61,032 nt of DNA, taken from contig CAWDOY010000035.1 of NCBI GenBank assembly GCA_963803975.1, forward strand, positions 1 to 61,032, in the 5' to 3' direction. The stretch is from an uncultured delta proteobacterium. Lineage in GTDB: Bacteria; Desulfobacterota; WTBG01; CAIYCZ01. A program made the translations under genes and the position numbers. The stretch's first letter is position 1, and the number at the start of each line of letters is the position of its first letter. The notes beneath the pieces are model-generated. The model was not told where the DNA came from and searched no databases. It was given only the letters and a program-made list of their open reading frames with translations. Below, piece by piece: positions 1 through 61,032 of the stretch.

Positions 1-268
1 ACTGCGCGTCGTGGATATCACCTGCGGGTTTAAATGCTACACCCGTGAGAGCGCCCGCAAAATTTTTCCTCTCCAGACGCTCAATAACTGGAGCTTTGAC
101 GCAGAGGATATTTTCATAGCCAGAAAACATGGCTATGAAATTATGGGGATCCCCGTGCACTGGCAGCATGTTGGAGGGTCGAAAGTAAAAGTCTTCAAGA
201 ATGTTGTGGTGTGCGCGCTCGACCTGCTGCGGATACGGATGAAGGACAGCAGGGGACTCTATGCTTGA
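1..268 (+). CDS. Glycosyltransferase family 2 (dolichyl-phosphate beta-glucosyltransferase-like), C-terminal part, truncated by window start
   Basis: DITCGFKCY...WSFDAE...IPVHW...GSKV motifs typical of the DPG/DPM synthase-like GT2 C-terminus. Confidence 0.8.
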   Translation, partial: LRVVDITCGFKCYTRESARKIFPLQTLNNWSFDAEDIFIARKHGYEIMGIPVHWQHVGGSKVKVFKNVVVCALDLLRIRMKDSRGLYA

Positions 269-293
269 CATAATACAAGTCAGTCTTCCATGA

Positions 294-2133
294 ATGAGCA
301 GGATAACCGCTTCCCGGCCACTCTTTGTTGTGGCTACTGTTTTACTGATGACCGTGCATGCTTTTTTAATGAATGGCCATCGCCATGTCTCTCAAACCCT
401 GAACGTTGGCAATTACGTCACCCCGATTCTTGCAAAAGCAGACCCTTCCCTGTTTAAAAATTCCCAGTATGTCCAGGCGGTCAATCATTCCAATGTGCGG
501 CTTACCCTCTTCAATGATATCAGCCCTTTTATCGTGCAGTATTTTGACCTTGAAAATTTTACCATAGCCGTTGAGATCTTAAGCCTTGGGCTTATCCTTG
601 CCGGCCTGTTCCAACTCACCCGGGTACTGGGCGGAAGTACCTTTGCCGGATTGGTGGCAATGCTTCTCTATACCGCGGAGACGAATAACTGGATACTTGG
701 TTCACCTGCCTCCTATGCAAACTTTTTTCACCATGGCCTGCCCTATTCGTATCCGCTCATTATCTGGTCCATGGTCTTCTTTTTTCAGCAGAGATATACC
801 ATCGCATTCCTGCTGGCAGGCATCTCCTGGAGCTTCCATCCCATGTGCACCGTATTTCTTCTTGCCGCCTACGGCATGTACTGGCTTTTCAACTGGAAAG
901 CATTCAAGCCGCGCACCCTCCTGTCCTGCTTTCTTGCTTTTACTGTTCCTGCCATGCCCATACTGGTGAAGGCGCTGAACAATATAGGCACGGGCCAGCT
1001 GCCGGATGCCACCTGGATGAAAGTAGTTATCTGGACTGCATGGTACACGTGCTTTCCTTCTGTCTGGCCGCTTTTCTGGCTGGTGCAGGCCAGCCTTTTC
1101 TTTCTGTTATTTCTTTTGAGCCTCCTGTGCTTACCGGCTGGCCGCGCAAAAAACGGCATAAAGATTTTTACGTTAACGTTTGCGCTTATGTGCCTTGCCG
1201 GAACAGTATTTGCCGATTATTATCCTGTACCTTTTATAATCAAATTAAGCCTGTGGCGCAGCACCCTTATCTTTCTCTTTATGGCTCTGCCCTGCATTGC
1301 CTGCTCTTTTGCTGCAATTTTTAATCATACTGTCAGCCGGCGCTTTCTGGTGATCATTACCATAGTGCTGTTAACCGGATATCTTAAATATTTTTCAAAG
1401 ATGTATCTTCCGCTGCTGCTCATTTTTCTCCTCTATGCGCAGTATGAAGATACCCTGGCAAAACGATTTCCCGTTTTGCGCAATAGATTCGGGTTGCTGC
1501 TGTTCAGCGCTCTTGCAATCCTGGTCAGCATCCTTTCGTTCCGTACAGCGTTTTCCCTCGCTACCCTGTACCTGCCGGTCTTCTTATTGTTTACCATCAT
1601 ATTCCTTTGGGCAGTAAAAGTGCTGGAGGGCTCACCGCGTTTTGCGGCATTTGCGCGACAGCCGTGGGCCGTGGTGCTCGTTTTTTTTCTCCTGTTTGAC
1701 GCAGCAGTGCTCTACGGCAAATGGTGGCCCGCAAATTTATTACCACGGCCGCATGCAGGGAAAGATTGATCCATGGGCCGACATCCAGCAGGTTGCGAAA
1801 AATGTTTCTGACAAGGATGATCTGTTCATCATCCCTCCCGCCTGGAATGACTTCGGCCTCTATTCGCACCGCGCCTCCCTGGGTGACTGGGCTGAAGGAA
1901 GCCATGCACTTTACCTTGGCAGTGTCTTTGCCGCTGAGTGGCTGGCGCGGATGAATGCTATCGGCTGGACAGGGCTTCATGGTGAGGAGGGCTATAATAA
2001 GCTCTCAACTGCGCAGGCGATCAGGGCAGCAAAAAAATACCAGGCAAAATTTATCATCACCAGAAAACCGCATACCCTGCATCTCAATAAAATCTACGAG
2101 AACAAAAATTTTATCCTCTATAAGGTGTCGTAG
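294..2133 (+). CDS. Polytopic membrane protein (DUF6798-like, possible GT-C-type enzyme), one frameshift near 1720
   Basis: ORFs 294..1769 and 1642..2133 join to match the paralog at 7621..9554 (ADPSLFKNS, WSFHPM, GGPQIYYHGRMQGKIDPWADIQ, LGDWAEG). Confidence 0.7.
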
Positions 2134-2213
2134 AGAAAACCTGATTGCCCCGGCATCTTCTTCTCTGTCGCCTGATGCGGCGCGCGGCAGCGCCCGTGAC
2201 AGGGCTTTTAGGC

Positions 2214-2241
2214 TTGACACCCCGAGGGCTTTTCCCTATAC
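2214..2241 (+). promoter_or_regulatory. sigma70-type promoter upstream of the rfbF-like operon
   Basis: TTGACA-16 nt-TATACT. Confidence 0.6.
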
Positions 2242-2358
2242 TTCCGCCAGGTACCCAGCACTCTCTACCCATATATTAAAAGCAGAAAAATCAAGTTTTT
2301 CGACCTTCAGTCCGAAGCGTATGAGTAAAAGGGCATTGCAATCTCTGGATACTAATCA

Positions 2359-3144
2359 ATGAAAGTTGGAATTTTAGCCGGTGGCCGCGGAACACGTTTG
2401 ATGAGCGGCGGAGAAGCACCGCCCAAGGCTCTTTACGAAATTGGCGGTATGCCGATCGTCTGGCATATCATGCAGATGTATGCTGCTGCCGGTTTCACGG
2501 AATTTGTGATGCTGCTGGGTTACAAGGCTCAGCAGATCGTTGATTATTTTGTCCACCGGTTGCCTTTTGAGGGTCGTGATGTATCCCTCACCCTCGGTGA
2601 TTCGATAACGCGTCAATTTCTCACCCCTGGATATCAATCCCCCTGGCAGGTCATATTGTGTCATACCGGGCTCACCGCCGAGAAGGGTGAGCGCATCAGA
2701 CGCATGCGTGCATATGTGGAAGATGATGAGAATTTCATGGTAACCTACGGCGATGGCGTTGCCGATATAGACCTTCAGAAGCTGGTTGAATTTCACCGTT
2801 CCCACGGTAAAATCGCAACATTGACCGCGGCACGGTCCCTGTCTCAGTTCGGCCATGTGGATATAACCGGCAGCGGACAGGTAACGGAAATGCGCGAGAA
2901 CCCGATGCTGCCTGACTGGATAAATGGCGGCTTCTTTGTGTTCCGCCGGGAAATTTTCGACTGGCTGGAAAAAGACGATCCCCTGGAGACCGGTTGCTTC
3001 CGCCGGCTGGCCGCAGCCGGTGAGCTGATGGCCTATCGTCACGAAGGCTTCTGGACCTGTATGGATACCTATAAGGATAACCTGCGGCTCAATGAGATGT
3101 GGGAGCGTAACAATGCCCCGTGGGCGGTCTGGAGGAATGATTGA
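2359..3144 (+). CDS. rfbF: Glucose-1-phosphate cytidylyltransferase-like nucleotidyltransferase
   Basis: ILAGGRGTRL, PKALYEIGGMPIVWHIM, TYGDGVADIDL, INGGFFV, HEGFWTCMDT motifs. Confidence 0.85.
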   Translation: MKVGILAGGRGTRLMSGGEAPPKALYEIGGMPIVWHIMQMYAAAGFTEFVMLLGYKAQQIVDYFVHRLPFEGRDVSLTLGDSITRQFLTPGYQSPWQVILCHTGLTAEKGERIRRMRAYVEDDENFMVTYGDGVADIDLQKLVEFHRSHGKIATLTAARSLSQFGHVDITGSGQVTEMRENPMLPDWINGGFFVFRREIFDWLEKDDPLETGCFRRLAAAGELMAYRHEGFWTCMDTYKDNLRLNEMWERNNAPWAVWRND

Positions 3145-4124
3145 TGGAACACTGGCAGGGTCGGCGCGTCCTGGTTACCGGAGCCTACGGGTTTCTGGCT
3201 TCACATATGATTGAAGAACTGCTGTCCCGGGGGGCGATAGTGACCGGCATTGTCCGGGACCATCCGGCGGAGAGTTATTTACAGCTCTCTGGTCTTGACA
3301 AAAAAATAAGACTCGCCGCCGGTGATATCACGGATATTGAATTCTGCCGGCGCGTCATAAATGAGCAGCAGGTTCAGAATGTTTTTCATCTCGCGGCCCA
3401 GGCAATCGTAGGACTTGCCAACCGCTCTCCCCTGAGCACCTTAGAAGCAAATATTCGCGGAACCTACATGCTGCTTGAAGCCTGCCGCGAGCTGGCGGCA
3501 GACCGCTGTCCGCTTGAGGCAATCGTGGTGGCGCCTCAAGTGACAAGGCCTATGGTGATCAGGATGAGCTTCCCTACACCGAGAACATGCCGCTTCTGGG
3601 GCAGCACCCCTATGACGCCTCCAAAGCATGTGCGGACATCATCACCCGCTCCTTTGCTGCCGCCTTCGGGCTGCCGACAGCAGTGACCCGCTGCGCCAAC
3701 CTCTACGGCCCGGGAGATCTCAACTTTTCCCGCATCATCCCGGATACGTTTCGCGCGCTCATTGAAGGACGCCGCCCGGTCATCCGCAGTGACGGCACAC
3801 CGAAGCGCGATTACCTGTTTGTCAAAGACGGGGTTGACGGATACCTCGCTCTTGCTGAAGCGGTCAGCGCAGGACGCTGCCGGGGCCAGGCATTCAATCT
3901 CGGCACCGGGAAGCCGGTGACCGTACATGAACTGGTGAAACGCATGATTCAAGGTGGCCGGTGCGCGTCTTGAGCCGGAAATTCTCAGTGCAGCTGCAGG
4001 AGAAATAAAAGATCAGTACCTCAACTCCCTGCTGGCCGAAAAGATTCTTGGCTGGCGGGCTCGCACTCCTCTTGAGGAGGGGCTTACCATAAGCCTAACG
4101 TGGTATAAAAACTACCTGTCTTAA
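3144..4124 (+). CDS. NDP-sugar 4,6-dehydratase (CDP-glucose 4,6-dehydratase-like SDR), frameshifts near 3535 and 3955
   Basis: VLVTGAYGFLA, FHLAAQ, PYDASK, RCANLYGPGDLN; three reading-frame pieces match the paralog at 11285..12271. Confidence 0.8.
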
Positions 4125-4126
4125 TC

Positions 4127-4841
4127 ATGTCTGAGCCGCAACTCACCATCATCATGCCTGTGTATAATGAGCGCTCCTTTGTTCTGGAGATACTGCGCCG
4201 CGTCCGGGAGCTGCCCATTGACAAGGAAATAATCATTGTTGACAACTGCTCAACCGACGGGACGCGCGAACTCATTCAGAATATTGCCCATAGCGATGTC
4301 CGCATAATACTTCAGCAGCGCAACATGATGAAGGGCAACTCCGTGAAGCGCGGCATGGCGCTGGCCCGCGGTCAATACGTGGTGGTGCAGGATGGGGACC
4401 TGGAATATGATCCCAATGATCTGGTGAAAATGCTTGCGGTGATGCAGCAGGAGGATGTGCTGGCTGTTTTTGGCTCGCGCATTCTCGGAGCGCAGGTCTC
4501 AGGCAATCCCCTGCCCCGGTCTATACACCGCGTTGGCGCGGGTTTTATCAACTGGGTCTTTCATCTGTTATTTCAGAGCGCTTTGTCTGATGTTGCCTCA
4601 TGCTATAAAATGGCGGGCAGGCAGACCCTGCAGTCCCTGCACCTGCGCTGCGACGGGTTTGATCTGGACTATGAAGTAGCCGCCAAGCTGCAGCTTCTGT
4701 CGCGCCGGCTGCGAGCATAAAATTGTTGAAGTGCCCATCAACTACACTCCCCGGACCGTAGCGGAAGGCAAGAAAATCCACTGGAAAGACGGGCTGCACG
4801 CGCTCGCCACGCTCTGGCGCTGCCGCTGGAGCACACCATAA
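4127..4841 (+). CDS. Glycosyltransferase family 2 (DPM1-like), frameshift near 4715
   Basis: IIMPVYNE, IIIVDNCSTDGT, VQDGDLEYDP; after the frameshift EVPINYTPRTVAEGKKIHWKDG, TAA at 4841. Confidence 0.85.
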
Positions 4842-5025
4842 TCGACTGCTCAAGAGAACGGCTCTTCATCTTTTATCCTCATCCCGACTACCTACAGCGG
4901 CCCGATCTCATCAATTTCATTTTTTACGGGGGTGGTTTACGGCCTCTCTATATTCTGGCTTATCCTCAAATTTAAACTGCACCAATGGAATATTATTCAG
5001 CAGAAGCAGTTTATATAGTGGATTT

Positions 5026-6440
5026 TCAGGAAAGGACATTCATGGCCTGGCGATAAAATATTTTTAACATCGCTGGCGCATTACGTGGATCGCTGAGAAC
5101 GTACCGAAGCAACGTTAACCAATAGACCGGCCGTGAATAGTAAAGAAGATACGCCCTGACCAACTCTCTTCTCAATCGTTTTGGAGATACTTCACACATA
5201 CTGAAGTCAGTATTGAGGCGATCAAACGTGTCAAATCCTTCCAAATTCAACTGATCTTTCAGTGATTCAAAGAGACGGTGTCCCAGGATCCGGTGTTGCG
5301 ATATTAAATGATGCAAAATTTGGATTAAGCTTCCGCGCCAGTCGTGATGTTTCCCGTATGCTTTTCAAAGTATCCCCTGGGTTACCGAACATGAAAAAAA
5401 GAGACATCCTGATTCCTAACGCTTTAGTAATTCTTACGGCAAACTCCATTTGTTCAAAATTTATTTTCTTTTTAGTTTTTGCCAAAACTGCTGGCGAGGC
5501 TGATTCAATTCCATAAATAATTTCTTTGCACCCCGCCTCTTTCATTGCATGCAGCATCGGTTCAGTAACGGTATCTACCCTGCCCAGGCAGATCCATTTA
5601 ATCCCCAGTTTCTTTTCCTGCAAAAGCCTGCATAAGTGAATAATCCGCTCTTCTCCTATAGTAAAGGTGTCATCAATAAAAAAAATGTGATCAATTCCAT
5701 ACGTTTTGACAATCTCCTCCACTTCCTGGACTACATTTTCCGGAGACCTCACGTTTCTGCTGCGCTTATAAAAAAGGTGTGTTGCGCAAAACGTGCACGC
5801 AAATGGACACCCGCGCGAGGTGAGAACCATGGCGATCGGTTTGTTCGGAAATGATACGATGTGGTATTTAGAGTTATCAACCAGATCTCTGGCGGGAAAA
5901 GGCAGGGCATCCAGGTTTTTTATCAAAGGGCGGTCAGGATTTTTCACAACGCTGCCGTTTTTTCTATAACTGACCCCCAAAACAGATTCAAGGTTGTCTA
6001 AATGCTGGACGGTCTCAAGAACCGTGTATTCCGGTTCGCCTCTAATGATAATATCACAGTAGCCCTGCTGCAGAATATAATCAGACAGCGCGGTAGCGTG
6101 AGTGCCCATAAAAATTCTGTACTTTACCCTGCAGGCAAGAAAAAAAACGGTAGCTCCCCTGCGCATTACTGGCGGCGAGGGGTATAAGTACTACATCAAA
6201 ATTCTGTGCAAAATTCAATGCCTCCTTAAAAGTATATCCCTGTGGAACAGGATCCAAAATGCTCACTGCTATGTCGTGTTTTCGCAGTAATGCCGCAACA
6301 TAGGTCATGCCGAGCGGTGGAAACATCCCTATTTTTGTTTTACCTCCCGTGTGACGGGATATAACCGGGTCAACATCTACTACGTACTTTTGACCCTCTT
6401 CAATAGGATTCATTAAAAGGACTTTAGGGTACTGCTCCAA
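5026..6440 (-). CDS. B12-binding-domain radical SAM protein (class B methyltransferase-like), frameshifts near 6150 and 5275
   Basis: PPLGMTYVAA B12-binding N-terminus; SRGCPFACTFC; FIDDTFT; GIESAS; ATPDPGTP. Confidence 0.85.
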
Positions 6441-6474
6441 GATATCTCCTGCCGGTTAATGCATAATGAGCTCC

Positions 6475-7488
6475 CTACAGGTAGAGCTTAATTTTTTTGC
6501 CACTCTGTGCGGATTCTTTCGCTGCCAGGGCAATTTCCAGGCTGATTTTCCCATCTTCGCTTGTTGCAAGGGGAGTGTTCCCAGTTCTAATACAGGATAT
6601 AAAATGCTCCACTTCCTTTTGAAAAGGGTTGTAAAGAAGCCAGTAGGGAATAATAAAGCAGTACTTAATAAACTTCATGACCAGCATGCCCAGAGAATAG
6701 TCTCCGTATTTCTCCATAATGACTTTGCCACGCTCGATCGTGAGAGCCATTTTATCGCCGACGACGCCAATGTCTCTTTTCAGGAAGGGGAAGCAGTACG
6801 AGGCTCCTACCACGCCAATTGCTCCATTCTCAAATTTTAGCATGATCCACACATTGTCATCTATGCCGGGATACAAAGAATTCTCGGTGAGCTCTGCAGA
6901 AACCTGAACCACCCGCGAGTTTATAATCCACCGCAGCCAATCTATCCCATGGATAGCGAGCTCAGTGGTAACACCAGCGCTTTTATCAGGTTCTGCATAC
7001 CATTTCTGCGAAGGCATATTGATCCCCCTGCGATACCATGCAGCCTTGATTGCTCCCAGCTGCCCCTGATCTACGACCTCCTTCATATAAGAGAATTCCT
7101 TATAGAACCTCTGCGAAAACCCTATCATGAGAATCTTGTTGGCTGCTCTTTCCGCCTCAATCATCTGCCGGGCTTCCTCCAGGGTGAGCGCCATCGGTTT
7201 TTCACACAGCACATGACATCCGGCCTGAAGGCAGTCAATGGTAATCTGGCAGTGGGTATGCGTTGGCGTGGTAATGTTTACCGCGTCCAGCTTCTCCGCA
7301 TTGAGCATTTCCCGATAATTGGTGTACCCATGCGGAATATTGAATGACTCCTTTAATTTTTCTATATTGGCTTTGGTTTTGCCGGCGATGGCCGTTACTT
7401 CCACGTCCTTATTATTTTTGTAGCCCTTAAGATGCCAGTATGCCATCCTTCCCGCGCCAATTATCCCGACACGAATCTTTTCTTTCAT
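6475..7488 (-). CDS. Gfo/Idh/MocA family oxidoreductase
   Basis: RVGIIGAG, HVLCEKPMA, IGFSQRF, IHGIDW motifs. Confidence 0.9.
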   Translation of the reverse strand: MKEKIRVGIIGAGRMAYWHLKGYKNNKDVEVTAIAGKTKANIEKLKESFNIPHGYTNYREMLNAEKLDAVNITTPTHTHCQITIDCLQAGCHVLCEKPMALTLEEARQMIEAERAANKILMIGFSQRFYKEFSYMKEVVDQGQLGAIKAAWYRRGINMPSQKWYAEPDKSAGVTTELAIHGIDWLRWIINSRVVQVSAELTENSLYPGIDDNVWIMLKFENGAIGVVGASYCFPFLKRDIGVVGDKMALTIERGKVIMEKYGDYSLGMLVMKFIKYCFIIPYWLLYNPFQKEVEHFISCIRTGNTPLATSEDGKISLEIALAAKESAQSGKKIKLYL

Positions 7489-7620
7489 TGCAGCGGCTTT
7501 CCTCTTGAACTCCCCTGTTTCATGGTCTATACCTGCCACGACGGTATCAGTGCTGCTCTCTTGCTGCAGGGCAAGAGAAACTATTTGATTTTGATATAAC
7601 CTATCATAAAGTTAAACCCA

Positions 7621-9554
7621 ATGAGCAAAAAAAACGACTTCCTGCCGAAATATTTTATATGTATTTTAGTGCTCGTAACCTGCCATGCCTTTTTGATGAA
7701 CGGGTATTACCTTGTGCACAAGCAGCTCAACGTCGGCACCTACCTTGACCCCATCAAAGCAAAAGCAGACCCCACGCTGTTTAAAAATTCAATCTATGTC
7801 CAGGCAGTCAATCGGACCAATGGTCAGGCTTTCAGCTTTCTATAATCTCAATATCTTGATTATGAAATATTTCGATTTTGAGACAGTTTGCCATCATAAT
7901 GGCGATAGTGAGCCTGTTTTTTTGCCTTGCAGGGCTTTTTGCCCTGACCCGGGTGCTGTTTCACAGCACTGTTGCCGGGTATGTAGCTATGCTGCTCTAT
8001 AGCGCCGCACTGAACAACTGGACGCTGGGATCTCCGGCCCCCTATCTGAACTTTTTTCATCACGCCATGCTGTATGCCTACCCGCTTATTATCTGGTCCA
8101 TGGTTTTCTTTTTTCAGAAACGCTACGTCCCGGCTCTGTTCCTGGCCGGCCTGGCCTGGAACTTTCATCCCATGAACACCCTGTTTATCCTGTGGGCCTA
8201 TTTTTTAACCGTGGTATTCAACTATAACAAGTTCAGTGCTGCAACCATCAGATCCTGCTGCATTGCCTTCATAGTGCCGGCCCTGCCGACCTTCATTACG
8301 AGTTTCAGCTACCTGCAGGCAACGCAGCAGGTCGATTCCCCGGTCTGGATCTCCACGGTGTTATGGACCGCATGGTATACCTGTTTCCCCTCAACGTGGC
8401 CCGTAATCTCCCTGGTCCAGGCAAGCCTGTTCTTTGCGCTGTTTATAATCGCCGTCTACACGATACCTGATGGTGAGCGTAAAAGAGAACTGCTTATTTT
8501 CACCTGTTCGGTACTGATCCTGTGTTTAGCGGGGACAATTTTTGCAGATATATATCCTGTCCCGTTCATCCTAAAATTGAGTTTATGGCGCAGCACGCTG
8601 ATCTACCTGCTGATCGCGCTCCCGTGCATTGCCTATCTTCTCACTTCGATTTTCAAGCACTCGGTTCCGCGCCGGTTTCTGGTCATTGCGCTGATAGTGC
8701 TGTTAACCGGGTATATCAGGTGTTTCCCTCTGTACTACCTCCCGCTGTTCATGTGCGGCGTGCTGTTCTTTATCTATGAAGATTGGCTGGCACAGCGTTT
8801 GCCACGTATTGCCCGTATGGGTATCCCGCTTTTTTTTACCGTGCTTGCGCTCCTGGTCAGCTATCATCTGCTCACCGGCGAACGGGGTCTGCGGCTGCTC
8901 ATGTTTTTTCTGAGCACCGCCGTCTTTTTCACTATTACGGCCATGCTTGAAAAACGCTTTTCTTTCAACGCTGCGGCATGGACATTGTGGATACTGCTTT
9001 TTGTTGTTCTGTTTGATGCGGGGAGCCTGTATTACAGGGGAGGGCCTGAAATTTATTATCATGGACGATTTCAGGGCAAACGTGACCCGTGGGCTGATAT
9101 ACAAATGTTTGCGCAAACACACTCTGCCAAAGACGACCTGTTCATTGTTCCCACCTACATGAACGACTTTGGTGTCTACTCGCTGAGAGCAACGCTTGGC
9201 GACTGGGCTGAAGGAGCAAACGCGATCTATCTTGACAACCAGTTTACCCGCGAGTGGCTCACGCGCATGAAGGAACTGGGCTGGAAAACTTTTTGTTTTG
9301 ATTCCAATGCCGAGGGGTACTATCATTTAAAAACCGACGAGGTAGTGAAAACAGCGAAAAAATACGGGGTAAAATTTATAATAACAGAAAAGCCGAAAAC
9401 ATTTGCGCTGCCCAAAATCTACGAGAACGAACAATTTATTCTTTATAGTGCCCCACACTATAGCGCTGCGGGAGCACATGAAAACGGAAATACCATGCTG
9501 AAGAGTCTTTACGAGTATCGTGTAACTGATACAACATGCCGGGGGGATTCATGA
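7621..9554 (+). CDS. Polytopic membrane protein (DUF6798-like), paralog of 294..2133; frameshifts near 7820-7885
   Basis: Pieces 7621..7845, 7712..8002 and 7878..9554 align along their length with the first paralog. Confidence 0.7.
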
Positions 9555-10496
9555 ACTGGAAAAACAGACAGGTTTTAGTAACCGGAGCTGCCGGTTTTAT
9601 AGGCTCTCACCTGACCAGGCGATTAGTGCGGGAAGGCGCCCGCGTTCACATTCTGGTAAGGAAAAAAGATGCTGCATGGAGAATCGCAGACCTTATAGAG
9701 CAGGTGACCCTGTGGGAAGCAGATCTGACCGACTTCTGCCTCTTTGCAACAGAGATTATCCGGCTTCCCGGTACAGGTAATTTTTCACCTGGCAGGCCAT
9801 GTGAATGTAACGCGGTCCTGGGACCCTGTTGAGCCGCTGATTAAAAATAATATTATCGGCACGGTTAATCTCTTAATGGCATTGAAGGACGCGGGATTTG
9901 AATCATTCCTCTATCCCGGGACTTCTGAAGAGTACGGCAATACGGCGCCCCCCCTCTGCGAAACAGAGCGTGAATCCCCCATATCGCCATACTCATTTTC
10001 AAAGCTGTCGGCAAGTGCCTTCTGCCAGATGGCGGCAAAAACATTTGATCTTCCCATAACCGTCCTGCGCCTGTTTCCCACTTATGGCCCGGCGCAGGAT
10101 GGCTCGATGCTAATTCCCGCTGCAATCCGGGAATTTCTCGCCGGCAGAGAGTTTCGCATGACGCATGGTGAGCAGCGCCGGGATTTTATTTATGTGGATG
10201 ATGTGGTTGAAGCTTTTCTGCGGGTTGCTGCGTGCAATAAAGTGCGCGGCGAGGTGTTCAATGTGGGAACGGGCGTTCCCCGCAAGGTAGGAGATGTTAT
10301 AGATATTATAACAAAACATATGGGAACAGAATGCAAGGTCCTGCGGGGAGCTATTCCCTGCAGAAAGGGTGAGGGGGATGAATGCTACAGCAACAATCAG
10401 AAGCTCCTCGATGTCATTGGCTGGGCACCAAAAGTATCCCTGGAAGAGGGTTTGCCGGTAACCGTAGCGTGGTATAAAAAACACTACGCACAATAG
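9551..10496 (+). CDS. NAD-dependent epimerase/dehydratase, frameshift near 9740
   Basis: [35 protein letters not shown]. Confidence 0.85.
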
Positions 10497-10557
10497 GATG
10501 CCGCCTGCTGCTTCAGTGCTTCTGAGCGTTCAAAAATAACGGCTTTTCTTCCTGCAA

Positions 10558-11288
10558 GAGTTCCGGCCAAAACCCATGGTGGAGATAGGCTCATCAGCCG
10601 ATCCTGTGGCACATCATGAAGATTTACTCGTCCTATGGCTATCATAATTTTATCCTCTGTCTCGGCTACAAAGGAGAAATGATTAAAGAATATTTTATGG
10701 ATTTTGAGCTGATGCACAGCGATTTCACTATAGACTTTGGACGATCATCAGGGCATAACCATTCACAGCGCTCACTATAAAGAGCCCTGGAGCGTAACGC
10801 TTAGCGGACACCGGGCTCAACACCATGACCGGAGCGCGAATTGAAAAAAATTAAGCCGTTTATAAAAACAGATAATTTTCTGCTGACATATGGAGACGGT
10901 GTTGCTAATATTAATATTGACAACCTCGATGAAGTTTCATCTGTCCCATAAAAAAATAGCGACCGTCAGCGGGGTCAGGCCGCCGTCCCGTTTTGGTGAG
11001 CTGGTTACCCGGGGAGACCAGGTAATTGAGTTCTCTGAGAAGCCGCAAATACGCGAAGGCTATATTAATGGCGGCTTTTTTGTACTCAATAAAAAAGTTT
11101 TCAATTATCTCGATAATGACGAGAACTGCGTATTTGAGAAAGAACCGCTGGAACGGCTGGCCACAGACAGGGAACTCAGGATTTTTTATCATGCCGATTA
11201 CTGGCACTGCATGGATACCATCCGTGACATGGATATCCTGGAGCAGGAATGGCAAACAACAAATCCTCGATGGAAGGTCTGGGAATGA
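10558..11288 (+). pseudogene. rfbF: Second RfbF-like cytidylyltransferase; several frameshifts and the N-terminal GGxGTR segment is missing (pseudogene or assembly error)
   Basis: EFRPKPMVEIG, PILWHIMKIY, LCLGYKGEMIKEY in shifted frames; C-terminal INGGFFV...[10 protein letters not shown]...WKVW in ORF 10890..11288. Confidence 0.7.
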
Positions 11289-12271
11289 TTACTGCAAATT
11301 TTTGGAAAAACAGGAATGTATTGGTAACCGGCTGTTCCGGATTTTTAGGGTACTGGCTGGCGAGCTATCTGGTGGAGCAGGGAGCGTGTGTGGTGGGTCT
11401 CGTGCGGGACAATGTTCCGCAATCAAGTTTTTTCCGCTTCCGCCTTAATGAAAAAATAACCGCCGTGCGCGGGGCTCTTGAAGATTACTTTCTGGTGGAG
11501 CGGACCATTAATGAATATGAGATCGATACCGTTTTTCACCTTGCGGCCCAGACTATTGTGGAAATAGCCAACCGCAGCCCGCTCTCGACCTTTGAAGCCA
11601 ATATCAAGGGAACCTGGAACGTGCTGGAGGGATGCCGGCAAAACCGCGCCCTGGTCAAGAGAATAATAATTGCCTCAAGCGACAAAGCCTACGGAACACA
11701 GGAGCAGCTTCCCTACACGGAGTTATCTCCGCTCAGGGGAACGCACCCGTACGATGTATCGAAGAGCTGCGCAGACCTCATTGCGTACACCTTTTTTAAT
11801 ACCTATGACCTTCCCGTCTGCATGACGCGCTGCGGCAACTTCTACGGCGGCGGAGATCTCAATTTTAACCGCATTGTTCCCGGAACCATCAGATCCGTCC
11901 TGCATAACGAGCCATTAATTATACGCAGCGACGGGAAACCGAAGCGGGATTATTTATATATTAAGGACGCCGTCAGTGCCTATGTCACGCTGGCAGAGAA
12001 TGCGGAGCGGCTCAACCTGTATGGAGAAGCATTCAATTTCAGCAGTGAAAATCAGCTGAGCGTGCTGGATATGACGAATAAAATTCTTACCCTGATGGAC
12101 AAAAAAGATTATCCGGTAACGATTCTCAATCAGACCAGGGGAGAAATCAGGGATCAGTATTTATCAATTGAAAAAGCGCGGCGGATATTGAACTGGTCCA
12201 CGCAGTATAACGTTGAGGATGCGCTGCGGGAAACGATCGACTGGTACCAGAACTTTTTTGGTGCTGCATGA
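11285..12271 (+). CDS. NDP-sugar 4,6-dehydratase (CDP-glucose 4,6-dehydratase-like)
   Basis: [49 protein letters not shown]. Confidence 0.88.
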
Positions 12272-14307
12272 GCTGGCAACGCGTACCGGTTTTAGTCACT
12301 GGCGCTGCCGGTTTTATCGGCTCTCATCTGGTGAGACGGCTGGTGAGCGAGGGGGCCGCGGTCAATGTTCTCCTGAAGAACGATGTTTCACGCTGGAGAC
12401 TGAAAGACCTGCTGGATCAGGTGACCGTATGGGAAAGCGACATCACCGACCTCGCCTCGCTGCAAAATATTTTTTCTAACTTTCAGCCCCGGGTAGTTTT
12501 TCACCTTGCCGCGCACGTGGATGTGACCCGCTCCTGGGATCTGGTGAGCCCCCTGGTGCAGCATAATATCCTGGGCACGGTCAATTTGCTGACCGCGCTG
12601 AAAGATACGAAGTTTACGTCATTTGTTTATACCGGCTCTTCAGAAGAATACGGCACGATGCCGCCCCCCCTGAAAGAAACACAGCGGGAAGCCCCCATTT
12701 CGCCGTACTCCTTTTCGAAACTATCAGGCACGCTCTTCTGCCAGATGGCTGCCAGGACCTTTGACCTTCCCGTAACCGTTCTCCGTTTATTCCCCACCTA
12801 CGGCCCGTCCCAGGAAGGCGCGATGTTCATCCCCTCTGCCATCCGCGAACTCCTCATCCGGCGGGAGTTTCACATGACGTCCGGCGAGCAGCGAAGGGAT
12901 TTTATCTATGTCGATGACGTGGTTGAAGCCTTTTTGCGGATCGCCCTCTGCAAAAAGGCTCGCGGAGAGGTTTTCAATGTGGGATCGGGCGCTCCCTGCA
13001 AATTAGCGGATGTCATTGAAATCATCACAAACCATATCGGAGGAGATCTGCGCGTCGTCCGGGGTGCTGTTCCCTGCAGAAAGGGAGAGGGGCCGGCGTG
13101 TTATTGCGACAACCGGAAGCTCCGGGAGTTCACCGGCTGGGCTCCGCGAGTATCGCTGGAAGAAGGGTTGCGGCGGACCATCGCGTGGTACCGGCAGTAT
13201 TACGCCGGAGGAACACGGCGGCCTTTCTCCGGAGTAATCAGCAGTATCATTATGAACAAACAAGAAACGCTGTTACAACTTTCCGCGGAAACTTATGACA
13301 TCGAACCCGGCCAGTCATATGTAATCGACCGGTTCCGGCCTGAAGATGCGTACGGCGTTGCGCGCTGTTTCTATGCTGTGTACGGAGACGCCTATTCTCT
13401 GGACACGGTCTACAGCCCTGAAACACTCATCCAGGCAAATGCCGATGGCAGGCTCTATTCCATCGTGGCGAGATCTTCCCGGGGAGACGTGCTGGGCCAC
13501 TGCGCGCTCTACCCCGCTCCGCAGTGCGCCTGCCTCTATGAGGAGGGGATGCTGGTGGTGGTCCCTGAATACCGCAACGGGGCAATAGCAAAACAGCTGG
13601 TGCGCTACGGGCTTGACGTTCTGGCACTGCAGGTGCCTGCGCAGGAGGTGTTCGGCAAGGCGGTCTGCAATCACACCATCTCGCAAAAAATTGGCGCAGA
13701 CTGCGGGTTTCTTGAAACAGCACTTGAACTTGATTACATCCCGGAAGAGGCCTATAAAAAGGAACAAAGCGCCACCGGGCCGGTTTCAGCTCTGTGGATG
13801 TTTCGCTCTTACCACGACCGGCCCCATGAGGTGTTTTTTCCTGAAACCTATGAGGAGATTCTTGGTTTTATCTATGCGGGGTTGTCAATCCGGAGGTCTT
13901 TGAGGGAAACCGCCGGCGCTTTCTTCCTTGAGCAGCCGTCCCGGGTGCAGCTGCGCTTTTTCGGACTGCAAAAAGTTGCCCGCATCTATGTTGAACTGAT
14001 CGGCAGCGACTTTGATATCACGATTGAGCGCCTTGAACAAACAGCCCGGGGCCAGGGAAGCACTATTATGCAGGTCTATCTGCCGCATGAATTGCCGCGC
14101 CTGCGGCAGCCGCAATCGAGAGCCTGCGGTCACAGGGGCTATTTCCTTGGCGGGGTGCTGCCCCGCTGGTTTGACGGGGATGGCCTGATGATGCAGAAAC
14201 TTTATGAAAAACCTCACTTTGACACCATCCGCCTCTATTCGCAGCGGGCGGAAAAACTTTTAGACTTTATCAGGCGTGACTGGAAAGAGGCTGCCGCGAA
14301 TCTATAA
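12268..14307 (+). CDS. NAD-dependent epimerase/dehydratase (about 315 aa) in frame with a GNAT-like domain protein (from 13252); a fusion, or two genes joined by a sequencing error
   Basis: N-half closely similar to 9551..10496; C-half has GNAT-like GHCAL...[16 protein letters not shown]...[10 protein letters not shown]. Confidence 0.7.
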
Positions 14308-14351
14308 CCAGCCCCGGTGATGTATCCCCCTCTACCTGGCTGTTAATTACA

Positions 14352-14380
14352 TTGACATACCACGGGATTTTACTTATAAT
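14352..14380 (+). promoter_or_regulatory. Consensus sigma70 promoter
   Basis: TTGACA-17 nt-TATAAT, about 30 nt upstream of the ORF at 14412. Confidence 0.8.
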
Positions 14381-14411
14381 TTTCTTAAATAATCAAAACG
14401 GATATTAAATT

Positions 14412-14924
14412 ATGCCTATGAAATACAGGACTGTTCTACGCTTAGCGCTGCTCGTCATGTTTTTAATGCCATACGCTGCACAGGCTGAAGTTCCCCGGCC
14501 GGGACTGGCAGGGGCAACCTTTGCTACCATGGTGCTGCTCCCCGGTGACTCAAAATCAGTTGAAATGGAATATGAGTACGTGCTGTTCCGGGATGGCTCG
14601 TTCAACATGACATTTATCTCCGCGGTTATTCCTGACAACCAAATCCATTTCCTGCGCATTAATCTCACCCCCCGCATAGACCGGGCGGCTGATATCGGAT
14701 ATTTCTCTGCCGGCGGTTTCGTCTATACAAATACCAGCGAGGGAAAGTCAGGCTTCCTGCAATTTCTTGAACCGCGGCTCACCTACGGCACTGATACCGT
14801 CAGCTATACTATCGACGTGTACCCCACCGTGAGCGTCGGCGTCGTCTTTTCTGCTGTTATGGTCGAATACCAGGATTTCGATTTTCCCTTCAAAATGACT
14901 CTGACGGCCACGCTGTCAAATTAA
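14412..14924 (+). CDS. Hypothetical exported protein
   Basis: Signal peptide ending AAQA; beta-rich mature part. Confidence 0.7.
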   Translation: MPMKYRTVLRLALLVMFLMPYAAQAEVPRPGLAGATFATMVLLPGDSKSVEMEYEYVLFRDGSFNMTFISAVIPDNQIHFLRINLTPRIDRAADIGYFSAGGFVYTNTSEGKSGFLQFLEPRLTYGTDTVSYTIDVYPTVSVGVVFSAVMVEYQDFDFPFKMTLTATLSN

Positions 14925-14927
14925 CGG

Positions 14928-17900
14928 TTGAGCCCCAGCATGCATCGCTACCGCCTGTCTGCCATACTATTAAATGTAAGAACCCGCCGGGTTCTCATGC
15001 TCGTCATGTGCATGACTGGATTCCTCATGGCGGCGTCACCAGTACCTGCCCAGACTCCAGCAACCGGCAGCGGCTGGCTCACCTTTCGCGGCAACCCTGC
15101 CCACACCGGCACCAGTGACCTTGAAGGCCCGGCCGGCCCGGCAAACGCCATTGAAGTGAAATGGCGCTGGCAGGTCAATGGCCGGCGTGACCCGATAAGC
15201 GCTTCCCCTGCGGTGACCCAGGACGGGACTGTTATTATCGGCACCGAGGGCGGCTACATAGCCGCTATCGAGCCTGAGGGAACAATGAGCTGGTCCATGA
15301 GCCTGGGAAGCCCGATTCTTTCTTCCCCTGCGGTGGATGACAGCGGCAATATCTTTGTAGTAACCAGTGACGGGTATCTCTATTTCATTGCCCTCAGGCG
15401 GCATTACCATCTGGCAGTCGGACTTTGACCGGAGCGTTTCCTCCTCGCCGGTTATTTCCGGCAGTGATGCCTACTTTGGAACAGATTACGATGAGCTGCT
15501 GACCATTAATTTAAGTCCTGACATGAGCCACTCGGGCGACAGTAAAAAACTCCCGTCCTACTCTGTTCGCAAGTCTTCCTTTCTCACCAAGGGCAATGTC
15601 CACTCCTCTCCCGCGTTTTCCGGAAGCACGGTCTTTTTCGGCAGCGGCGAGTATCTGTATGCCTTAAATCCCAATGCGGGAAGTTCCGGCGGAGGAACGG
15701 GCACTACCACCACCGCCATCAATGGCGGCGGCGGTTCCGGTTCAACCCCCGTGAATCCGGTAAAATGGTGGTTCCGGGCTGATGATGATGTGAACTCTTC
15801 CCCGGCGGTCTCCAATGGAAAAGTTTATGTGGGAGCTGATGACGGCTATCTCTATGCGTTCAGTGAAAATAAAACCAGCACGCAGACTCAAGCCCTGTTC
15901 CCCGGGCTTGAGACCGGCCTGCAGTGGAGTGTGCTGGCAACCAATACCACCAATGAGCCGCTCTGGAAAAGAAAAGCCGGGGGGAAAATCCGCTCCTCAC
16001 CCGCGGTCACCCCTCCCATAACATCCACTGTTTTCACGGCGGCCGCTGCCGCGACAAGAGAGCTGATCTATGTCGGCTCGGATAACGGCTACCTCTATTG
16101 CTATGATGACGCCGGTCAGCTGAAATGGAAGTTTTCCGCCGGCAGCCCCATACAGTCTTCACCGGCAATCGACAAAAACGGGGACATCTACTTCGGGGCT
16201 GATAATGGCAACATCTATGCCCTGTTCTCTGACGGCGCGCTCAAATGGATATACCCGACCCTCGGACCGGTGCGCTCATCGCCCGCTATCGGCCCGGACA
16301 AAAGAATCTATGTGGGCTCGGATGACGGCTATCTCTACTGCATCGGCGAGAGTGATGAAGAGAACCGGGAGCCTGATTTTGTTATTGAAAATGCTGCCAG
16401 CCCGGACTCCATAGAAAATGACGACAACCCGACCATCATCACCACGGCCGTGACCTCTCAATCCGAGTGACACCAATATCCTGAGCCGCATCGCCTCGGT
16501 CACCGCTGACCTCACGCCCGCTGCTGCTTACCGGGTATTATCGACCCGGACACCCTGGAGATAGCTGATATTACCACGGTCACCATGCTGGATGACGGGA
16601 CCAGGGAGAAGATGCTGCCGCGCGTGACGGCATATTTACCTTTGCCTTCGGCATCACCGTAGCGCCGGAAAATATCGACTACGATCCTGATTCAGCGGCA
16701 TTTTCACCTACTATCTGCCGGAAGAGTTTGATTAAGTCGGCCCGGTTCCCGATCATGATAACGGTGCAAGACATTTACGGCCACCGGGTAAGCAAACCAT
16801 TTCCGTTAAAAATCGCGCAGAAAACGACGGGGCTCTTTACCGCCGGAAACAGCGCTTGACACCCCGCTTTTATAAACAACCGGCTGAGCCAGCAGACGCT
16901 TGATATTTCTTTCAGTTCAGGAACGCCCAGCATTCAGACCATCGTGCCGTTCCAGGGAGCGCCCGGGCTAGTGCCGATCGCCATCCAGGGCCTGAATACC
17001 AATTTCATAAAAAACCGCACCCGGGTGGAAATCTTTAATGATGCCGGAATACGGATTGCCAAGGCCGAGCCGGTTCCCGGCACCAACGAAGTGGAGGTGT
17101 TGAGTGATACCTCGCTCACTGCGCTGCTCACCATAAGTGACCCCAGCCAGGTCACGTCCGGCAACCTGTTCGGCACCTGGGACGTGATTGTTACGACGCC
17201 TTTCACAGCGGGAGCTGACTGCACGGTGGAGGGAGCCTGTGAAATTGTTATCGCGCGCAATGCTTTTACCATCACCAGCAGTGCCACGACAACATCCGCG
17301 TCAACAACCGACAGATACCGCTGCTTCCGGCATTCTCATCAGACATGATGACGGTGCTGCAGGACGAATGCAACTTTACCCTGGATGCGTTAAATGCCGC
17401 GGGGGCGTCCGCAATGATTCGCCGTGGATATTCAACAGCGGCTACGAGCGCACCATCACGATTGACCGGGCCGCGGGCGGCGCATGGCTGCTCGATATTA
17501 CTCTTGGCGACTTGCGATGATAACCAATCATTTAAAATTATTGCCGAGGGCAGCAATGACGGCTACGTGACCGGACAGGTAACCAACGGCTACACCAGCA
17601 ACCGGATCGATGGCGTTACCATCACCGCGCTGACCGGTGAGGGCCCTGCTGCCGCAGGCAATTCCACGGTATCATCAGGCGGCGGCTACTACATGCTGCC
17701 CCTGCCTGCCGTCAGGGATAAATATACTATTATTGCCTCAAAGGACGGGCTGGTTAATATTAAAGATGATGTGCTGGTCACGGCGGACCAGGAGACGCGC
17801 CAGGATTTTACCCTCAAGGCTGAGTTAAAGTGCCCTATTACCACGGCGCTCCAGGGGGGGAATCTGAAAAACTTCTACGCAATGCGCGACCGGCTGCTGC

Positions 17901-18189
17901 TCACAAGCGCACAGGGACAGCGCTGGGTGGCCCTCTATTACCGCTACGCCCCTGAGGTGACCGGCATTATACTCGAATAACGCTGCCTTCAGGAAACAGG
18001 CCACGGCTTTTATTGCAAGCGCTTCCCTTGAGGCAGGAAAGACTGATGCGCGGGGAAAAGGTGGATGGCGGTTTAAAGAGCAGGCTGGCGGCGTTAATAG
18101 AGACCCTCAGGAAACAGGCAAGCCCGGAACTGCGGCAGGCTTTGAGCGCGGAAAAAGAAGCAATCCTTTCATTTCTCCGGACTGAGTAG
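14928..18189 (+). CDS. Large secreted protein: PQQ-like beta-propeller repeats, Ig-like or carboxypeptidase-regulatory-like domain and CFI-box-CTERM-like C-terminus; many frameshifts
   Basis: Repeated SSPA(V/I)...YVGSDDGYLY...W motifs; VTGQVTNGYTSNRIDGVTI; C-terminal CPITTAL...RDRLLLTSAQGQRWVALYYRYAPEV; TAG at 18189. Confidence 0.7.
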
Positions 18190-18228
18190 AAAAATCCCTT
18201 CCCTAAGAAAATAATCATAGCTTCCCGT

Positions 18229-18256
18229 CGTCATTGCGGGCGAGCGCGGCAATCTC
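18229..18256. repeat. Short REP-like palindrome
   Basis: CGTCATTGCG...GCAATCTC between convergent genes. Confidence 0.5.
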
Positions 18257-18267
18257 AAACGCTCTCC

Positions 18268-18630
18268 TCACTTACCGATTACAATAACCTTCGTTACCTC
18301 GATCACTTGCTCGGTTATCTCCCTGAACGTCCCGGCTTCCGGGATACTTCTATTTCTCGTGTAGAGCCTTCCGCTGATCTTAATTTTCGATTTGTCTTTG
18401 AGCGCTGCCAGGTCCTTCGCGCGCTCGCCGCTGACGACAATAATACCCGCCGCTGGCCATAATCGCTGGCCCTGAAAAGGGATGATCCAGGCATCTTTCA
18501 CGTAGACACCTTCTATGGTAATCTCTTCAGCTGTTGCTGTTTTCATAGCGCACCCGCTCAATGTTATGACAATGCTGCAGACTGCCAGGTGTAGCAGCAG
18601 AAGCTTTGCTGATTTCATTTCATACCTCAT
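18268..18630 (-). CDS. Putative lipoprotein
   Basis: Hydrophobic signal with LSGC lipobox; OB-fold-like KIKISGRL segment. Confidence 0.65.
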   Translation of the reverse strand: MRYEMKSAKLLLLHLAVCSIVITLSGCAMKTATAEEITIEGVYVKDAWIIPFQGQRLWPAAGIIVVSGERAKDLAALKDKSKIKISGRLYTRNRSIPEAGTFREITEQVIEVTKVIVIGK

Positions 18631-18631
18631 A

Positions 18632-18710
18632 AAGTTTAGAAGTTAGAGGAGTTGAGGAGTTTGGGAGAAAAAAATCCGGCACCCGCAACTCCTTAACTCT
18701 TAAAACTCTA
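18632..18710. repeat. Inverted short-period (about 8 nt) tandem repeat tract
   Basis: (R)AGTT units on the left arm, AACTC units on the right arm. Confidence 0.6.
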
Positions 18711-18751
18711 CGACTTTCTTTCCTTCTGTCATCTGTCTTCTATTCTATTGC

Positions 18752-20002
18752 CTATTGCCTGCTGCCTGTTCCCTGTTTTCTGATCGCTTTTATCCTTTCC
18801 AGAACCGGCGGATGGCTGTAGCTCAGGAATACCTTCAGCGGATGCGGGGTAAGATTGGAAAGGTTGTCAACGCTCAGTTTTTTCAGCGCGGTAATCATTG
18901 CTTCGGGTTTGCGATAGGTGGTGGCCGCGTAGGCATCCGCTTCATACTCATGTTTTCGTGAGAGCATGGTGCCGGCAATGGAGAGCACCATCTCGATGGG
19001 CGCGTAGAGAAAGCCGAAAAAGAGCAGGCTCGCATAGATTGAGGTGTGCTCCATCCTGAATGCGGCAAAGAGCCCCTTATTATTGATAAACAGCGACATG
19101 ATAAAAAACATCAGCCCGGTCGTCGCGATGGATATAAGAACAGATTTTAAAATATGTTTTTTCCGGTAATGGCCCATCTCATGGGCAAGCACCGACACCA
19201 GCTCATCAACCGTCTGTTTTTCAATCAGGGTGTCAAACAGCACAATGCGCCGGAACCGGCCGAAGCCGGTGAAGAAGGCGTTGGATTTGCTGGAGCGCTT
19301 TGATGCGTCCATCGTGAAGACACCCTTCATCTTGAATGCTTGAGCGCGGGCATACTCCTCAATGGCTGCTTTCAGCTCGCTCTCCTTAAGGGGAATAAAC
19401 TTGTTGAAGAGCGGCATGATGACGACCGGCGCGATGAAGCTGAGAAACAGCTGTATCACGGTCACCGCTCCCCAGCAGTAGAGCCAGGCCCAGGGGCCGG
19501 TCTTTTCAAAAAACCAGAGGATAACCGAGAACACTATTCCGCCGATGAGGGCGGTGAGCAGCCAGCCTTTCAGGATATCGAGGATAAAGGTCTTAACCGT
19601 GGTCCGGTTAAAGCCGTACTTCTCCTCTATCACAAAGGTGGCATAGGCTGAAAAAGGAATATGAATGAGCTGCGAGACGAACAGCAGGATGCCGGTAAAA
19701 ACAAGCCCGGTGGGAATCGGCCCCAGATTGAAACTTCGGGCCAGCGCATCAACATAATTAAAACCGCCCAGCAGTATAAAGGCAATGGTGAGCGGAGTAA
19801 AGAGCGTTTCCGTGATAAGACCGAACCGGGTGTTTTCTTTCAGGTAGCGCTGCGCGGTCTGGTATTTTTCAGCATCATAGTAGCCGGCAAACTCTTCAGG
19901 CAGCTCGGTTTTGAGATGCCGTATGTTCAGAATTTCAACGACAACGTCAAGGATATAACTGCCGATTAAAATGGCCAGAATAAAAATAAGATAGGCGTTC
20001 AT
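18752..20002 (-). CDS. M48 family metallopeptidase (Ste24/CAAX prenyl protease-like)
   Basis: IEEKYGFN, SNAFFTGFG, LFDTL, HEMGH, EYEADAYA, SHPP. Confidence 0.95.
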   Translation of the reverse strand: MNAYLIFILAILIGSYILDVVVEILNIRHLKTELPEEFAGYYDAEKYQTAQRYLKENTRFGLITETLFTPLTIAFILLGGFNYVDALARSFNLGPIPTGLVFTGILLFVSQLIHIPFSAYATFVIEEKYGFNRTTVKTFILDILKGWLLTALIGGIVFSVILWFFEKTGPWAWLYCWGAVTVIQLFLSFIAPVVIMPLFNKFIPLKESELKAAIEEYARAQAFKMKGVFTMDASKRSSKSNAFFTGFGRFRRIVLFDTLIEKQTVDELVSVLAHEMGHYRKKHILKSVLISIATTGLMFFIMSLFINNKGLFAAFRMEHTSIYASLLFFGFLYAPIEMVLSIAGTMLSRKHEYEADAYAATTYRKPEAMITALKKLSVDNLSNLTPHPLKVFLSYSHPPVLERIKAIRKQGTGSRQ

Positions 20003-20045
20003 GATCAGTCCCTACGGGAAGTAATAGCAATACAGAAGGTCTTTA

Positions 20046-20203
20046 ATGCACTGCGGAAGTCAGCAGATCAGTTGATAAGTTCAGCGAGTTCGAACTTCGG
20101 GAAGTTATCGGACTCAGCAGACAACTAGCAGAATCGGGACAGGCCGTCCAAAGGCCTATCTGCTCAGTGCATCCACCGCAGTGACTGTGTCAGTGCCGTC
20201 ACT
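20046..20203. ncRNA. Candidate structured RNA or DNA element upstream of the M48 peptidase gene
   Basis: ATGCACTG+AGCAGAT (20046-20068) pairs with ATCTGCTCAGTGCAT (20158-20172); inner hairpin GAGTTCGA/TCGGACTC; alternative helix CACTGCGG/CCGCAGTG. Confidence 0.35.
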
Positions 20204-20330
20204 CGTGCTGATAACAGTTCAAACTTGATGAAAGAAGCAAAAATGATAGAGAGAGCGGGTTTTTTATTTGATAAATTTTAAAAGCCGGTTAAAATTTAAA
20301 ACATAAGAACCGCAGTTCACAGAGGTCATG

Positions 20331-20407
20331 GGTTTGAAGAGTTAAGGAGTCGCGAGTTCTGGAGTTTGTTAACTCCTAAACTCCTCGACTCCGTAACTTA
20401 TAAACTC
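20331..20407. repeat. Inverted short-period (about 8 nt) tandem repeat tract
   Basis: GAGTT units then AACTC units. Confidence 0.6.
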
Positions 20408-20463
20408 AATGTTCTCTGCGGTTATTTTTTTAACAGAATATCTTAAGCAAGGAGGGATTAATC

Positions 20464-20993
20464 ATGCTGACACCTCATGTTATAATTTTCAGAATTATTT
20501 CAGCCTGTGTATTCGTGATGAGTCTGTTCTGTTTCTACCGGCCATGACTTCTGCCATGGAAATTACCAGCCAGGATTTCAAAAACAACCAGCCCATGCCG
20601 GCCATTCACACCTGTGACGGCAATGATATATCTCCGCAGCTCTCATGGTCCGGCGCGCCGGCTGGAACAAAAAGTTTCGCCCTCACCTGCATCGATCCTG
20701 ACGCGCCATCAGGCGATTTCATCCACTGGCTCGTCTATGACATACCGGCAGGCATTACAACTTTTTCTCAGGGCGGACCGCTGCCTGCTGGTATAAAAGA
20801 AGCGGAAAATGATTTCGGCAAAAAAAGTTATGGCGGCCCCTGCCCGCCTTCAGGAACACACCGCTACATTTTCACCGTGTATGCTTTAAAAAAAGAAAAG
20901 CTGGAGGGTGTTACGAAGGACAATTTCCTGCAGAAAGTGAGCGAAAACCAGCTCGCAAAAGCGCTGCTAATCGGGCTCTACAAGCGGCGCTGA
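20464..20993 (+). CDS. YbhB/YbcL family (PEBP, Raf kinase inhibitor-like) protein; probable frameshift in the signal peptide
   Basis: SPQLSWS, DPDAP, FIHWLVYDIP, YGGPCPP, HRYIFTVYAL; RBS AAGGAGG before ATG 20464. Confidence 0.9.
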
Positions 20994-21344
20994 GCGCTGT
21001 CAAGCTTTTTTGCTGTGGAAAACAGTTTTTTTGCATTCGGCAAAATCAACAAAAATCGAGAAAATTTTATAACCAACTGAAATTACATCACTTATTTTCT
21101 GCTCAAAAATTGAGCAATGTGCATATTCCCCTTATTTAAAGCCCTCTTCCCTGCCTTGAAACCCCGGTTTTCCACAGGCATTTAACAGCTCCTGTGGATT
21201 GCATGACCGGTATATTGTTGCCACGCTTTACTGGAGCGCTCGCGAGGCCTTCAGACCTATTGACTGAATTAGTATGAACGTATTGATGAAATTAACTGAA
21301 ACTTATTCTGACTTCTGAATGCTGTCTTCTGAATTCTATTCATC

Positions 21345-23123
21345 ATGAAAGTCTGTTTACTCTTCCCCCCCATATCTGATCCGCGCGGCCCGCATCTCGC
21401 GCCTGCCGCTCTTGCCGCGGCTTTGCGCAAGGCAGGATGCGACGTGGTGCTGCAGGATCTTGATCTGAAGATGGCGCTCCACCTTCTTTCTCCTGACAAT
21501 CTCGCGGAGCATCTGCGCAAGGCAGAAGAAGTTTTAAAATCTCTTGCCAATCAAACCGGTGAAGATGACTGGGAGATACTTGCCTGGCGCCAGAAGCTCG
21601 GTCAAAGCATTGATGACGCACGGCCATTGATTCCCGGAATACCTGACTACCTCGCGCAGCTGCGCAGTGAAAAGTTTTATGACAGCGAATCCTACTTTAT
21701 CGCACGCCGCTCCATTGACAAGGTCCTTGCGCTTATCTGCGCGGTCTATGACCGGAGTCTGCACTATAAAATGGACGGCCAGTTCTTTGCCACCCGCTAC
21801 AAAGAGCATCGGCTCGATGAACTGCTGCAGGCGGTTGATGACGCGGAGAGAAATCTGTTCGGCCGGTTCTATCCGTCTGTTGTGATACCGGAAATCATCG
21901 CGGAGAAGCCTGACCTGGTGGGCATATCTATTCTTAATTTTCAGCAGGTCATCCCCGGCCTGACCCTGGCAAAACAGCTTAAAAGTAAAGGGCTGCGGGT
22001 GGTCATCGGCGGCACGGTCTATACTAAATTCGTGGACTCGCTGCGCTGCCGCGCCTGAGTTCTTCAAACTCTGTGATGCCGTGGTTGTGTACGAGGGGGA
22101 ATCCGCCCTCGTCACATTAACCAGGGCAATCGCGGAAAATCCCGCGCAGCCTGATCTGAAAAATATTCCCAACCTTATCTGGTTTGACGGAGAAAAAGTC
22201 CGGGTGAATGAGCCGTTTCATGCGGAGGATATCTCGCAGCTTCCCTGCCCTGACTTCAGTGGCCTGCCGCTCAACAACTATCTTGCTCCAGACGTGGTAC
22301 TTCCCTACAATCTCGGCAAAGGCTGCTACTGGAACAGCTGCCGGTTCTGCGAAATCTCCTATATCAATAACCTTCCCGGCAGCAGCTTCCGTGTAAAACC
22401 GGCCCAATTAATCGTTGACCAGCTTCAGGAGCTCTCGGAGCGCTATCATACGCCATACTTTCAGTTCACCGATGAATCATGCTCTCCGGAGCTTCTGGAA
22501 GAGATCGCGGATATTATCATTGCCCGGAACCTGAAGCTCTATTATCTTTGCTACGCGCGCCTTGAGCCGGGCTTTACCGTAGAGCGCCTGAAAAAACTGC
22601 GGCAGAGCGGCCTGCGAAAGCTCATGTTCGGCCTTGAATCAGGCTCGGATGAAACGCTGCAGAAAATCAACAAAGGTATCACGGCGCGCCAGGCTGAACA
22701 GGTTCTCAGTAATTGTGCCGAAGCCCGCGTCAATATCCGGCTGTTTGTGATACTGGGGTTCCCGGGCGAGACCCTGGAACAGGCATGGGAGACCAGGAAT
22801 TTCCTGCGCCGCGCTGCGCCAATACTTCGTGACCCGCTCAACAGCTTTGAGGTTAATCTGTTCCATCTGGACAGCAATTCCTGTTATGGTAAACTGCAGT
22901 GAGGAATTCGGCATCATCTGGTCGGGGAAAAAAGAAGGCGAATTTTATCTCGGCGGTGACCGGTTCACCTGCAGGGGCGGTATGGATAAGCGCACGCTTC
23001 ATCAGTTTATCGGCTGAAGTCAGAAAAGAGCTGTACACCCTGGCAGATGTTGCCCTGAAGCACAGCGGCTGGGAAGAATATTCTTTGCTGACGATATGCA
23101 ACAAAGAAAGTGCTGAGTTCTGA
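21345..23123 (+). CDS. B12-binding-domain radical SAM protein, frameshifts near 22050 and 22895
   Basis: PHLAPAALAAALR; PDLVGISI; GCYWNSCRFC; FTDE; GLESGS; GFPGET. Confidence 0.85.
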
Positions 23124-23207
23124 GTGCTGAGTTGAAAGTTTTAAGTTTTTAGTTACGCGTTGTGAGTGTTAAGCTACTCAGCACTCGTTACTCGTAACTC
23201 GTTACTA
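23110..23207. repeat. Inverted heptamer tandem repeat tract
   Basis: GTGCTGA/GTTCTGA units then ACTCAGC/ACTCGTT units. Confidence 0.65.
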
Positions 23208-23233
23208 ATCAAGAATACTATTGAGGGCATCCT

Positions 23234-25177
23234 ATGAAAAAGGCAAAGATTGCAGGCTGGCGAGGAAAAATCCTGAAGGTTGACCTGGGCAGCGGCAGCA
23301 TCAGGGAAGAAGAGCTTCCGCAGGAGCTGATGACAAACTATATCGGCGGCTCCGGCTTGAACGCGCGGCTCTTTTATGATCTCATGCGCGAGCATCCCCA
23401 TGCTGACCCGCTCTCTCCTGATAATCCGCTCATCTTCGGCTTCGGCCCGGCCGTGGGAACCACCTTCCCCTGTGCCACACGCTTCACGGTCACGGCCAAG
23501 GGCCCGCTGACCGGCATCTTCGGCGATTCCAATGCCGGGGGGTTCTTCGGCGTAAAGGCAAAACAGGCGGGCTATGACCATATTGTGTTCACCGGCGCAT
23601 CCGCCACGCCGGTAGCACTTCTCATTGAAAAGGGAAAAGCCCCGCAGCTGGTAGACGCAACCGGCCTGTGGGGCCTTGATACCTATGAAACAGATGACCG
23701 CATCCACGAGCAGTACGGCAGCTGCGAAACAGCGCGCATCGGGCCGGCAGGAGAAAACCTGGTGCGCTACGCAAATATCTTTTCCGGCACCAAGCGCGTG
23801 GGCGCCAACGGCAGGGCCGGCATGGGCTGCGTGATGGGCTCGAAAAAGCTGAAGGCCGTGATTGTTAAAAGTGACGGCGGAGCAGTGCCGGTCGCGGACA
23901 GGAAAAAGCTTGATGAACTCTCCGCGCACTACCGCGAAATCTGGGGCCAGGGGCCGGGAACCGCTGCCAATGCGGAATACGGTACGCTGATTTTAATAGC
24001 CCAGATCGGGGCTGAGGCTTCCATTAAAAACGACCAGGAGCACATCAGCCAGGAACAGCTTGACCAGTATGACCTGGAACTGTTCTTAAATAAATACAAG
24101 AGCGGCAAGACCGCGTGCTACCGCTGCCCGGTGGGCTGCTCCCAGAAGTGGAAGGTTGACGACGGCCCCTACCAGGGTAAAAGCGGGGACAAGATAGAAT
24201 TCGGCCACTACCTGCACCTGGGCCCCATGCTCGGCATTTTTGATTTTCCCTCCATGTTTCACCTTGCTGACATGACCAACCGCCTGGGCATGGACTGCAC
24301 GCAGTTCGGCTGGAACCTGGCAATGGCCATGGAATGCTTTCAGCGCGGCATCCTGGGATCTGAAGCTACCGACGGGATAGAACTTAACTGGGGAGATACG
24401 GAGATGGCCGCGAAGATGATGCAGAAGACCGCCATGCGGGACGGCTTCGGCAGCATCCTTGCGGAAAATATCCCGGAGATGATCCGGCGGCTCGGCCCTG
24501 AATCAAAGCCCTACGGGTTTCACACCAAGGGCATGACCTTTCCCTACAACCGCAAGGAGGTGATGCCCATGGGCCTTGCCTCTTCTGTTGCCGCCCGCGG
24601 TGCCGACCACATGAAGGGGCACCCGTTCTCAGGTCTCGTTGGTGCGCGGGAGATGCTGGAGCGGATTTTCGGAAAGGATATTCCGGAAGAGATAACTGAT
24701 CACCGCAGCCCCGTGGCCAAGGGCCGCGTGGTCTGGTGGCATGAAAACTACAAGATGGTGATGGACTCGCTGGGCCTGTGCTTCATCCCTGTTGCCGCAA
24801 CCACTATCTACGGCGACCCCCTGATTCTGATTGAAGAGCTGGGAGAGATTTATCAGGCAATAACCGGCAATGATCCCGGGCTTCTGTTTGCAGCAGGAGA
24901 GCGGGCCTACCAGATTGAAAAGAGCTACAATGCGCTGCTTGGCATCAGCAGGAAGGACGACATGCGCCAGGGCTCTACCCGGGGACAAGTTGACCCTATT
25001 AATCATCCCGGCATGCTTGATGAATACTATTTTTATCGCGGCTGCTCTGCCGATGGTATCCCGACCAGAAAGAGGCTTGAAGAGGCAGGTCTTGCAGAGG
25101 TTGCAGAGGATCTTGCTAAAGCAGGGAAACTTTCCGATCGGGAATGCCCGGCCATAGAGGAACTGGTGGCAAAGTGA
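23234..25177 (+). CDS. Aldehyde ferredoxin oxidoreductase family (tungsten/molybdenum pterin) protein
   Basis: GKILKVDL, YIGGSG, IGPAGENLV, GRAGMGCVMGSKKLKAV, CYRCPVGC, RGADH, DSLGLC. Confidence 0.93.
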   Translation: MKKAKIAGWRGKILKVDLGSGSIREEELPQELMTNYIGGSGLNARLFYDLMREHPHADPLSPDNPLIFGFGPAVGTTFPCATRFTVTAKGPLTGIFGDSNAGGFFGVKAKQAGYDHIVFTGASATPVALLIEKGKAPQLVDATGLWGLDTYETDDRIHEQYGSCETARIGPAGENLVRYANIFSGTKRVGANGRAGMGCVMGSKKLKAVIVKSDGGAVPVADRKKLDELSAHYREIWGQGPGTAANAEYGTLILIAQIGAEASIKNDQEHISQEQLDQYDLELFLNKYKSGKTACYRCPVGCSQKWKVDDGPYQGKSGDKIEFGHYLHLGPMLGIFDFPSMFHLADMTNRLGMDCTQFGWNLAMAMECFQRGILGSEATDGIELNWGDTEMAAKMMQKTAMRDGFGSILAENIPEMIRRLGPESKPYGFHTKGMTFPYNRKEVMPMGLASSVAARGADHMKGHPFSGLVGAREMLERIFGKDIPEEITDHRSPVAKGRVVWWHENYKMVMDSLGLCFIPVAATTIYGDPLILIEELGEIYQAITGNDPGLLFAAGERAYQIEKSYNALLGISRKDDMRQGSTRGQVDPINHPGMLDEYYFYRGCSADGIPTRKRLEEAGLAEVAEDLAKAGKLSDRECPAIEELVAK

Positions 25178-25258
25178 CGCGGGTTTCGTGGCTTGGGATT
25201 CAAGGCTCGTGATAAGTAACTTAAAATCCTTTAATCCCCGATTCATAAGGAGATCGTA

Positions 25259-26683
25259 GTGGGCATGCACAGCTGTGAAATAGGGGTTATCGGCCTTGGC
25301 GTGATGGGCCGTAATCTGGCGTTGAACTGCGCTGAGCACGGGTTCCCGGTTGTTGTGTATAACCGCACCGCAGAAAAAACCAGCGAATTTATCGTATGTG
25401 ATGCGGCCGGCGTTCCCATTCGCGCCGGCTACACTCTGCAGGAATTTACAGAACTCCTCCGGAAACCGCGTGCTGTTATCATGCTGGTGCCTGCCGGGCC
25501 GCCCGTTGATAGTATGATCCAGGAGCTTCTTCTCTTCCTTGAGACCGGTGACGTCCTCATTGACGGCGGCAATTCCCGGCCTGCAGATACAGACCGGCGC
25601 GGCAAAGCATTACAGGAAAAGGGTATCCTGTATCTGGGAACCGGTATTTCCGGAGGTGAAGCTGGCGCCCGTTTCGGTCCCAGCATCATGCCCGGCGGTC
25701 CGCAAAAAGCATACGAGCGGGTACAGCCGGTCATGGAAGCGATCGCCGCCCGCGCTGAAGGAGAGCCCTGCGTCTCCTACCTCGGCCAGGGTTCAGCCGG
25801 CCATTATGTCAAGATGGTGCATAACGGCATTGAGTATGGGCTCATGCAGCTGATAGCAGAGACCTATGATCTGATGAAGCGGGGGCTTGGCCTGCAGGCA
25901 GGTGAGCTGCACCATATCTATGCCCAATGGAACGAGGGTAAGACTGCATGCTATCTGCTGGAGATTACCGCCCGGATTTTTTCTGCCCTTGACGAAAAAA
26001 CCGGCCAGCCTCTGATCAATCTGATACTTGATGCTGCGCGACAAAAGGGGAGCGGCATGTGGACCTCACAGGAAGCACTGAATCTTCAGGTACCAACACC
26101 GACTATCGATGCTTCAGTTGCAATGCGTAATCTTTCCGGACTGAAAAAAGACCGCACCGCCGCAGCCGGCGTACTGGGACTGGCGGCGCCTGCCTTCAGC
26201 GGCGACCGCAGAAGATTCATTGAGCAGCTGCGCGGCGCCTTCTATGCGGGAATGATTCTTACCTATGCCCAGGGGTTTGCCCTGCTCTATCGCGCCTCGC
26301 AGGTCAATACGTACCGCCTGCGCCTGGCAGAGGTTGCAAGAATCTGGCGGGGCGGCTGCATTATCAGGGCCTCCCTGCTCAATGGTATAGGCACTGCCTG
26401 CCGTATAAATCCTGATCTACCCAATCTGCTGATGGATGAACAGATTGCTCAGGCTCTTATCACGCACCACGATGATCTGCGGGCAGTGGTGCAGGCTGCA
26501 GCAGCGATGGGTATCCCTGCGCCAGCCTTCATGGCTTCACTTTCCTACCTTGACGGCTACCGAAGCCCGTGGCTGCCGGCAAACCTCATCCAGGCTCAGC
26601 GGGACTGCTTCGGCGCCCACACCTATGAGCGGCTGGATATGCCCGGAACCTTTCACTCAAAGTGGCAGAAGGACCGGGGTTAG
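25259..26683 (+). CDS. gndA: NADP-dependent 6-phosphogluconate dehydrogenase, decarboxylating
   Basis: IGLGVMGRNLALN, IDGGNS, GISGGE, HYVKMVHNGIEY, QAQRDCFGAHTYER. Confidence 0.96.
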   Translation: MGMHSCEIGVIGLGVMGRNLALNCAEHGFPVVVYNRTAEKTSEFIVCDAAGVPIRAGYTLQEFTELLRKPRAVIMLVPAGPPVDSMIQELLLFLETGDVLIDGGNSRPADTDRRGKALQEKGILYLGTGISGGEAGARFGPSIMPGGPQKAYERVQPVMEAIAARAEGEPCVSYLGQGSAGHYVKMVHNGIEYGLMQLIAETYDLMKRGLGLQAGELHHIYAQWNEGKTACYLLEITARIFSALDEKTGQPLINLILDAARQKGSGMWTSQEALNLQVPTPTIDASVAMRNLSGLKKDRTAAAGVLGLAAPAFSGDRRRFIEQLRGAFYAGMILTYAQGFALLYRASQVNTYRLRLAEVARIWRGGCIIRASLLNGIGTACRINPDLPNLLMDEQIAQALITHHDDLRAVVQAAAAMGIPAPAFMASLSYLDGYRSPWLPANLIQAQRDCFGAHTYERLDMPGTFHSKWQKDRG

Positions 26684-26813
26684 TGATTCAAGGGCAGAGG
26701 TTCGAAAATAAAATTCCTTCTGTCTTCTGCTTTATCAGCCCGGGTTGTAATATCAGGATAGTGGCGCATAATAACTGTCTATTTGCCCGTTTATAACCGA
26801 TAAAAGCTATATC

Positions 26814-26856
26814 TATCGGGTTGTTGAAAAAGTAGTTTTCTCTCAGGCTGGTTAAA
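26814..26856 (-). mobile_element. Partial, inverted copy of the MITE at 33541..33698
   Basis: TATCGGGTTGTTGAAAAAGTAGTTTTCTCTCAGGCTGGT matches the reverse complement of the MITE right end. Confidence 0.7.
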
Positions 26857-27160
26857 TGCTTTGAGGAAACATTGTCATCTGATAACGATTGCCAGTTCGA
26901 TACGCCATGGTTGTTCTCCTTTAAAAAAAACTGTACCATAGCAGCATGGCCGCTGGTGTATCTTTTCTTTGCTTTCTAATATTTTTTTGTCAAAGAACGC
27001 TTATGTTGCCCCCCGACTCCCTTTAATTGCGACACAGTCTCTAGATAATAAATATCCCCCTGCTGTCAAACAGATTGCAGCAGCGACATAACCTGTTAAA
27101 AACCCTATGGTTATCTCAATTAATTACTTAACCTATTGAAATTACATTTTTATTTTTTGT

Positions 27161-27189
27161 TTGACATGCTTTTTAAAGTTTCCTATACT
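27161..27189 (+). promoter_or_regulatory. sigma70 promoter of the NlpC/P60 gene
   Basis: TTGACA-17 nt-TATACT. Confidence 0.75.
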
Positions 27190-27433
27190 CCCCCCAGCTC
27201 GAAGGGGTTGGCATCTTAAAATCATCCCCGTGATAAACCCATCCAGTTTGGCATGATGTATGTACTTAATCCCATGGTTGGTTTATGGTAGACTGGTATT
27301 GAAACTTTAAATAATAGCGGCTCACTGGTTGCATTATCTCTCAACCAGTGCCGGTCCAACAAAGACCCTGCTGAGGACTTGTTGTGTACCGGTAAAGAGC
27401 TGTTCTGGATGCAAGCAGTTTCTGGGAGGGACT

Positions 27434-28710
27434 GTGAACATAAGAGCAATAGCTATAATTCAGAAGAGACATAACTGGCGGTTTGTAAACCGCTGTATAC
27501 CAATAGTATGCAGCCTGTTACTGCTTATCCCTTTTACCCATACCGCATATGGCAAGACCAAGCCATCCACCGGCCCCGTCTCCGCCCGCAAGACCCTGGT
27601 AAATGACAGTAAGCTTCAGAATGAAATGAAAAAATATCTGGGCACCCCGTATGAACTCGGGGGAACCGGTCCGGACGGGATTGACTGCTCAGGATTTGCC
27701 CGGCTGATATACAAGAACGTTTATGGTATTGAACTCCCCCATAATGCTGCCTCCCAGTCAAAATGCCCGCCCTATCTGCTGAAAAAGGTTTCAACCGAAA
27801 AACTGAAGACCGGTGATTTGATTTTCTTTTCTTCAGGTAAAAACAGACAGCGCATAACCCATGTAGGACTTTATCTTTCAGGCGGGGAATTTATACATGC
27901 CTCACGCTCAAAGAAGGAGGTTGTTGTTTCCAACCTTTTTGAGCAGCACTGGAGAACAAAAATTGTCTCTACCAAGCGCCTGGCGAGCATGACCGCATGG
28001 GACGAGGAAGAAACAATCCGTGCGGGCAGCTTTGACTTTTCCCCCGGCAAAAAGAACACTTTCAGGCTGCACTATAAGGCAAAGGCAGTACCTCTGGCTA
28101 AGGCAGCGCCCAACAAATACGCTCCCCTCTATTACCGCGATCCATCCCAGGAGATGGAACTGCGCTATACCAGGCCCCTCTACGGCAAGGCCTGGAGCGT
28201 CAATATGAGCGCTTTCCAGTGGCAGAAGTCTATAGACAATGGCTATTCACTATCGCCTGATTCCATTGAGCAGAGCGCTTACCGGACTACCCTGTACAGC
28301 CGCGGCGTCAGCATGAGCAGTGATATTAAACCCCTTCAGTGGTTAAGTATCCGGCCGTCTCTGACCTACCTTACCTATGGGCCGGGCACTGACAGCATGG
28401 ACCTGCAGGGGCGCACCGTGGGAGTGGATGTCAATGTGCTGCCGGAATCAAGAACCTGGACGCTCTCTACCGCAGTCCAGTACTCAAACATGAATGTCAC
28501 GGGAACGCGCCAGGTTAATTATAATTATATGGCAGGGATCGGAACGCCCTTGATATGTCGCTTAAATACCGCCAGCAAATCTCAGACCGCATGCAGATTA
28601 CCCTTATAGGACAACATTTGCAGAAAACGAGTGCCAACGGGCTTGAAGATATCATAGGGGTTGACAAAACTGATGAACGGCTCTCATTTATGCTGAATTT
28701 CATGTATTAA
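27434..28710 (+). CDS. NlpC/P60 (C40) peptidase with a C-terminal outer-membrane beta-barrel-like domain; frameshift near 28535
   Basis: LGTPYELGG...GIDCSGF, GDLIFF, HVGLY, FIHAS; shifted frame ends ...RLSFMLNFMY*; GGGAGG RBS before GTG 27434. Confidence 0.8.
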
Positions 28711-28752
28711 CAGCGTTATGCTATTATGCTATGGTTATAGAAACCTCTGCAG

Positions 28753-28787
28753 AAGGGATTGACAGCACACGTGTCAATCCCTTTTTT
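28753..28787 (+). terminator. Rho-independent terminator
   Basis: AAGGGATTGACA/TGTCAATCCCTT stem followed by a T run. Confidence 0.85.
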
Positions 28788-28866
28788 GTCTCTGCTGCTT
28801 AAGTAATTAATAGCGCCAGCGGCGCGAAGAGATACCTGGTAATAAACACCCGGTTAACGCTTTTGA

Positions 28867-31005
28867 ATGAGGCACATTATGCAGGAACTTCCCAAAACCA
28901 TACACAAGCGCGATGATGCACTGGTCAGCTTTGATGAGCAGAAAATCAAACGGGCGATCTTCAGGGCCGGGCTTGAAGCCCTGGAAGATGAGCAAAAGGC
29001 CCGCGCCATAGCTGAGCTCACCGGCAGCAGGGTCCTGGAAAAAATCAGCACGCTGTATGCTGATACCATTCCCTCGGTAGAGAATATCCAGGACCTGGTT
29101 GAAGAAGTGTTAATGGCAGAGGGCTACACGGCGGTAGCACGAAGCTATATCCTCTACCGTGAAGAACACAAGTATCTGCGGCAGGCAAAAAAAATCTACG
29201 GCATCCGCGATGACCTGAAGCTGCCCCTGAACGCCCTGTTTGTGCTCAAAAAACGCTATCTGCTGAAGGATGATAACCAGAGCGTTGTTGAAACTCCGGG
29301 AGAGCTGTTCCAGCGGGTTGCAAAAGCCATCAGCGAAGCTGAGCTTAATTTCCCGTCAGCTCAGCGCAGGGAAGAAGTTGAAGAAACTTTTTTGCAGATG
29401 ATGACCGCGCTTGAGTTCATGCCCAACTCCCCCACCCTCATGAACGCGGGGACGGCACTGGGTCAGCTGTCAGCCTGTTTTGTCCTGCCGGTCGAAGATT
29501 CCATCCCCGGCATCTTTGAGACCTTGAAAAACATGGCCCGCATTCATCAGAGCGGCGGCGGCACCGGGTTTGATTTTTCCCGCCTCAGGCCGCGGGGCGA
29601 TCTTGTCAGCACCACCAAGGGTGAGGCGTCCGGGCCGGTCTCGTTCATGAGCATCTTCAACCAGGCAACCGGCATCATTGTCCAGGGCGGCAGGCGTCGT
29701 GGCGCCAATATGGGCATCCTGCGCTGCGACCACCCCGACATTTTTGACTTCATTCAGGCAAAACTGAATGACGGTGCTTTTGCCAATTTTAACCTCTCGG
29801 TCGCGGTCACTGATGCCTTCATGGAGGCGGTGCGCGCGGATGGAAACTTTGATTTACTCAACCCCCGGACACGCAAGAAAGTCAAATCCGTAAAGGCGCG
29901 GTCAATATTTAACCTGCTCGTTCACTCCGCCTGGCGCTCAGGAGACCCGGGGCTGGTGTTTCTTGATGAGATCAACCGCCATAATCCCACCCCTGAGGCC
30001 GGCATGATAGAGGCCACCAATCCCTGCGGGGAGATACCCCTTTTGCCCTATGAAAGCTGCAACCTTGCCTCGATCAATCTGGCAAAATTTGTACAGGGAA
30101 AAGCCGTTGACTGGCAAAAGCTGCGGGAGCGGATCCGCTGGGGAGTGCGCTTTCTGGATAATGTGATTGAGGTAAACAAATACCCGCTGCCGCAGATACA
30201 AGATATCACCCACGCCAACCGTAAAATCGGGCTGGGCGTTATGGGCTTTGCCGATATGCTCATCAGGCTGGGCATCCCCTATACTGCCCCGGAGGCAATA
30301 ACAACCGCTGAAACGCTCATGCAGTTTTTCCACCACGAATCGCTCCATGCCTCCCAGAGCCTGGCAGAGGAGCGGGGGGTATTCCCCAACTATGAGCAGT
30401 CTGTGTATCCGGGCAAAAATCTGAGACTGCGGAATGCCACGGTTAACACGGTCGCTCCGACCGGCACCATCAGCATTATCTGCGGCTGCTCAAGCGGCAT
30501 TGAGCCCCTCTTCGCCCTGAGTTACGTGCGCAATGTGCTGTCCGGGTCAAAGCTGTTTGAGATGCATTCGCTTTTTTCCGCGGAACTCCGCCGGCGCGGG
30601 CTCTACACAAAAGAGCTGATGGCGGAAATAGGAAAATCAGGCTCAATCCGGCAGATGGAAGAGATACCGGAAGAGTTGCGACGGCTCTTTGTCATCTCTT
30701 TTGACGTGCCGCCGGAGCAGCACCTGGGGATTCAGGCCGCATTCCAGAAATATACTGACAACTCGGTCTCTAAAACCATTAACCTCCCGCCTGATGCAAG
30801 TATCGATGATGTCAGCCGCATCTACCTGCTGGCCCACGAGCTTAAGTGCAAGGGCATCACCATCTACCGCTACGGCACCCGGGAGAACCAGGTGCTCTCG
30901 TTCGGCTCACGGCCGGGTGGAGAAGGAGAGTATGAGGGCGGAGACTTTGTCACCGCCGGCTCAGAATTTGCCGGCGACTGCTTTAACGGCACCTGCCTGT
31001 TCTGA
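28867..31005 (+). CDS. nrdJ: Class II (adenosylcobalamin-dependent) ribonucleotide reductase with N-terminal ATP cone
   Basis: KRD...FDEQKI ATP cone; FMPNSPTLMNAG; SACFV; TNPCGE; APTGTIS; SKTINLP; C-terminal cysteine pair. Confidence 0.93.
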   Translation: MRHIMQELPKTIHKRDDALVSFDEQKIKRAIFRAGLEALEDEQKARAIAELTGSRVLEKISTLYADTIPSVENIQDLVEEVLMAEGYTAVARSYILYREEHKYLRQAKKIYGIRDDLKLPLNALFVLKKRYLLKDDNQSVVETPGELFQRVAKAISEAELNFPSAQRREEVEETFLQMMTALEFMPNSPTLMNAGTALGQLSACFVLPVEDSIPGIFETLKNMARIHQSGGGTGFDFSRLRPRGDLVSTTKGEASGPVSFMSIFNQATGIIVQGGRRRGANMGILRCDHPDIFDFIQAKLNDGAFANFNLSVAVTDAFMEAVRADGNFDLLNPRTRKKVKSVKARSIFNLLVHSAWRSGDPGLVFLDEINRHNPTPEAGMIEATNPCGEIPLLPYESCNLASINLAKFVQGKAVDWQKLRERIRWGVRFLDNVIEVNKYPLPQIQDITHANRKIGLGVMGFADMLIRLGIPYTAPEAITTAETLMQFFHHESLHASQSLAEERGVFPNYEQSVYPGKNLRLRNATVNTVAPTGTISIICGCSSGIEPLFALSYVRNVLSGSKLFEMHSLFSAELRRRGLYTKELMAEIGKSGSIRQMEEIPEELRRLFVISFDVPPEQHLGIQAAFQKYTDNSVSKTINLPPDASIDDVSRIYLLAHELKCKGITIYRYGTRENQVLSFGSRPGGEGEYEGGDFVTAGSEFAGDCFNGTCLF

Positions 31006-31037
31006 TGCTGTCTGAAAATTTCAAAAGGGAGTAAACA

Positions 31038-31682
31038 ATGCTTTCAGCCAAAGAACGCATACCGGCTATTATTAAAATACTGCGCAAGCACTACCCGGCA
31101 ACCTGCACCGCCCTGCACTTTGAAACGCCACTGCAGATTCTGGTGGCCACCATTCTTTCAGCCCAGTGCACTGATGTGCGGGTGAACATGATAACCCCGT
31201 CCCTGTTTAAGAAATACCCCACCACGCGGGAGTTTTCCCGGGCGCGGCAGGAGGAACTGGAGCAGGAAATCCGCTCCACCGGTTTTTTCCGCAACAAGGC
31301 AAAAAATATCATCGCTGCAGCGCAAATGATGTGCGCTGACTTCGGCGGGAAGGTCCCGGATACCATGGAAGACCTCATCAAGCTTCCGGGTGTTGCGCGA
31401 AAAACTGCCAACATCGTGCTCTCAAGCGGCTATAAAAAAGCAGAGGGCATTGCGGTTGACACGCATGTAAAACGGCTCTCCGAGCGGCTGGGATTGAGCA
31501 CCAAAACCAACCCGGAAAAAATCGAGCAGGACCTGCTTACTCTGGTTCCGAAAAAGGACTGGCTTGACTTTAATTACCTGCTGGTGAATCACGGCAGGGC
31601 AATCTGCATTGCGCGGAAACCCAAATGCCTTGAGTGCCCGGTACAGCTCTTGTGCCCGGCAGCGAAAAAGTTTATGAAATAG
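31038..31682 (+). CDS. nth: Endonuclease III
   Basis: LVATILSAQCTD, LPGVARKTAN, AVDTHVKR, C-x6-C-x2-C-x5-C. Confidence 0.96.
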   Translation: MLSAKERIPAIIKILRKHYPATCTALHFETPLQILVATILSAQCTDVRVNMITPSLFKKYPTTREFSRARQEELEQEIRSTGFFRNKAKNIIAAAQMMCADFGGKVPDTMEDLIKLPGVARKTANIVLSSGYKKAEGIAVDTHVKRLSERLGLSTKTNPEKIEQDLLTLVPKKDWLDFNYLLVNHGRAICIARKPKCLECPVQLLCPAAKKFMK

Positions 31683-31763
31683 GTTAACAGGCCAATAGGT
31701 AAAAAGGCTAAAAGGTTCAAGCTGTTTTATCTCTTCGCCTTTTCGCCTCTTAACCTTTTAACC
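31681..31763. repeat. Inverted octamer tandem repeat tract
   Basis: AGGT/AGGC units every 8 nt, then GCCT/ACCT units. Confidence 0.55.
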
Positions 31764-31783
31764 AATACTACTGTGAGGAATAT

Positions 31784-32686
31784 ATGCCGCTTACCAATGC
31801 ACTGATTAAACAAACCTGTTCCGACCTGGAAGAAAAATACGTTGCCTATTTAATCAGCCATTTTGGCCAGTGGCGGGTGTGGGCCGAGGCATCGCAGCGG
31901 GTCGCAGACCGGCAGCCGGTATCAGAGCAGGAAATCCCCGAGGCGTTCCGCACTGAATTCAAAATTATGCAGGTCATTGTGGAGATGCAGGACCTGGGGA
32001 AGTTTGACTGGAAGAACCCCACGCTCATGAAGCTGTTTGGAGAACTTGCCCAGGGCCCGTTCTATAAATTCTTCGGTGACACGATAACAAAGATTGCCCT
32101 GCGCCTTGCACAAAGCGCCGGCGTCAAAACCCTGCTTGAGATCGGCGCGGGCCGGGCGAACCTGACAAAAATCATGCTCGACCAGATGGCTGCCATGAAT
32201 ATCTCGCTTCCTCTGGTTACCACCGACTCTCAGCCGGTTATCCTGGACAATATCGCACAATTACAAGCAGAGTATCCCCGGGCGGATATACCGGCGCTCC
32301 TCTGGAACATCACCGACCCGCCGCCGGAGGAGCTGATACAGACTGTCCAGCATCCCGTGCTGGTGTATGAGCGCTATACCCTGAACTATGCGAATGTCTC
32401 GGCAATAAAAAATATTGCCCGTGTCGCGGACATCCTGGTGCTGGGGGACTGGTTTAACTGTACTGGTGAGCTCTTTGCCTATGATGAAGTTTTCAAGAAG
32501 ATTGGAGCCATGCCCTTTTTCTTCAAAGATATCAAGCCCCTTCTTGACGAGTATTTCCCTAATCAGCATATTTTTGACCAGCGGGCCATTGATGCCATCA
32601 AGCTGCCCAACATAACGCTTCTGATTGCGTGGAAGTATGACAAAAAGCTGAGAGCTGACAGCTTTCAGCGTCATCAGACTTGCTAG
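31784..32686 (+). CDS. Hypothetical protein with SAM-methyltransferase-like motif I
   Basis: LLEIGAGRANL; TTDSQ acidic strand-2 position. Confidence 0.6.
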   Translation: MPLTNALIKQTCSDLEEKYVAYLISHFGQWRVWAEASQRVADRQPVSEQEIPEAFRTEFKIMQVIVEMQDLGKFDWKNPTLMKLFGELAQGPFYKFFGDTITKIALRLAQSAGVKTLLEIGAGRANLTKIMLDQMAAMNISLPLVTTDSQPVILDNIAQLQAEYPRADIPALLWNITDPPPEELIQTVQHPVLVYERYTLNYANVSAIKNIARVADILVLGDWFNCTGELFAYDEVFKKIGAMPFFFKDIKPLLDEYFPNQHIFDQRAIDAIKLPNITLLIAWKYDKKLRADSFQRHQTC

Positions 32687-32779
32687 TTTTAGGAACTTTC
32701 ACTCCCCTCTCCTCCTCGCGGGAGAGGCGTCAGGGAATTAAGAAGGGCTAGTTCTTACCCTCTATTAGTCTGTTCTTCT

Positions 32780-33514
32780 TTAGATCTTTGTTTTTTTGTC
32801 TGTCCCTGTCTGCTCTTCTCTGTCTTCTTCCTTTGCAAACTCCCATTTCCCCCGCCGCGTCTTGTAGCGCAGAGCGGCCTTCAGCATCTTCAGGAATTCC
32901 GCTCGCGGCACTTCCCGGGCGCCAAAGCTGGCCAGGTGACTGGTGGTGACCTGGCAGTCAATCAGGGAAAAGTTCCACAAAGCCAGCAGCCGGGTCAAAT
33001 GCACAAACGCAACCTTTGACGCGTCGCTTACCCGGGCAAACATGGACTCGCCAAAAAATGCCCTTCCCAGCGCCACGCCGTACAGCCCGCCAACCAGTTT
33101 GCCATCCTGCCAGCTCTCTACGGAATGAGCATAGCCGTCCTGGTGCAGGCAACAGTAGGCGTCAATCATCTCATCCATAATCCAGGTGCCCTTCTGGCGC
33201 GGTCGTTTAACATGAGCGCAGCCGCGGATAACATCTTCAAATGCTTGATCCAGCGTAATCTTAAAAGGCCCCTGTTTTATGGTGCGCGCAAGGCGTTTCG
33301 ACACACAGAGATCTTTGGGCTTAAGCATAAGACGGGGGTCAGGAGACCACCATAAGATGGGCGTGTCTTCTGCATACCAGGGGAAAAGGCCCATCCGGTA
33401 TGCCAGCAGCAGCCGCTTCATGCTCAAATCACCGCCCACCGCAAGCAGCCCGTCCGGGTCTGCATGTTCTGGAGGCGGGAACACGAGCTTGTCGGTAAGT
33501 TGGTAGACTGGCAT
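32780..33514 (-). CDS. aat: Leucyl/phenylalanyl-tRNA--protein transferase
   Basis: GLLAVGGDLS, WWSPDPR, GTWI, LVGGLYGV, FFGESMF, LIDCQ; true start probably MPVYQL at 33514. Confidence 0.95.
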   Translation of the reverse strand: MPVYQLTDKLVFPPPEHADPDGLLAVGGDLSMKRLLLAYRMGLFPWYAEDTPILWWSPDPRLMLKPKDLCVSKRLARTIKQGPFKITLDQAFEDVIRGCAHVKRPRQKGTWIMDEMIDAYCCLHQDGYAHSVESWQDGKLVGGLYGVALGRAFFGESMFARVSDASKVAFVHLTRLLALWNFSLIDCQVTTSHLASFGAREVPRAEFLKMLKAALRYKTRRGKWEFAKEEDREEQTGTDKKTKI

Positions 33515-33540
33515 AGTTTCAGGGGTTAGGGGTTCGTGTC

Positions 33541-33698
33541 TATCAGGCTGTTGAGAAACACCCGTCTGCTTCGTTGCGCTCATCCTTCGTCATTGCGACG
33601 TACGGTAAAGTACGACTCATTCCTCTTGATTTCGCGCGCCTTGCATCCGGATGTTTTTGACCAGCCTGGAAGAAAACTGCTTTTTCAACAACCTGATA
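33541..33698. mobile_element. MITE (158 bp) with terminal inverted repeats
   Basis: TATCAGGCTGTTGAGAAA ... TTTTTCAACAACCTGATA; partial second copy at 26814. Confidence 0.8.
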
Positions 33699-33726
33699 GG
33701 GGTTGCAATGGGGAGAGCGAAGCCCG

Positions 33727-34257
33727 TCAGATACTTATTTCAAAAATATCGTCAATTGCTTCCTGTTGCGTTTCAAAAACACTTTTTTCGGTCCTGTTTC
33801 TCAATTCAAGGCAATTGCAGGTCACCGGGATATTTTCTTTTTCATAATATTCCAGCGCCTCATTATTCCAGGTAATGGGAAACAGCCGGCATATGGAGGG
33901 AATAATTCTTCTGGGCAGCCGCTCTTCCGCTGCCAGTTTGAATAATATGCACCCCTTTTGTTCCGGCAAGCGGAATATGCAGCACCCTGCGCTCCCGACT
34001 TTACTCCTGATGGAATTGCCGCCCAGAAAATCCCTGTCACCGGACCAGTCAGGTTCAAAAAATTCTTCGAACCTGGCGTTGCTGATGCGCTCAATCTCCT
34101 CCCGGTGCTCCCGAATGAGATCGTATGCCTCTTTATCCACGTCAGCGCCATACTCGCAGCAGATATCCCTGCACGGGGAACCCATGCACCCCTGCTCGTC
34201 AAATCCTTTGTGTGCATAGACTTCAGCAGATATTTTTGCGATTCTTATTTTATTCAT
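33727..34257 (-). CDS. Cysteine-cluster protein (DUF3109/YkgJ-like, putative Zn or Fe-S binding)
   Basis: C-x4-C-x3-CC, CIF, GCIL, PSICRLFPI. Confidence 0.75.
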   Translation of the reverse strand: MNKIRIAKISAEVYAHKGFDEQGCMGSPCRDICCEYGADVDKEAYDLIREHREEIERISNARFEEFFEPDWSGDRDFLGGNSIRSKVGSAGCCIFRLPEQKGCILFKLAAEERLPRRIIPSICRLFPITWNNEALEYYEKENIPVTCNCLELRNRTEKSVFETQQEAIDDIFEISI

Positions 34258-34502
34258 CAGCTGATAATAGCAAAATTAAGACCCCTGTGCACCTTATTTT
34301 ACCGGATCACGCCCTTGTCCAGGGAGTGCCAATTAGCTGATACACAGGTTTTAAAAAATACCTTGCGACTGTTTGTCTGGCACTATCTTTCAAAGTATTC
34401 TATAAATACTATAGAGGCATTACCTATGATTGCCGGCATCTGGCTGCTATAAGCAGGTAGCCGGTTTATAACACGATCTTCTCAAGATGAGGGGCACCAT
34501 AC

Positions 34503-36656
34503 ATGAAACAAAGAAAGTCTCTTGACCAAACTGAAAAAAAAGCGAAGGGTGCCGGGAAGCCGCAGGTAAAGCAGGGCAACCGCCTCATGCAGGAGAAAAG
34601 CCCGTACCTTTTGCAGCACGCGGAAAACCCGGTCGACTGGTACCCCTGGGGAGACGCGGCTTTTGAAAAGGCGCGCAGCGAAAATAAGCCGGTATTTCTT
34701 TCCATCGGCTACTCAACCTGCCACTGGTGCCATGTGATGGCCCATGAGTCTTTTGAGGATTTGGAAGTTGCCCGTCTGCTCAATGACGCGTTCATATCCA
34801 TCAAGGTAGACCGGGAGGAGCGGCCTGATCTTGATAATATATACATGCGCGTCTGCCAGATGCTGACGGGGAGCGGCGGCTGGCCCCTCACCATACTCAT
34901 GACACCGGATAAGAAGCCTTTTTTCGCCGGCACCTACATCCCTCGAGAAAACAGCTATGGACGCATGGGCATGCTTGAGCTGATTCCCCGCGTGAAAGAG
35001 CTTTGGGAGGAGAAACACAGCGAGGTGCTTGATTCTGCCGGCAAGTTCGCTGCAGCGCTGCAGAAGACAGAAGACAGCGCGGGCGGCAATGACCTCAGCC
35101 GGGAAATACTGCAAATGGCTTTTGAGGAACTCAGCCAGCGCTTTGATGAGAACAGCGGCGGGTTTTCCCGCGCCCCGAAATTTCCAACACCGCACAACCT
35201 CTATTTCCTTCTTCGCTACTGGCATCAGTCAAAAGATAAGCAGGCGCTGCACATGGTTGAAAAAACTCTTCAGGAAATGCGCCAGGGCGGTGTCTATGAC
35301 CACATCGGGTTTGGCTTCCACCGCTATGCTACTGATCCTGAGTGGCTGGTCCCCCATTTCGAGAAAATGCTCTATGACCAGGCGCTTCTTGCCATGGCCT
35401 ATACCGAAGCATATCAGGCAACAGGCAAAAAAATATATGCCCAGACCGTGCATGAGATACTGAGCTATGTGCTGCGCGATATGACCTCGTTTGCCGGCGG
35501 GTTCTATTCCGGAGAGGATGCAGACAGCGAGGGGAAAGAAGGAAAGTTTTATGTCTGGACCGAGGATGAACTGCGCGCAGCCCTTCGGCCTGATGAGGCT
35601 GACCTGATTATCAGGCTGTTCACGGTCAGCAAGGAAGGGAACTTCCATGACGAGGCCACCGGGCAGAACACCGGGGCAAACATTTTCCACCTCACCGGGT
35701 CCTTCTGCGAATCTGCCCATGCGCTGAAAATGACGGAGCATGATCTGTGCATACGCTTTGAAACCGTGCGGGAAAAGCTGTTTGCCATCCGCGGGCAGCG
35801 CATTCATCCCCACAAGGATGATAAGATGCTCACTGACTGGAACGGGCTGATGATTGCGGCCCTTGCCCGGGCTGCGCAGGTCTTTAATACGCCGGCATAT
35901 GCTGATGCTGCAAAAAAGGCTGCCTCGTTTATCCTCAACAATCTGCACACACCCGACGGCAGGCTCCTGCACCGGTACCGGGACGGCGAGGCTAAAGTTG
36001 CCGGGATGGCTGATGACTATGCCTTTTTTGTCTGGGGGCTGCTTGAGCTGTACGAAACAACCTTTGAGGCAGAGCACCTGATCACCGCGCTTGCCCTGCA
36101 GCATGAAATGATTGAACACTTCTGGGACGCTCAGGCCGGAGGGTTCTACTTTACTGCTGATGATGCGGAGAAACTCCTGGTCCGGCAGAAGGAGATTTAT
36201 GACGGCGCCGTCCCTTCGGGCAATTCCATAGCCATGCTCAATCTTTTGCGCCTGGCGCGCATGACCGGGCAGAGCACCTTTGAAGATAAAGCGCAGGGCA
36301 TTGCCCGGGCCTTTGCAGAAAGCGTCAGCCGGGTGCCTTCAGCCTATACCCAGCTCTTGACAGCGGTTTCTTTTGCCCGCAGCCCGTCACATGAAATAGT
36401 GATTGCAGGAGACCCGCAGGCAGAAGACACGAAAGAAATGATAGCAGCGCTGCGCCGCGCTTTTATCCCGAACAAGGTGGTGGTGCTGCGCCCCGCTGAT
36501 AAAAGATCAGCTGCTATTACCGCCATCGCGCCCTACACCAGAGAGCACACGGCCATCGATGGCAGGGCAACCGCATATGTGTGCCGGAATTATGCCTGCA
36601 ATCTGCCGACGACTTCTGTTGACAAAATGCTCGAGTTGCTTAACGTGAAGAAATGA
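34503..36656 (+). CDS. Thioredoxin-domain protein (YyaL/DUF255/SPATA20-like)
   Basis: [49 protein letters not shown]. Confidence 0.95.
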
Positions 36657-37405
36657 AGGTATCTGTCGAGCGCTACAAAAATCTTGCAGCACTGAGCAGC
36701 AGTGCAGCAATGCTGGTACGCACTGCAGCTGAAAGCGCGGTAAAAGAACGAGGGCTGTTTACCCTGGTGCTTGCCGGCGGAAAAACTCCCCGCCTGCTCT
36801 ACGAACTGCTTGCCGCTCCTCCCTGCAAAGAGTCAATGCCCTGGCCCTCCATACATCTTTTTTGGAGTGATGAGCGGTTTGTTCCTGCTGCAGACCCTGC
36901 ACGTAACTTCCAGATGGCGCGTGAAGCATTAATCTCAAAGGTTGCGCTTCCGCCCGCAAACATTCACCCGGTTCCCATAGATGCCGGCAGCCCGCATGCT
37001 GCTGCCGCCGCATATGAAACAAGCCTGAAGGATTTTTTTAAAAAGACCAGCGCAGCTGATGCCGGGAGAGGATTATTCCCCGTCTTTGATATGATACTGC
37101 TGGGCATGGGAAGCGATGGTCATACTGCTTCGCTTTTCCCCCATGACGCGGCCTTGCAGGAACAGGAGAAATGGGTCACCGCTGTTTCGGGATCTCAGGC
37201 AATGCCGCCAGTGCCCCGGGTAACCCTTACGCTGCCGGTTATCAACAGCAGCCGCTGCGTGGTATTTCTCATTTCCGGTGAAGGAAAAAGGGACGTGGCA
37301 AATGCAAGTATCAGCAATACGAATGCTGCGCGAAAGATCTATCCCGCAGCCCTGGTGCAGCCGGAAGGGGAACTGCACTGGCTTATAGACGAACAATCAA
37401 CGTGA
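36653..37405 (+). CDS. pgl: 6-phosphogluconolactonase
   Basis: [41 protein letters not shown]. Confidence 0.93.
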
Positions 37406-37431
37406 ACTCAGCACTTTTCTATCCTGCTTCA

Positions 37432-38649
37432 TTACCTTTTCAGTATCCTGAAAACACTGTCCCTCGTTATGTCAAGGAATGCTTCTTTTCGCACCATCCC
37501 GTCCATGGCCACGCTGTCGCCGCGCAACGCCTCTGAAAAATCCTGATTGCTGTCGGAAATATTTTTGGTTAGCCTGCGCAGGAGCTTTCGCTCCTTGCCG
37601 TTGCAGACAAACAAACGCTCCTCGCCCTTGTGCCGTATCTGGTAGCTCACCACCCGCCACACCTTTTCCCGGGGGAAATCGCACGTTGGATGGATAAGCG
37701 CTTTGCCGTCTTTTCTGAACGTAAAATAGCTGTACGGTATCCCCTTCTCCTTGGTGAAACCAATATGCCGGTCTATAACCCGCACGATCGCAGGCGGTGA
37801 AAGAAAGAGCTTCTGGTGGCACCAGTCCCTGGGGTTGTCAAGCGACGGACAGAGCCCCCGCTCAAGGCACGGGGCATAGAGATTAAGGGCGGTGTGCTCA
37901 AGGAGCATATCGCGCAACTGGATAAGCCTGCGGGAAGAAGCCCTGGTGCCCGGGTCGATGAGGATAAGGGTACCGTGCGGGGAAAGAAGCTTTTCAAGTA
38001 CTGGCGCAAGCACGGAAAAGGATTCCTGGTCGATCTCGGTGAATACGTTACCCGCGATAATGAGGTCATACTGTTTCTCTTTCGGCAGCAGAGGATGGGG
38101 AAAACCCGCAGTCGTTATGGAGCCGGTACGAAACGAGAGTTCCCATTTGATTGATGCTGAATTTTTTTGTGCTGCCAGGTACTGGTTAATTATTTCTTTT
38201 GCTGTTGTTACATTTTCATCCACCTGGTCGATGCCCCACATCGCCACCTTTTGCACGTCCCCTGAAAGAAGGTTCTGATGCGCCGCAAGATACTCAAGCA
38301 CCCCCAGGAGAAATGTTCCCGGCCCGCAGCCAAGGTCAAGAATGGAAACATGGGGTTCTGTAAAACCTTTTATATCGGGGTGGGTAAAAAGCTCGTCAAG
38401 CACTGGAAGGAGTTTTACCAGGTTCACCGGCAGATAATAGCAGATGTAGGCCCTGCGCAATGCCCTGCTGCGAAACAGATCACCCTTGAAGCTGCTGTCA
38501 CCGGCGAGGTATTCGTCGGAAATAGTTTTTACCTGCGCAGACAGCAGCTTTACTGCTCTTGATTGGGCATTAACCGGAGATGAAAGACCGGCATACTGCA
38601 GCAGGAGCTGCTCTAACACCGGGGATAGTGTTATGTTTTTGCCGTGCAT
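37432..38649 (-). CDS. Rsm22/METTL17-like methyltransferase-fold protein
   Basis: AYICYYLPVN, ILDLGCGPGT, LIDPGT, YAPC-x5-CP...DWCH, YSYF. Confidence 0.8.
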   Translation of the reverse strand: MHGKNITLSPVLEQLLLQYAGLSSPVNAQSRAVKLLSAQVKTISDEYLAGDSSFKGDLFRSRALRRAYICYYLPVNLVKLLPVLDELFTHPDIKGFTEPHVSILDLGCGPGTFLLGVLEYLAAHQNLLSGDVQKVAMWGIDQVDENVTTAKEIINQYLAAQKNSASIKWELSFRTGSITTAGFPHPLLPKEKQYDLIIAGNVFTEIDQESFSVLAPVLEKLLSPHGTLILIDPGTRASSRRLIQLRDMLLEHTALNLYAPCLERGLCPSLDNPRDWCHQKLFLSPPAIVRVIDRHIGFTKEKGIPYSYFTFRKDGKALIHPTCDFPREKVWRVVSYQIRHKGEERLFVCNGKERKLLRRLTKNISDSNQDFSEALRGDSVAMDGMVRKEAFLDITRDSVFRILKR

Positions 38650-38652
38650 ATA

Positions 38653-39246
38653 TCACTCTTTGACCGCTGCCCCAAGGATTCCGAGCATTTTCTGCTCCAT
38701 CGTCTTTATTACCTTGAAATTCTGCTGCCTGAGCGCGGCCTTCCAGTCTTCACTTTTAAAACGGTTTTCTGTCGGGTGCAGGAGGATGTGTCTGGTAATA
38801 AAATTCTGATAAAGGGACGGGTATAGTTCCTCAAAAAAATAACAGCCGCAGGTTTTAAGCACCCGGGCAATTTCAGCAAGCCCTCCCCGCCAGTCAGGAA
38901 CATGGTGCAGCACGCCGAAGCCGAAGACCGCATCAAACATTGCATCGCTATAGGGAAGGCGGAGAACATCAGCCACACAGGCAGATACAGGAGGGTGATC
39001 TGATGCAGCAAGGCGCTTGCGCGCCTTTATAATCATCTCCCTATCAAGGTCCATGAGATACAGGCGTGAAGGTTTAAATTTTTCAATAATAATCTCTGCC
39101 CCGGCCCCCCTTCCCGCGCCGATTTCAAGAACTGTTGAGCCGGGTCTTAATGCTGCGACCCGGTGGAGAGCGTTGATTTCCAACCGCTGCTCGAAAACCC
39201 GGGCAGGATTATTGACCGCCCACCGCTCTGCCCAGTTGAGTTTCAT
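38653..39246 (-). CDS. Class I SAM-dependent methyltransferase
   Basis: VLEIGAGRG, DLD, LPYSDAMFDAV, VLHHVPDW, EIARVLK. Confidence 0.9.
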   Translation of the reverse strand: MKLNWAERWAVNNPARVFEQRLEINALHRVAALRPGSTVLEIGAGRGAGAEIIIEKFKPSRLYLMDLDREMIIKARKRLAASDHPPVSACVADVLRLPYSDAMFDAVFGFGVLHHVPDWRGGLAEIARVLKTCGCYFFEELYPSLYQNFITRHILLHPTENRFKSEDWKAALRQQNFKVIKTMEQKMLGILGAAVKE

Positions 39247-39523
39247 CTGTTCCGGCTCCTGCGGTTACTTTGATATCCTTCATTAAGAGAGTATGTTTCT
39301 CCCTTTTCGATGTGCAAGAGTGATTTAAGTAATTTTATGAGGCTATTTTCCGTTAATTAGAATCGTCCCCATTTACATGAATATTTTAGCAGATGTTATT
39401 TTTGTAGTGATAAAATTGTTAAAGGTAAACCCCCTGTTACTCGGTGAGCTTAAAGCGTAAAAAGTGAAAAAGGGGGTGATGCGTATATATGCTTCTTAAA
39501 CCATCCTGTCTCGAACCCCTGAA

Positions 39524-41600
39524 TTATCGTTTAACACCGGCCCTGAACAGGCCGAGGACCTGGGTCTTGAATGTCACCAGTCCATTTTCAGCTTTTTCAG
39601 CCTTGATTTCATCCCAGTCCCTGGTGACGTGATTGTAGATATACACATTTACCTCTTTGCCCCCGGCGAGCATATTTCTGTAGGGGATGGTGATAGTGAC
39701 ATCCCGGTTAAAAAAGTTCCGGTAGGGACCGAAGTGTACAGCCGGCCCTGCCGACCGGGCGCTCTTCATGGCGGGCGGATTCAGCTGCTGGCCGATGTTT
39801 ATCACCGTATCTTCCCACATGCAGTCATTGGTGTCCCTCGGATCATTAATGGGAATTGCTGTTTCCGGAGTGAATGTCTGCGGCCGTTCAGGATACGGGT
39901 CTTTGGGGATTTCAATCCTGGCGCCTTTTATCATGCTGAAAGGCCCGGTTGCTTCAACAACACCGCCATCCTGTTTTGTTATCAGCTGTGAAGCCGCGAT
40001 CCGGATGCCGGTCTCACGCGGGAAAGAGATTGAATCGTTCCAGCGTGCCCCGCAACACTATATAGTATGCGGTGGCAAACTCCTGCCCCACGCCGCTGTA
40101 GGACGGCGCGGCAGTTATCGTTGCCGCGGCATTCGCGGAACCGCAGCTTACCTGGTTGCCTGACGCATCTTCGCAATAGGTAAGATCGTATTTCCCCGCC
40201 TCAAGGTCTGCCTTGGGAACAATGGGTATGTTATTGGGCTCCCGCATAACCAGAATATTATCGAAGTTATCATAATACCAGTGGCAGGGAGCAATGATCA
40301 TCTTGTCAATACCGTCTTCTTTTGCCGCCTGGATGTTATCCCGGATGCTTTTAAAGTGCCCGCCGAGGTTATTGCCGAAGGTAACCCCGTAGCTGTAAAA
40401 GTTATCATCCAGGAGGTCGCTCTCAACCCCCGCCCTGGTAAATACCAGGTTATAGCGGCCGCCGAAAGCGGTTTTGAGCGCCTTTTTCCAGGAGAGATAG
40501 TTGAGATAGGCATTCTCGTGGTAGACCTCGTTGCACCAGGGATGCCCGGAAGGGCCTTCAGCCGGCCAGTTAAGACCCCTGGTCACATAAATCATGGCAA
40601 TCGTACTGCCCTCCGGGAATGCCTCGATAAACGGTTTGAGATTTATGATGTTCATCGCGTTAAACTCCGGGGTTCTTCCCACCTGTCGGGTCTGGTACAG
40701 CTCGACCTTATCCAGCACCCCGAGTTCGCAGAGGCGCTCCTTCACATAATTTCCGGTGAAGAATTCATTGGCATACCGGTTGTGGTCTGTGGTCTCGCGG
40801 GCAAGGAGCATCTTCGTGAACCCTTCGCTGACGAACTGCTGCGCCACATCCATTTCATGCTCAGTGTATCCATTCACCGCTTCATACATGCCGAAGCGCA
40901 CATCAATCCGGTCGCCGAAAGACGCTTCCAGCTGCTGCCTGGTGGAGGCCATAATTGCTTCAGCGTCGGCCGCGGGAACATTCGACTCGGGCGGCTCAGT
41001 GGGGCCGCCCATTATTCCATAATAACGCATGAAGGTTAAACAGCTCCCCTCAAACATATCGCACGCTCCATTGGGAAACGGAAATTCGCTCGAACCTATC
41101 TTGTACCACCCGGCAAGCAGATCTTCCCCGGTCCGGGGGTCAGGAGGATAGCTTAATTGTCCGGTCATGGCGCTTATCACCTGGATTACCGGCATTATGG
41201 GAACTCCCGGAGGTATCATATCAGCGCTCACGGAGGGAACCGTCGGGTTGACATTTACATATATGCCATTCTCCAGTTTATAGATGCCGTAGCTGTCAAA
41301 CAGCGCATCAGTCCCGGGATATGAAGCGGTCAGCACCCAGGGCACCAGACCCATGTGCATCTCGTGGGGGAATTCACCGACATGTCCGATTTTGCAGGGC
41401 TGACCTGGATACTGCGTCAGGTCGCCAATACGTGAGTAATCATGACTGTGATATGAATACTCAAAGTTGTAGCCCGCGGGCATGCCCCAGTCGGTGATCA
41501 GGACGGCAACTTTATCTTTAGTCGGAGTTAACTGGGCGTTTACCATACAAGGCAACAAAAACATAATAGTGCATACTACGATAATTCTTGTTACTCGCAT
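39524..41600 (-). CDS. Secreted class II chelatase (ferrochelatase/CbiK)-fold protein with a C-terminal beta domain; frameshift near 40020
   Basis: Signal peptide; KVAVLITDWGMP, DVRFGM, IYVTRG, IIAPCHWYYDNFD resemble ferrochelatase landmarks; ORF 39524..39934 continues it. Confidence 0.55.
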
Positions 41601-41659
41601 CGCTGTCTCCTTCAATAGGATAGTCGCTGGGATGGATTGTGTTTTGAATGGTTATATAT

Positions 41660-41699
41660 AAATAAAGGCCGCGTGAAGATACTATGCTTCACGTGGCCT
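41660..41699 (-). terminator. Intrinsic terminator in the leader of the chelatase-like gene (possible attenuator)
   Basis: Minus strand AGGCCACGTGAAG-loop-CTTCACGCGGCCT-TTATTT (one mismatch), about 60 nt upstream of the start codon. Confidence 0.6.
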
Positions 41700-41716
41700 C
41701 GTTATGTGCGGCTGGT

Positions 41717-41930
41717 AACGGAAAAGTCTCTGTACTGATAGTTCCCATCATGTGAGTGGTCCCCGTAATCACGCATTATCATGCCTCATGCGCAGAACGT
41801 TTAATCATCTCACGTATTATTAATTTATATTTATATACCCGAACTCCCTCTTAATTTGCGGCAGGGCACGCAAACGCTCACTCTGTTTCCCCGTGTTTCC
41901 GGCTCCAATACACTACCTTGAGCTGCCCCG
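41717..41930 (-). promoter_or_regulatory. Divergent cobalamin-riboswitch-like leader
   Basis: Minus strand order AAGGT...GGGGAA...GTG...TGCCCTGCC...ACCACT...TGGGAA...AGTACAGAGACTTTTCC; ACTGT missing; promoter GTGACT-17-TATAGT just upstream. Confidence 0.35.
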
Positions 41931-41966
41931 GTAATCACTATACCCTGTTTCTTTTATTTAGTCACT

Positions 41967-42495
41967 TTAAAACATCAGCCGCACGACCGCGATGGCGACA
42001 ATGATGCCTATGGCATCAGCAATAATGCACACCGGCACCAGGTACTTTGTTTTGCGGATGCCCACAGCCCCCAGGTACACCGCAAGCACATAAAAAGTTG
42101 TTTCCGCGCTGCCGATGATAACCGCAGAAATCCTGCTGGCAAGGGAATCAGGGCCGGTGGCTCTTGACGATATCGGTAAATACTGCCGTGGACGCGCTTC
42201 CGGAGAGGGGCTTGATGAGCGCCACCGAAAGCACTTCAGGGGGAATCCCCAGCCCTGCCAGGGAGCCGGCAAGCGCTGTCCTTATAATATCAAAAGCCCC
42301 TGATGCCTGAAATGCCTTGACCGCAATAAAAATGGCGAGAAGATAGGGAAATATATTTATGGTTACCTGGATGCCCTCTTTTGCTCCCGCGACGAACGAG
42401 TCATACACGCGCACCTTTTTGAAAGCGCCGTAGAGCACGGTGAACAGGATAAAAGCCGGGATCATAAGCTGGGAAATAAACGTCAAGGTCTTCAC
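41967..42495 (-). CDS. spmB: Spore maturation protein B-like (nucleoside recognition Gate domain), frameshift near 42160
   Basis: VYDSFVAGAKEG, KPLSGSAS, GPDS, GSAETTFYVLAVYLG. Confidence 0.85.
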
Positions 42496-43067
42496 CGGGC
42501 AAACCTCCTGAAGAGAAACAGGATGCAGAGAGCAATGACCGCGGAGATCACGGTTGAGCATATCGTCGGAAGCACTATGCCCGAAGCGTTAACCGCGCCG
42601 AAGGATGATAAAATACCGACCACGGTAAAGGGCAGCAGCTGGACGCTTGCGGTGTTGACGACAATGAAGAGCATCATCTCAAAGCTCAGGGCGTCCTTCT
42701 CCCCGTTGAGCGTCTGCAGGTCCTGCATGGCCTTGATGCCCAGCGGTGTGGCCGCATTGCCGAGGCCGAAAAAGTTAGCCAGTATGTTGAGCGTGATGGA
42801 GGATATCGCGGGATGGTCATCGGGAATAGTTTTAAAGAGGCGGGTGATCAGGGGCCGGAACAGATGGGCAATCCGGTGGATGAGCCCTGAATCCTCGATA
42901 ATCTTTGTTATGCCGAGCCACAGCGACACGATGCCGAGCAGGTAGAGGGATATTTCAACGGCTGTCTTTGCTCCCTCAAAGATGGCCCTGGTGAGTTCCT
43001 CAAGCCTTCCGGTAAAGGCTGCGGTGATAACGCTAACAGCAATAAGAATGATCCAGATGACATTCAT
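42492..43067 (-). CDS. spmA: Spore maturation protein A-like membrane protein
   Basis: LWLG, NILANFFGLGNAATPLGIKAM, NTASVQLLP. Confidence 0.9.
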   Translation of the reverse strand: MNVIWIILIAVSVITAAFTGRLEELTRAIFEGAKTAVEISLYLLGIVSLWLGITKIIEDSGLIHRIAHLFRPLITRLFKTIPDDHPAISSITLNILANFFGLGNAATPLGIKAMQDLQTLNGEKDALSFEMMLFIVVNTASVQLLPFTVVGILSSFGAVNASGIVLPTICSTVISAVIALCILFLFRRFAR

Positions 43068-43146
43068 TGCGTAACTGTAACACTATATCGTTTTCTGAGT
43101 CAAAGGTATTTCAGGGTAAACACTGAGGCAGGCAGTCATTTCTAAT

Positions 43147-43250
43147 AACTTCAATGATGACTTCTTTTTGAATCTGTCACTCACTTATCCTGTGACTAAT
43201 AGCAGTAGTAGCAACCTTTTGTGAATAACCTACTACCCACAATATGTTAT
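43147..43250 (+). repeat. Hairpin repeat copy R0 (3' part, diverged), separated from its terminator by the intron
   Basis: TTCAATGATGACTTCTTTT...ATAGCAG...CCCACAATATG matches the other copies. Confidence 0.6.
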
Positions 43251-43329
43251 CGAGATCGGGTCGAGGCACGGGGATTGCGCCCCGTAACCCTCCCACACCA
43301 CCGGACGTACGATTCCGTATACGGCGGTT

Positions 43330-44060
43330 CGTGAAGTACATTGAAGTTTATGCAGTTCGTCTAACAGGCTCACGAGTCCCCTGTGACCAAAGTATTTCTT
43401 TGGGAACGCCTCGTTCATATGCGCCGCTCCCGAATTCCACTACGCTCCCCGGCCATTGAACGCTGACTTCAGAGCCCTGTCTTTCACTCGTCCTCTTGCC
43501 ATCAGTCTCGCCGCCCGTGTCCTTGCGCGCTTCCCTTGTCTCCACAGCACGCAGCGTAATCTGCGCCGTATCCACCCGTCCAGCTCATCAAAAATCCCTT
43601 TTACCCCTGCTAGCTGAAAGTATTGTACCCATCCTCTCAACACCGGGTTGAGGTCTTTCTTGATAAACCATGCCGGGTTGCGGCCTCTACCCTTGCGAAA
43701 CAGTTCCTTGAGGTTACTCATCAGCCGCTTCACCGATTCGGTTGCTACCTTAAGATGACTCTTCATGTGCAACGTCATTGAGTATCCCAGAAACTTCCTC
43801 CGCCACGGGCGGTCTACCGCACTCTTTGCCCGGCTCACGGTGAGCTTTGATTGCTCCCTCAAAAATCGGGCAAGGGAGATCGATCACTCGTTCTCCCGTG
43901 CGACCACTGCTTCCATTAACTGCATATCCCCCGGATGGGTGTTCCCTCTTCGTGCCGTGGAGCTTGACACTCTTGTCCGGGGCCATCCAGAGTTCCGCTT
44001 TCTTCCTCCCCGGCAGGTCTTGGCCATCTCAGACCGCATTGTCTGCGTCTCCTTCTCCAT
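43330..44060 (-). pseudogene. Group II intron RT/maturase remnant; RT core including YADD deleted, internal TAG
   Basis: MEAVVAREN joins directly to GERV...KLTVSRAKSAVDRPWRRKFLGY; maturase LNPVLRGWVQYF, LDGWIRRRLR; TAG at 43440. Confidence 0.9.
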
Positions 44061-44434
44061 CGAACGCTAAGGCTCCTCTCCGTGCTTCATGTTCAGGCCT
44101 TCGGCTTGGTCGCGCTCGCCTACTCTGCCCTCTGCTGACTTCTCAACGTCCTTTCCATCACCTCGTGGCGACAGTAGCACTCAGGCAGACGTTGAGACCT
44201 CCCCGGGTAATGCGACTCACCTTCACGCGTATGCCTGCCACATATACGTCCATGCTTTCCGTGTAAGTATTGGGCTTTGAAGATATACGCCTTCTCACCC
44301 AGCATGGCCGCCTCGTATGTGATTTCTGTTCGTCAGGCCAGCGCTTTGCCTGCGGCTTCCTTCAGATTCCACCTCACGATGGACACCCTTGCCGTCCGGC
44401 TAACAGTTCCCCTTACCGGGCCTGTAGGAGACTT

Positions 44435-44460
44435 GACTTCGGCTGTGCTCAGTCGAAACC
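44435..44460. repeat. REP-like palindrome inserted in intron domain I
   Basis: GACTTCGGCTGTGCTCAGTCGAAACC; related copy at 60898. Confidence 0.6.
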
Positions 44461-44496
44461 TCACTCCCCAGTGAGTGCGCCCTGCCGGGCGCACGT

Positions 44497-44526
44497 AAAA
44501 AAAGCAGGGCCATTGCTGACCCTGCC
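44497..44526 (-). terminator. Intrinsic terminator; intron target and part of the repeat unit
   Basis: Minus strand GGCAGGGTCA-GCAA-TGGCCCTGC-TTTTTTT; homologous hairpin at 51180..51207. Confidence 0.85.
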
Positions 44527-44681
44527 CTGTAATATTTGGAGTGGCCCCTTTTGTATACTATTAATATCAGGAGATATTCATCTGTGGATCAGTTTGTTAA
44601 TAGAGATGGTTCCTCTTTTGCTACATAAAGGCCGCCTGGTTTGATTTGTTAAACACCCCTAAAGATAGTTTTCGCTGCTAC

Positions 44682-45404
44682 CTATCGAAAATAACCGCCA
44701 CCCTTGCCATGCTGACCAAAACCACCAGCTTTAACTGCACGAAGAAACCCACTAACATTGTTATGACGACCAGAGCCTTTGCCAGAGCGATAATATCCGC
44801 TACCATTGCCATGGCGACCGGAGCCGCCACCGTTACCTGAGCGAAAATAGCTGCCGCCATTGCCACGGTGACCAGAGCTGCCACCCTTGCCTGAGCGAAA
44901 ATAACTGCCGCCATTATTGCCGCGGTATCCGTACCCACCACCACTTCCATGGCGATAATAGTTACCACCATTACCCCGGTATCCATAACCGCCGCCGTTG
45001 CCGTAGTCCCCATAACCCCTGTCATTATAAGAGCGATAATGATCATCGCCACCATAATTAAAAACCAAGCTCACAAGCCCAAAGAGGGACTCACACCCGT
45101 ATCCTCCATATGCACTTGTAGGAGCATAGGCTACCGGAGGAGGAACATATGCCACGGGAGGCTGAGCATAATAAACTGGTGGAGGGGCATAATACACCAC
45201 GGGAGCAGGTGTATAATAAACAACTTGGGGAGCAGCATAAGCGACTGGTGCGGGAGCATAAGCTGTTGCTGGTTGATACTGTGGTTGCATCTGGTAATTT
45301 CCCTGGGGATAAGCAGGAGGTGGAGGCAGAGTATTTCCTGCTCCAAGAGCTGCACCTGTACTGACTAAAACTACTAGGGTTAGAATCAAAACTACCTTTT
45401 TCAT
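44682..45404 (-). CDS. Secreted low-complexity protein (Pro/Tyr/Ala/Val repeats then Gly/Arg/Tyr repeats)
   Basis: Signal peptide; (Y)APPPVYY-type repeats; GNGGSYFRSG-type repeats; GAGGTG RBS. Confidence 0.75.
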   Translation of the reverse strand: MKKVVLILTLVVLVSTGAALGAGNTLPPPPAYPQGNYQMQPQYQPATAYAPAPVAYAAPQVVYYTPAPVVYYAPPPVYYAQPPVAYVPPPVAYAPTSAYGGYGCESLFGLVSLVFNYGGDDHYRSYNDRGYGDYGNGGGYGYRGNGGNYYRHGSGGGYGYRGNNGGSYFRSGKGGSSGHRGNGGSYFRSGNGGGSGRHGNGSGYYRSGKGSGRHNNVSGFLRAVKAGGFGQHGKGGGYFR

Positions 45405-45432
45405 GGTTCACCTCACTGTTAAAATGTTGCAG

Positions 45433-46053
45433 TTATTGTGGGCAGCGTTCTCCGCTGCCTTCTGACTGGGCGGTAAACAGGCTCATGATATGAGAATGAA
45501 TAGCCTCAGTCGTAGAAATCTCTTCATCAGCAGATTTTGACAACTGCTGAATTACTTTTCTCTGGGAAAAATGAAACATGAGGATTGCCGGTAGGGTCAG
45601 TGCGCACAGGTCATAATTGAGCGAAGAACGAAAAGCCCCGGCTTGCGCCCCATCCCTGAAAAATACTGCCATCTGCTCATGGATTTTAGATAAATGTTTT
45701 TCGGTCAAAAGATCGAGAAACCGGCCGTTACCGGCTGTCTCGCGCTGGAATAGCTGAAGCATCTCCGGACTGGTGCGAAAGGATTCATCATAGTAATCAA
45801 TCACCATGCGGAGAATCTGCAAATGGTCGCGGGGGGCAGTGAGAATATCCTGGAGGCGGTTGTAAAACCGTTCCACCTGTGATTCTATCAGGTACAGGTA
45901 GAGGTCTTTCTTATTCTTGAAGTGGTAATAGATCATGGGTTTGGTGAGCTGCGCTGCCTGAGCAATACCATCCATGGAAGCCCCGTCGTAGCCTTTTTGA
46001 GCAAAAACCCTGATTGCTGCCTTTATAATTTTTTCTTTTGAAGTCAGCGTCAT
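45433..46053 (-). CDS. TetR/AcrR family transcriptional regulator
   Basis: IIKAAIRVFAQKGYDGASMDGIAQAAQLTKPMIYYHFKNKKDLY. Confidence 0.95.
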   Translation of the reverse strand: MTLTSKEKIIKAAIRVFAQKGYDGASMDGIAQAAQLTKPMIYYHFKNKKDLYLYLIESQVERFYNRLQDILTAPRDHLQILRMVIDYYDESFRTSPEMLQLFQRETAGNGRFLDLLTEKHLSKIHEQMAVFFRDGAQAGAFRSSLNYDLCALTLPAILMFHFSQRKVIQQLSKSADEEISTTEAIHSHIMSLFTAQSEGSGERCPQ

Positions 46054-46065
46054 ATCTATTCTCCC

Positions 46066-46081
46066 TACTTACTAGTAAGTA
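46066..46081. promoter_or_regulatory. Palindromic TetR-type operator O1
   Basis: Perfect palindrome TACTTACTAGTAAGTA adjoining the RBS of the TetR gene. Confidence 0.75.
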
Positions 46082-46230
46082 TTTAATAAAATTTAAAATA
46101 TTTGTTAAGTCAGATTACATATAAGCAACCCAATGGCTCAGCAAGATAAATATATGTATGTTATTACATTTATTTATATTATTTGTCGGCATATTAATAT
46201 GCTGGTATTATCACTGTTAATATTATTACT

Positions 46231-46272
46231 TACTTACTGGTAAGTAATAATGCATAAAACAAAACTTGTCAA
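46231..46272 (-). promoter_or_regulatory. TetR gene promoter overlapped by operator O2
   Basis: Minus strand TTGACA-17-TATTAC; O2 TACTTACTGGTAAGTA at 46231..46246. Confidence 0.7.
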
Positions 46273-46583
46273 GTGGATTATTTAAAAAACGGTACCTGTA
46301 GGATTTTTTGTAATTGGGCGAGGATAGTCAGTATAGAGCATTTAGTTTTCTGATATCTTATTATTATAATGGATACCTGCTAAGTGTCACCACATCGTGG
46401 CAACATCGGGATGTCAGGATATGGCAATATGCATAGTTGTTATCTGAGTTTGTAATCAAATTCCTCAACTCAGAAATACATTTAGTTTTTGTTCTTTGCA
46501 TCAATAATTAATTTGAATAGGTCTGGGGATATTACTAAAGAGGAATATTTATCAAGATATTGTGTCGCTAATTAACTAATTGT

Positions 46584-46795
46584 GAGTATAGTCTTCGTGC
46601 CAGATATCATGGTGGGCATTATATGCAGAAAACTGCAGCTTATGTATCAGCTGCGAGAAAAGTGAGTCAACCAAAATTCATTGCACACTTCTTTTGTAAA
46701 GCGTCACTGGCAGCTCAAAAAAATCATAGCAGAATGTTGCAATTTTTATGAAGAACCAGTAACCACAATACATAGACACAAAAAAAGCAGGGACA
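46584..46795 (+). repeat. Hairpin repeat copy R1
   Basis: CTTCGTGCCAGAT...TATGTATCAG...GCGAG...AAATTCATTGCACACTTCTTTTG...ATAGCAGAATGTT...AACCACAAT...AAAAAAGCAGGG. Confidence 0.9.
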
Positions 46796-47725
46796 TTAAT
46801 TACCTTGTTTTGCAGATGTGAGGCGGGTGAATGAGTAATCCGGGCCATAGGCTTTTATGTCATATTCGACTGCAATCAGCCGGTTACCCTGCAATTTAAA
46901 CACGATTCGGTCCGGATTAATGTATTCACCGTTTTTCTGCGTCACCAATACTGCCAGGAGTTTTTTCTCCAACGACCAGACGCCGGCCTGCTTTACTGTC
47001 CCCTGAGAGTATCTGGACTGCAGTTCTATGCTGTTGTCACTCAGCACATGCAGGGTCTCTGTGATGGTGCCGCCGGCGCCGGTGAAGCATCGCGTATAGG
47101 TGCCAAGGTACGCCTTTGGATCACCAATAGACGGGGGCAATAACGAATCTTCCTCAGCCCGGACAGCTGGTTGCGTATCTGTCATCTCCACAATAATGTC
47201 AGCATAGTTTGCATATCCATGGGTGATGACAAAGCAAGGTGACCTGTTTATAAAAGCCGGTTGACCATTGCGCAAAACGCGCGCCTGAATTGAATATTGA
47301 TGGGCAGGATTGATCTTGGCCGGATCGTAGGCAAGTTTAAATGAAATTGGCATCTGATTAGTTGGAGTAATTTTATTTTGTGCGATAACAACAGGGGGTG
47401 AGTTCTGTGCAGAGACGTCCAGAAGCTGCACTTCTACTATATCGCTCGGCAGCATCGCGATGCGCTGCCAGTAAGCAACTGTTCCCCTGACACTGGCAGT
47501 CATTCCGGGTGGCTCAGCGTGTTTCTTGTGTGATGGTTTACCCGTCAGCAGGCCCGTGTCTTCCTGCCCTGACTGGTACCTCCATATTTCAAACATCATG
47601 TCAGAACCAGTTTCACCGCCAAAACCTGCATGAGGCAGAAGAAAGCTCATGGCTACCGCAAGGGCTGCCGTACCCAGTAGTGCAGTCTGTCTTTTCCGGT
47701 AAATACTGTTAGAGAAAAACCCCAT
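46796..47725 (-). CDS. YbaY/YscW-domain exported protein with an extra C-terminal domain
   Basis: VRGTVAYWQRIAMLPSDIVEVQLLDVS, QMPISFKLAYDPAKINPAHQYSIQARV. Confidence 0.85.
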   Translation of the reverse strand: MGFFSNSIYRKRQTALLGTAALAVAMSFLLPHAGFGGETGSDMMFEIWRYQSGQEDTGLLTGKPSHKKHAEPPGMTASVRGTVAYWQRIAMLPSDIVEVQLLDVSAQNSPPVVIAQNKITPTNQMPISFKLAYDPAKINPAHQYSIQARVLRNGQPAFINRSPCFVITHGYANYADIIVEMTDTQPAVRAEEDSLLPPSIGDPKAYLGTYTRCFTGAGGTITETLHVLSDNSIELQSRYSQGTVKQAGVWSLEKKLLAVLVTQKNGEYINPDRIVFKLQGNRLIAVEYDIKAYGPDYSFTRLTSAKQGN

Positions 47726-48006
47726 ATTCTCTGCTTATACATTAATACAATTATTTTTTAAACTGCTCCGACCATCAGAAATCTTTGACAGAATATCAGC
47801 ACGATACTATATGGATATTTAAAGCTAAGTCAATGATGTTCTTGATTGCTGATTTTTAAAGAATGGATTTTTTTATGCGCTATATGTGCTCCGTGAAGCT
47901 CTGGCCTATTGAGCCCTCTGAAATGGCTCGGTATATCTTTGGGATTAATAGCAAATGAAAATGCATATAGGCGATGATTCACCATCAAAATAAAGAAAAA
48001 TTGGCC

Positions 48007-48228
48007 GGAACTTGCTTTGGGATGAAGGAAGTATAGGACTGGTGCGATTGTACGTCAATAAGGAATCCGTCGAAAGATATGAGCAGGAATCAACCGGACA
48101 AAAATCAACATCTTGTGGAGAGTTTAAAGAGGAAAAGTGCAGACTTTGTATCAGCAGCGATAGAAGTTTAGCAGCTTAAATTCAATGACTACTTCATCTG
48201 TAAAGAATTAGTGGCGGGTAAAAAAAGC
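48007..48228 (+). repeat. Hairpin repeat copy R2 with promoter-bearing 5' extension; 3' arm truncated
   Basis: Shares about 100 bp of 5' extension with R5; core CAACATCTTGTGG...TGTATCAGCAGCGA...AAATTCA...ACTTC. Confidence 0.85.
48030..48058 (-). promoter_or_regulatory. sigma70 promoter carried by R2
   Basis: Minus strand TTGACG-17-TATACT. Confidence 0.75.
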
Positions 48229-48242
48229 AATGGTATTCATGA

Positions 48243-48434
48243 TTAACATTGAGCAATCTTTTGAAGAATCGTTTCTGCTTCATCATCCCTAACAGCATGC
48301 TTTCTCTTACATTCAGGACATATACCTATATAAGATATGGCATCATTCTTTTTCCCTGCTATCAAAAGACAAAGTAAAATTATTCCCAAAGACGCACCAG
48401 AAACAAGACCTATAATAAAACTAAAAACTATCAT
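48243..48434 (-). CDS. Small membrane protein (DUF3789-like) with CxxC
   Basis: FIIGLVSGASLGIILLCLLIAGK helix; CPEC. Confidence 0.6.
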   Translation of the reverse strand: MIVFSFIIGLVSGASLGIILLCLLIAGKKNDAISYIGICPECKRKHAVRDDEAETILQKIAQC

Positions 48435-48559
48435 TATTTAACTCAAAGATATTAGCCTCTCCTGTTTTAAGTATGACACATACAAACAAGAGGAGCAAAT
48501 CACCAAAAATAAAAGAGCGGTCTATCAAGGGAATGTTGTGCTGCGGGAAGTAAACTTAA

Positions 48560-48764
48560 GAATGTAGACTTCGTGCCAGATGTTGTGGTGGGTATTAGAG
48601 GCGAGAAAGTGAAGCTTATGTATCAACAGCGAGAGTAGTGAGTCAGTCGAAATTCATTGCACATTTCTTTTGCAAACCGTCAATGGCAGGCAAAAAAATC
48701 ACAGCAGAATGTTACTCTTTTTCTGATTAATCATTAACCACAATTCATATCCGCAAAAGGGGAC
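48560..48764 (+). repeat. Hairpin repeat copy R3
   Basis: CTTCGTGCCAGATGTTGTGGTGGGTATTAG ... AACCACAATT. Confidence 0.9.
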
Positions 48765-48776
48765 TTTGCTCGGGCA

Positions 48777-49547
48777 TCAGGCAGGAAATAACAGATCAGA
48801 TATGTGCGCCAGCGTTATATTGGAATTTTTAAGGACGCTAAGGAAAAGTCGTATGGCCCGGGCTGTCTCAGGGAAAGGATGCCCGATGCCGATCGCATGA
48901 CCATATTTATTCGCGTGGTCCGCAAGCTTGTTTAATTGATAAAGAATAGCCAGCTCATTCAGTTCATTATCCAGAAAAATGTTTCTGCAGGCAGCAGGCA
49001 TCTGCAGCTGTTTTGCAATATGATAGCCTTTCGAGTTGGGGGAAGTAAGGCTATCCACAAAGAACAGTCCTTTTTGTTTAATAAGCTCAAGGGTCTCCCG
49101 TATTTCTCGCTGGCAAGCGGTAAACCGTGAGCCCATGTGATTATTAAGACCTATGGCAAACGGAACAGCGGAAAGATTTTCCTCCAGCACGCGGAAAATC
49201 TTATGCAGGCCGTCTCCTACATACAGCGCTCCCGGCCCGGGATTGGCTTCAGAAGCATATGGCTCCATGGGCTGATGGAGCATGATATCGTGGCCCGCGT
49301 CATGCGCTTCAAAAGCAAGCTCTTCTGAGTGAGGATAGAGCGGCAGGATTGAGAAGGTTAGCGGAATATTTAATTCCAGAAACTGCCGTGCTCTATAAAT
49401 ATTCGGGCCTATGTCATCGATGATAAGGGCGATTGCGGGTTTTGCGAAGGAACTGCTGCTGGCAAAGGCTTTTGTGAAGCTGTTGAACCCAAAGAGGTTG
49501 CCCAACAAAAAAGAGACGCTATTATATAAAAACTTTCTTCTATCCAT
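48777..49547 (-). CDS. Divergent polysaccharide deacetylase family protein (YibQ-like), Tat-like signal
   Basis: MDRRKFL; IALIIDDIG, LHQPMEP, NNHMGSRFT, FVDSLT, RNIFLDN, AIGIGHP. Confidence 0.92.
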   Translation of the reverse strand: MDRRKFLYNSVSFLLGNLFGFNSFTKAFASSSSFAKPAIALIIDDIGPNIYRARQFLELNIPLTFSILPLYPHSEELAFEAHDAGHDIMLHQPMEPYASEANPGPGALYVGDGLHKIFRVLEENLSAVPFAIGLNNHMGSRFTACQREIRETLELIKQKGLFFVDSLTSPNSKGYHIAKQLQMPAACRNIFLDNELNELAILYQLNKLADHANKYGHAIGIGHPFPETARAIRLFLSVLKNSNITLAHISDLLFPA

Positions 49548-49728
49548 TCTCTTGTTTGTTTCAAGCCAATGGGGTTAACGGGAAAAAGACAAGTGTAGAT
49601 TAATTGAAGTCCGAAATACAGTATATAGTGGGTCATGTCAAGAATAAATACTATATATGGATAAAACAATGAAATTGGTACATAATTGAGGAGTTTGTAG
49701 CGGTTCAAAAGAAAGTGGACAAATGCAG

Positions 49729-49930
49729 GGACAAAAATCAACATCTTGGGGTAAGCGTCAAAGGTAAGAAAGTGTAGCTTATGTATCAACAGCGAGAGAA
49801 GTTTAGCAGCTTAAATTCATTGATGACTTCTTTATGACTTCTTTTGCAAAGCGTTACTGGTAGTCATGGTAGTCAAATAAAATATAGCAGAATTAGTTAC
49901 TTTTTGTTAATAATCAGCCGCATACAATTC
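49729..49930 (+). repeat. Hairpin repeat copy R4 with two internal tandem duplications
   Basis: Core motifs present; ATGACTTCTTT x2 (49823..49844), TGGTAGTCA x2 (49858..49875). Confidence 0.88.
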
Positions 49931-50030
49931 TGCGGGCGGCGGCCGTTTCTGTACCTCCCACAGACCGACATGCTGCAATATCGCCTTGATTACCTTGGTC
50001 TGGTCTATAACGATTATTGAGCTTTCAAGC

Positions 50031-50861
50031 TTACAGCGAGCCCTCCGGAATCAGTTCGAGCACCTGTTCCCGCCGCTCAGTACTTAGTACCGGCAGAAAG
50101 TACGCCGCAATCACCAGGCCGGCATAATACTCGGAGAGGGTCGCATAGGTTACTTCATTGTCGGCATCAAGCCTGTAAAAGCCCATGTATCGTGATGTCC
50201 CGATAGAGGGCATGAAAAAGCCACCATAAAAGATGATCTGCCGGATTATGGTATCATCGGTTTTGTAGTAAAAAAGATTGCCGTCAGTGCCGGAATTGAC
50301 GTGTTGAAAAACCGTCGGGCCGGCGCTGATCTTCAATCCCCTGATAATAGGTTTCCAGTCGGGCAGCTCTTCCGTGTAGGGCGCCTGGTCATAGGTGGTC
50401 TTCCCTGCGTTCAGCAGTTCTTCAACCGCCACATAGCGGAACATGTCATACATGATCATGTCCATCAGTGTTGCATAGATTTTAAATGAATCCAGGCTCG
50501 CATGCTCAAAGCTGCTGAGATTATCCATCACGCCCGCCAAATCGTCGTGGACGGAAACCGTTACGGTAAAGCCCGGAAAGTCCGGAAAATCATGCCAGCT
50601 GAGCTGGTCTTTCGAGCTCACGGGGCTAGCAATTTCGAAGTCATACATGGTATAGCGGTTGGCGCCGTCTTGCTGCCGATCGTGATTATAAAAAGCCCGG
50701 TAGCCGCTGACCGACTTGGTTGTGCCAATGGCATTGCCGCTGTACGTAACGGTCGTGATCTTAAAGTTCCGGACGCCCTGCGCCAAACAGATGCCGGAAA
50801 CAGCGATCGTTATGCTGATTGCCAGCACAATGAGAATCATCCTGCGAAAGTTCTGCTGCAT
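50031..50861 (-). CDS. Hypothetical exported protein
   Basis: Signal peptide, AAGGAGG RBS, 276-aa open frame. Confidence 0.75.
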   Translation of the reverse strand: MQQNFRRMILIVLAISITIAVSGICLAQGVRNFKITTVTYSGNAIGTTKSVSGYRAFYNHDRQQDGANRYTMYDFEIASPVSSKDQLSWHDFPDFPGFTVTVSVHDDLAGVMDNLSSFEHASLDSFKIYATLMDMIMYDMFRYVAVEELLNAGKTTYDQAPYTEELPDWKPIIRGLKISAGPTVFQHVNSGTDGNLFYYKTDDTIIRQIIFYGGFFMPSIGTSRYMGFYRLDADNEVTYATLSEYYAGLVIAAYFLPVLSTERREQVLELIPEGSL

Positions 50862-50908
50862 GGTATCCTCCTTTATGCGGCTAAGAAATTACAGTTTGAT
50901 ATTTGTTA

Positions 50909-51207
50909 GGAACTCGCTTTCGAATGAAGGAAGTATAGGCTAGTGATGATTGTGTGTCAATAATCCGTTAAAAAATATGGGCAGGGGGTGTCCGGATAAA
51001 AATCAACCTCTTGTGGTGGGTATTAGATGAAGGAAAGTGCAGACTATGTATCAGCAGCGAGAGAAGTGAGTCAACCTAAATTCATTGCACACTTCTTTTG
51101 CAAAGCATCACTGGGCAGCTCAAAAAATCATAGCAGTAAGCGCACATTTTCACTAATAATGGCTCACCACAATATCTAGAAAAAGCAGGACCATCGCTGA
51201 CCATGCC
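50909..51207 (+). repeat. Hairpin repeat copy R5, the most complete unit (promoter, hairpin, terminator)
   Basis: TTGTGGTGGG/CTCACCACAA outer stem, GCGAGAGAAGTG/CACTTCTTTTGC inner stem, terminator at 51180..51207. Confidence 0.92.
50932..50960 (-). promoter_or_regulatory. sigma70 promoter carried by R5
   Basis: Minus strand TTGACA-17-TATACT. Confidence 0.8.
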
Positions 51208-51413
51208 TCTGAGGTGTTATGTGATTTAGTCTATTGTTAGTTCCATATCTCAAAACATAAAATAAAATTGTCACTTTTTTATCCATGTTTTTGAGATGGC
51301 ATTGCAAATTCTGCTGTAAGTGTCATAATAAACTTAAATGCTATCATAATAGTGGACAAATAGAGTTTGGAGGGGGAGATCAATAATCAGGATCCAATGG
51401 AAGTGAGTGGATT

Positions 51414-51569
51414 ATGACGGTAGAGCAGTTTACAACAAATCAAAATATTACCCTTACATTACAAAAGGATCAGGCTGAACAACTGAATGCGGAACTCAAG
51501 GTAAAAGAACTCTTACATGAAATTAAGCAGATGTTAATTGTGCACCAGTCAGATTTTCTCTGGCGATAG
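51414..51569 (+). CDS. Possible 51-aa small protein
   Basis: ATG...TAG, MTVEQFTTNQNITLTLQKDQAEQLNAELKVKELLHEIKQMLIVHQSDFLWR, coiled-coil-like; weak RBS. Confidence 0.3.
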   Translation: MTVEQFTTNQNITLTLQKDQAEQLNAELKVKELLHEIKQMLIVHQSDFLWR

Positions 51570-51792
51570 TATGAACTCTAAGGGTTAACATCATTAAACA
51601 TGCTACCCTGTTTTAATGGGGAACTAAGAATGTAACAAAAAAATAACAGCTATTACCCCTTGTGTGGACACTGGTTTCTGTCTCTTTAAATATAACATAT
51701 AAGTCTTTTGAGGTGTGTTGTCCCCCTCCACAAGGGGCACTTTTTCTCAGTTAACTAACTATCACTTACGGTTTTTTAATTTATTTCACCAA

Positions 51793-51936
51793 AAAAGGAT
51801 TGATGCTTTTTCTCGGCTGTGCGCGGATTAATGCAAAGTCTTTGCGGTGATACAATAGTGTATAGAAACTGCATTGATAGCTTTTCATTACACGGCAGCT
51901 AGGGATATTTAGACCTTCACCTGCATCAATCCTTTT
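51793..51936 (+). ncRNA. Candidate 144-nt long-hairpin RNA
   Basis: Perfect 14-bp closing stem AAAAGGATTGATGC/GCATCAATCCTTTT with nested stems TCTCGGCTGT/GCAGCTAGGGA and TTAATGCA/TGCATTGA. Confidence 0.4.
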
Positions 51937-52281
51937 CTTTTAGATAATTAAATTGTTATGCCCCTATAAGAGAGTTTATTTGTAGTCAGATGCGCGCCGT
52001 TGTAGTTCTTCACAATGTAATAATGCTCTCACAGCAACAGGTTCTTCATTTAACGATGATAGCGCTCAATATTTCCCTGCATCATCGGGTGATACGGCTT
52101 ACTTAAAATAAATAATTAAGCAACATGAATACGCTTTACACATATCTGCGAACAGACTTGAATATTGGAGCACATTTTAATAATGATCAACTGCACAAAC
52201 AGTGTTTGTAATATGTGAAAAGGAACATGAAATAGACCATTCCGCACGATCAATAAAAAAAGAATAGAGTAAGGTAGTTGC

Positions 52282-52902
52282 ATGAAGGTTAATAATTTAC
52301 GATACGCATTTCCCCGCCTATCCAATATCATTTCCATTTTTATAGTCATACAAGCAGCTCTTGTTTGTATCGTTACTGCTGCATATGCTGGTCAGGTTAC
52401 CTTAGGCTGGGAGCCAAACACAGAACCAGACCTTGCAGGTTATAAAATCTACGATGGTATTTCTTCAGGAAATTATACCCAAATCAAGGATGTCAAAGAC
52501 AAAACCGCTGCCTCGTGCATTATTACTGGCCTGATAGAGGGACAAACCTATTATTTTGCAGCAACTGCGTATAACACCAGTGGTTTGGAGAGCAATTATT
52601 CTGCAGAAGTTTTTTGCACAATTAACCCTGCAACAACCAGTGCATCGACTACCACGACGACAAATCCAAATAATCCCGCGGCAGCTTGTCAGCATAAAGC
52701 AGGAGATCTTGACTCAAACGGTATGGTAACCATTAATGAACAGGTTGCTGTCGTGAGAATGTATCTGGGGCTGGACCCTGTAAATTCATTGTCTGATATA
52801 GATAATGACGGGGTGGTTCAGATCTGGGATGTAATAAAGATAACCAATTGCTACCTGGAGCCAAATGGCGAGTCAAGGAGGAAGATTTGGGGTAGTGATT
52901 AA
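52282..52902 (+). CDS. Secreted fibronectin type III plus dockerin-like protein; C-terminus replaced by the end of the inserted element
   Basis: VTLGWEPNTEPDLAGYKIY...YYFAATAYNTSGLESNYS; GDLDSNGMVTINE...DIDNDGVVQIWDV. Confidence 0.85.
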   Translation: MKVNNLRYAFPRLSNIISIFIVIQAALVCIVTAAYAGQVTLGWEPNTEPDLAGYKIYDGISSGNYTQIKDVKDKTAASCIITGLIEGQTYYFAATAYNTSGLESNYSAEVFCTINPATTSASTTTTTNPNNPAAACQHKAGDLDSNGMVTINEQVAVVRMYLGLDPVNSLSDIDNDGVVQIWDVIKITNCYLEPNGESRRKIWGSD

Positions 52903-53648
52903 GTATTTTCATGATGAATGATCTCCACATACTGTTTTACAAGGTACGTTGAAAGAGCTGTAACCAGATGAATATATTCGATATCAGGATTTTGCTCATA
53001 AACCGTTTTTACTCGGTGGTAGTCATTCAGATAACGATCAACAGCCTTTTGAGAATGACTGGTTTCTCTGGCAACATCGGCAGGGTCCTTTTTTTCAATA
53101 ATCACTTTGCGCAGAATCAGGGCTTTGTGTGATACCCCGGTGCCGATATCGTGCAAAAGGCCGGTATGAGGCAGCTGGCAAGAATGTTCTTTCTCATAGG
53201 CAATTCTCAGAGACGATGCCGTGGATGGATCTCTGAGGGTTAACAGACCGATATCTCTGGTAGAGAGAATGCCACCCTGATCGTAGGCTTCCTTGATTAT
53301 CCGGGCAATGGCAGAGCGAGTGATTACTGACATGGGGATGCCATTGGCCAGCTGATCGATATCCTGGGGTGTAATGATTGACAAGATCACCGGGACATAG
53401 GATCGTTTTTCCGATGTGGCGCGGGTATTTTTATTCAGGGCATTCCAGAGCACTTGGCCGGGTTTAAGCCTGCTTTTCTCGGGGCAGAGGTTTTCAAAGA
53501 TTGCAAGAAGTTGCTCAGAAAGCTTTTCACGCATGACCGGCCCAAAGAACCGGGGAAACTCCCGGGCAAAGAACTGTTCGATGACGGATTTTAGGAACCG
53601 CTGCCGTGCTGAGCTGTATCTGGTATGGCAGAGAGGTTTTTTAATCAT
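52899..53648 (-). CDS. DUF1670-like protein (ORF2)
   Basis: LKPGQ, EAYDQGGILSTRDI, LPHTGLLHDIG.GVSHK, IARETSHS-type HTH; AGGGAGG RBS before ATG 53648. Confidence 0.8.
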   Translation of the reverse strand: MIKKPLCHTRYSSARQRFLKSVIEQFFAREFPRFFGPVMREKLSEQLLAIFENLCPEKSRLKPGQVLWNALNKNTRATSEKRSYVPVILSIITPQDIDQLANGIPMSVITRSAIARIIKEAYDQGGILSTRDIGLLTLRDPSTASSLRIAYEKEHSCQLPHTGLLHDIGTGVSHKALILRKVIIEKKDPADVARETSHSQKAVDRYLNDYHRVKTVYEQNPDIEYIHLVTALSTYLVKQYVEIIHHENT

Positions 53649-53676
53649 GGGTACCTCCCTGATCAGGAATGATGAT

Positions 53677-54465
53677 TCAGTTTTTTTTAAAGAAGGACTC
53701 CAGTTCCTTTTTGCGATGAGCAACAATGGCAGCGCTGTTGTACAGCTGGTAATACTGCTCAGCCAGGCGGACGGAAATCTTAACCAGGAAGCTGATGGTA
53801 TGGATATCGAAGTCCTGCTTTGCCAGGGCGACGATGCGTTTAAATTTACTCACGTAGTTTTGCACGGAGGGTATGCTGTGATGGGTGGTGTGAGCGATTT
53901 GTTCGTATTCTTTCCCCTGAAGCCATTGCTTAATAATCAGTGCGCGGTGGGAAATGGCGCGGCCCATGTCTTTAATGGTTGAGCGAAGCGGTAAGATAAT
54001 GTTTTGGGTTCGTAAAACGCACAGATCTCTGGACAGGGTTCGTTCACCACAGTTGAGCAGTCGGTTGGCAAGGTCTTCCACGGTCAGGAGTCCTCCTTGC
54101 TGGAACGCTTCGTGGGCAAGGCGTTGCATTCTATGGTGCCGCAGGCCGGCAATGCCCTGATGCTGTTTGATTTCCAGGTCTTCATCACCGGCATCCAGGG
54201 TAAGCGCGACGGTTGTTTGTTCACATTCACCCAGCGGGGCATTGGAAGCGGCTTCGGTAGCCACAACTTGGAAGAGCAGTTGTCCGGGTTTAAGGGCCGC
54301 TGAAGTTTCAAAGTAGGAGGCATAGACCTTATATACAGCTTCAAGAATGGCCTGAGCTTCAAACGGAGAGCATTGAAGACCGTTGATGATTGCATTTACG
54401 AACTGTTGATCAAGTTGTTTTTGGGCAAGACGATTCCATTTTTGCAAAGAGGTATTGTTGATCAT
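53677..54465 (-). CDS. DUF1670-like protein (ORF1)
   Basis: LKPGQ, EAFQQGGLLTVEDLA, LPLRSTIKDMGRAISHR, IAHTTHHSIPSVQNY; GGAGG RBS. Confidence 0.8.
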   Translation of the reverse strand: MINNTSLQKWNRLAQKQLDQQFVNAIINGLQCSPFEAQAILEAVYKVYASYFETSAALKPGQLLFQVVATEAASNAPLGECEQTTVALTLDAGDEDLEIKQHQGIAGLRHHRMQRLAHEAFQQGGLLTVEDLANRLLNCGERTLSRDLCVLRTQNIILPLRSTIKDMGRAISHRALIIKQWLQGKEYEQIAHTTHHSIPSVQNYVSKFKRIVALAKQDFDIHTISFLVKISVRLAEQYYQLYNSAAIVAHRKKELESFFKKN

Positions 54466-54718
54466 GATGAACCTCCACAGGAAAAATAAAGCTATGTACC
54501 TGGCAAACTCCAGTCGGGCTACGCCCTCCTTCCGTTTGCCAGATCTATGTGGTAGATTCATCATGATTTTACACCATTTCCCCTAAAAGTATATTGCCTC
54601 TGCCTTGATTAACCAGTGGCTCCTTACAGTGCTGTGGTACTATCCAAAGAATTTACATACAAGAGTATTGCTGCATGTCGGTTCTCAAAGATGCATTTAA
54701 ATAATATTGTAGCTTTCA

Positions 54719-54840
54719 TGCCAATATATTGTGGTGAGCATTTACCGCTGAAATCTGCAGACTATGTATCAAAGTGCTCAATGGCGAACACCTTAAATAT
54801 TTTCACTTACATCTGGTAATATGCAATTGTCTGATACGAT
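54719..54840 (+). repeat. Hairpin repeat copy R6 (5' part, diverged)
   Basis: TGCCAATATATTGTGGTGAGCATT...CTGCAGACTATGTATCA...CTTAAAT...CACTT. Confidence 0.65.
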
Positions 54841-54896
54841 CAAAATCTTATTTTAAAAACTGCCAGTTCAGCTCCATAGTTACAGTTTATTTTTAA

Positions 54897-55580
54897 CTAC
54901 GCGCGCCAGGCACTGCGTTCCCATTGCAGCGCCTGTTCATAATCTTTAAAAAGCTTTTCCCGCTTTTTAAATTCTTTGAAATGGACGCGCTGCCTTCCAT
55001 AGCAGGGTTCAAAAACTCCGGCAGCGTGAAGCATTTCATGATAGACAACGAACTCGACGAAATAGCGGGGTACGTTCCGGTTGTCCAGAACAGGATGTAT
55101 GCGTATGATGTCCCGGTCTCTGTGAAAGCTGCCGAGCCTTCTTTTCCGCACCGCGCGGCGCGGGCTGCGTTTGCCCCAGGTAATAGCCGCGGTTACCGTG
55201 CCGCTGAAGTACTCTTTGTTTAATGCGTTAAATATCTCCAGCAGATCGTAGTGCCTGCCCCTGGTGTTAATGCTGACTGCGCGCGGCTTCCGTGCATCAA
55301 GGCATGCCTGGTTCCGGAGAATGAATTCCCGCACTTTTAAGATGGGCTTCTTTCTTCTTTTGATAAAGATGCATATCTCATCAAGCACATCAGGACCAGC
55401 GTTTAAAAACATCCGGTGGAGCCTGATGGAAATACCTGCTTCCCTTTCCCTGATTGAAAGCATTGAAACCGTGTTGCCGGTAAGGGTGAGTGAGACTGGT
55501 TTAGCGGTTGTTGCCTGAAAATAGTCCTTGAGTGACTGTTCATCAAGGGACGGCAATAGTGGCAGACTTGGCAGGTTCAT
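54897..55580 (-). CDS. SprT/YgjP-like zinc metalloprotease domain protein
   Basis: RLGSF, IRIHPVLD, VPRYFVEFVVYHEMLH, H..EF. Confidence 0.85.
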   Translation of the reverse strand: MNLPSLPLLPSLDEQSLKDYFQATTAKPVSLTLTGNTVSMLSIREREAGISIRLHRMFLNAGPDVLDEICIFIKRRKKPILKVREFILRNQACLDARKPRAVSINTRGRHYDLLEIFNALNKEYFSGTVTAAITWGKRSPRRAVRKRRLGSFHRDRDIIRIHPVLDNRNVPRYFVEFVVYHEMLHAAGVFEPCYGRQRVHFKEFKKREKLFKDYEQALQWERSAWRA

Positions 55581-55732
55581 TGTTGTTGGAACCCTATGGG
55601 GGTCATGCGTTTTTTAATTATTATCTTTAGCCTGCCGCAGTGTTTACACATATCACGTGACCGCGATGGCATTTTTTCGTCTGCGAGACCCTGGCGTCAA
55701 ACCCCGCAACCTTTTCCTACACCCTGTCAATT

Positions 55733-57496
55733 TCAATGAGGCATCCTGTCAACCGGCCGCTCTGCCGTACCGGAGGCATCTGGAAGCGGCATTGCAGCAG
55801 CGGTATTACGAAACCGCCCCGCATCAATCTCCCGCAAAACTGCCTGCGGAGACAGAGCGTACACATACCCGCTCTCTGACAAAAGCTGCTTATTAATGAT
55901 CGATTTGTAACAGGGATAGATTTCTACAATGCTTGTTCCCCAGCCAATATTGACCAGATATATAGTTGACAGTCGTGCCAAATCAGCATGCTCCTTCAAT
56001 GCCCTCAAAGCCGCATTGATGATCCTGGTGCTATCAAATTTCCAGACAAATACCAGGTAACTATCCAATCCCTCCCAGGCAAATTTAAGAAAACCTAATG
56101 CTACATAAGTTTTTTTATTACGGTCTTCATCACTATTAAAAAATGCGAGATAATGATAGGTCTGCAAATTAGTCAGTACAACACTGCGTGGCTCTCTCTT
56201 ATTAACAAGATAGCCCATGATCCGATCATAATCGGCACGCGTTACCGAAAACTCACCCTTGCCGTTATACCTCCGCAAAAAATCACACTGCCTCATCTTG
56301 AACGTTACTGCGCCGACAGACAGCATAACCATGAACACCAGCGCCCAACCAATTCCGGCTCTGGCCCGTTCACTGATGAGTTGCGGGAGGAACCGTTCGG
56401 CTTGTTGCCGCACCGCTTCAAACCCATACTGGACTGAGGCACCCACCAGCAGGCAGACCATGGGAAACAGATATATCGAATGCCGTGATCCGCCGAAGGG
56501 AAACAGTTTGAAGATGGTGAAAACAATAGTAACAGCAAAAGTCAGCACTATCGTCGCAGCAAGCGCCCTCCGTGACGTGTTCCAGAGAGCTATGATCCCC
56601 AGCAGGGATAAAACCGCAGACAGGGTTGCGTAAGGAGGTAAAAAAAGATACCCGATAAAATCCCGTGTATTGTTCATGAACCCTGAGAAAGTCTGCGGGA
56701 AAAGCGGTGCCAGGTATGTTTCTTTTATTGTTCCATATACGCCGCCACCGCCGAGATGGTACGAGATATGAAAAAAGTACAAAATGCAGAATAGAGCAAG
56801 CGGGGGCAGATGCGCCATAATCACGCCGCGATATTCTTTAGACGGTTTTTTCTTTAGAATCAATCGTAGAAGCCAAACGCAGCCGATAGCAGCAAAAAAC
56901 ATAACCGCAGGATAATGCGTTGCTATCGCGAGGAGCATGCAGAGCGAATATCCAAGGAGATATTTTTTTTTCGGGTTTTCCAGGCAGGAGACAAAAAAAT
57001 AGAGGGCACCGGACAGGAACAGCAGCAGCATGCTGTACGGCCGTACTACCTGGGATATCTGGACTGCGCCGTAGCCAAATGCGCACAGGAATGCCATGGT
57101 AATGCCGGATACGGTTCCGCTTACTTTTTTCCCGAGGAGATAAAAGATAAAAATAAGCCCGGCGCCGGGAATAAGGGATATGCATCGCAGCAGCATCTCG
57201 TTCTTGCTGAGCATAATTATCAGATGGAGAACCACGTACATCAGGGGAGCATTGGTCTGACCCTTGATTCCCTCCCACAGGGAACTGAAGCTATTGGCAT
57301 CAGCAACAAAAGAAAGCATCACCTCATCAGGATTAAAAGCATAGTTCCATAACCCCCATATTCGCACGAAGATGCCGGCTGTCCCCACCCACAAAACCAG
57401 GATGAGCACGCGGTAAGCATCCGGAGTTATTGTTCTGTTGTTCTGCATCCTTGCATACCTTGCATAATTGAGCTGTTGTGCGCTTCCCTGCTTCAA
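55733..57496 (-). CDS. Glycosyltransferase family 39 (ArnT/PMT-like) membrane protein
   Basis: RIWGL...NPDE, APLMY, LRCISLI, SQVVRPYS, THY; many TM helices. Confidence 0.8.
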   Translation of the reverse strand: MKQGSAQQLNYARYARMQNNRTITPDAYRVLILVLWVGTAGIFVRIWGLWNYAFNPDEVMLSFVADANSFSSLWEGIKGQTNAPLMYVVLHLIIMLSKNEMLLRCISLIPGAGLIFIFYLLGKKVSGTVSGITMAFLCAFGYGAVQISQVVRPYSMLLLFLSGALYFFVSCLENPKKKYLLGYSLCMLLAIATHYPAVMFFAAIGCVWLLRLILKKKPSKEYRGVIMAHLPPLALFCILYFFHISYHLGGGGVYGTIKETYLAPLFPQTFSGFMNNTRDFIGYLFLPPYATLSAVLSLLGIIALWNTSRRALAATIVLTFAVTIVFTIFKLFPFGGSRHSIYLFPMVCLLVGASVQYGFEAVRQQAERFLPQLISERARAGIGWALVFMVMLSVGAVTFKMRQCDFLRRYNGKGEFSVTRADYDRIMGYLVNKREPRSVVLTNLQTYHYLAFFNSDEDRNKKTYVALGFLKFAWEGLDSYLVFVWKFDSTRIINAALRALKEHADLARLSTIYLVNIGWGTSIVEIYPCYKSIINKQLLSESGYVYALSPQAVLREIDAGRFRNTAAAMPLPDASGTAERPVDRMPH

Positions 57497-57616
57497 GAAG
57501 CGCGGGGAATGTCCCGCGAAAATTTACTCTGTGTTAAAAATGATTTCCGGAGAAGGTTCAATTGCTTTTCGTCATGGCCCTTCCGGGAACCCGGCAGTCG
57601 GGGTATTGCGCACAGC

Positions 57617-57653
57617 AAAAGGGGCCGGTCCTTATGAAGCAGAAACCGGCCCC
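57617..57653 (-). terminator. Intrinsic terminator
   Basis: GGGGCCGGT/ACCGGCCCC stem with TTTT on the minus strand. Confidence 0.65.
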
Positions 57654-57684
57654 GGTATTGTATGATTATCGTAAGCGTACCGTG

Positions 57685-58580
57685 TTATTTTTCTTTCATA
57701 TCTATCTCTACGGTCCAGAACCCGTCTATCCAGTATTTTTTTAATTTGTCCTTGAATATCTTCTTCCCCATGTTCACCGCAAAGTCCTTGTCATAGAGCG
57801 CCTGGACAAAAGCCCGGGTCTTTTCTTCATGCCGCTTTGCATAGCCGGGATCAGTCTGGAGCCGGTACAGGCTCTTCATATACGCCGCCAGCGATAATTT
57901 AAATGCTTCCCCCACTGTTTCATAATACTGCTTCCGCACAGCTTCATCCTCAGTTACCGGCTCCTGCAGCTCCATGCGGTACTTGCTCTATAGGGGTCCA
58001 GATAGGCAGTGATCTTGCCCCTGCCCTGCTCGACCGTGCGCTGGTATTTTTCAACCAGTCCCATCGCCCTTTTCACGCCATTCTGCTCCTGGCCAAAGAA
58101 GGCCTCAAGATTGATGTTCTCCGGGTCCACGTCAAAAAAGTCCATGCTGCAGAGACCGGGCAGTCCCGGCGACGGCTTCATAAAATCAATGTGTATAATG
58201 GGCGCCTTGAATTCGAAGCGCGGCCGCAGGTTAAAGGTAAAATCCCGGCAGTAGCCTGACTTCGGGGGGACTTCAAACTGGCTTATGGTGGCTGCTGTTA
58301 TGCGGTCGCTCTCATAAGACGCCAGCGGGATGCCCAGGTATTTACCGCCAAAAAGCTTGCTGTAGGGAAACGCCAGCTCCAAGGAAAAATCTTTAAACTC
58401 CCCGGTTATGGGACGCTCAGTCGTCTTATACTCCTGCATCAGGGAAATGGTGAAGCTGCGCAGGTTTGCGTACACGCCGAAGTCTGAATACTTCTTTGGC
58501 TGATAGGTTGCGATAAATATCCCCGCTACAACAATAATAAGTAATAGAATGATACCAACAACTTTGAAAAACTTTTTCAT
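57685..58580 (-). CDS. Membrane-anchored protein resembling the ferredoxin-dependent bilin reductase/RCCR fold; frameshift near 57985
   Basis: N-terminal TM helix; RPRFEFKAPIIHIDF, LCSMDF, C-terminal YDKDFAVNMGKKIF...GFW. Confidence 0.5.
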
Positions 58581-58785
58581 AATTCCTCCCCTGGTTTTTT
58601 AACATTATTCCAACTGGAGCAACTATAGAAAAAAAAGCGTCAGATGTCAAGCTTATCAAAGGGCTGAGGGAGCATTATCAAGCATCTTCTTTGTATCGCA
58701 TATGTCACCGTATTTGCGAATCGAAGCCTGAAGGATAGCGGGCAGTGTTTTTTCTCTATCCGCCCGCGCATAACAGGCGCGGATG

Positions 58786-59400
58786 CTAAAACCCGCTCCA
58801 TGTTACCATCTTCACCCCGAGCTCAAAAGCTGTCTTTAAATCTTCTGCTTTCCCCGCGACATCCTGCTTCTGCAGGTTCCCCATGCTGATGACATCGCCC
58901 ACCAGTTTCAGCCGGAAGTCCCGCAAATTCCGCTCCAGGACCATGTGCACCAGCGGGGACGAGAAAAACGGGTCGCCCTGGCTTATGACCATGGCCGCCT
59001 TTTTGTCTTGGATTTTTGACACGCCGGTTGCTCCGATCATGTTCCCCTTATCATCATATTCTATCTCGTAGCGCAACAGCGGCAGCATCCGGGCCAGGAA
59101 GTTGAGAATCGGCGCGGTCACCGTGCGCATGTGGTTGGGCGTGCCGAAAATAAAGGCATCGCTTTCCCTGATCTTCTCAATCAGCACATCCATATCATCG
59201 CGCAGCACGCATTTGCCGGTGCCCGGCGGCGGGAAGGTGCAGGTCAGGCAGCCGCTGCAGTACTGTATGTTCCGGTCAGCTATAAACACCTTTTCAATCT
59301 CTGTGTTGCCCCTGCTCCTGCAGCCTTCAATGACCCGGTCAACGAGCAGCTCGGTGTTGCCGCCCCTGCGCGGGCTGCCGATGATGGCCATGACTTTCAT
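58786..59400 (-). CDS. Iron-sulfur flavoprotein / NADPH-dependent FMN reductase family
   Basis: GSPRRGGNT, CSGCLTC...C, DDM, IFGTP. Confidence 0.9.
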   Translation of the reverse strand: MKVMAIIGSPRRGGNTELLVDRVIEGCRSRGNTEIEKVFIADRNIQYCSGCLTCTFPPPGTGKCVLRDDMDVLIEKIRESDAFIFGTPNHMRTVTAPILNFLARMLPLLRYEIEYDDKGNMIGATGVSKIQDKKAAMVISQGDPFFSSPLVHMVLERNLRDFRLKLVGDVISMGNLQKQDVAGKAEDLKTAFELGVKMVTWSGF

Positions 59401-59597
59401 ATGTAGACCTCCCTCTAAAGTTACCTGTGCAGTTAATTTTTATGCACAGAGCCTTTATACACTATAATAAGGCATCCGCGCAATAATAACTGACGGTTAA
59501 AAATTGGGGGGTAACCGCAGCTTCTAATTAAAAAGCCATCACCATTCGAACCCTATCTCTCCCAAACCTGGCTTTTCAAAGTTATTAATTGCAAAAA

Positions 59598-60378
59598 TTA
59601 TACTTTATAGTTTGCCGGCGCAGCAAATGGGCGCAGAATTCCTGGGTCGCACAATTTGAGCGACAAAAAAAGCGTGTTAACGTTTTGCAACCAGGGCTGT
59701 TTCAGCCGGTTTGGTCGAGTTGGTCGTAAAAGTGCTGCTTGGGTACGGTTAATTTTCGTGCATTTCGGTTCCACAGGCAACGAATCGGGAAACCATAGAA
59801 ATAATATAGTTATGGCATCGGCTATCCATCCGGCGGTTACGGGGCGATTGGCCCGCCAGGGGATAGAAAAAAGCTTTTCGCCTTTGACGGAGCCCAGCCA
59901 GAGGGACAAAAGCCTGGGCAGGCTGTAGGCCAGACTGAGCAGCATGGTCCAGCGGGCTAGCACTTGGCGCGTCTGCTGCCAGGCATTGATAAGGCCGAAG
60001 AGGTTTTTCAGTTCGTTGAACATGGGCTCGGTCCACCAGCGCAGGGCATAGGTTGAGATAATGTCCTGCGGTGAAAGATTTTTGTCTGTGCAGATAAGCA
60101 AATGCCAGTTGGTCCAGCGGTCGTGGTCGTCCAGGAACCGGCTCCAGACTATTTTGCACAGATGGCCCTTGAGGAAGCGCACCTGTGCCGTGAGGCAGTG
60201 AAACTGAAAAGACCGGAGTTTGCCGTAGGCATGAAGTTTCATCTCGTGTTGCGGGTACTGCTGCAGAATATAATCCCTGGACAGTTTTTGCCCATACTTT
60301 GGAGGTTTGCCCCGGGTCTTTTTCTGCGGGAAGGGAAAGCGGGGACAGCCATTTTTATCGATCCACCTCAACGTTGAT
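59598..60378 (-). pseudogene. IS701/IS4-like DDE transposase, C-terminal fragment
   Basis: RGKPPKYG, LLICTDKNLSPQDIISTYALRWWTEPMFNELK; N-terminal half absent. Confidence 0.75.
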
Positions 60379-60388
60379 TCATAAAATC

Positions 60389-60601
60389 TCACGCATACAT
60401 GAGCTTTGAACCTTTGGGCTCCGGGATAGGGTCGTTAAACTCTGTGGCAGTATCAAGCCATAGTTGAATGGCCTTTTTGGCATTTCTTAACGCTTCATCA
60501 TAGGTCTTACCATGTGCAGCACACCCTGGCAGCTCGGGAACCTCTGCAATATAAATTTTATCTTTTTTATCCCAGTAAATTACTATTTCATATTTATACA
60601 T
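60389..60601 (-). CDS. hicB: HicB family antitoxin
   Basis: YIAEVPELPGCAAHGKTYDEAL...DPIPEP. Confidence 0.93.
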   Translation of the reverse strand: MYKYEIVIYWDKKDKIYIAEVPELPGCAAHGKTYDEALRNAKKAIQLWLDTATEFNDPIPEPKGSKLMYA

Positions 60602-60604
60602 TAT

Positions 60605-60691
60605 TTATTCTCCTGAGAGATTATATTTCACGATAACGTTTCTAATCTGATATACCTGACAAGCTTTCGCCTTACTGCCATAGCGCTGCAA
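60605..60691 (-). pseudogene. hicA: C-terminal remnant of a HicA family toxin
   Basis: LQRYGSKAKACQVYQIRNVIVKYNLSGE* directly upstream of hicB; N-terminus absent. Confidence 0.7.
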
Positions 60692-60803
60692 CACTATTTT
60701 GTCTATTAGGAAAAATAGGGGTTGTTTTCGATTTTAAAGAAATTACCATTATAAAATAGTCGCTGATGACCCTATACCCAAAAGAGCAGGTCTTATCAGG
60801 CAG

Positions 60804-60839
60804 AGAGCCGTCACATATCACCAGTGATGGCTCTTTTTT
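60804..60839 (+). terminator. Intrinsic terminator
   Basis: AGAGCCGTCAC/GTGATGGCTCT followed by a T run. Confidence 0.7.
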
Positions 60840-60897
60840 GTTGCGTGTTCGGCTAAAAACCAGGGCTAATGGTTTTCTGCGAATATCCTGAAAATCT

Positions 60898-60951
60898 GAC
60901 TTCGGCGAGCCTTTCGGCCACGAGCACAAGGCCGAGTGGCTGAGTCGTACC
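60898..60951. repeat. Nested REP-like palindrome
   Basis: GACTTCGGCGAGC[CTTTCGGCCACGAGCACAAGGCCGAGTG]GCTGAGTCGTACC. Confidence 0.6.
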
Positions 60952-60960
60952 GCGTCCCCC

Positions 60961-61032
60961 TTATGCGCCGTTCAGCCCTGCTGCCGAGAGGATGTCGGGT
61001 ATAACCGCTTCCTTGCCGATGGCCATGATGTG
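60961..61032 (-). CDS. metF: Methylenetetrahydrofolate reductase-like protein, C-terminal 23 aa (truncated by window end)
   Basis: HIMAIGKEAVIPDILSAAGLNGA*. Confidence 0.6.
   Translation of the reverse strand, partial: HIMAIGKEAVIPDILSAAGLNGA

Follow-up and report, generated by a model that had tools for sequence, protein, structure and literature searches.

What arranges the unrelated genes that stand between copies of a repeat in the window (the whole stretch of DNA analysed, 61,032 nucleotides)? The textbook case of a platform on which genes are captured and reordered as cassettes is the integron, and the first-pass annotation had proposed an integron-analogous array with a new site type and its recombinase encoded elsewhere. 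We favour, with some reserve, the reading that the window holds an orphan array: the gene-cassette system behind it would be other than an integron and would probably act on double-stranded DNA, with the ~175-bp repeat as its recombination site. Shuffled flanks, a site that is not attC and a candidate recombinase speak for the earlier proposal, whereas a hairpin site did not hold and one fixed breakpoint held only in part. The genome under study (G000) is represented by a 98% complete assembly.

Layout of the array

The array comprises seven sites, R0 to R6, spanning 43.1–54.9 kb (Table 1). The repeats reported by the first-pass annotation (R1 to R5 and the partial copy R0) are all present, but the array is longer: R6, missed earlier, closes the island. 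As had been noted, no integrase lies in the window, and the genes between the repeats are unrelated, encoding a TetR regulator, a YscW/YbaY protein, a divergent polysaccharide deacetylase, a 63-aa membrane peptide and two exported proteins without a Pfam match. The genes from 44682 to 50861 are all on the minus strand, although the last module has a plus-strand gene. Gene stops had been placed within ~15 nt of a repeat edge; those at 46796 and 48777 are about 25-30 nt from the terminal box, and that at 48243 is ~18 nt from the truncated end of R2. For the remaining two modules the distance to a site is 110-190 nt, with an IS91-family transposase relic or a terminator in between.

Two insertions are recognisable from alleles that lack them. 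The DUF1670 gene pair of module 6 is a 1725-bp insert (52860-54584), with the joint 52859>54585 in runs X1, X2 and X19. For the group IIC-like intron, which has lost most of its protein gene and keeps the maturase domain alone, the intron-less joint 43230>44498 occurs in runs X1 and X2. The first-pass annotation had mentioned that some IIC introns target attC sites; this one is inserted directly after the T-run of a terminator hairpin and therefore is no sign of attC.

Table 1. Features of the array, with positions in the window
Feature	Positions	Strand	Details
R0, island-opening site	43131..43247	+	degenerate left arm; centre 43164-43170; right arm U' ends in terminal box
Group IIC-like intron	43255..44494	-	Rfam RF02001 and RF01998; GIIM
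Terminator hairpin	44496..44526	-	belongs to the terminator family adjoining the right arm of sites
Module 1, Gly/Pro-rich exported protein and TetR regulator	44682..46053	-	
R1, full U/U' site	46553..46773	+	site proper 46600-46773, centre 46691-46697; preceded by duplicated left-arm stub
Module 2, YscW/YbaY-domain protein	46796..47725	-	PF09619, E 6e-26
IS91-family 3' end (oriIS-like) with sigma70-type promoter, fused to R2 left box	48010..48105	-	
R2, U arm and centre, right arm truncated	48106..48225	+	centre 48195-48201
Module 3, 63-aa membrane peptide	48243..48434	-	weak DUF3789 match
R3, full U/U' site	48576..48748	+	centre 48667-48673
Module 4, divergent polysaccharide deacetylase	48777..49547	-	PF04748
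R4, full U/U' site	49739..49926	+	11-bp duplication at centre
IS91-family (Y2) transposase C-terminus relic, joined to R4 right box	49910..50017	-	tblastn E 7e-7, 75% identity
Module 5, exported protein	50031..50861	-	
IS91-family 3' end with promoter into module 5	50903..51003	-	-35 at 50960-50955, -10 at 50937-50932
R5, full U/U' site and terminator	51004..51207	+	site 51004-51177, centre 51095-51101; terminator 51181-51207
Module 6, fibronectin-III gene split by DUF1670 gene pair	52282..54700	+	gene 3' end approximate
R6, island-closing U/V site	54722..54885	+	centre 54809-54815; V arm 54816-54885

A conserved, two-armed site

Each site is ~175 bp long and consists of two inverted arms that meet at a centre. 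Terminal inverted repeats are present as inverted 13-bp boxes and inverted arm motifs. The left end is sharp in 161/179 copies, and mean column identity is 73%, with longer conserved blocks. The arm motif lies 42 bp from the centre in 36/40 copies here and 41-42 bp in 19/21 copies of a sister family. Genome-wide, G000 has 54 matches by the whole-site model and about 69 loci by arm models. These are clustered: 55 of the 69 loci have a neighbour within 5 kb, compared with 10 on average, and at most 23, when loci were placed at random 1000 times. Adjacent sites are mostly co-oriented (28 pairs on the same strand, 6 on opposite strands).

There are two classes of left arm (U, V') and two of right arm (U', V), seen in the combinations U/U', U/V and V'/U', plus one V'-like/V candidate. 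A typical island opens with a site without U, continues with U/U' sites and often ends with U/V. This polarity is marked and resembles an attL…attP…attR order: of the 16 sites without U, 13 stand at the head of their cluster (P=0.00035), and of the 8 V sites, 7 stand at its end. Complete single-gene islands (V'/U'-gene-U/V) are present in two relatives, G001 and G002.

The site type is not attC. No RYYYAAC / GTTRRRY cores were found at the seven window sites (0 of 7), and RNAalifold on 40 copies gave a consensus of 0 pairs. The claim that the non-coding strand folds better is true of R5 (RNA z -3.2 vs -0.6) but not of the family as a whole, where it is the better-folding strand in 25/43 copies (mean z -1.05 vs -0.78). 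That strand count and the lack of consensus pairs rule against the bottom-strand hairpin site that the first reading implied, and an attC or other hairpin site was rejected on these grounds together with the absent cores.

Canonical CALINs, in which attC clusters lack an IntI, and Xer/pdif modules served by the host's XerC and XerD are, in our view, hardly credible explanations of the arrays. In their favour, the layout is cassette-like, and no intact tyrosine recombinase other than XerC and XerD was found in G000. However, attC sites have little sequence conservation and require a folded bottom strand (PMC4792948), the opposite of these sequence-conserved sites without attC cores or a consensus fold. 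The centre is also unlike the dif candidate on contig C3, and no dif-pattern match (XerC/XerD arms around a 6-bp spacer) was listed at the window sites.

It is very improbable that the repeat serves as a regulatory DNA element or a structured RNA, for example as a paired NrdR-box operator, copied before many genes. Its terminal boxes resemble the NrdR box consensus, nrdR is present, and promoters usually follow the left box. However, the ribonucleotide reductase gene in the window has no such box, on which ground the NrdR operator was rejected. Furthermore, the neighbouring genes are functionally unrelated and of mixed orientation (15/45 left neighbours on the other strand), and besides the missing consensus fold the sites have no Rfam match, the intron being the only one in the window.

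Two further origins were considered. A coding origin of the site core was rejected, with stops or indels in every frame when read by eye. In viral contigs, two U patterns gave 0 matches; a single V match lay inside a phage structural gene and was dismissed as chance.

Mobile elements beside the sites

Modules often carry their own promoter and their own terminator, and the terminator hairpin family adjoins the right arm in 22/56 full-length copies. The left box is adjoined by an IS91-like 3' end in 40/153 copies; the sequence of this kind fused to R2 is also found 3' of Y2 transposase genes at three loci (L046, L047, L056). Transposase relics lie next to the right arm at R4, C44 and L082. Both associations would fit arrays built by one-ended rolling-circle transposition of IS91/ISCR-like elements, with the repeats as ori ends. 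We hold this to be most improbable, since 113/153 left flanks are of other types and the site core is absent from 16/16 Y2-transposase loci of relatives. Moreover, the same gene as module 5 and its transposase relic are accompanied in G018 by an ordinary IS91 end, with no site. A search of G000 and G001 yielded no intact Y2 transposase, though it left the control genomes likewise without a match. The IS91 ori end was therefore rejected as the repeat itself; it is a frequent neighbour of the site.

Gene turnover at the sites

The proposal that genes are gained, lost or reordered at the sites is borne out by relatives, where gene content and order differ and breakpoints lie inside sites. Of 16 pairs sharing a flank, none had both flanks in common. 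Synteny blocks between G000 and G001 stop at site arms. The module 1 pair has paralogues on contig C42 and in G001, and the module 5 protein is 96% identical in G001 and 93% in G018, which belongs to another family, in differing contexts. A module 4 paralogue on C3 adjoins another site and shares the left flank of module 4.

The 11.8-kb island is not present in G001. With no V arm left and ~70 bp of spmA missing as well, the junction there does not qualify as a clean empty site. The G001 loci compared yielded no clean filled/empty pair, in a fragmented assembly that limits island comparisons at C14, C1 and C25; flank exchange inside the element was seen instead. Circle junctions were not seen in four runs, searched as contigs only, at 9-18% of sampled words and with short-sided between-repeat joints.

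A fixed breakpoint had been expected, and here the outcome is divided: switches of arm class fall at the central dyad, but exchange points between same-class copies are spread (12 pairs, from -92 to +103 around the centre). The class switch lies inside the 7-nt centre both in an orthologous pair (G000 C26:6784 vs L167:1273) and in a paralogous one (C45:108654 vs C40:51109). U and V' have only ~10 bp in common, at the join, and the centre sequence varies between copies. The inner segment of most V'/U' sites differs from that of U/U' sites; thus, V'/U' sites are not simple reciprocal products. At C45:106654 in G000, a sister-type U arm is joined to an inner segment of the genome's own lineage. 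When whole sites of the two lineages were aligned, 29/300 shuffles scored as well.

These exchanges could also arise with no dedicated mechanism, if the sites were MITE-like miniature relics of the recombinase element, spread in the past as whole units, and were now shuffled by ordinary RecA-dependent exchange and gene conversion. The spread of same-class exchange points agrees with this, as do the inverted terminal boxes, the sharp left end, the column identity with longer conserved blocks, and the lack of a recombinase in six site-bearing genomes (see below). We consider it unlikely, though deserving of weight, since it leaves unexplained the cluster polarity, the co-orientation and the class switches at a centre with so little shared sequence. 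Besides, a true MITE family in G000 is unlike the sites, with 87-96% identity and simple presence/absence.

Candidate recombinase

The claim that the recombinase is encoded elsewhere gains a candidate, nested in a homologous site of the sister family, although it was not found in this genome. The candidate is a 278-aa Xer-like tyrosine recombinase at the site centre in three sister-family loci, its gene lying between U and U' (one copy in G013, two in G014). The unit has a 9-bp repeat at both ends, exact in G013 and matching at 7/9 in G014. Alignment with an IntI-like protein showed the catalytic residues to be present and the IntI insertion absent, and against the integron-integrase model TIGR02249 it scores 50-56 bits (cut-off 265 bits). 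No arm-binding domain is among its listed domains. The family comprises 4503 clusters, and identity to the tandem integrases in G018 and G002 is 24-28%. The gene contains a conserved run of nine A's; read-through would need a frameshift.

The family was not found in six site-bearing genomes (G000, G001, G002, G017, G018 and G020). Given the completeness of G000, "encoded elsewhere" means outside this assembly. The recombinase was also beside none of 84 metagenome matches picked by this lineage's motif. In other genera, its downstream region shares a long exact stretch with the U' arm in 2/24 cases, and in G199 the U' arm is single-copy. G014 has two further genes between U and U', one for another small recombinase and one IS110-like; the 278-aa gene might thus be a passenger with the site as its target.

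Other enzymes were searched for as well. No IntI was found in G000 and no serine recombinases in five genomes. A scan of site neighbours, covering 271 of the 272 cluster representatives of 385 ORFs (one with undetermined residues was dropped), matched a P4-type integrase beside a tRNA (L149), two DDE transposases and one integrase-repeat fragment, none recurring. The best candidate for a decayed cognate recombinase in G000, at C1:159277, was rejected (tblastn E 0.19, family-HMM E about 10), as was a recombinase promoter relic at C1:166110, where 34/300 shuffles scored as well.

Proposed mechanism and significance

In the cassette system that we favour, the 278-aa recombinase family would bind the arms as double-stranded DNA, with the crossover at the centre. 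Two direct sites recombining in this way would release [U'-cargo-U] circles, which could integrate at other sites and so build arrays. The recombinase gene itself may be such an insertable unit, either lost here or provided only for a time. Similar copies probably also exchange by a RecA-type route, which would contribute to the shuffling. This reading draws on the clustering and polarity of the sites, the class switches at the centre, the reassorted flanks, the complete single-gene islands, the arm-to-centre spacing of the two lineages, the sister-type U arm in G000 and the nested recombinase with its catalytic residues. Against it stand the spread of same-class exchange points, the lack of circle junctions in the contigs searched, the recombinase missing from six site-bearing genomes and from beside the 84 metagenome matches, the differing inner segments of V'/U' sites, the G001 junction, the whole-site alignment, the scarcity of U' stretches downstream of recombinases in other genera and the possible passenger role of the 278-aa gene. 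The link to the enzyme is indirect.

More tentatively, we suggest as a realistic possibility a third independent cassette system beside integrons and pdif modules, with 278-aa recombinases acting on long two-armed double-stranded sites. The recombinase gene would then be a cassette in its own right, inserted at the centre of the site. It would stay in a lineage only for a time and leave behind dozens of orphan arrays, this one among them, which it could still shuffle in trans. No description of such a system was found in the literature searched.

If true, a Xer-like enzyme with apparently unstructured double-stranded sites would represent convergent evolution of integron logic and would assign a role to a large recombinase family that lacks annotation. 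Much of the turnover of accessory genes in these anaerobes would also be explained, including genes 93% identical across families. A recombinase that is compact, has a single subunit and accepts a variable centre could be of practical use, and with sites, centre and candidate enzyme all defined, the system is directly testable.

Comparison with known systems

Dif-type sites are short XerC/XerD sites of ~28 bp. As in the pdif/dif modules of Acinetobacter plasmids, accessory modules here lie between recombination sites with no adjacent dedicated recombinase (PMC6449649, PMC7399989). Unlike those, the present sites are ~175 bp long, chromosomal and directly repeated, and differ from the genome's dif candidate.

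Lambda-type attP x attB integration yields hybrid left and right ends, in which two kinds of arm meet at a short overlap in the middle, flanked by inverted half-sites. The sites here are likewise hybrids joined at a central overlap, with polar left and right ends. However, an arm-binding domain would not fit into the 278-aa enzyme and none is listed for it, the centre is variable, and dozens of sites form arrays of cargo that contain no phage genes.

Tyrosine-recombinase transposons such as RIT elements, and the IntDes subgroup, have in common with the present case a simple tyrosine recombinase that moves as a small unit in Deltaproteobacteria-like genomes (PMC8138268). RIT elements differ in having a trio of genes rather than one, and the identity to tandem integrases is low, as given above. 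IntDes has an arm-binding domain and altered catalytic residues and occurs in Desulfovibrio only (PMC8138268), unlike the 278-aa enzyme, which has no arm-binding domain listed and has its catalytic residues.

From integrons and CALINs the array differs in its site, which has arm classes and a conserved ~175-bp sequence instead of attC cores, a consensus hairpin or a family-wide strand bias. It also differs in modules that often bring their own promoter and terminator, and in a candidate recombinase that lacks the IntI insertion, scores far below the integrase cut-off and lies inside the site. Shared with them are co-oriented arrays in which a repeated site stands between unrelated, variable genes, a likely enzyme of the tyrosine recombinase type, the persistence of arrays when that enzyme is missing, and sites that draw other mobile elements (PMC8618304, PMC4792948).

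The array and its distribution

At the locus level, the repeat array claimed by the first-pass annotation is a real feature. Its sites R0 to R5 are present, but the array was not complete, since a closing seventh site, R6, had been overlooked. Likewise, the description of the cargo as unrelated minus-strand genes holds between R0 and R5, but the module before R6 –a module being the gene or genes between two neighbouring sites– contains a plus-strand fibronectin-III gene split by a DUF1670 pair.

The repeats are not a local feature: this genome (G000) gave 54 matches with a whole-site model and 69 loci with arm models. Another locus lay ≤5 kb away for 55 of the 69 (mean of 10 and maximum of 23 in 1000 random placements), and adjacent site pairs were co-oriented in 28 cases vs. 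6 that were not. Judged from sequence, the window holds an orphan array of an apparently undescribed, putative cassette system; a literature search outside subscription journals found no published description of it.

Other elements lie in the same window. The tandem DUF1670 pair is single-copy in G000, has a short subterminal inverted motif and is precisely absent in three runs (contig sets used for allele joints). An Atlas search with it returned only DUF1670/HTH clusters, and it behaves like an insertion sequence, without a known transposase domain. A separate high-copy repeat of 160 bp is a typical MITE: the copies listed number about 40 per genome for G000 and its congener G001 (87-96% identity), and G001 lacks the repeat at two orthologous positions. 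A SprT-like gene is duplicated together with its neighbours.

Coordinates of the features in the window and in related loci
Feature	Sequence	Position	Remark
R0-R5 array	window	from ~43131	
R6	window	54722-54885	closing site of array
Group IIC-like intron	window	43255-44494	
DUF1670 gene pair	window	52860-54584	inside fibronectin-III gene
160-bp repeat	window	33540-33700	related arm 26813-26856
Ribonucleotide reductase gene	window	28867-31005	PF02867
SprT-like gene and neighbours	window	54897-60392	duplicated at G000 C54:187000-191606
Left flanks of types D and E, examples	G000	C14:43425, C26:10818	
Recombinase-gene 5' ends with nine-A run	L348, L350, L385-L387, L395, L399		
Mobile genes between or beside arms	L349, L354, L356	L349:8176-9110; L354:11353-12986; L356:11125-12286	

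Site anatomy and polarity

Each site is bounded by inverted 13-bp boxes. Both arms have an inner motif, and short inverted half-sites flank a centre of 5-7 variable bases. With separate models, the left arms fell into the classes U and V' and the right arms into U' and V; V' is similar to the reverse complement of V. The 245 distinct sites from G000, G001 and metagenome loci comprised 60 U-U', 21 U-V and 11 V'-U' sites, and 153 with a single recognised arm; C40:51109 is a candidate V'-like-V site.

Within G000, a U-less site opens 13 of the 21 multi-site clusters, 13 of 16 U-less sites stand first in their cluster (within-cluster shuffle, P=0.00035), and V sites stand last in seven of eight cases. 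This cluster polarity is an attL ... attP ... attR pattern, and we take the sites to be like those of lambda att. U and V' have only ~10 bases in common, located at the join, and the class switches in the centre: the orthologues G000 C26:6784 and L167:1273 match up to it and differ beyond, and the paralogues C45:108654 and C40:51109 likewise agree up to the centre and diverge after it.

An outward promoter is usual in the left flanks, 40 of 153 of which are an IS91-family end, and one terminator family occurs on the right side of 22/56 full copies. Two recurrent leader modules were also seen on the left: type D (promoter, short ORF and terminator; 10/153 copies) and type E (promoter with an attenuator-like leader; 4/153). 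The end boxes resemble NrdR boxes, and a resemblance to IS3 ends was also noted. NrdR-like boxes form the ends of cassette sites, yet none precedes the only PF02867 ribonucleotide reductase gene of the genome, though nrdR is present.

A nested recombinase in the sister family

A search using the V arm pointed to g11, a genus of the sister family in which a diverged U arm stands before V. Of 42 genomes of the class, nine had the g11-type U motif, among them all five from g11 (up to 25 copies); its reversed control gave 0 matches. G000's own motif had no match in 400 other genomes of the phylum, a sample without G001, G002 and G018. Plain whole-site alignment of the two site types was no better than shuffles (29/300 as good). 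We link them because they have a common V arm, the same distance between arm motif and centre (42 bp for 36/40 in this lineage; 41-42 bp for 19/21 in the sister family) and a hybrid in G000 itself, where a g11-type U arm is fused to this lineage's inner segment.

Between U and U', the sister-family genomes G014 (twice) and G013 (once) carry the gene of a 278-aa Xer-like tyrosine recombinase. It starts at the centre, a second centre follows it, and a 9-bp repeat lies at either end of the unit. The family comprises 4503 clusters, its homologues have source names pointing to Deltaproteobacteria/Desulfobacterota, and a search of 250 other genomes of the phylum found it in 18. The catalytic residues are kept, the IntI insertion is absent, and scores fall under every NCBIfam cut-off. 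According to PMC8138268, IntDes belongs to a different tyrosine-recombinase subgroup.

Outside g11, the tie of this recombinase to the arms is thin: a long exact stretch is common with U' in 2 of 24 downstream regions, the U'-like arm of G199 is single-copy, and genomes of family f4 have different flanks (1-4 copies). In copies from G014, G030, G036 and G040, the start codon is out of frame owing to a run of nine A at the recombinase 5' end, an arrangement that suggests programmed frameshifting; for G013, the matching short frame was seen. Further mobile genes lie next to the arms or in the space between them –a frameshifted second small tyrosine recombinase, tandem integrases and a transposase that we take to be IS110-like from its motif– and make the site a hot spot for mobile elements.

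In G000, the tyrosine recombinases found were limited to XerC, XerD and a fragment next to a tRNA; no serine recombinase or intact Y2 transposase was found there. The 278-aa family was not found in G000, G001, G018 (from another family) or the other site-bearing genomes G002, G017 and G020.

Shuffling between relatives and the proposed mechanism

Among 17 right-flank clusters with at least two members, the left flanks were different in 10, the same in two and mixed in one; two had double matches on one site and two were not judgeable. With stricter criteria (160 sites), nine pairs had a common right flank, seven a common left flank and none both. Synteny blocks between G000 and G001 stop at arms, and identical anchors hold different cargo. 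Module 5 recurs in other contexts in G001 (96% identity) and G018 (93%). The 11.8-kb island is missing from G001. As the junction there has no V arm and ~70 bp of spmA are absent too, a loss cannot be distinguished from a gain. Moreover, chromosomal flanks are combined differently through arrays in G001 C108 and C438 vs. G000 C26, C29 and C43, which suggests larger rearrangements between sites.

The proposed comparison between strains revealed reassorted flanks and class switches at the centre, but no single position for all exchanges: the 12 exchange points that could be assessed in pairs of copies spread from -92 to +103 about the centre. This spread is evidence against a purely fixed crossover, and therefore homologous exchange or conversion is probably active in addition. 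The main rival explains the sites as MITE-like relics shuffled by RecA alone; we consider it rather unlikely. On balance, we lean towards an enzyme-driven, double-stranded cassette mechanism with orphan arrays in G000. The recombinase would cross over at the centre of double-stranded sites and in this way excise and insert modules of U', cargo and U; its own gene would be one insertable unit, and homologous exchange would keep the orphan arrays of G000 mixing.

Comparison with known systems

The group IIC-like intron is no pointer to attC: it sits immediately after a terminator, and insertion there is the ordinary habit of group IIC introns. Most of its protein gene is lost, and intron-less alleles exist in two runs. 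The better folding claimed for the non-coding strand applies to R5, but as a family trait it fails (that strand is better in just 25/43 full copies). RNAalifold gave no consensus pair in 40 copies, an Rfam search of the repeats returned nothing except the group II intron, and RYYYAAC and GTTRRRY cores are absent from all seven window sites.

The comparison with integrons draws on PMC8618304 and PMC4792948; according to the latter, attC sites are not conserved in sequence, and only their folded strand is recognised. The cassette site is the opposite, with 73% column identity and conserved blocks at fixed spacing. The system is neither a pdif, an IS91 nor a RIT element; it lacks every integron-specific trait tested, but it would work in an integron-like way.

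Follow-up and report, generated by a model that had tools for sequence, protein, structure and literature searches.

A modular intergenic repeat in an uncultured delta proteobacterium appears to be a site of accessory gene exchange

The stretch of DNA analysed here, 61,032 nt in all and called the window below, carries seven related repeats, R0 to R6, between accessory genes at positions 43147-54840. All the features described here lie on the minus strand. Read along this gene strand, the unit runs from a gene through a terminator hairpin (TERM), a ~170-bp core and an exchangeable promoter module to the next gene. The core ends in imperfect inverted boxes of 13 bp, a MITE-type feature, and the repetition of a terminator and a sigma70 promoter between accessory ORFs is a feature of the promoter-early stem-loop (PeSL) type. 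Sequence blocks, their fixed spacing and the flanking minus-strand terminator and promoter modules are what is conserved. R5 is a complete unit of ~305 bp. It consists of a TERM hairpin (51179-51208), a full core with inverted 13-bp ends (51003-51179) and an ORI module, which matches an IS91-family right end (50903-50983) and holds a promoter (TTGACA-17-TATACT, 50960-50932) that matches better than any other in this region. Directly downstream of this promoter lies a gene for a 276-aa hypothetical protein (50031-50861). Full cores are also present in R3 (48576-48748) and R1 (46600-46775), the latter flanked by a partial extra subunit on its 3' side and a degenerate terminator (46779-46809) on its 5' side.

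The remaining copies, R0, R2, R4 and R6, are incomplete or differ in having alternative middle segments. R2 is a 5'-truncated core (48105-48229, model positions 47-179) joined to an ORI module (48000-48084), again an IS91-family right end with an outward promoter (TTGACG-17-TATACT, 48058-48030). R4 (49738-49921) lacks the 5' box, contains two short internal duplications, has a 3' module of type C that is a variant of the ORI linker (49694-49735), and is fused to a fragment of an IS91-family (Y2) transposase (49934-50038, tblastn E 7e-7). The fragment corresponds to residues 379-414 of a 445-aa relative, with 64% identity, and a core/transposase fusion of the same type occurs on contig C44. In R6 (54721-54840) a 3' arm (54721-54772) adjoins a middle segment of an alternative type that is common to contig C26 and same-genus copies. 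R0 (43147-43248) combines a 5' arm with an alternative middle segment, and a group II intron (43249-44494; RF01998, RF02001), of which only a maturase-domain remnant is left (PF08388), parts this arm from its TERM, a G+C-rich hairpin with a T run (44498-44526). The intron is a passenger outside the repeat, and an intron-less joint is weakly represented in sequencing run X1. Its position between terminator hairpin and core box is presumably the insertion habit of class IIC introns. Besides the 276-aa hypothetical protein, the cargo comprises a repetitive hypothetical ORF (44682-45404) and a TetR regulator (45433-46053) in one span (44682-46053), a YscW/YbaY-domain lipoprotein (46796-47725, PF09619) and a divergent polysaccharide deacetylase (48777-49547). 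The block around the deacetylase (48744-49830) was found again on contig C3 at 94.5% identity with other neighbours.

A sequence-only reading had described seven related, co-oriented, non-coding copies at these positions and none elsewhere in the window, and we find the same. The spans that it gave from TTGTGG to CCACAA are accurate for R5 (51011-51172, 162 bp) and R3 (48583-48743, 161 bp). R1 does span 162 bp but starts with TCATGG, and the 162 bp given for R4 does not apply, as the transposase fragment stands in place of the right-hand CCACAA box. The whole unit is larger than the proposed ~162 bp, the terminator hairpin on one side and the promoter modules on the other having been missed.

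The repeat is not confined to this region: the 98%-complete genome holds 56 cores in small co-oriented arrays on 25 of its 57 contigs, although strain-like duplicated contigs may somewhat inflate such copy counts. The clustering reported earlier is nonetheless real, since 36 of the 56 cores have a neighbour within 6 kb, compared with a mean of 7.4 and a maximum of 23 in 1000 random draws. TERM (27 matches genome-wide) stands upstream of 9 of the 19 cores that are complete on the 5' side. Of the 46 cores with an intact 3' end, 22 are followed by a promoter-type module, only 12 by ORI (33 matches), and 24 have no recognised module. Polarity is consistent between adjacent cores (22/23 co-oriented), for genes after ORI (29/33) and for genes before a core (42/54), with a co-oriented gene downstream of only 33/55 cores. 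The cargo genes are diverse and accessory, the flanks have a G+C content of 45.8% against 50.5%, and the genome encodes ComEC. Core identity is ~70% (median of 24 copies), and yet promoters, polarity and fixed spacing are kept at this 30% divergence. The repeat is AT-rich and modular, with internal subunits of ~48 bp. Candidate frames for a small ORF inside the core get stops from the allele blocks, as judged by eye. The earlier claim that the element is undescribed stands: Rfam and the plasmid, phage and viral collections gave no match to the repeat, and we found no description of it in the main texts of open-access papers.

Among the promoter modules, one is an IS91-family right end. The ORI modules of R2 and R5 match the oriIS-side end, which carries an outward sigma70 promoter and lies 221-285 nt past the transposase stop in all 17 loci that we examined; in each of them TTGAC stands 58 nt ahead of the end. 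PF04986 scored above cut-off for two transposase loci, L016 and L017. The predicted promoter consensus is kept in 26 of 32 ORI copies. Intact IS91 transposase was not found, with no PF04986 match in this genome (G000) or in a same-genus genome (G001), and only fragments are present. No conserved target tetranucleotide was found among 20 ori ends, which are followed by 17 different 4-mers at the presumed nick position. TERM and core models matched none of 74 transposase loci, whose sampling may have missed the cognate element. Nor does the core resemble the 3' region of IS91-like elements to a significant degree, z being 2.3 or less in 14 loci.

Comparison with other genomes suggests that the repeat is where strains, and even related genera, swap accessory genes. 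Of the long gaps that are informative between G000 and G001, 13 include a core or ORI; none of these kept both neighbours, whereas 26 of 58 other long gaps did (Fisher p 0.0014), with the reservations that the repeat-bearing contigs were picked for having repeats and that 32 of the 58 control gaps had also changed, accessory regions being unstable anyway. Block ends fell within 120 bp of a module in 16 of 68 cases, and modules cover 7.1% of bases. A block of 1696 bp, which starts in a core remnant, includes ORI and a single oxidoreductase gene and finishes at the terminator, is common to a genome of another genus (G002) at 95.5% identity, and other common blocks in those loci are 67-85% identical. 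Furthermore, a block of at least 1573 bp that ends in the core is common to a genome of another family (G018) at 89%. The sequencing runs each contained at most 17% of the words. Contigs aligned to the region end at the repeats, and their joints are not evidence; joints from repeat to repeat are explained by other copies, and such contigs bear on neither expression nor circles.

The copies themselves are patchworks of allele blocks with change points inside the core. Across 108 copies, r2 is 0.13 at distances under 10 bp and drops to about 0.02 at those above 30 bp, and each of the four possible combinations of two multi-base allele blocks is present (18, 4, 8 and 19 copies). In 10 independent pairs analysed with a simple model of our own, change points lay inside the core in 8, at positions 37-149, and none at the 3' box. 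The alignments rule out a fixed crossover at the 3' box.

We lean, by a modest degree, towards the reading that this modular, lineage-specific intergenic repeat provides portable homology for shuffling accessory genes via recombination, and that rolling-circle transposition may account for part of its spread. Two cores, one of them on incoming DNA or both in one chromosome, could undergo ordinary homologous recombination and thereby excise, insert or replace a promoter-gene-terminator block. Genes would then travel as self-contained expression units and land behind a ready promoter. Some new sites might have been seeded by one-ended rolling-circle transposition from IS91-type ends, with a transposase that would now be left only as fragments. 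The core identity of ~70% is low for efficient homologous recombination and counts against the recombination reading. More tentatively, the repeat could be the maintained ~170-bp junction of an integrase-free chromosomal gene-cassette system. Portable promoter-gene-terminator units would pass between sites, of which there are dozens, and between strains, genera and families. Their promoters would come from domesticated IS91-family ends that are possibly also rolling-circle entry points, and NrdR-like boxes would perhaps gate the units.

The earlier interpretation had rightly proposed recombination as a likely theme, but it had invoked selection on a single-stranded fold, in a multicopy structured RNA or an attC-like ssDNA hairpin, which is now largely refuted and which we find barely credible. 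The fold claimed for R5 is present (z -3.35 on the plus strand, -1.93 on the minus strand) and holds for R5 alone. Although z is below -2.5 on the plus strand in 8 of 23 distinct full-length copies, their means of -1.5 (plus) and -1.2 (minus), with R3 at +0.2, do not describe a conserved strand-specific rod, and the mean comes to -0.23 once the terminal boxes are removed, so that core interiors fold like shuffles. Pairing is not kept through sequence change: in 19 full-length copies none of five covariation measures beat the shuffles, 97 to 386 of 500 of which reach the observed value. This lack of significant covariation was a result that the sequence-only reading itself had named as refuting. 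Two inner helices are 90% paired, but via nearly invariant columns, and pairing reaches only 50% and 54% in the two middle helices. The majority of copies are mosaic or incomplete, the promoter and the terminator face the opposite way to the supposed fold, on the other strand, the attC ends AAC and GTT occur together in 0/27 full-length copies, and an Rfam scan with gathering and E-value thresholds returned the intron matches plus one chance match outside the repeats. The repeat is a lineage-specific DNA element, not a structured RNA. A regulatory cassette, in which the inverted end boxes would be NrdR operators and the core, as a control region upstream, would tie cargo promoters to dNTP status and would have spread by duplication with promoters, strikes us as very unlikely. 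The end motif matches the box of the nrdD promoter of this host, the genome has nrdR, and 29 of the 45 genome matches to the strict motif lie inside repeats (15.6 expected in all). However, the consensus used for NrdR boxes is an assumed one, no box stands upstream of nrdJ or nrdR, the cargo is unrelated to nucleotide metabolism, and operators would leave the gene swaps unexplained. NrdR box pairs are 31-32 bp apart (PMC2892513); ORI units carry two boxes ~33 bp apart (judged by eye) just before the -35 element, whereas 160 bp separate the two boxes of the core.

The core might instead be where a site-specific recombinase or an HUH enzyme acts in trans. It would then be a counterpart of the integron that uses another enzyme, and two inverted ~50-bp arms with phased protein-binding blocks would surround a centre. 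The alternation of invariant blocks with variable stretches whose length is fixed, the 48-bp periodicity (0.338 against a mean of 0.266, sd 0.02; a motif recurs at -48 and +47) and the likeness of the two arms beyond the box all fit, as do the box motif inside the IS91-family end at 10 of 17 loci and the several pairs that switch near the TGATACA block. Change points are nevertheless spread over 110 bp, and the genome contains no integron integrase (best TIGR02249 score 78 bits, cut-off 265), no serine resolvase and only two full tyrosine recombinases; Y1-transposase matches number 8. No recombinase was found among 205 neighbouring ORFs scanned, and Xer/dif was rejected, a dif-like site on C3, located with a search pattern that we assume for dif, being different from the core. 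We consider such an enzyme distinctly improbable. A DUF1670 gene pair was rejected as a partner, being single-copy, absent from G001 and a separate insertion. Somewhat better placed, while still unlikely, is passive debris of an IS91/ISCR-like burst, with TERM-core-ORI either a mini-element that is not autonomous, bounded by the hairpin as its ter end and by oriIS opposite, or a set of products of one-ended transposition. It would merely accumulate in unstable regions, recombination being a side effect. The ORI matches fit debris, as do transposase fragments beside modules on C30, C44, C45 and C56 and in the window. No target duplication flanks 23 of 27 copies (2-3 bp in the other 4), as PMC13181058 describes for IS91. 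PMC3189936 reports IS801 right-end miniatures of 229-679 nt and IS801 fragments that act as recombination regions. Internal truncations among 165 matches number 100 on the 5' side and 23 on the 3' (ori) side, but this asymmetry may come from alternative 5' alleles missed by the model. Moreover, most cores are without ORI, core and TERM are absent from the transposase loci, 50 of 51 metagenome core loci show no transposase trace, and the varied 4-mers and the features kept despite core divergence likewise count against debris.

If the exchange reading is correct, an uncultured sediment lineage trades cassettes genome-wide on a dedicated homology repeat, and IS91-type ends would be recycled as portable promoters, as ISCR1 does to express resistance genes. 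The combination of terminator, core and ori end would also offer a searchable signature for similar systems that integron finders miss.

Integrons are the textbook bacterial route to arrays of swappable genes, and their arrays consist of co-oriented single accessory genes with one repeat between each and attC ends AAC/GTT. The arrays described here likewise have co-oriented single accessory genes, one repeat each, and neighbours that change between strains. In contrast to integrons, they have no integrase, no AAC/GTT ends and no covarying stem, their genes have their own promoter and terminator, and crossovers fall at more than one site. Like the present repeat, pneumococcal BOX elements and other MITE-like modular repeats are lineage-restricted, AT-rich and modular, with short inverted ends and ~48-bp subunits near promoters. 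However, about half of BOX insertions are common to all strains (PMC3049150), whereas here no repeat-bearing gap kept both neighbours, target duplication is lacking and terminator and promoter modules flank the core in fixed positions. The parallel with IS91 and ISCR elements lies in ORI, a transposase-distal right end with a promoter facing variable downstream genes, like the outward promoters of ISCR1 oriIS (PMC6218425); the apparent lack of target duplication and ends without transposase are further likenesses. Here only a ~105-bp module is IS-derived, core and terminator occur in no autonomous element that we fetched, and one genome has 33 transposase-free ends with no target tetranucleotide apparent. 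The closest parallel in layout is with the PeSLs of T4-like phages, an enzyme-free alternative to integrons as portrayed in PMC2839356: a terminator and a sigma70 promoter between accessory ORFs, with genes gained, lost and replaced by crossovers at varied points in the cassette and no dedicated recombinase. Terminator-promoter cassettes in variable regions, crossovers inside the cassette and no dedicated recombinase are common to both, and the literature on PeSLs that we searched gave no bacterial chromosomal case. PeSL mini-circles have been demonstrated, whereas the present repeat is known from assembled contigs. It also differs in lying in many small arrays on 25 contigs of a bacterial chromosome, in the long conserved core with inverted ends between terminator and promoter, and in exchangeable promoter modules, one from an IS91-family end. 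It resembles a PeSL in the way it works, without being one itself.

The seven repeat copies of the window, R0 to R6, lie where the sequence-only reading had placed them and share a single orientation, as re-examination of the sequence confirmed. The span between terminal hexamers was as described for R5 (162 bp) and R3 (161 bp); R1 also spans 162 bp, its left hexamer being a variant, and the span given for R4 fails because this copy has no right-hand box. The repeats are without a match in Rfam: Rfam recognised only a group II intron adjoining R0, and a permissive scan of 46400-51400 gave a single chance match, outside the repeats. The copies had been described as a cluster, with none noticed elsewhere in the window, but the family is genome-wide in the host genome (GCA_963803975.1). 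A first profile search there gave 71 matches, and profiles of the separate modules gave 57 for the ~170-bp central core, 27 for the terminator hairpin (TERM), and 33, 19 and 6 for the ORI, type-D and type-C modules that lie 3' of the core. Cores with at least 45 model positions number 56, on 25 of the 57 contigs, although some copies may be alleles, since the assembly includes strain-like duplicated contigs. A second core lies within 6 kb for 36 of these 56, against a mean of 7.4 under random placement. Adjacent cores are co-oriented in 22 of 23 pairs. Of 42 genomes searched from the class, 4 have the core, which was also found at 51 metagenome loci; it was absent from the plasmid, phage and viral collections, all three of which were searched.

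What is conserved in the repeat is its sequence and not its fold. The rod described for R5 was recovered when this copy was folded alone (z = -3.35) but not in the 276-nt unit including the left extension (z = -0.62). For 23 distinct full-length copies z averaged -1.5 on the plus strand and -1.2 on the minus strand, which does not bear out a strand-specific conserved fold, and it averaged -0.23 after removal of the terminal boxes. RNAalifold on 19 copies gave -7.98 kcal/mol, of which covariation contributed -0.08. The structure in which pairing was said to survive sequence change rose above shuffles in 0 of 5 measures; its middle helices are half broken, and nearly invariant columns underlie the well-paired helices. 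A structured RNA is a misreading of the element. The core instead conserves invariant blocks at fixed spacing, with a 48-bp periodicity and imperfect 13-bp inverted ends, and a target duplication is missing in 23 of 27 copies. A motif in the nrdD promoter of the host matches the end boxes, and the genome has nrdR; by the NrdR consensus the boxes could be NrdR operators. No operator-like box was found upstream of the class I/II ribonucleotide reductase large subunit (29470-30867).

On the minus strand a unit runs from a gene through a terminator hairpin, core and promoter module to the next gene. The preceding gene is co-oriented for 42 of 54 cores and 22 of 26 terminators, and the following gene for 29 of 33 ORI modules but only 33 of 55 cores. 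TERM precedes 9 of the 19 cores whose 5' end is intact, and the 46 with an intact 3' end are followed by ORI (12), type C (5), type D (5) or unrecognised sequence (24). Type D, a second promoter module, also carries a ribosome-binding site, a short ORF and a terminator. Its 19 matches (host contigs C14:43275, C1:165957, C50:3657, C56:30659 and others) comprise a promoter, GGAGG, an ORF of ~15-45 codons with a conserved start and a terminator hairpin. The module may specify a leader peptide that recurs in the genome, a small RNA or something akin to a type I toxin-antitoxin unit. Some cores carry the ori end on the opposite side, or inverted ends on both sides, giving divergent promoters (host C25:99388-99602 and C48:69942-70264; loci L033, L073 and L028). 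The accessory genes between repeats are heterogeneous, with two DDE-type transposases and no recombinase among the ORFs scanned (115 of 131 from metagenome and relative loci, 90 of 117 from host loci). Degenerate 27/54-bp coding repeats lie at 44674-45017 of the window, in a 240-aa ORF that has no Pfam match.

Group II introns recur just past the TERM hairpin or at the core 5' box in several independent places (43249-44494 in the window; L064, about 3234; host C3:294236 and 296536). The window also holds two DUF1670 genes (52899-54564, minus strand) within a 1725-bp insertion (52860-54584) that has imperfect inverted ends of ~25 bp and interrupts a fibronectin-III gene. Sequencing runs X1 and X19 show the site without the insertion, the left boundary is identical in run X8, and the gene pair is single-copy in the host and absent from the same-genus genome G001. 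The whole resembles an insertion sequence, as yet unclassified, whose transposase would be DUF1670; the term DUF1670 was not found in the literature searched.

Sequence comparison identifies the ORI module as an IS91-family end. In one relative an ORI match lies 160 bp past the stop of a transposase of the Y2 (IS91-family) class, and in 74 transposase loci the ORI profile gave 45 matches at E up to 0.5, whereas no match came from the core, TERM or type-D profiles. In all 17 loci chosen for an intact C-terminus and sufficient DNA downstream, 221-285 nt separate the transposase stop from the end, with TTGAC 58 nt ahead of the end; near-duplicates, one locus cut by a contig end, another whose junction differs and the host's C30 fragment, which has no ori past its stop, were excluded. 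One account places oriIS at the transposase-distal end of IS91 (PMC13181058), and another describes outward promoters at the oriIS of ISCR1 (PMC6218425). At L082, L094 and L104, directly past the ori end, its last ~36 bp occur in tandem (two or three copies) or there are runs of short end-like motifs, a pattern that suggests slippage or recurrent insertion at this end. The elements at L081-L101 share a conserved palindrome, AGAAC-N4-GTTCT, upstream of the gene and overlapping the Y2 transposase promoter, which we take to resemble an SOS box; a fixed left end was not visible in them. No intact Y2 transposase was found in the host genome, which keeps fragments, one fused to R4 in the window and with an identical fusion mode at C44. 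The core has no significant similarity to the transposase 3' region, and a transposase trace is missing at 50 of the 51 metagenome core loci; both results speak against deriving the core simply from an IS.

Synteny was compared between the host and 58 of the ~610 contigs of G001, 18 picked for repeats and 40 by number. A core or ORI lies in 24 long gaps; for 11 neither flank was in the host, and both neighbours were kept in 0 of the other 13. Long gaps without either numbered 77, and of the 58 that were informative 26 kept both neighbours (p = 0.0014 versus repeat gaps), the remaining 19 being uninformative. On repeat contigs 16 of 68 block ends fall within 120 bp of a module, modules being 7.1% of bases, a comparison that overstates because block ends favour intergenic DNA. 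A 1696-bp block consisting of a core remnant, ORI, one gene and a terminator is 95.5% identical between the host and another genus, other common blocks being mostly 67-75%, and similarity falls in the next core. The window's deacetylase block (gene at 48777-49547, minus strand, between R3 and R4) is found again on C3 with different neighbours. Comparison of the 98 copies that have long flanks gave 10 independent pairs with just one flank in common; the change point lies within the core in 8 of the 10, at positions 37 to 149, and at the 3' box in none. Linkage is down to background by 30 bp (82 variable columns), and multi-base allele blocks recombine freely. A 2.85-kb insertion in one strain-like contig (C41:6963-9813), missing from the other (C40:25366-25393), bears a core fragment and an inward-facing ORI. 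Some cores stand beside a fragment of a tRNA 3' end or beside short direct repeats (L076 near 3900; host C43:2730 and C45:96850), features typical of integrated-island ends.

From the assembled sequences we infer that exchange takes place at the cores. The scattered crossovers, the patchwork copies and the failure to find an integron integrase or resolvase in the host genome point to homologous recombination, in which cores acting as portable homology would swap accessory genes; ComEC is present. Each gene would remain expressible after a swap because terminator and promoter move with the junction. Against this reading, the median core identity is just 70% and background instability is high. 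A site-specific enzyme acting at the core is possible, and the phased blocks and inverted arms would suit one, whereas the scatter of crossovers favours homologous recombination. Beside such recombination, one-ended rolling-circle transposition could have seeded further sites. Truncations are 100 at the 5' side versus 23 at the 3' side, and IS801 is described in two accounts as leaving right-end miniatures that later serve as recombination regions (PMC3189936, PMC6354349).

In the main texts of the open-access literature, supplements aside, we found neither this element nor a chromosomal equivalent of the promoter-early stem-loop (PeSL) cassettes of T4-like phages, and the proposal of an undescribed repeated element holds: it is real and without an earlier description found there. 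That it forms a maintained integrase-free cassette system seems to us rather doubtful. Judged by the criteria for attC sites and for DDE-MITEs the repeat is neither, and its ORI part belongs to the IS91/ISCR family. Although it is not a PeSL, it functions most like the PeSL cassettes as one account portrays them (PMC2839356).
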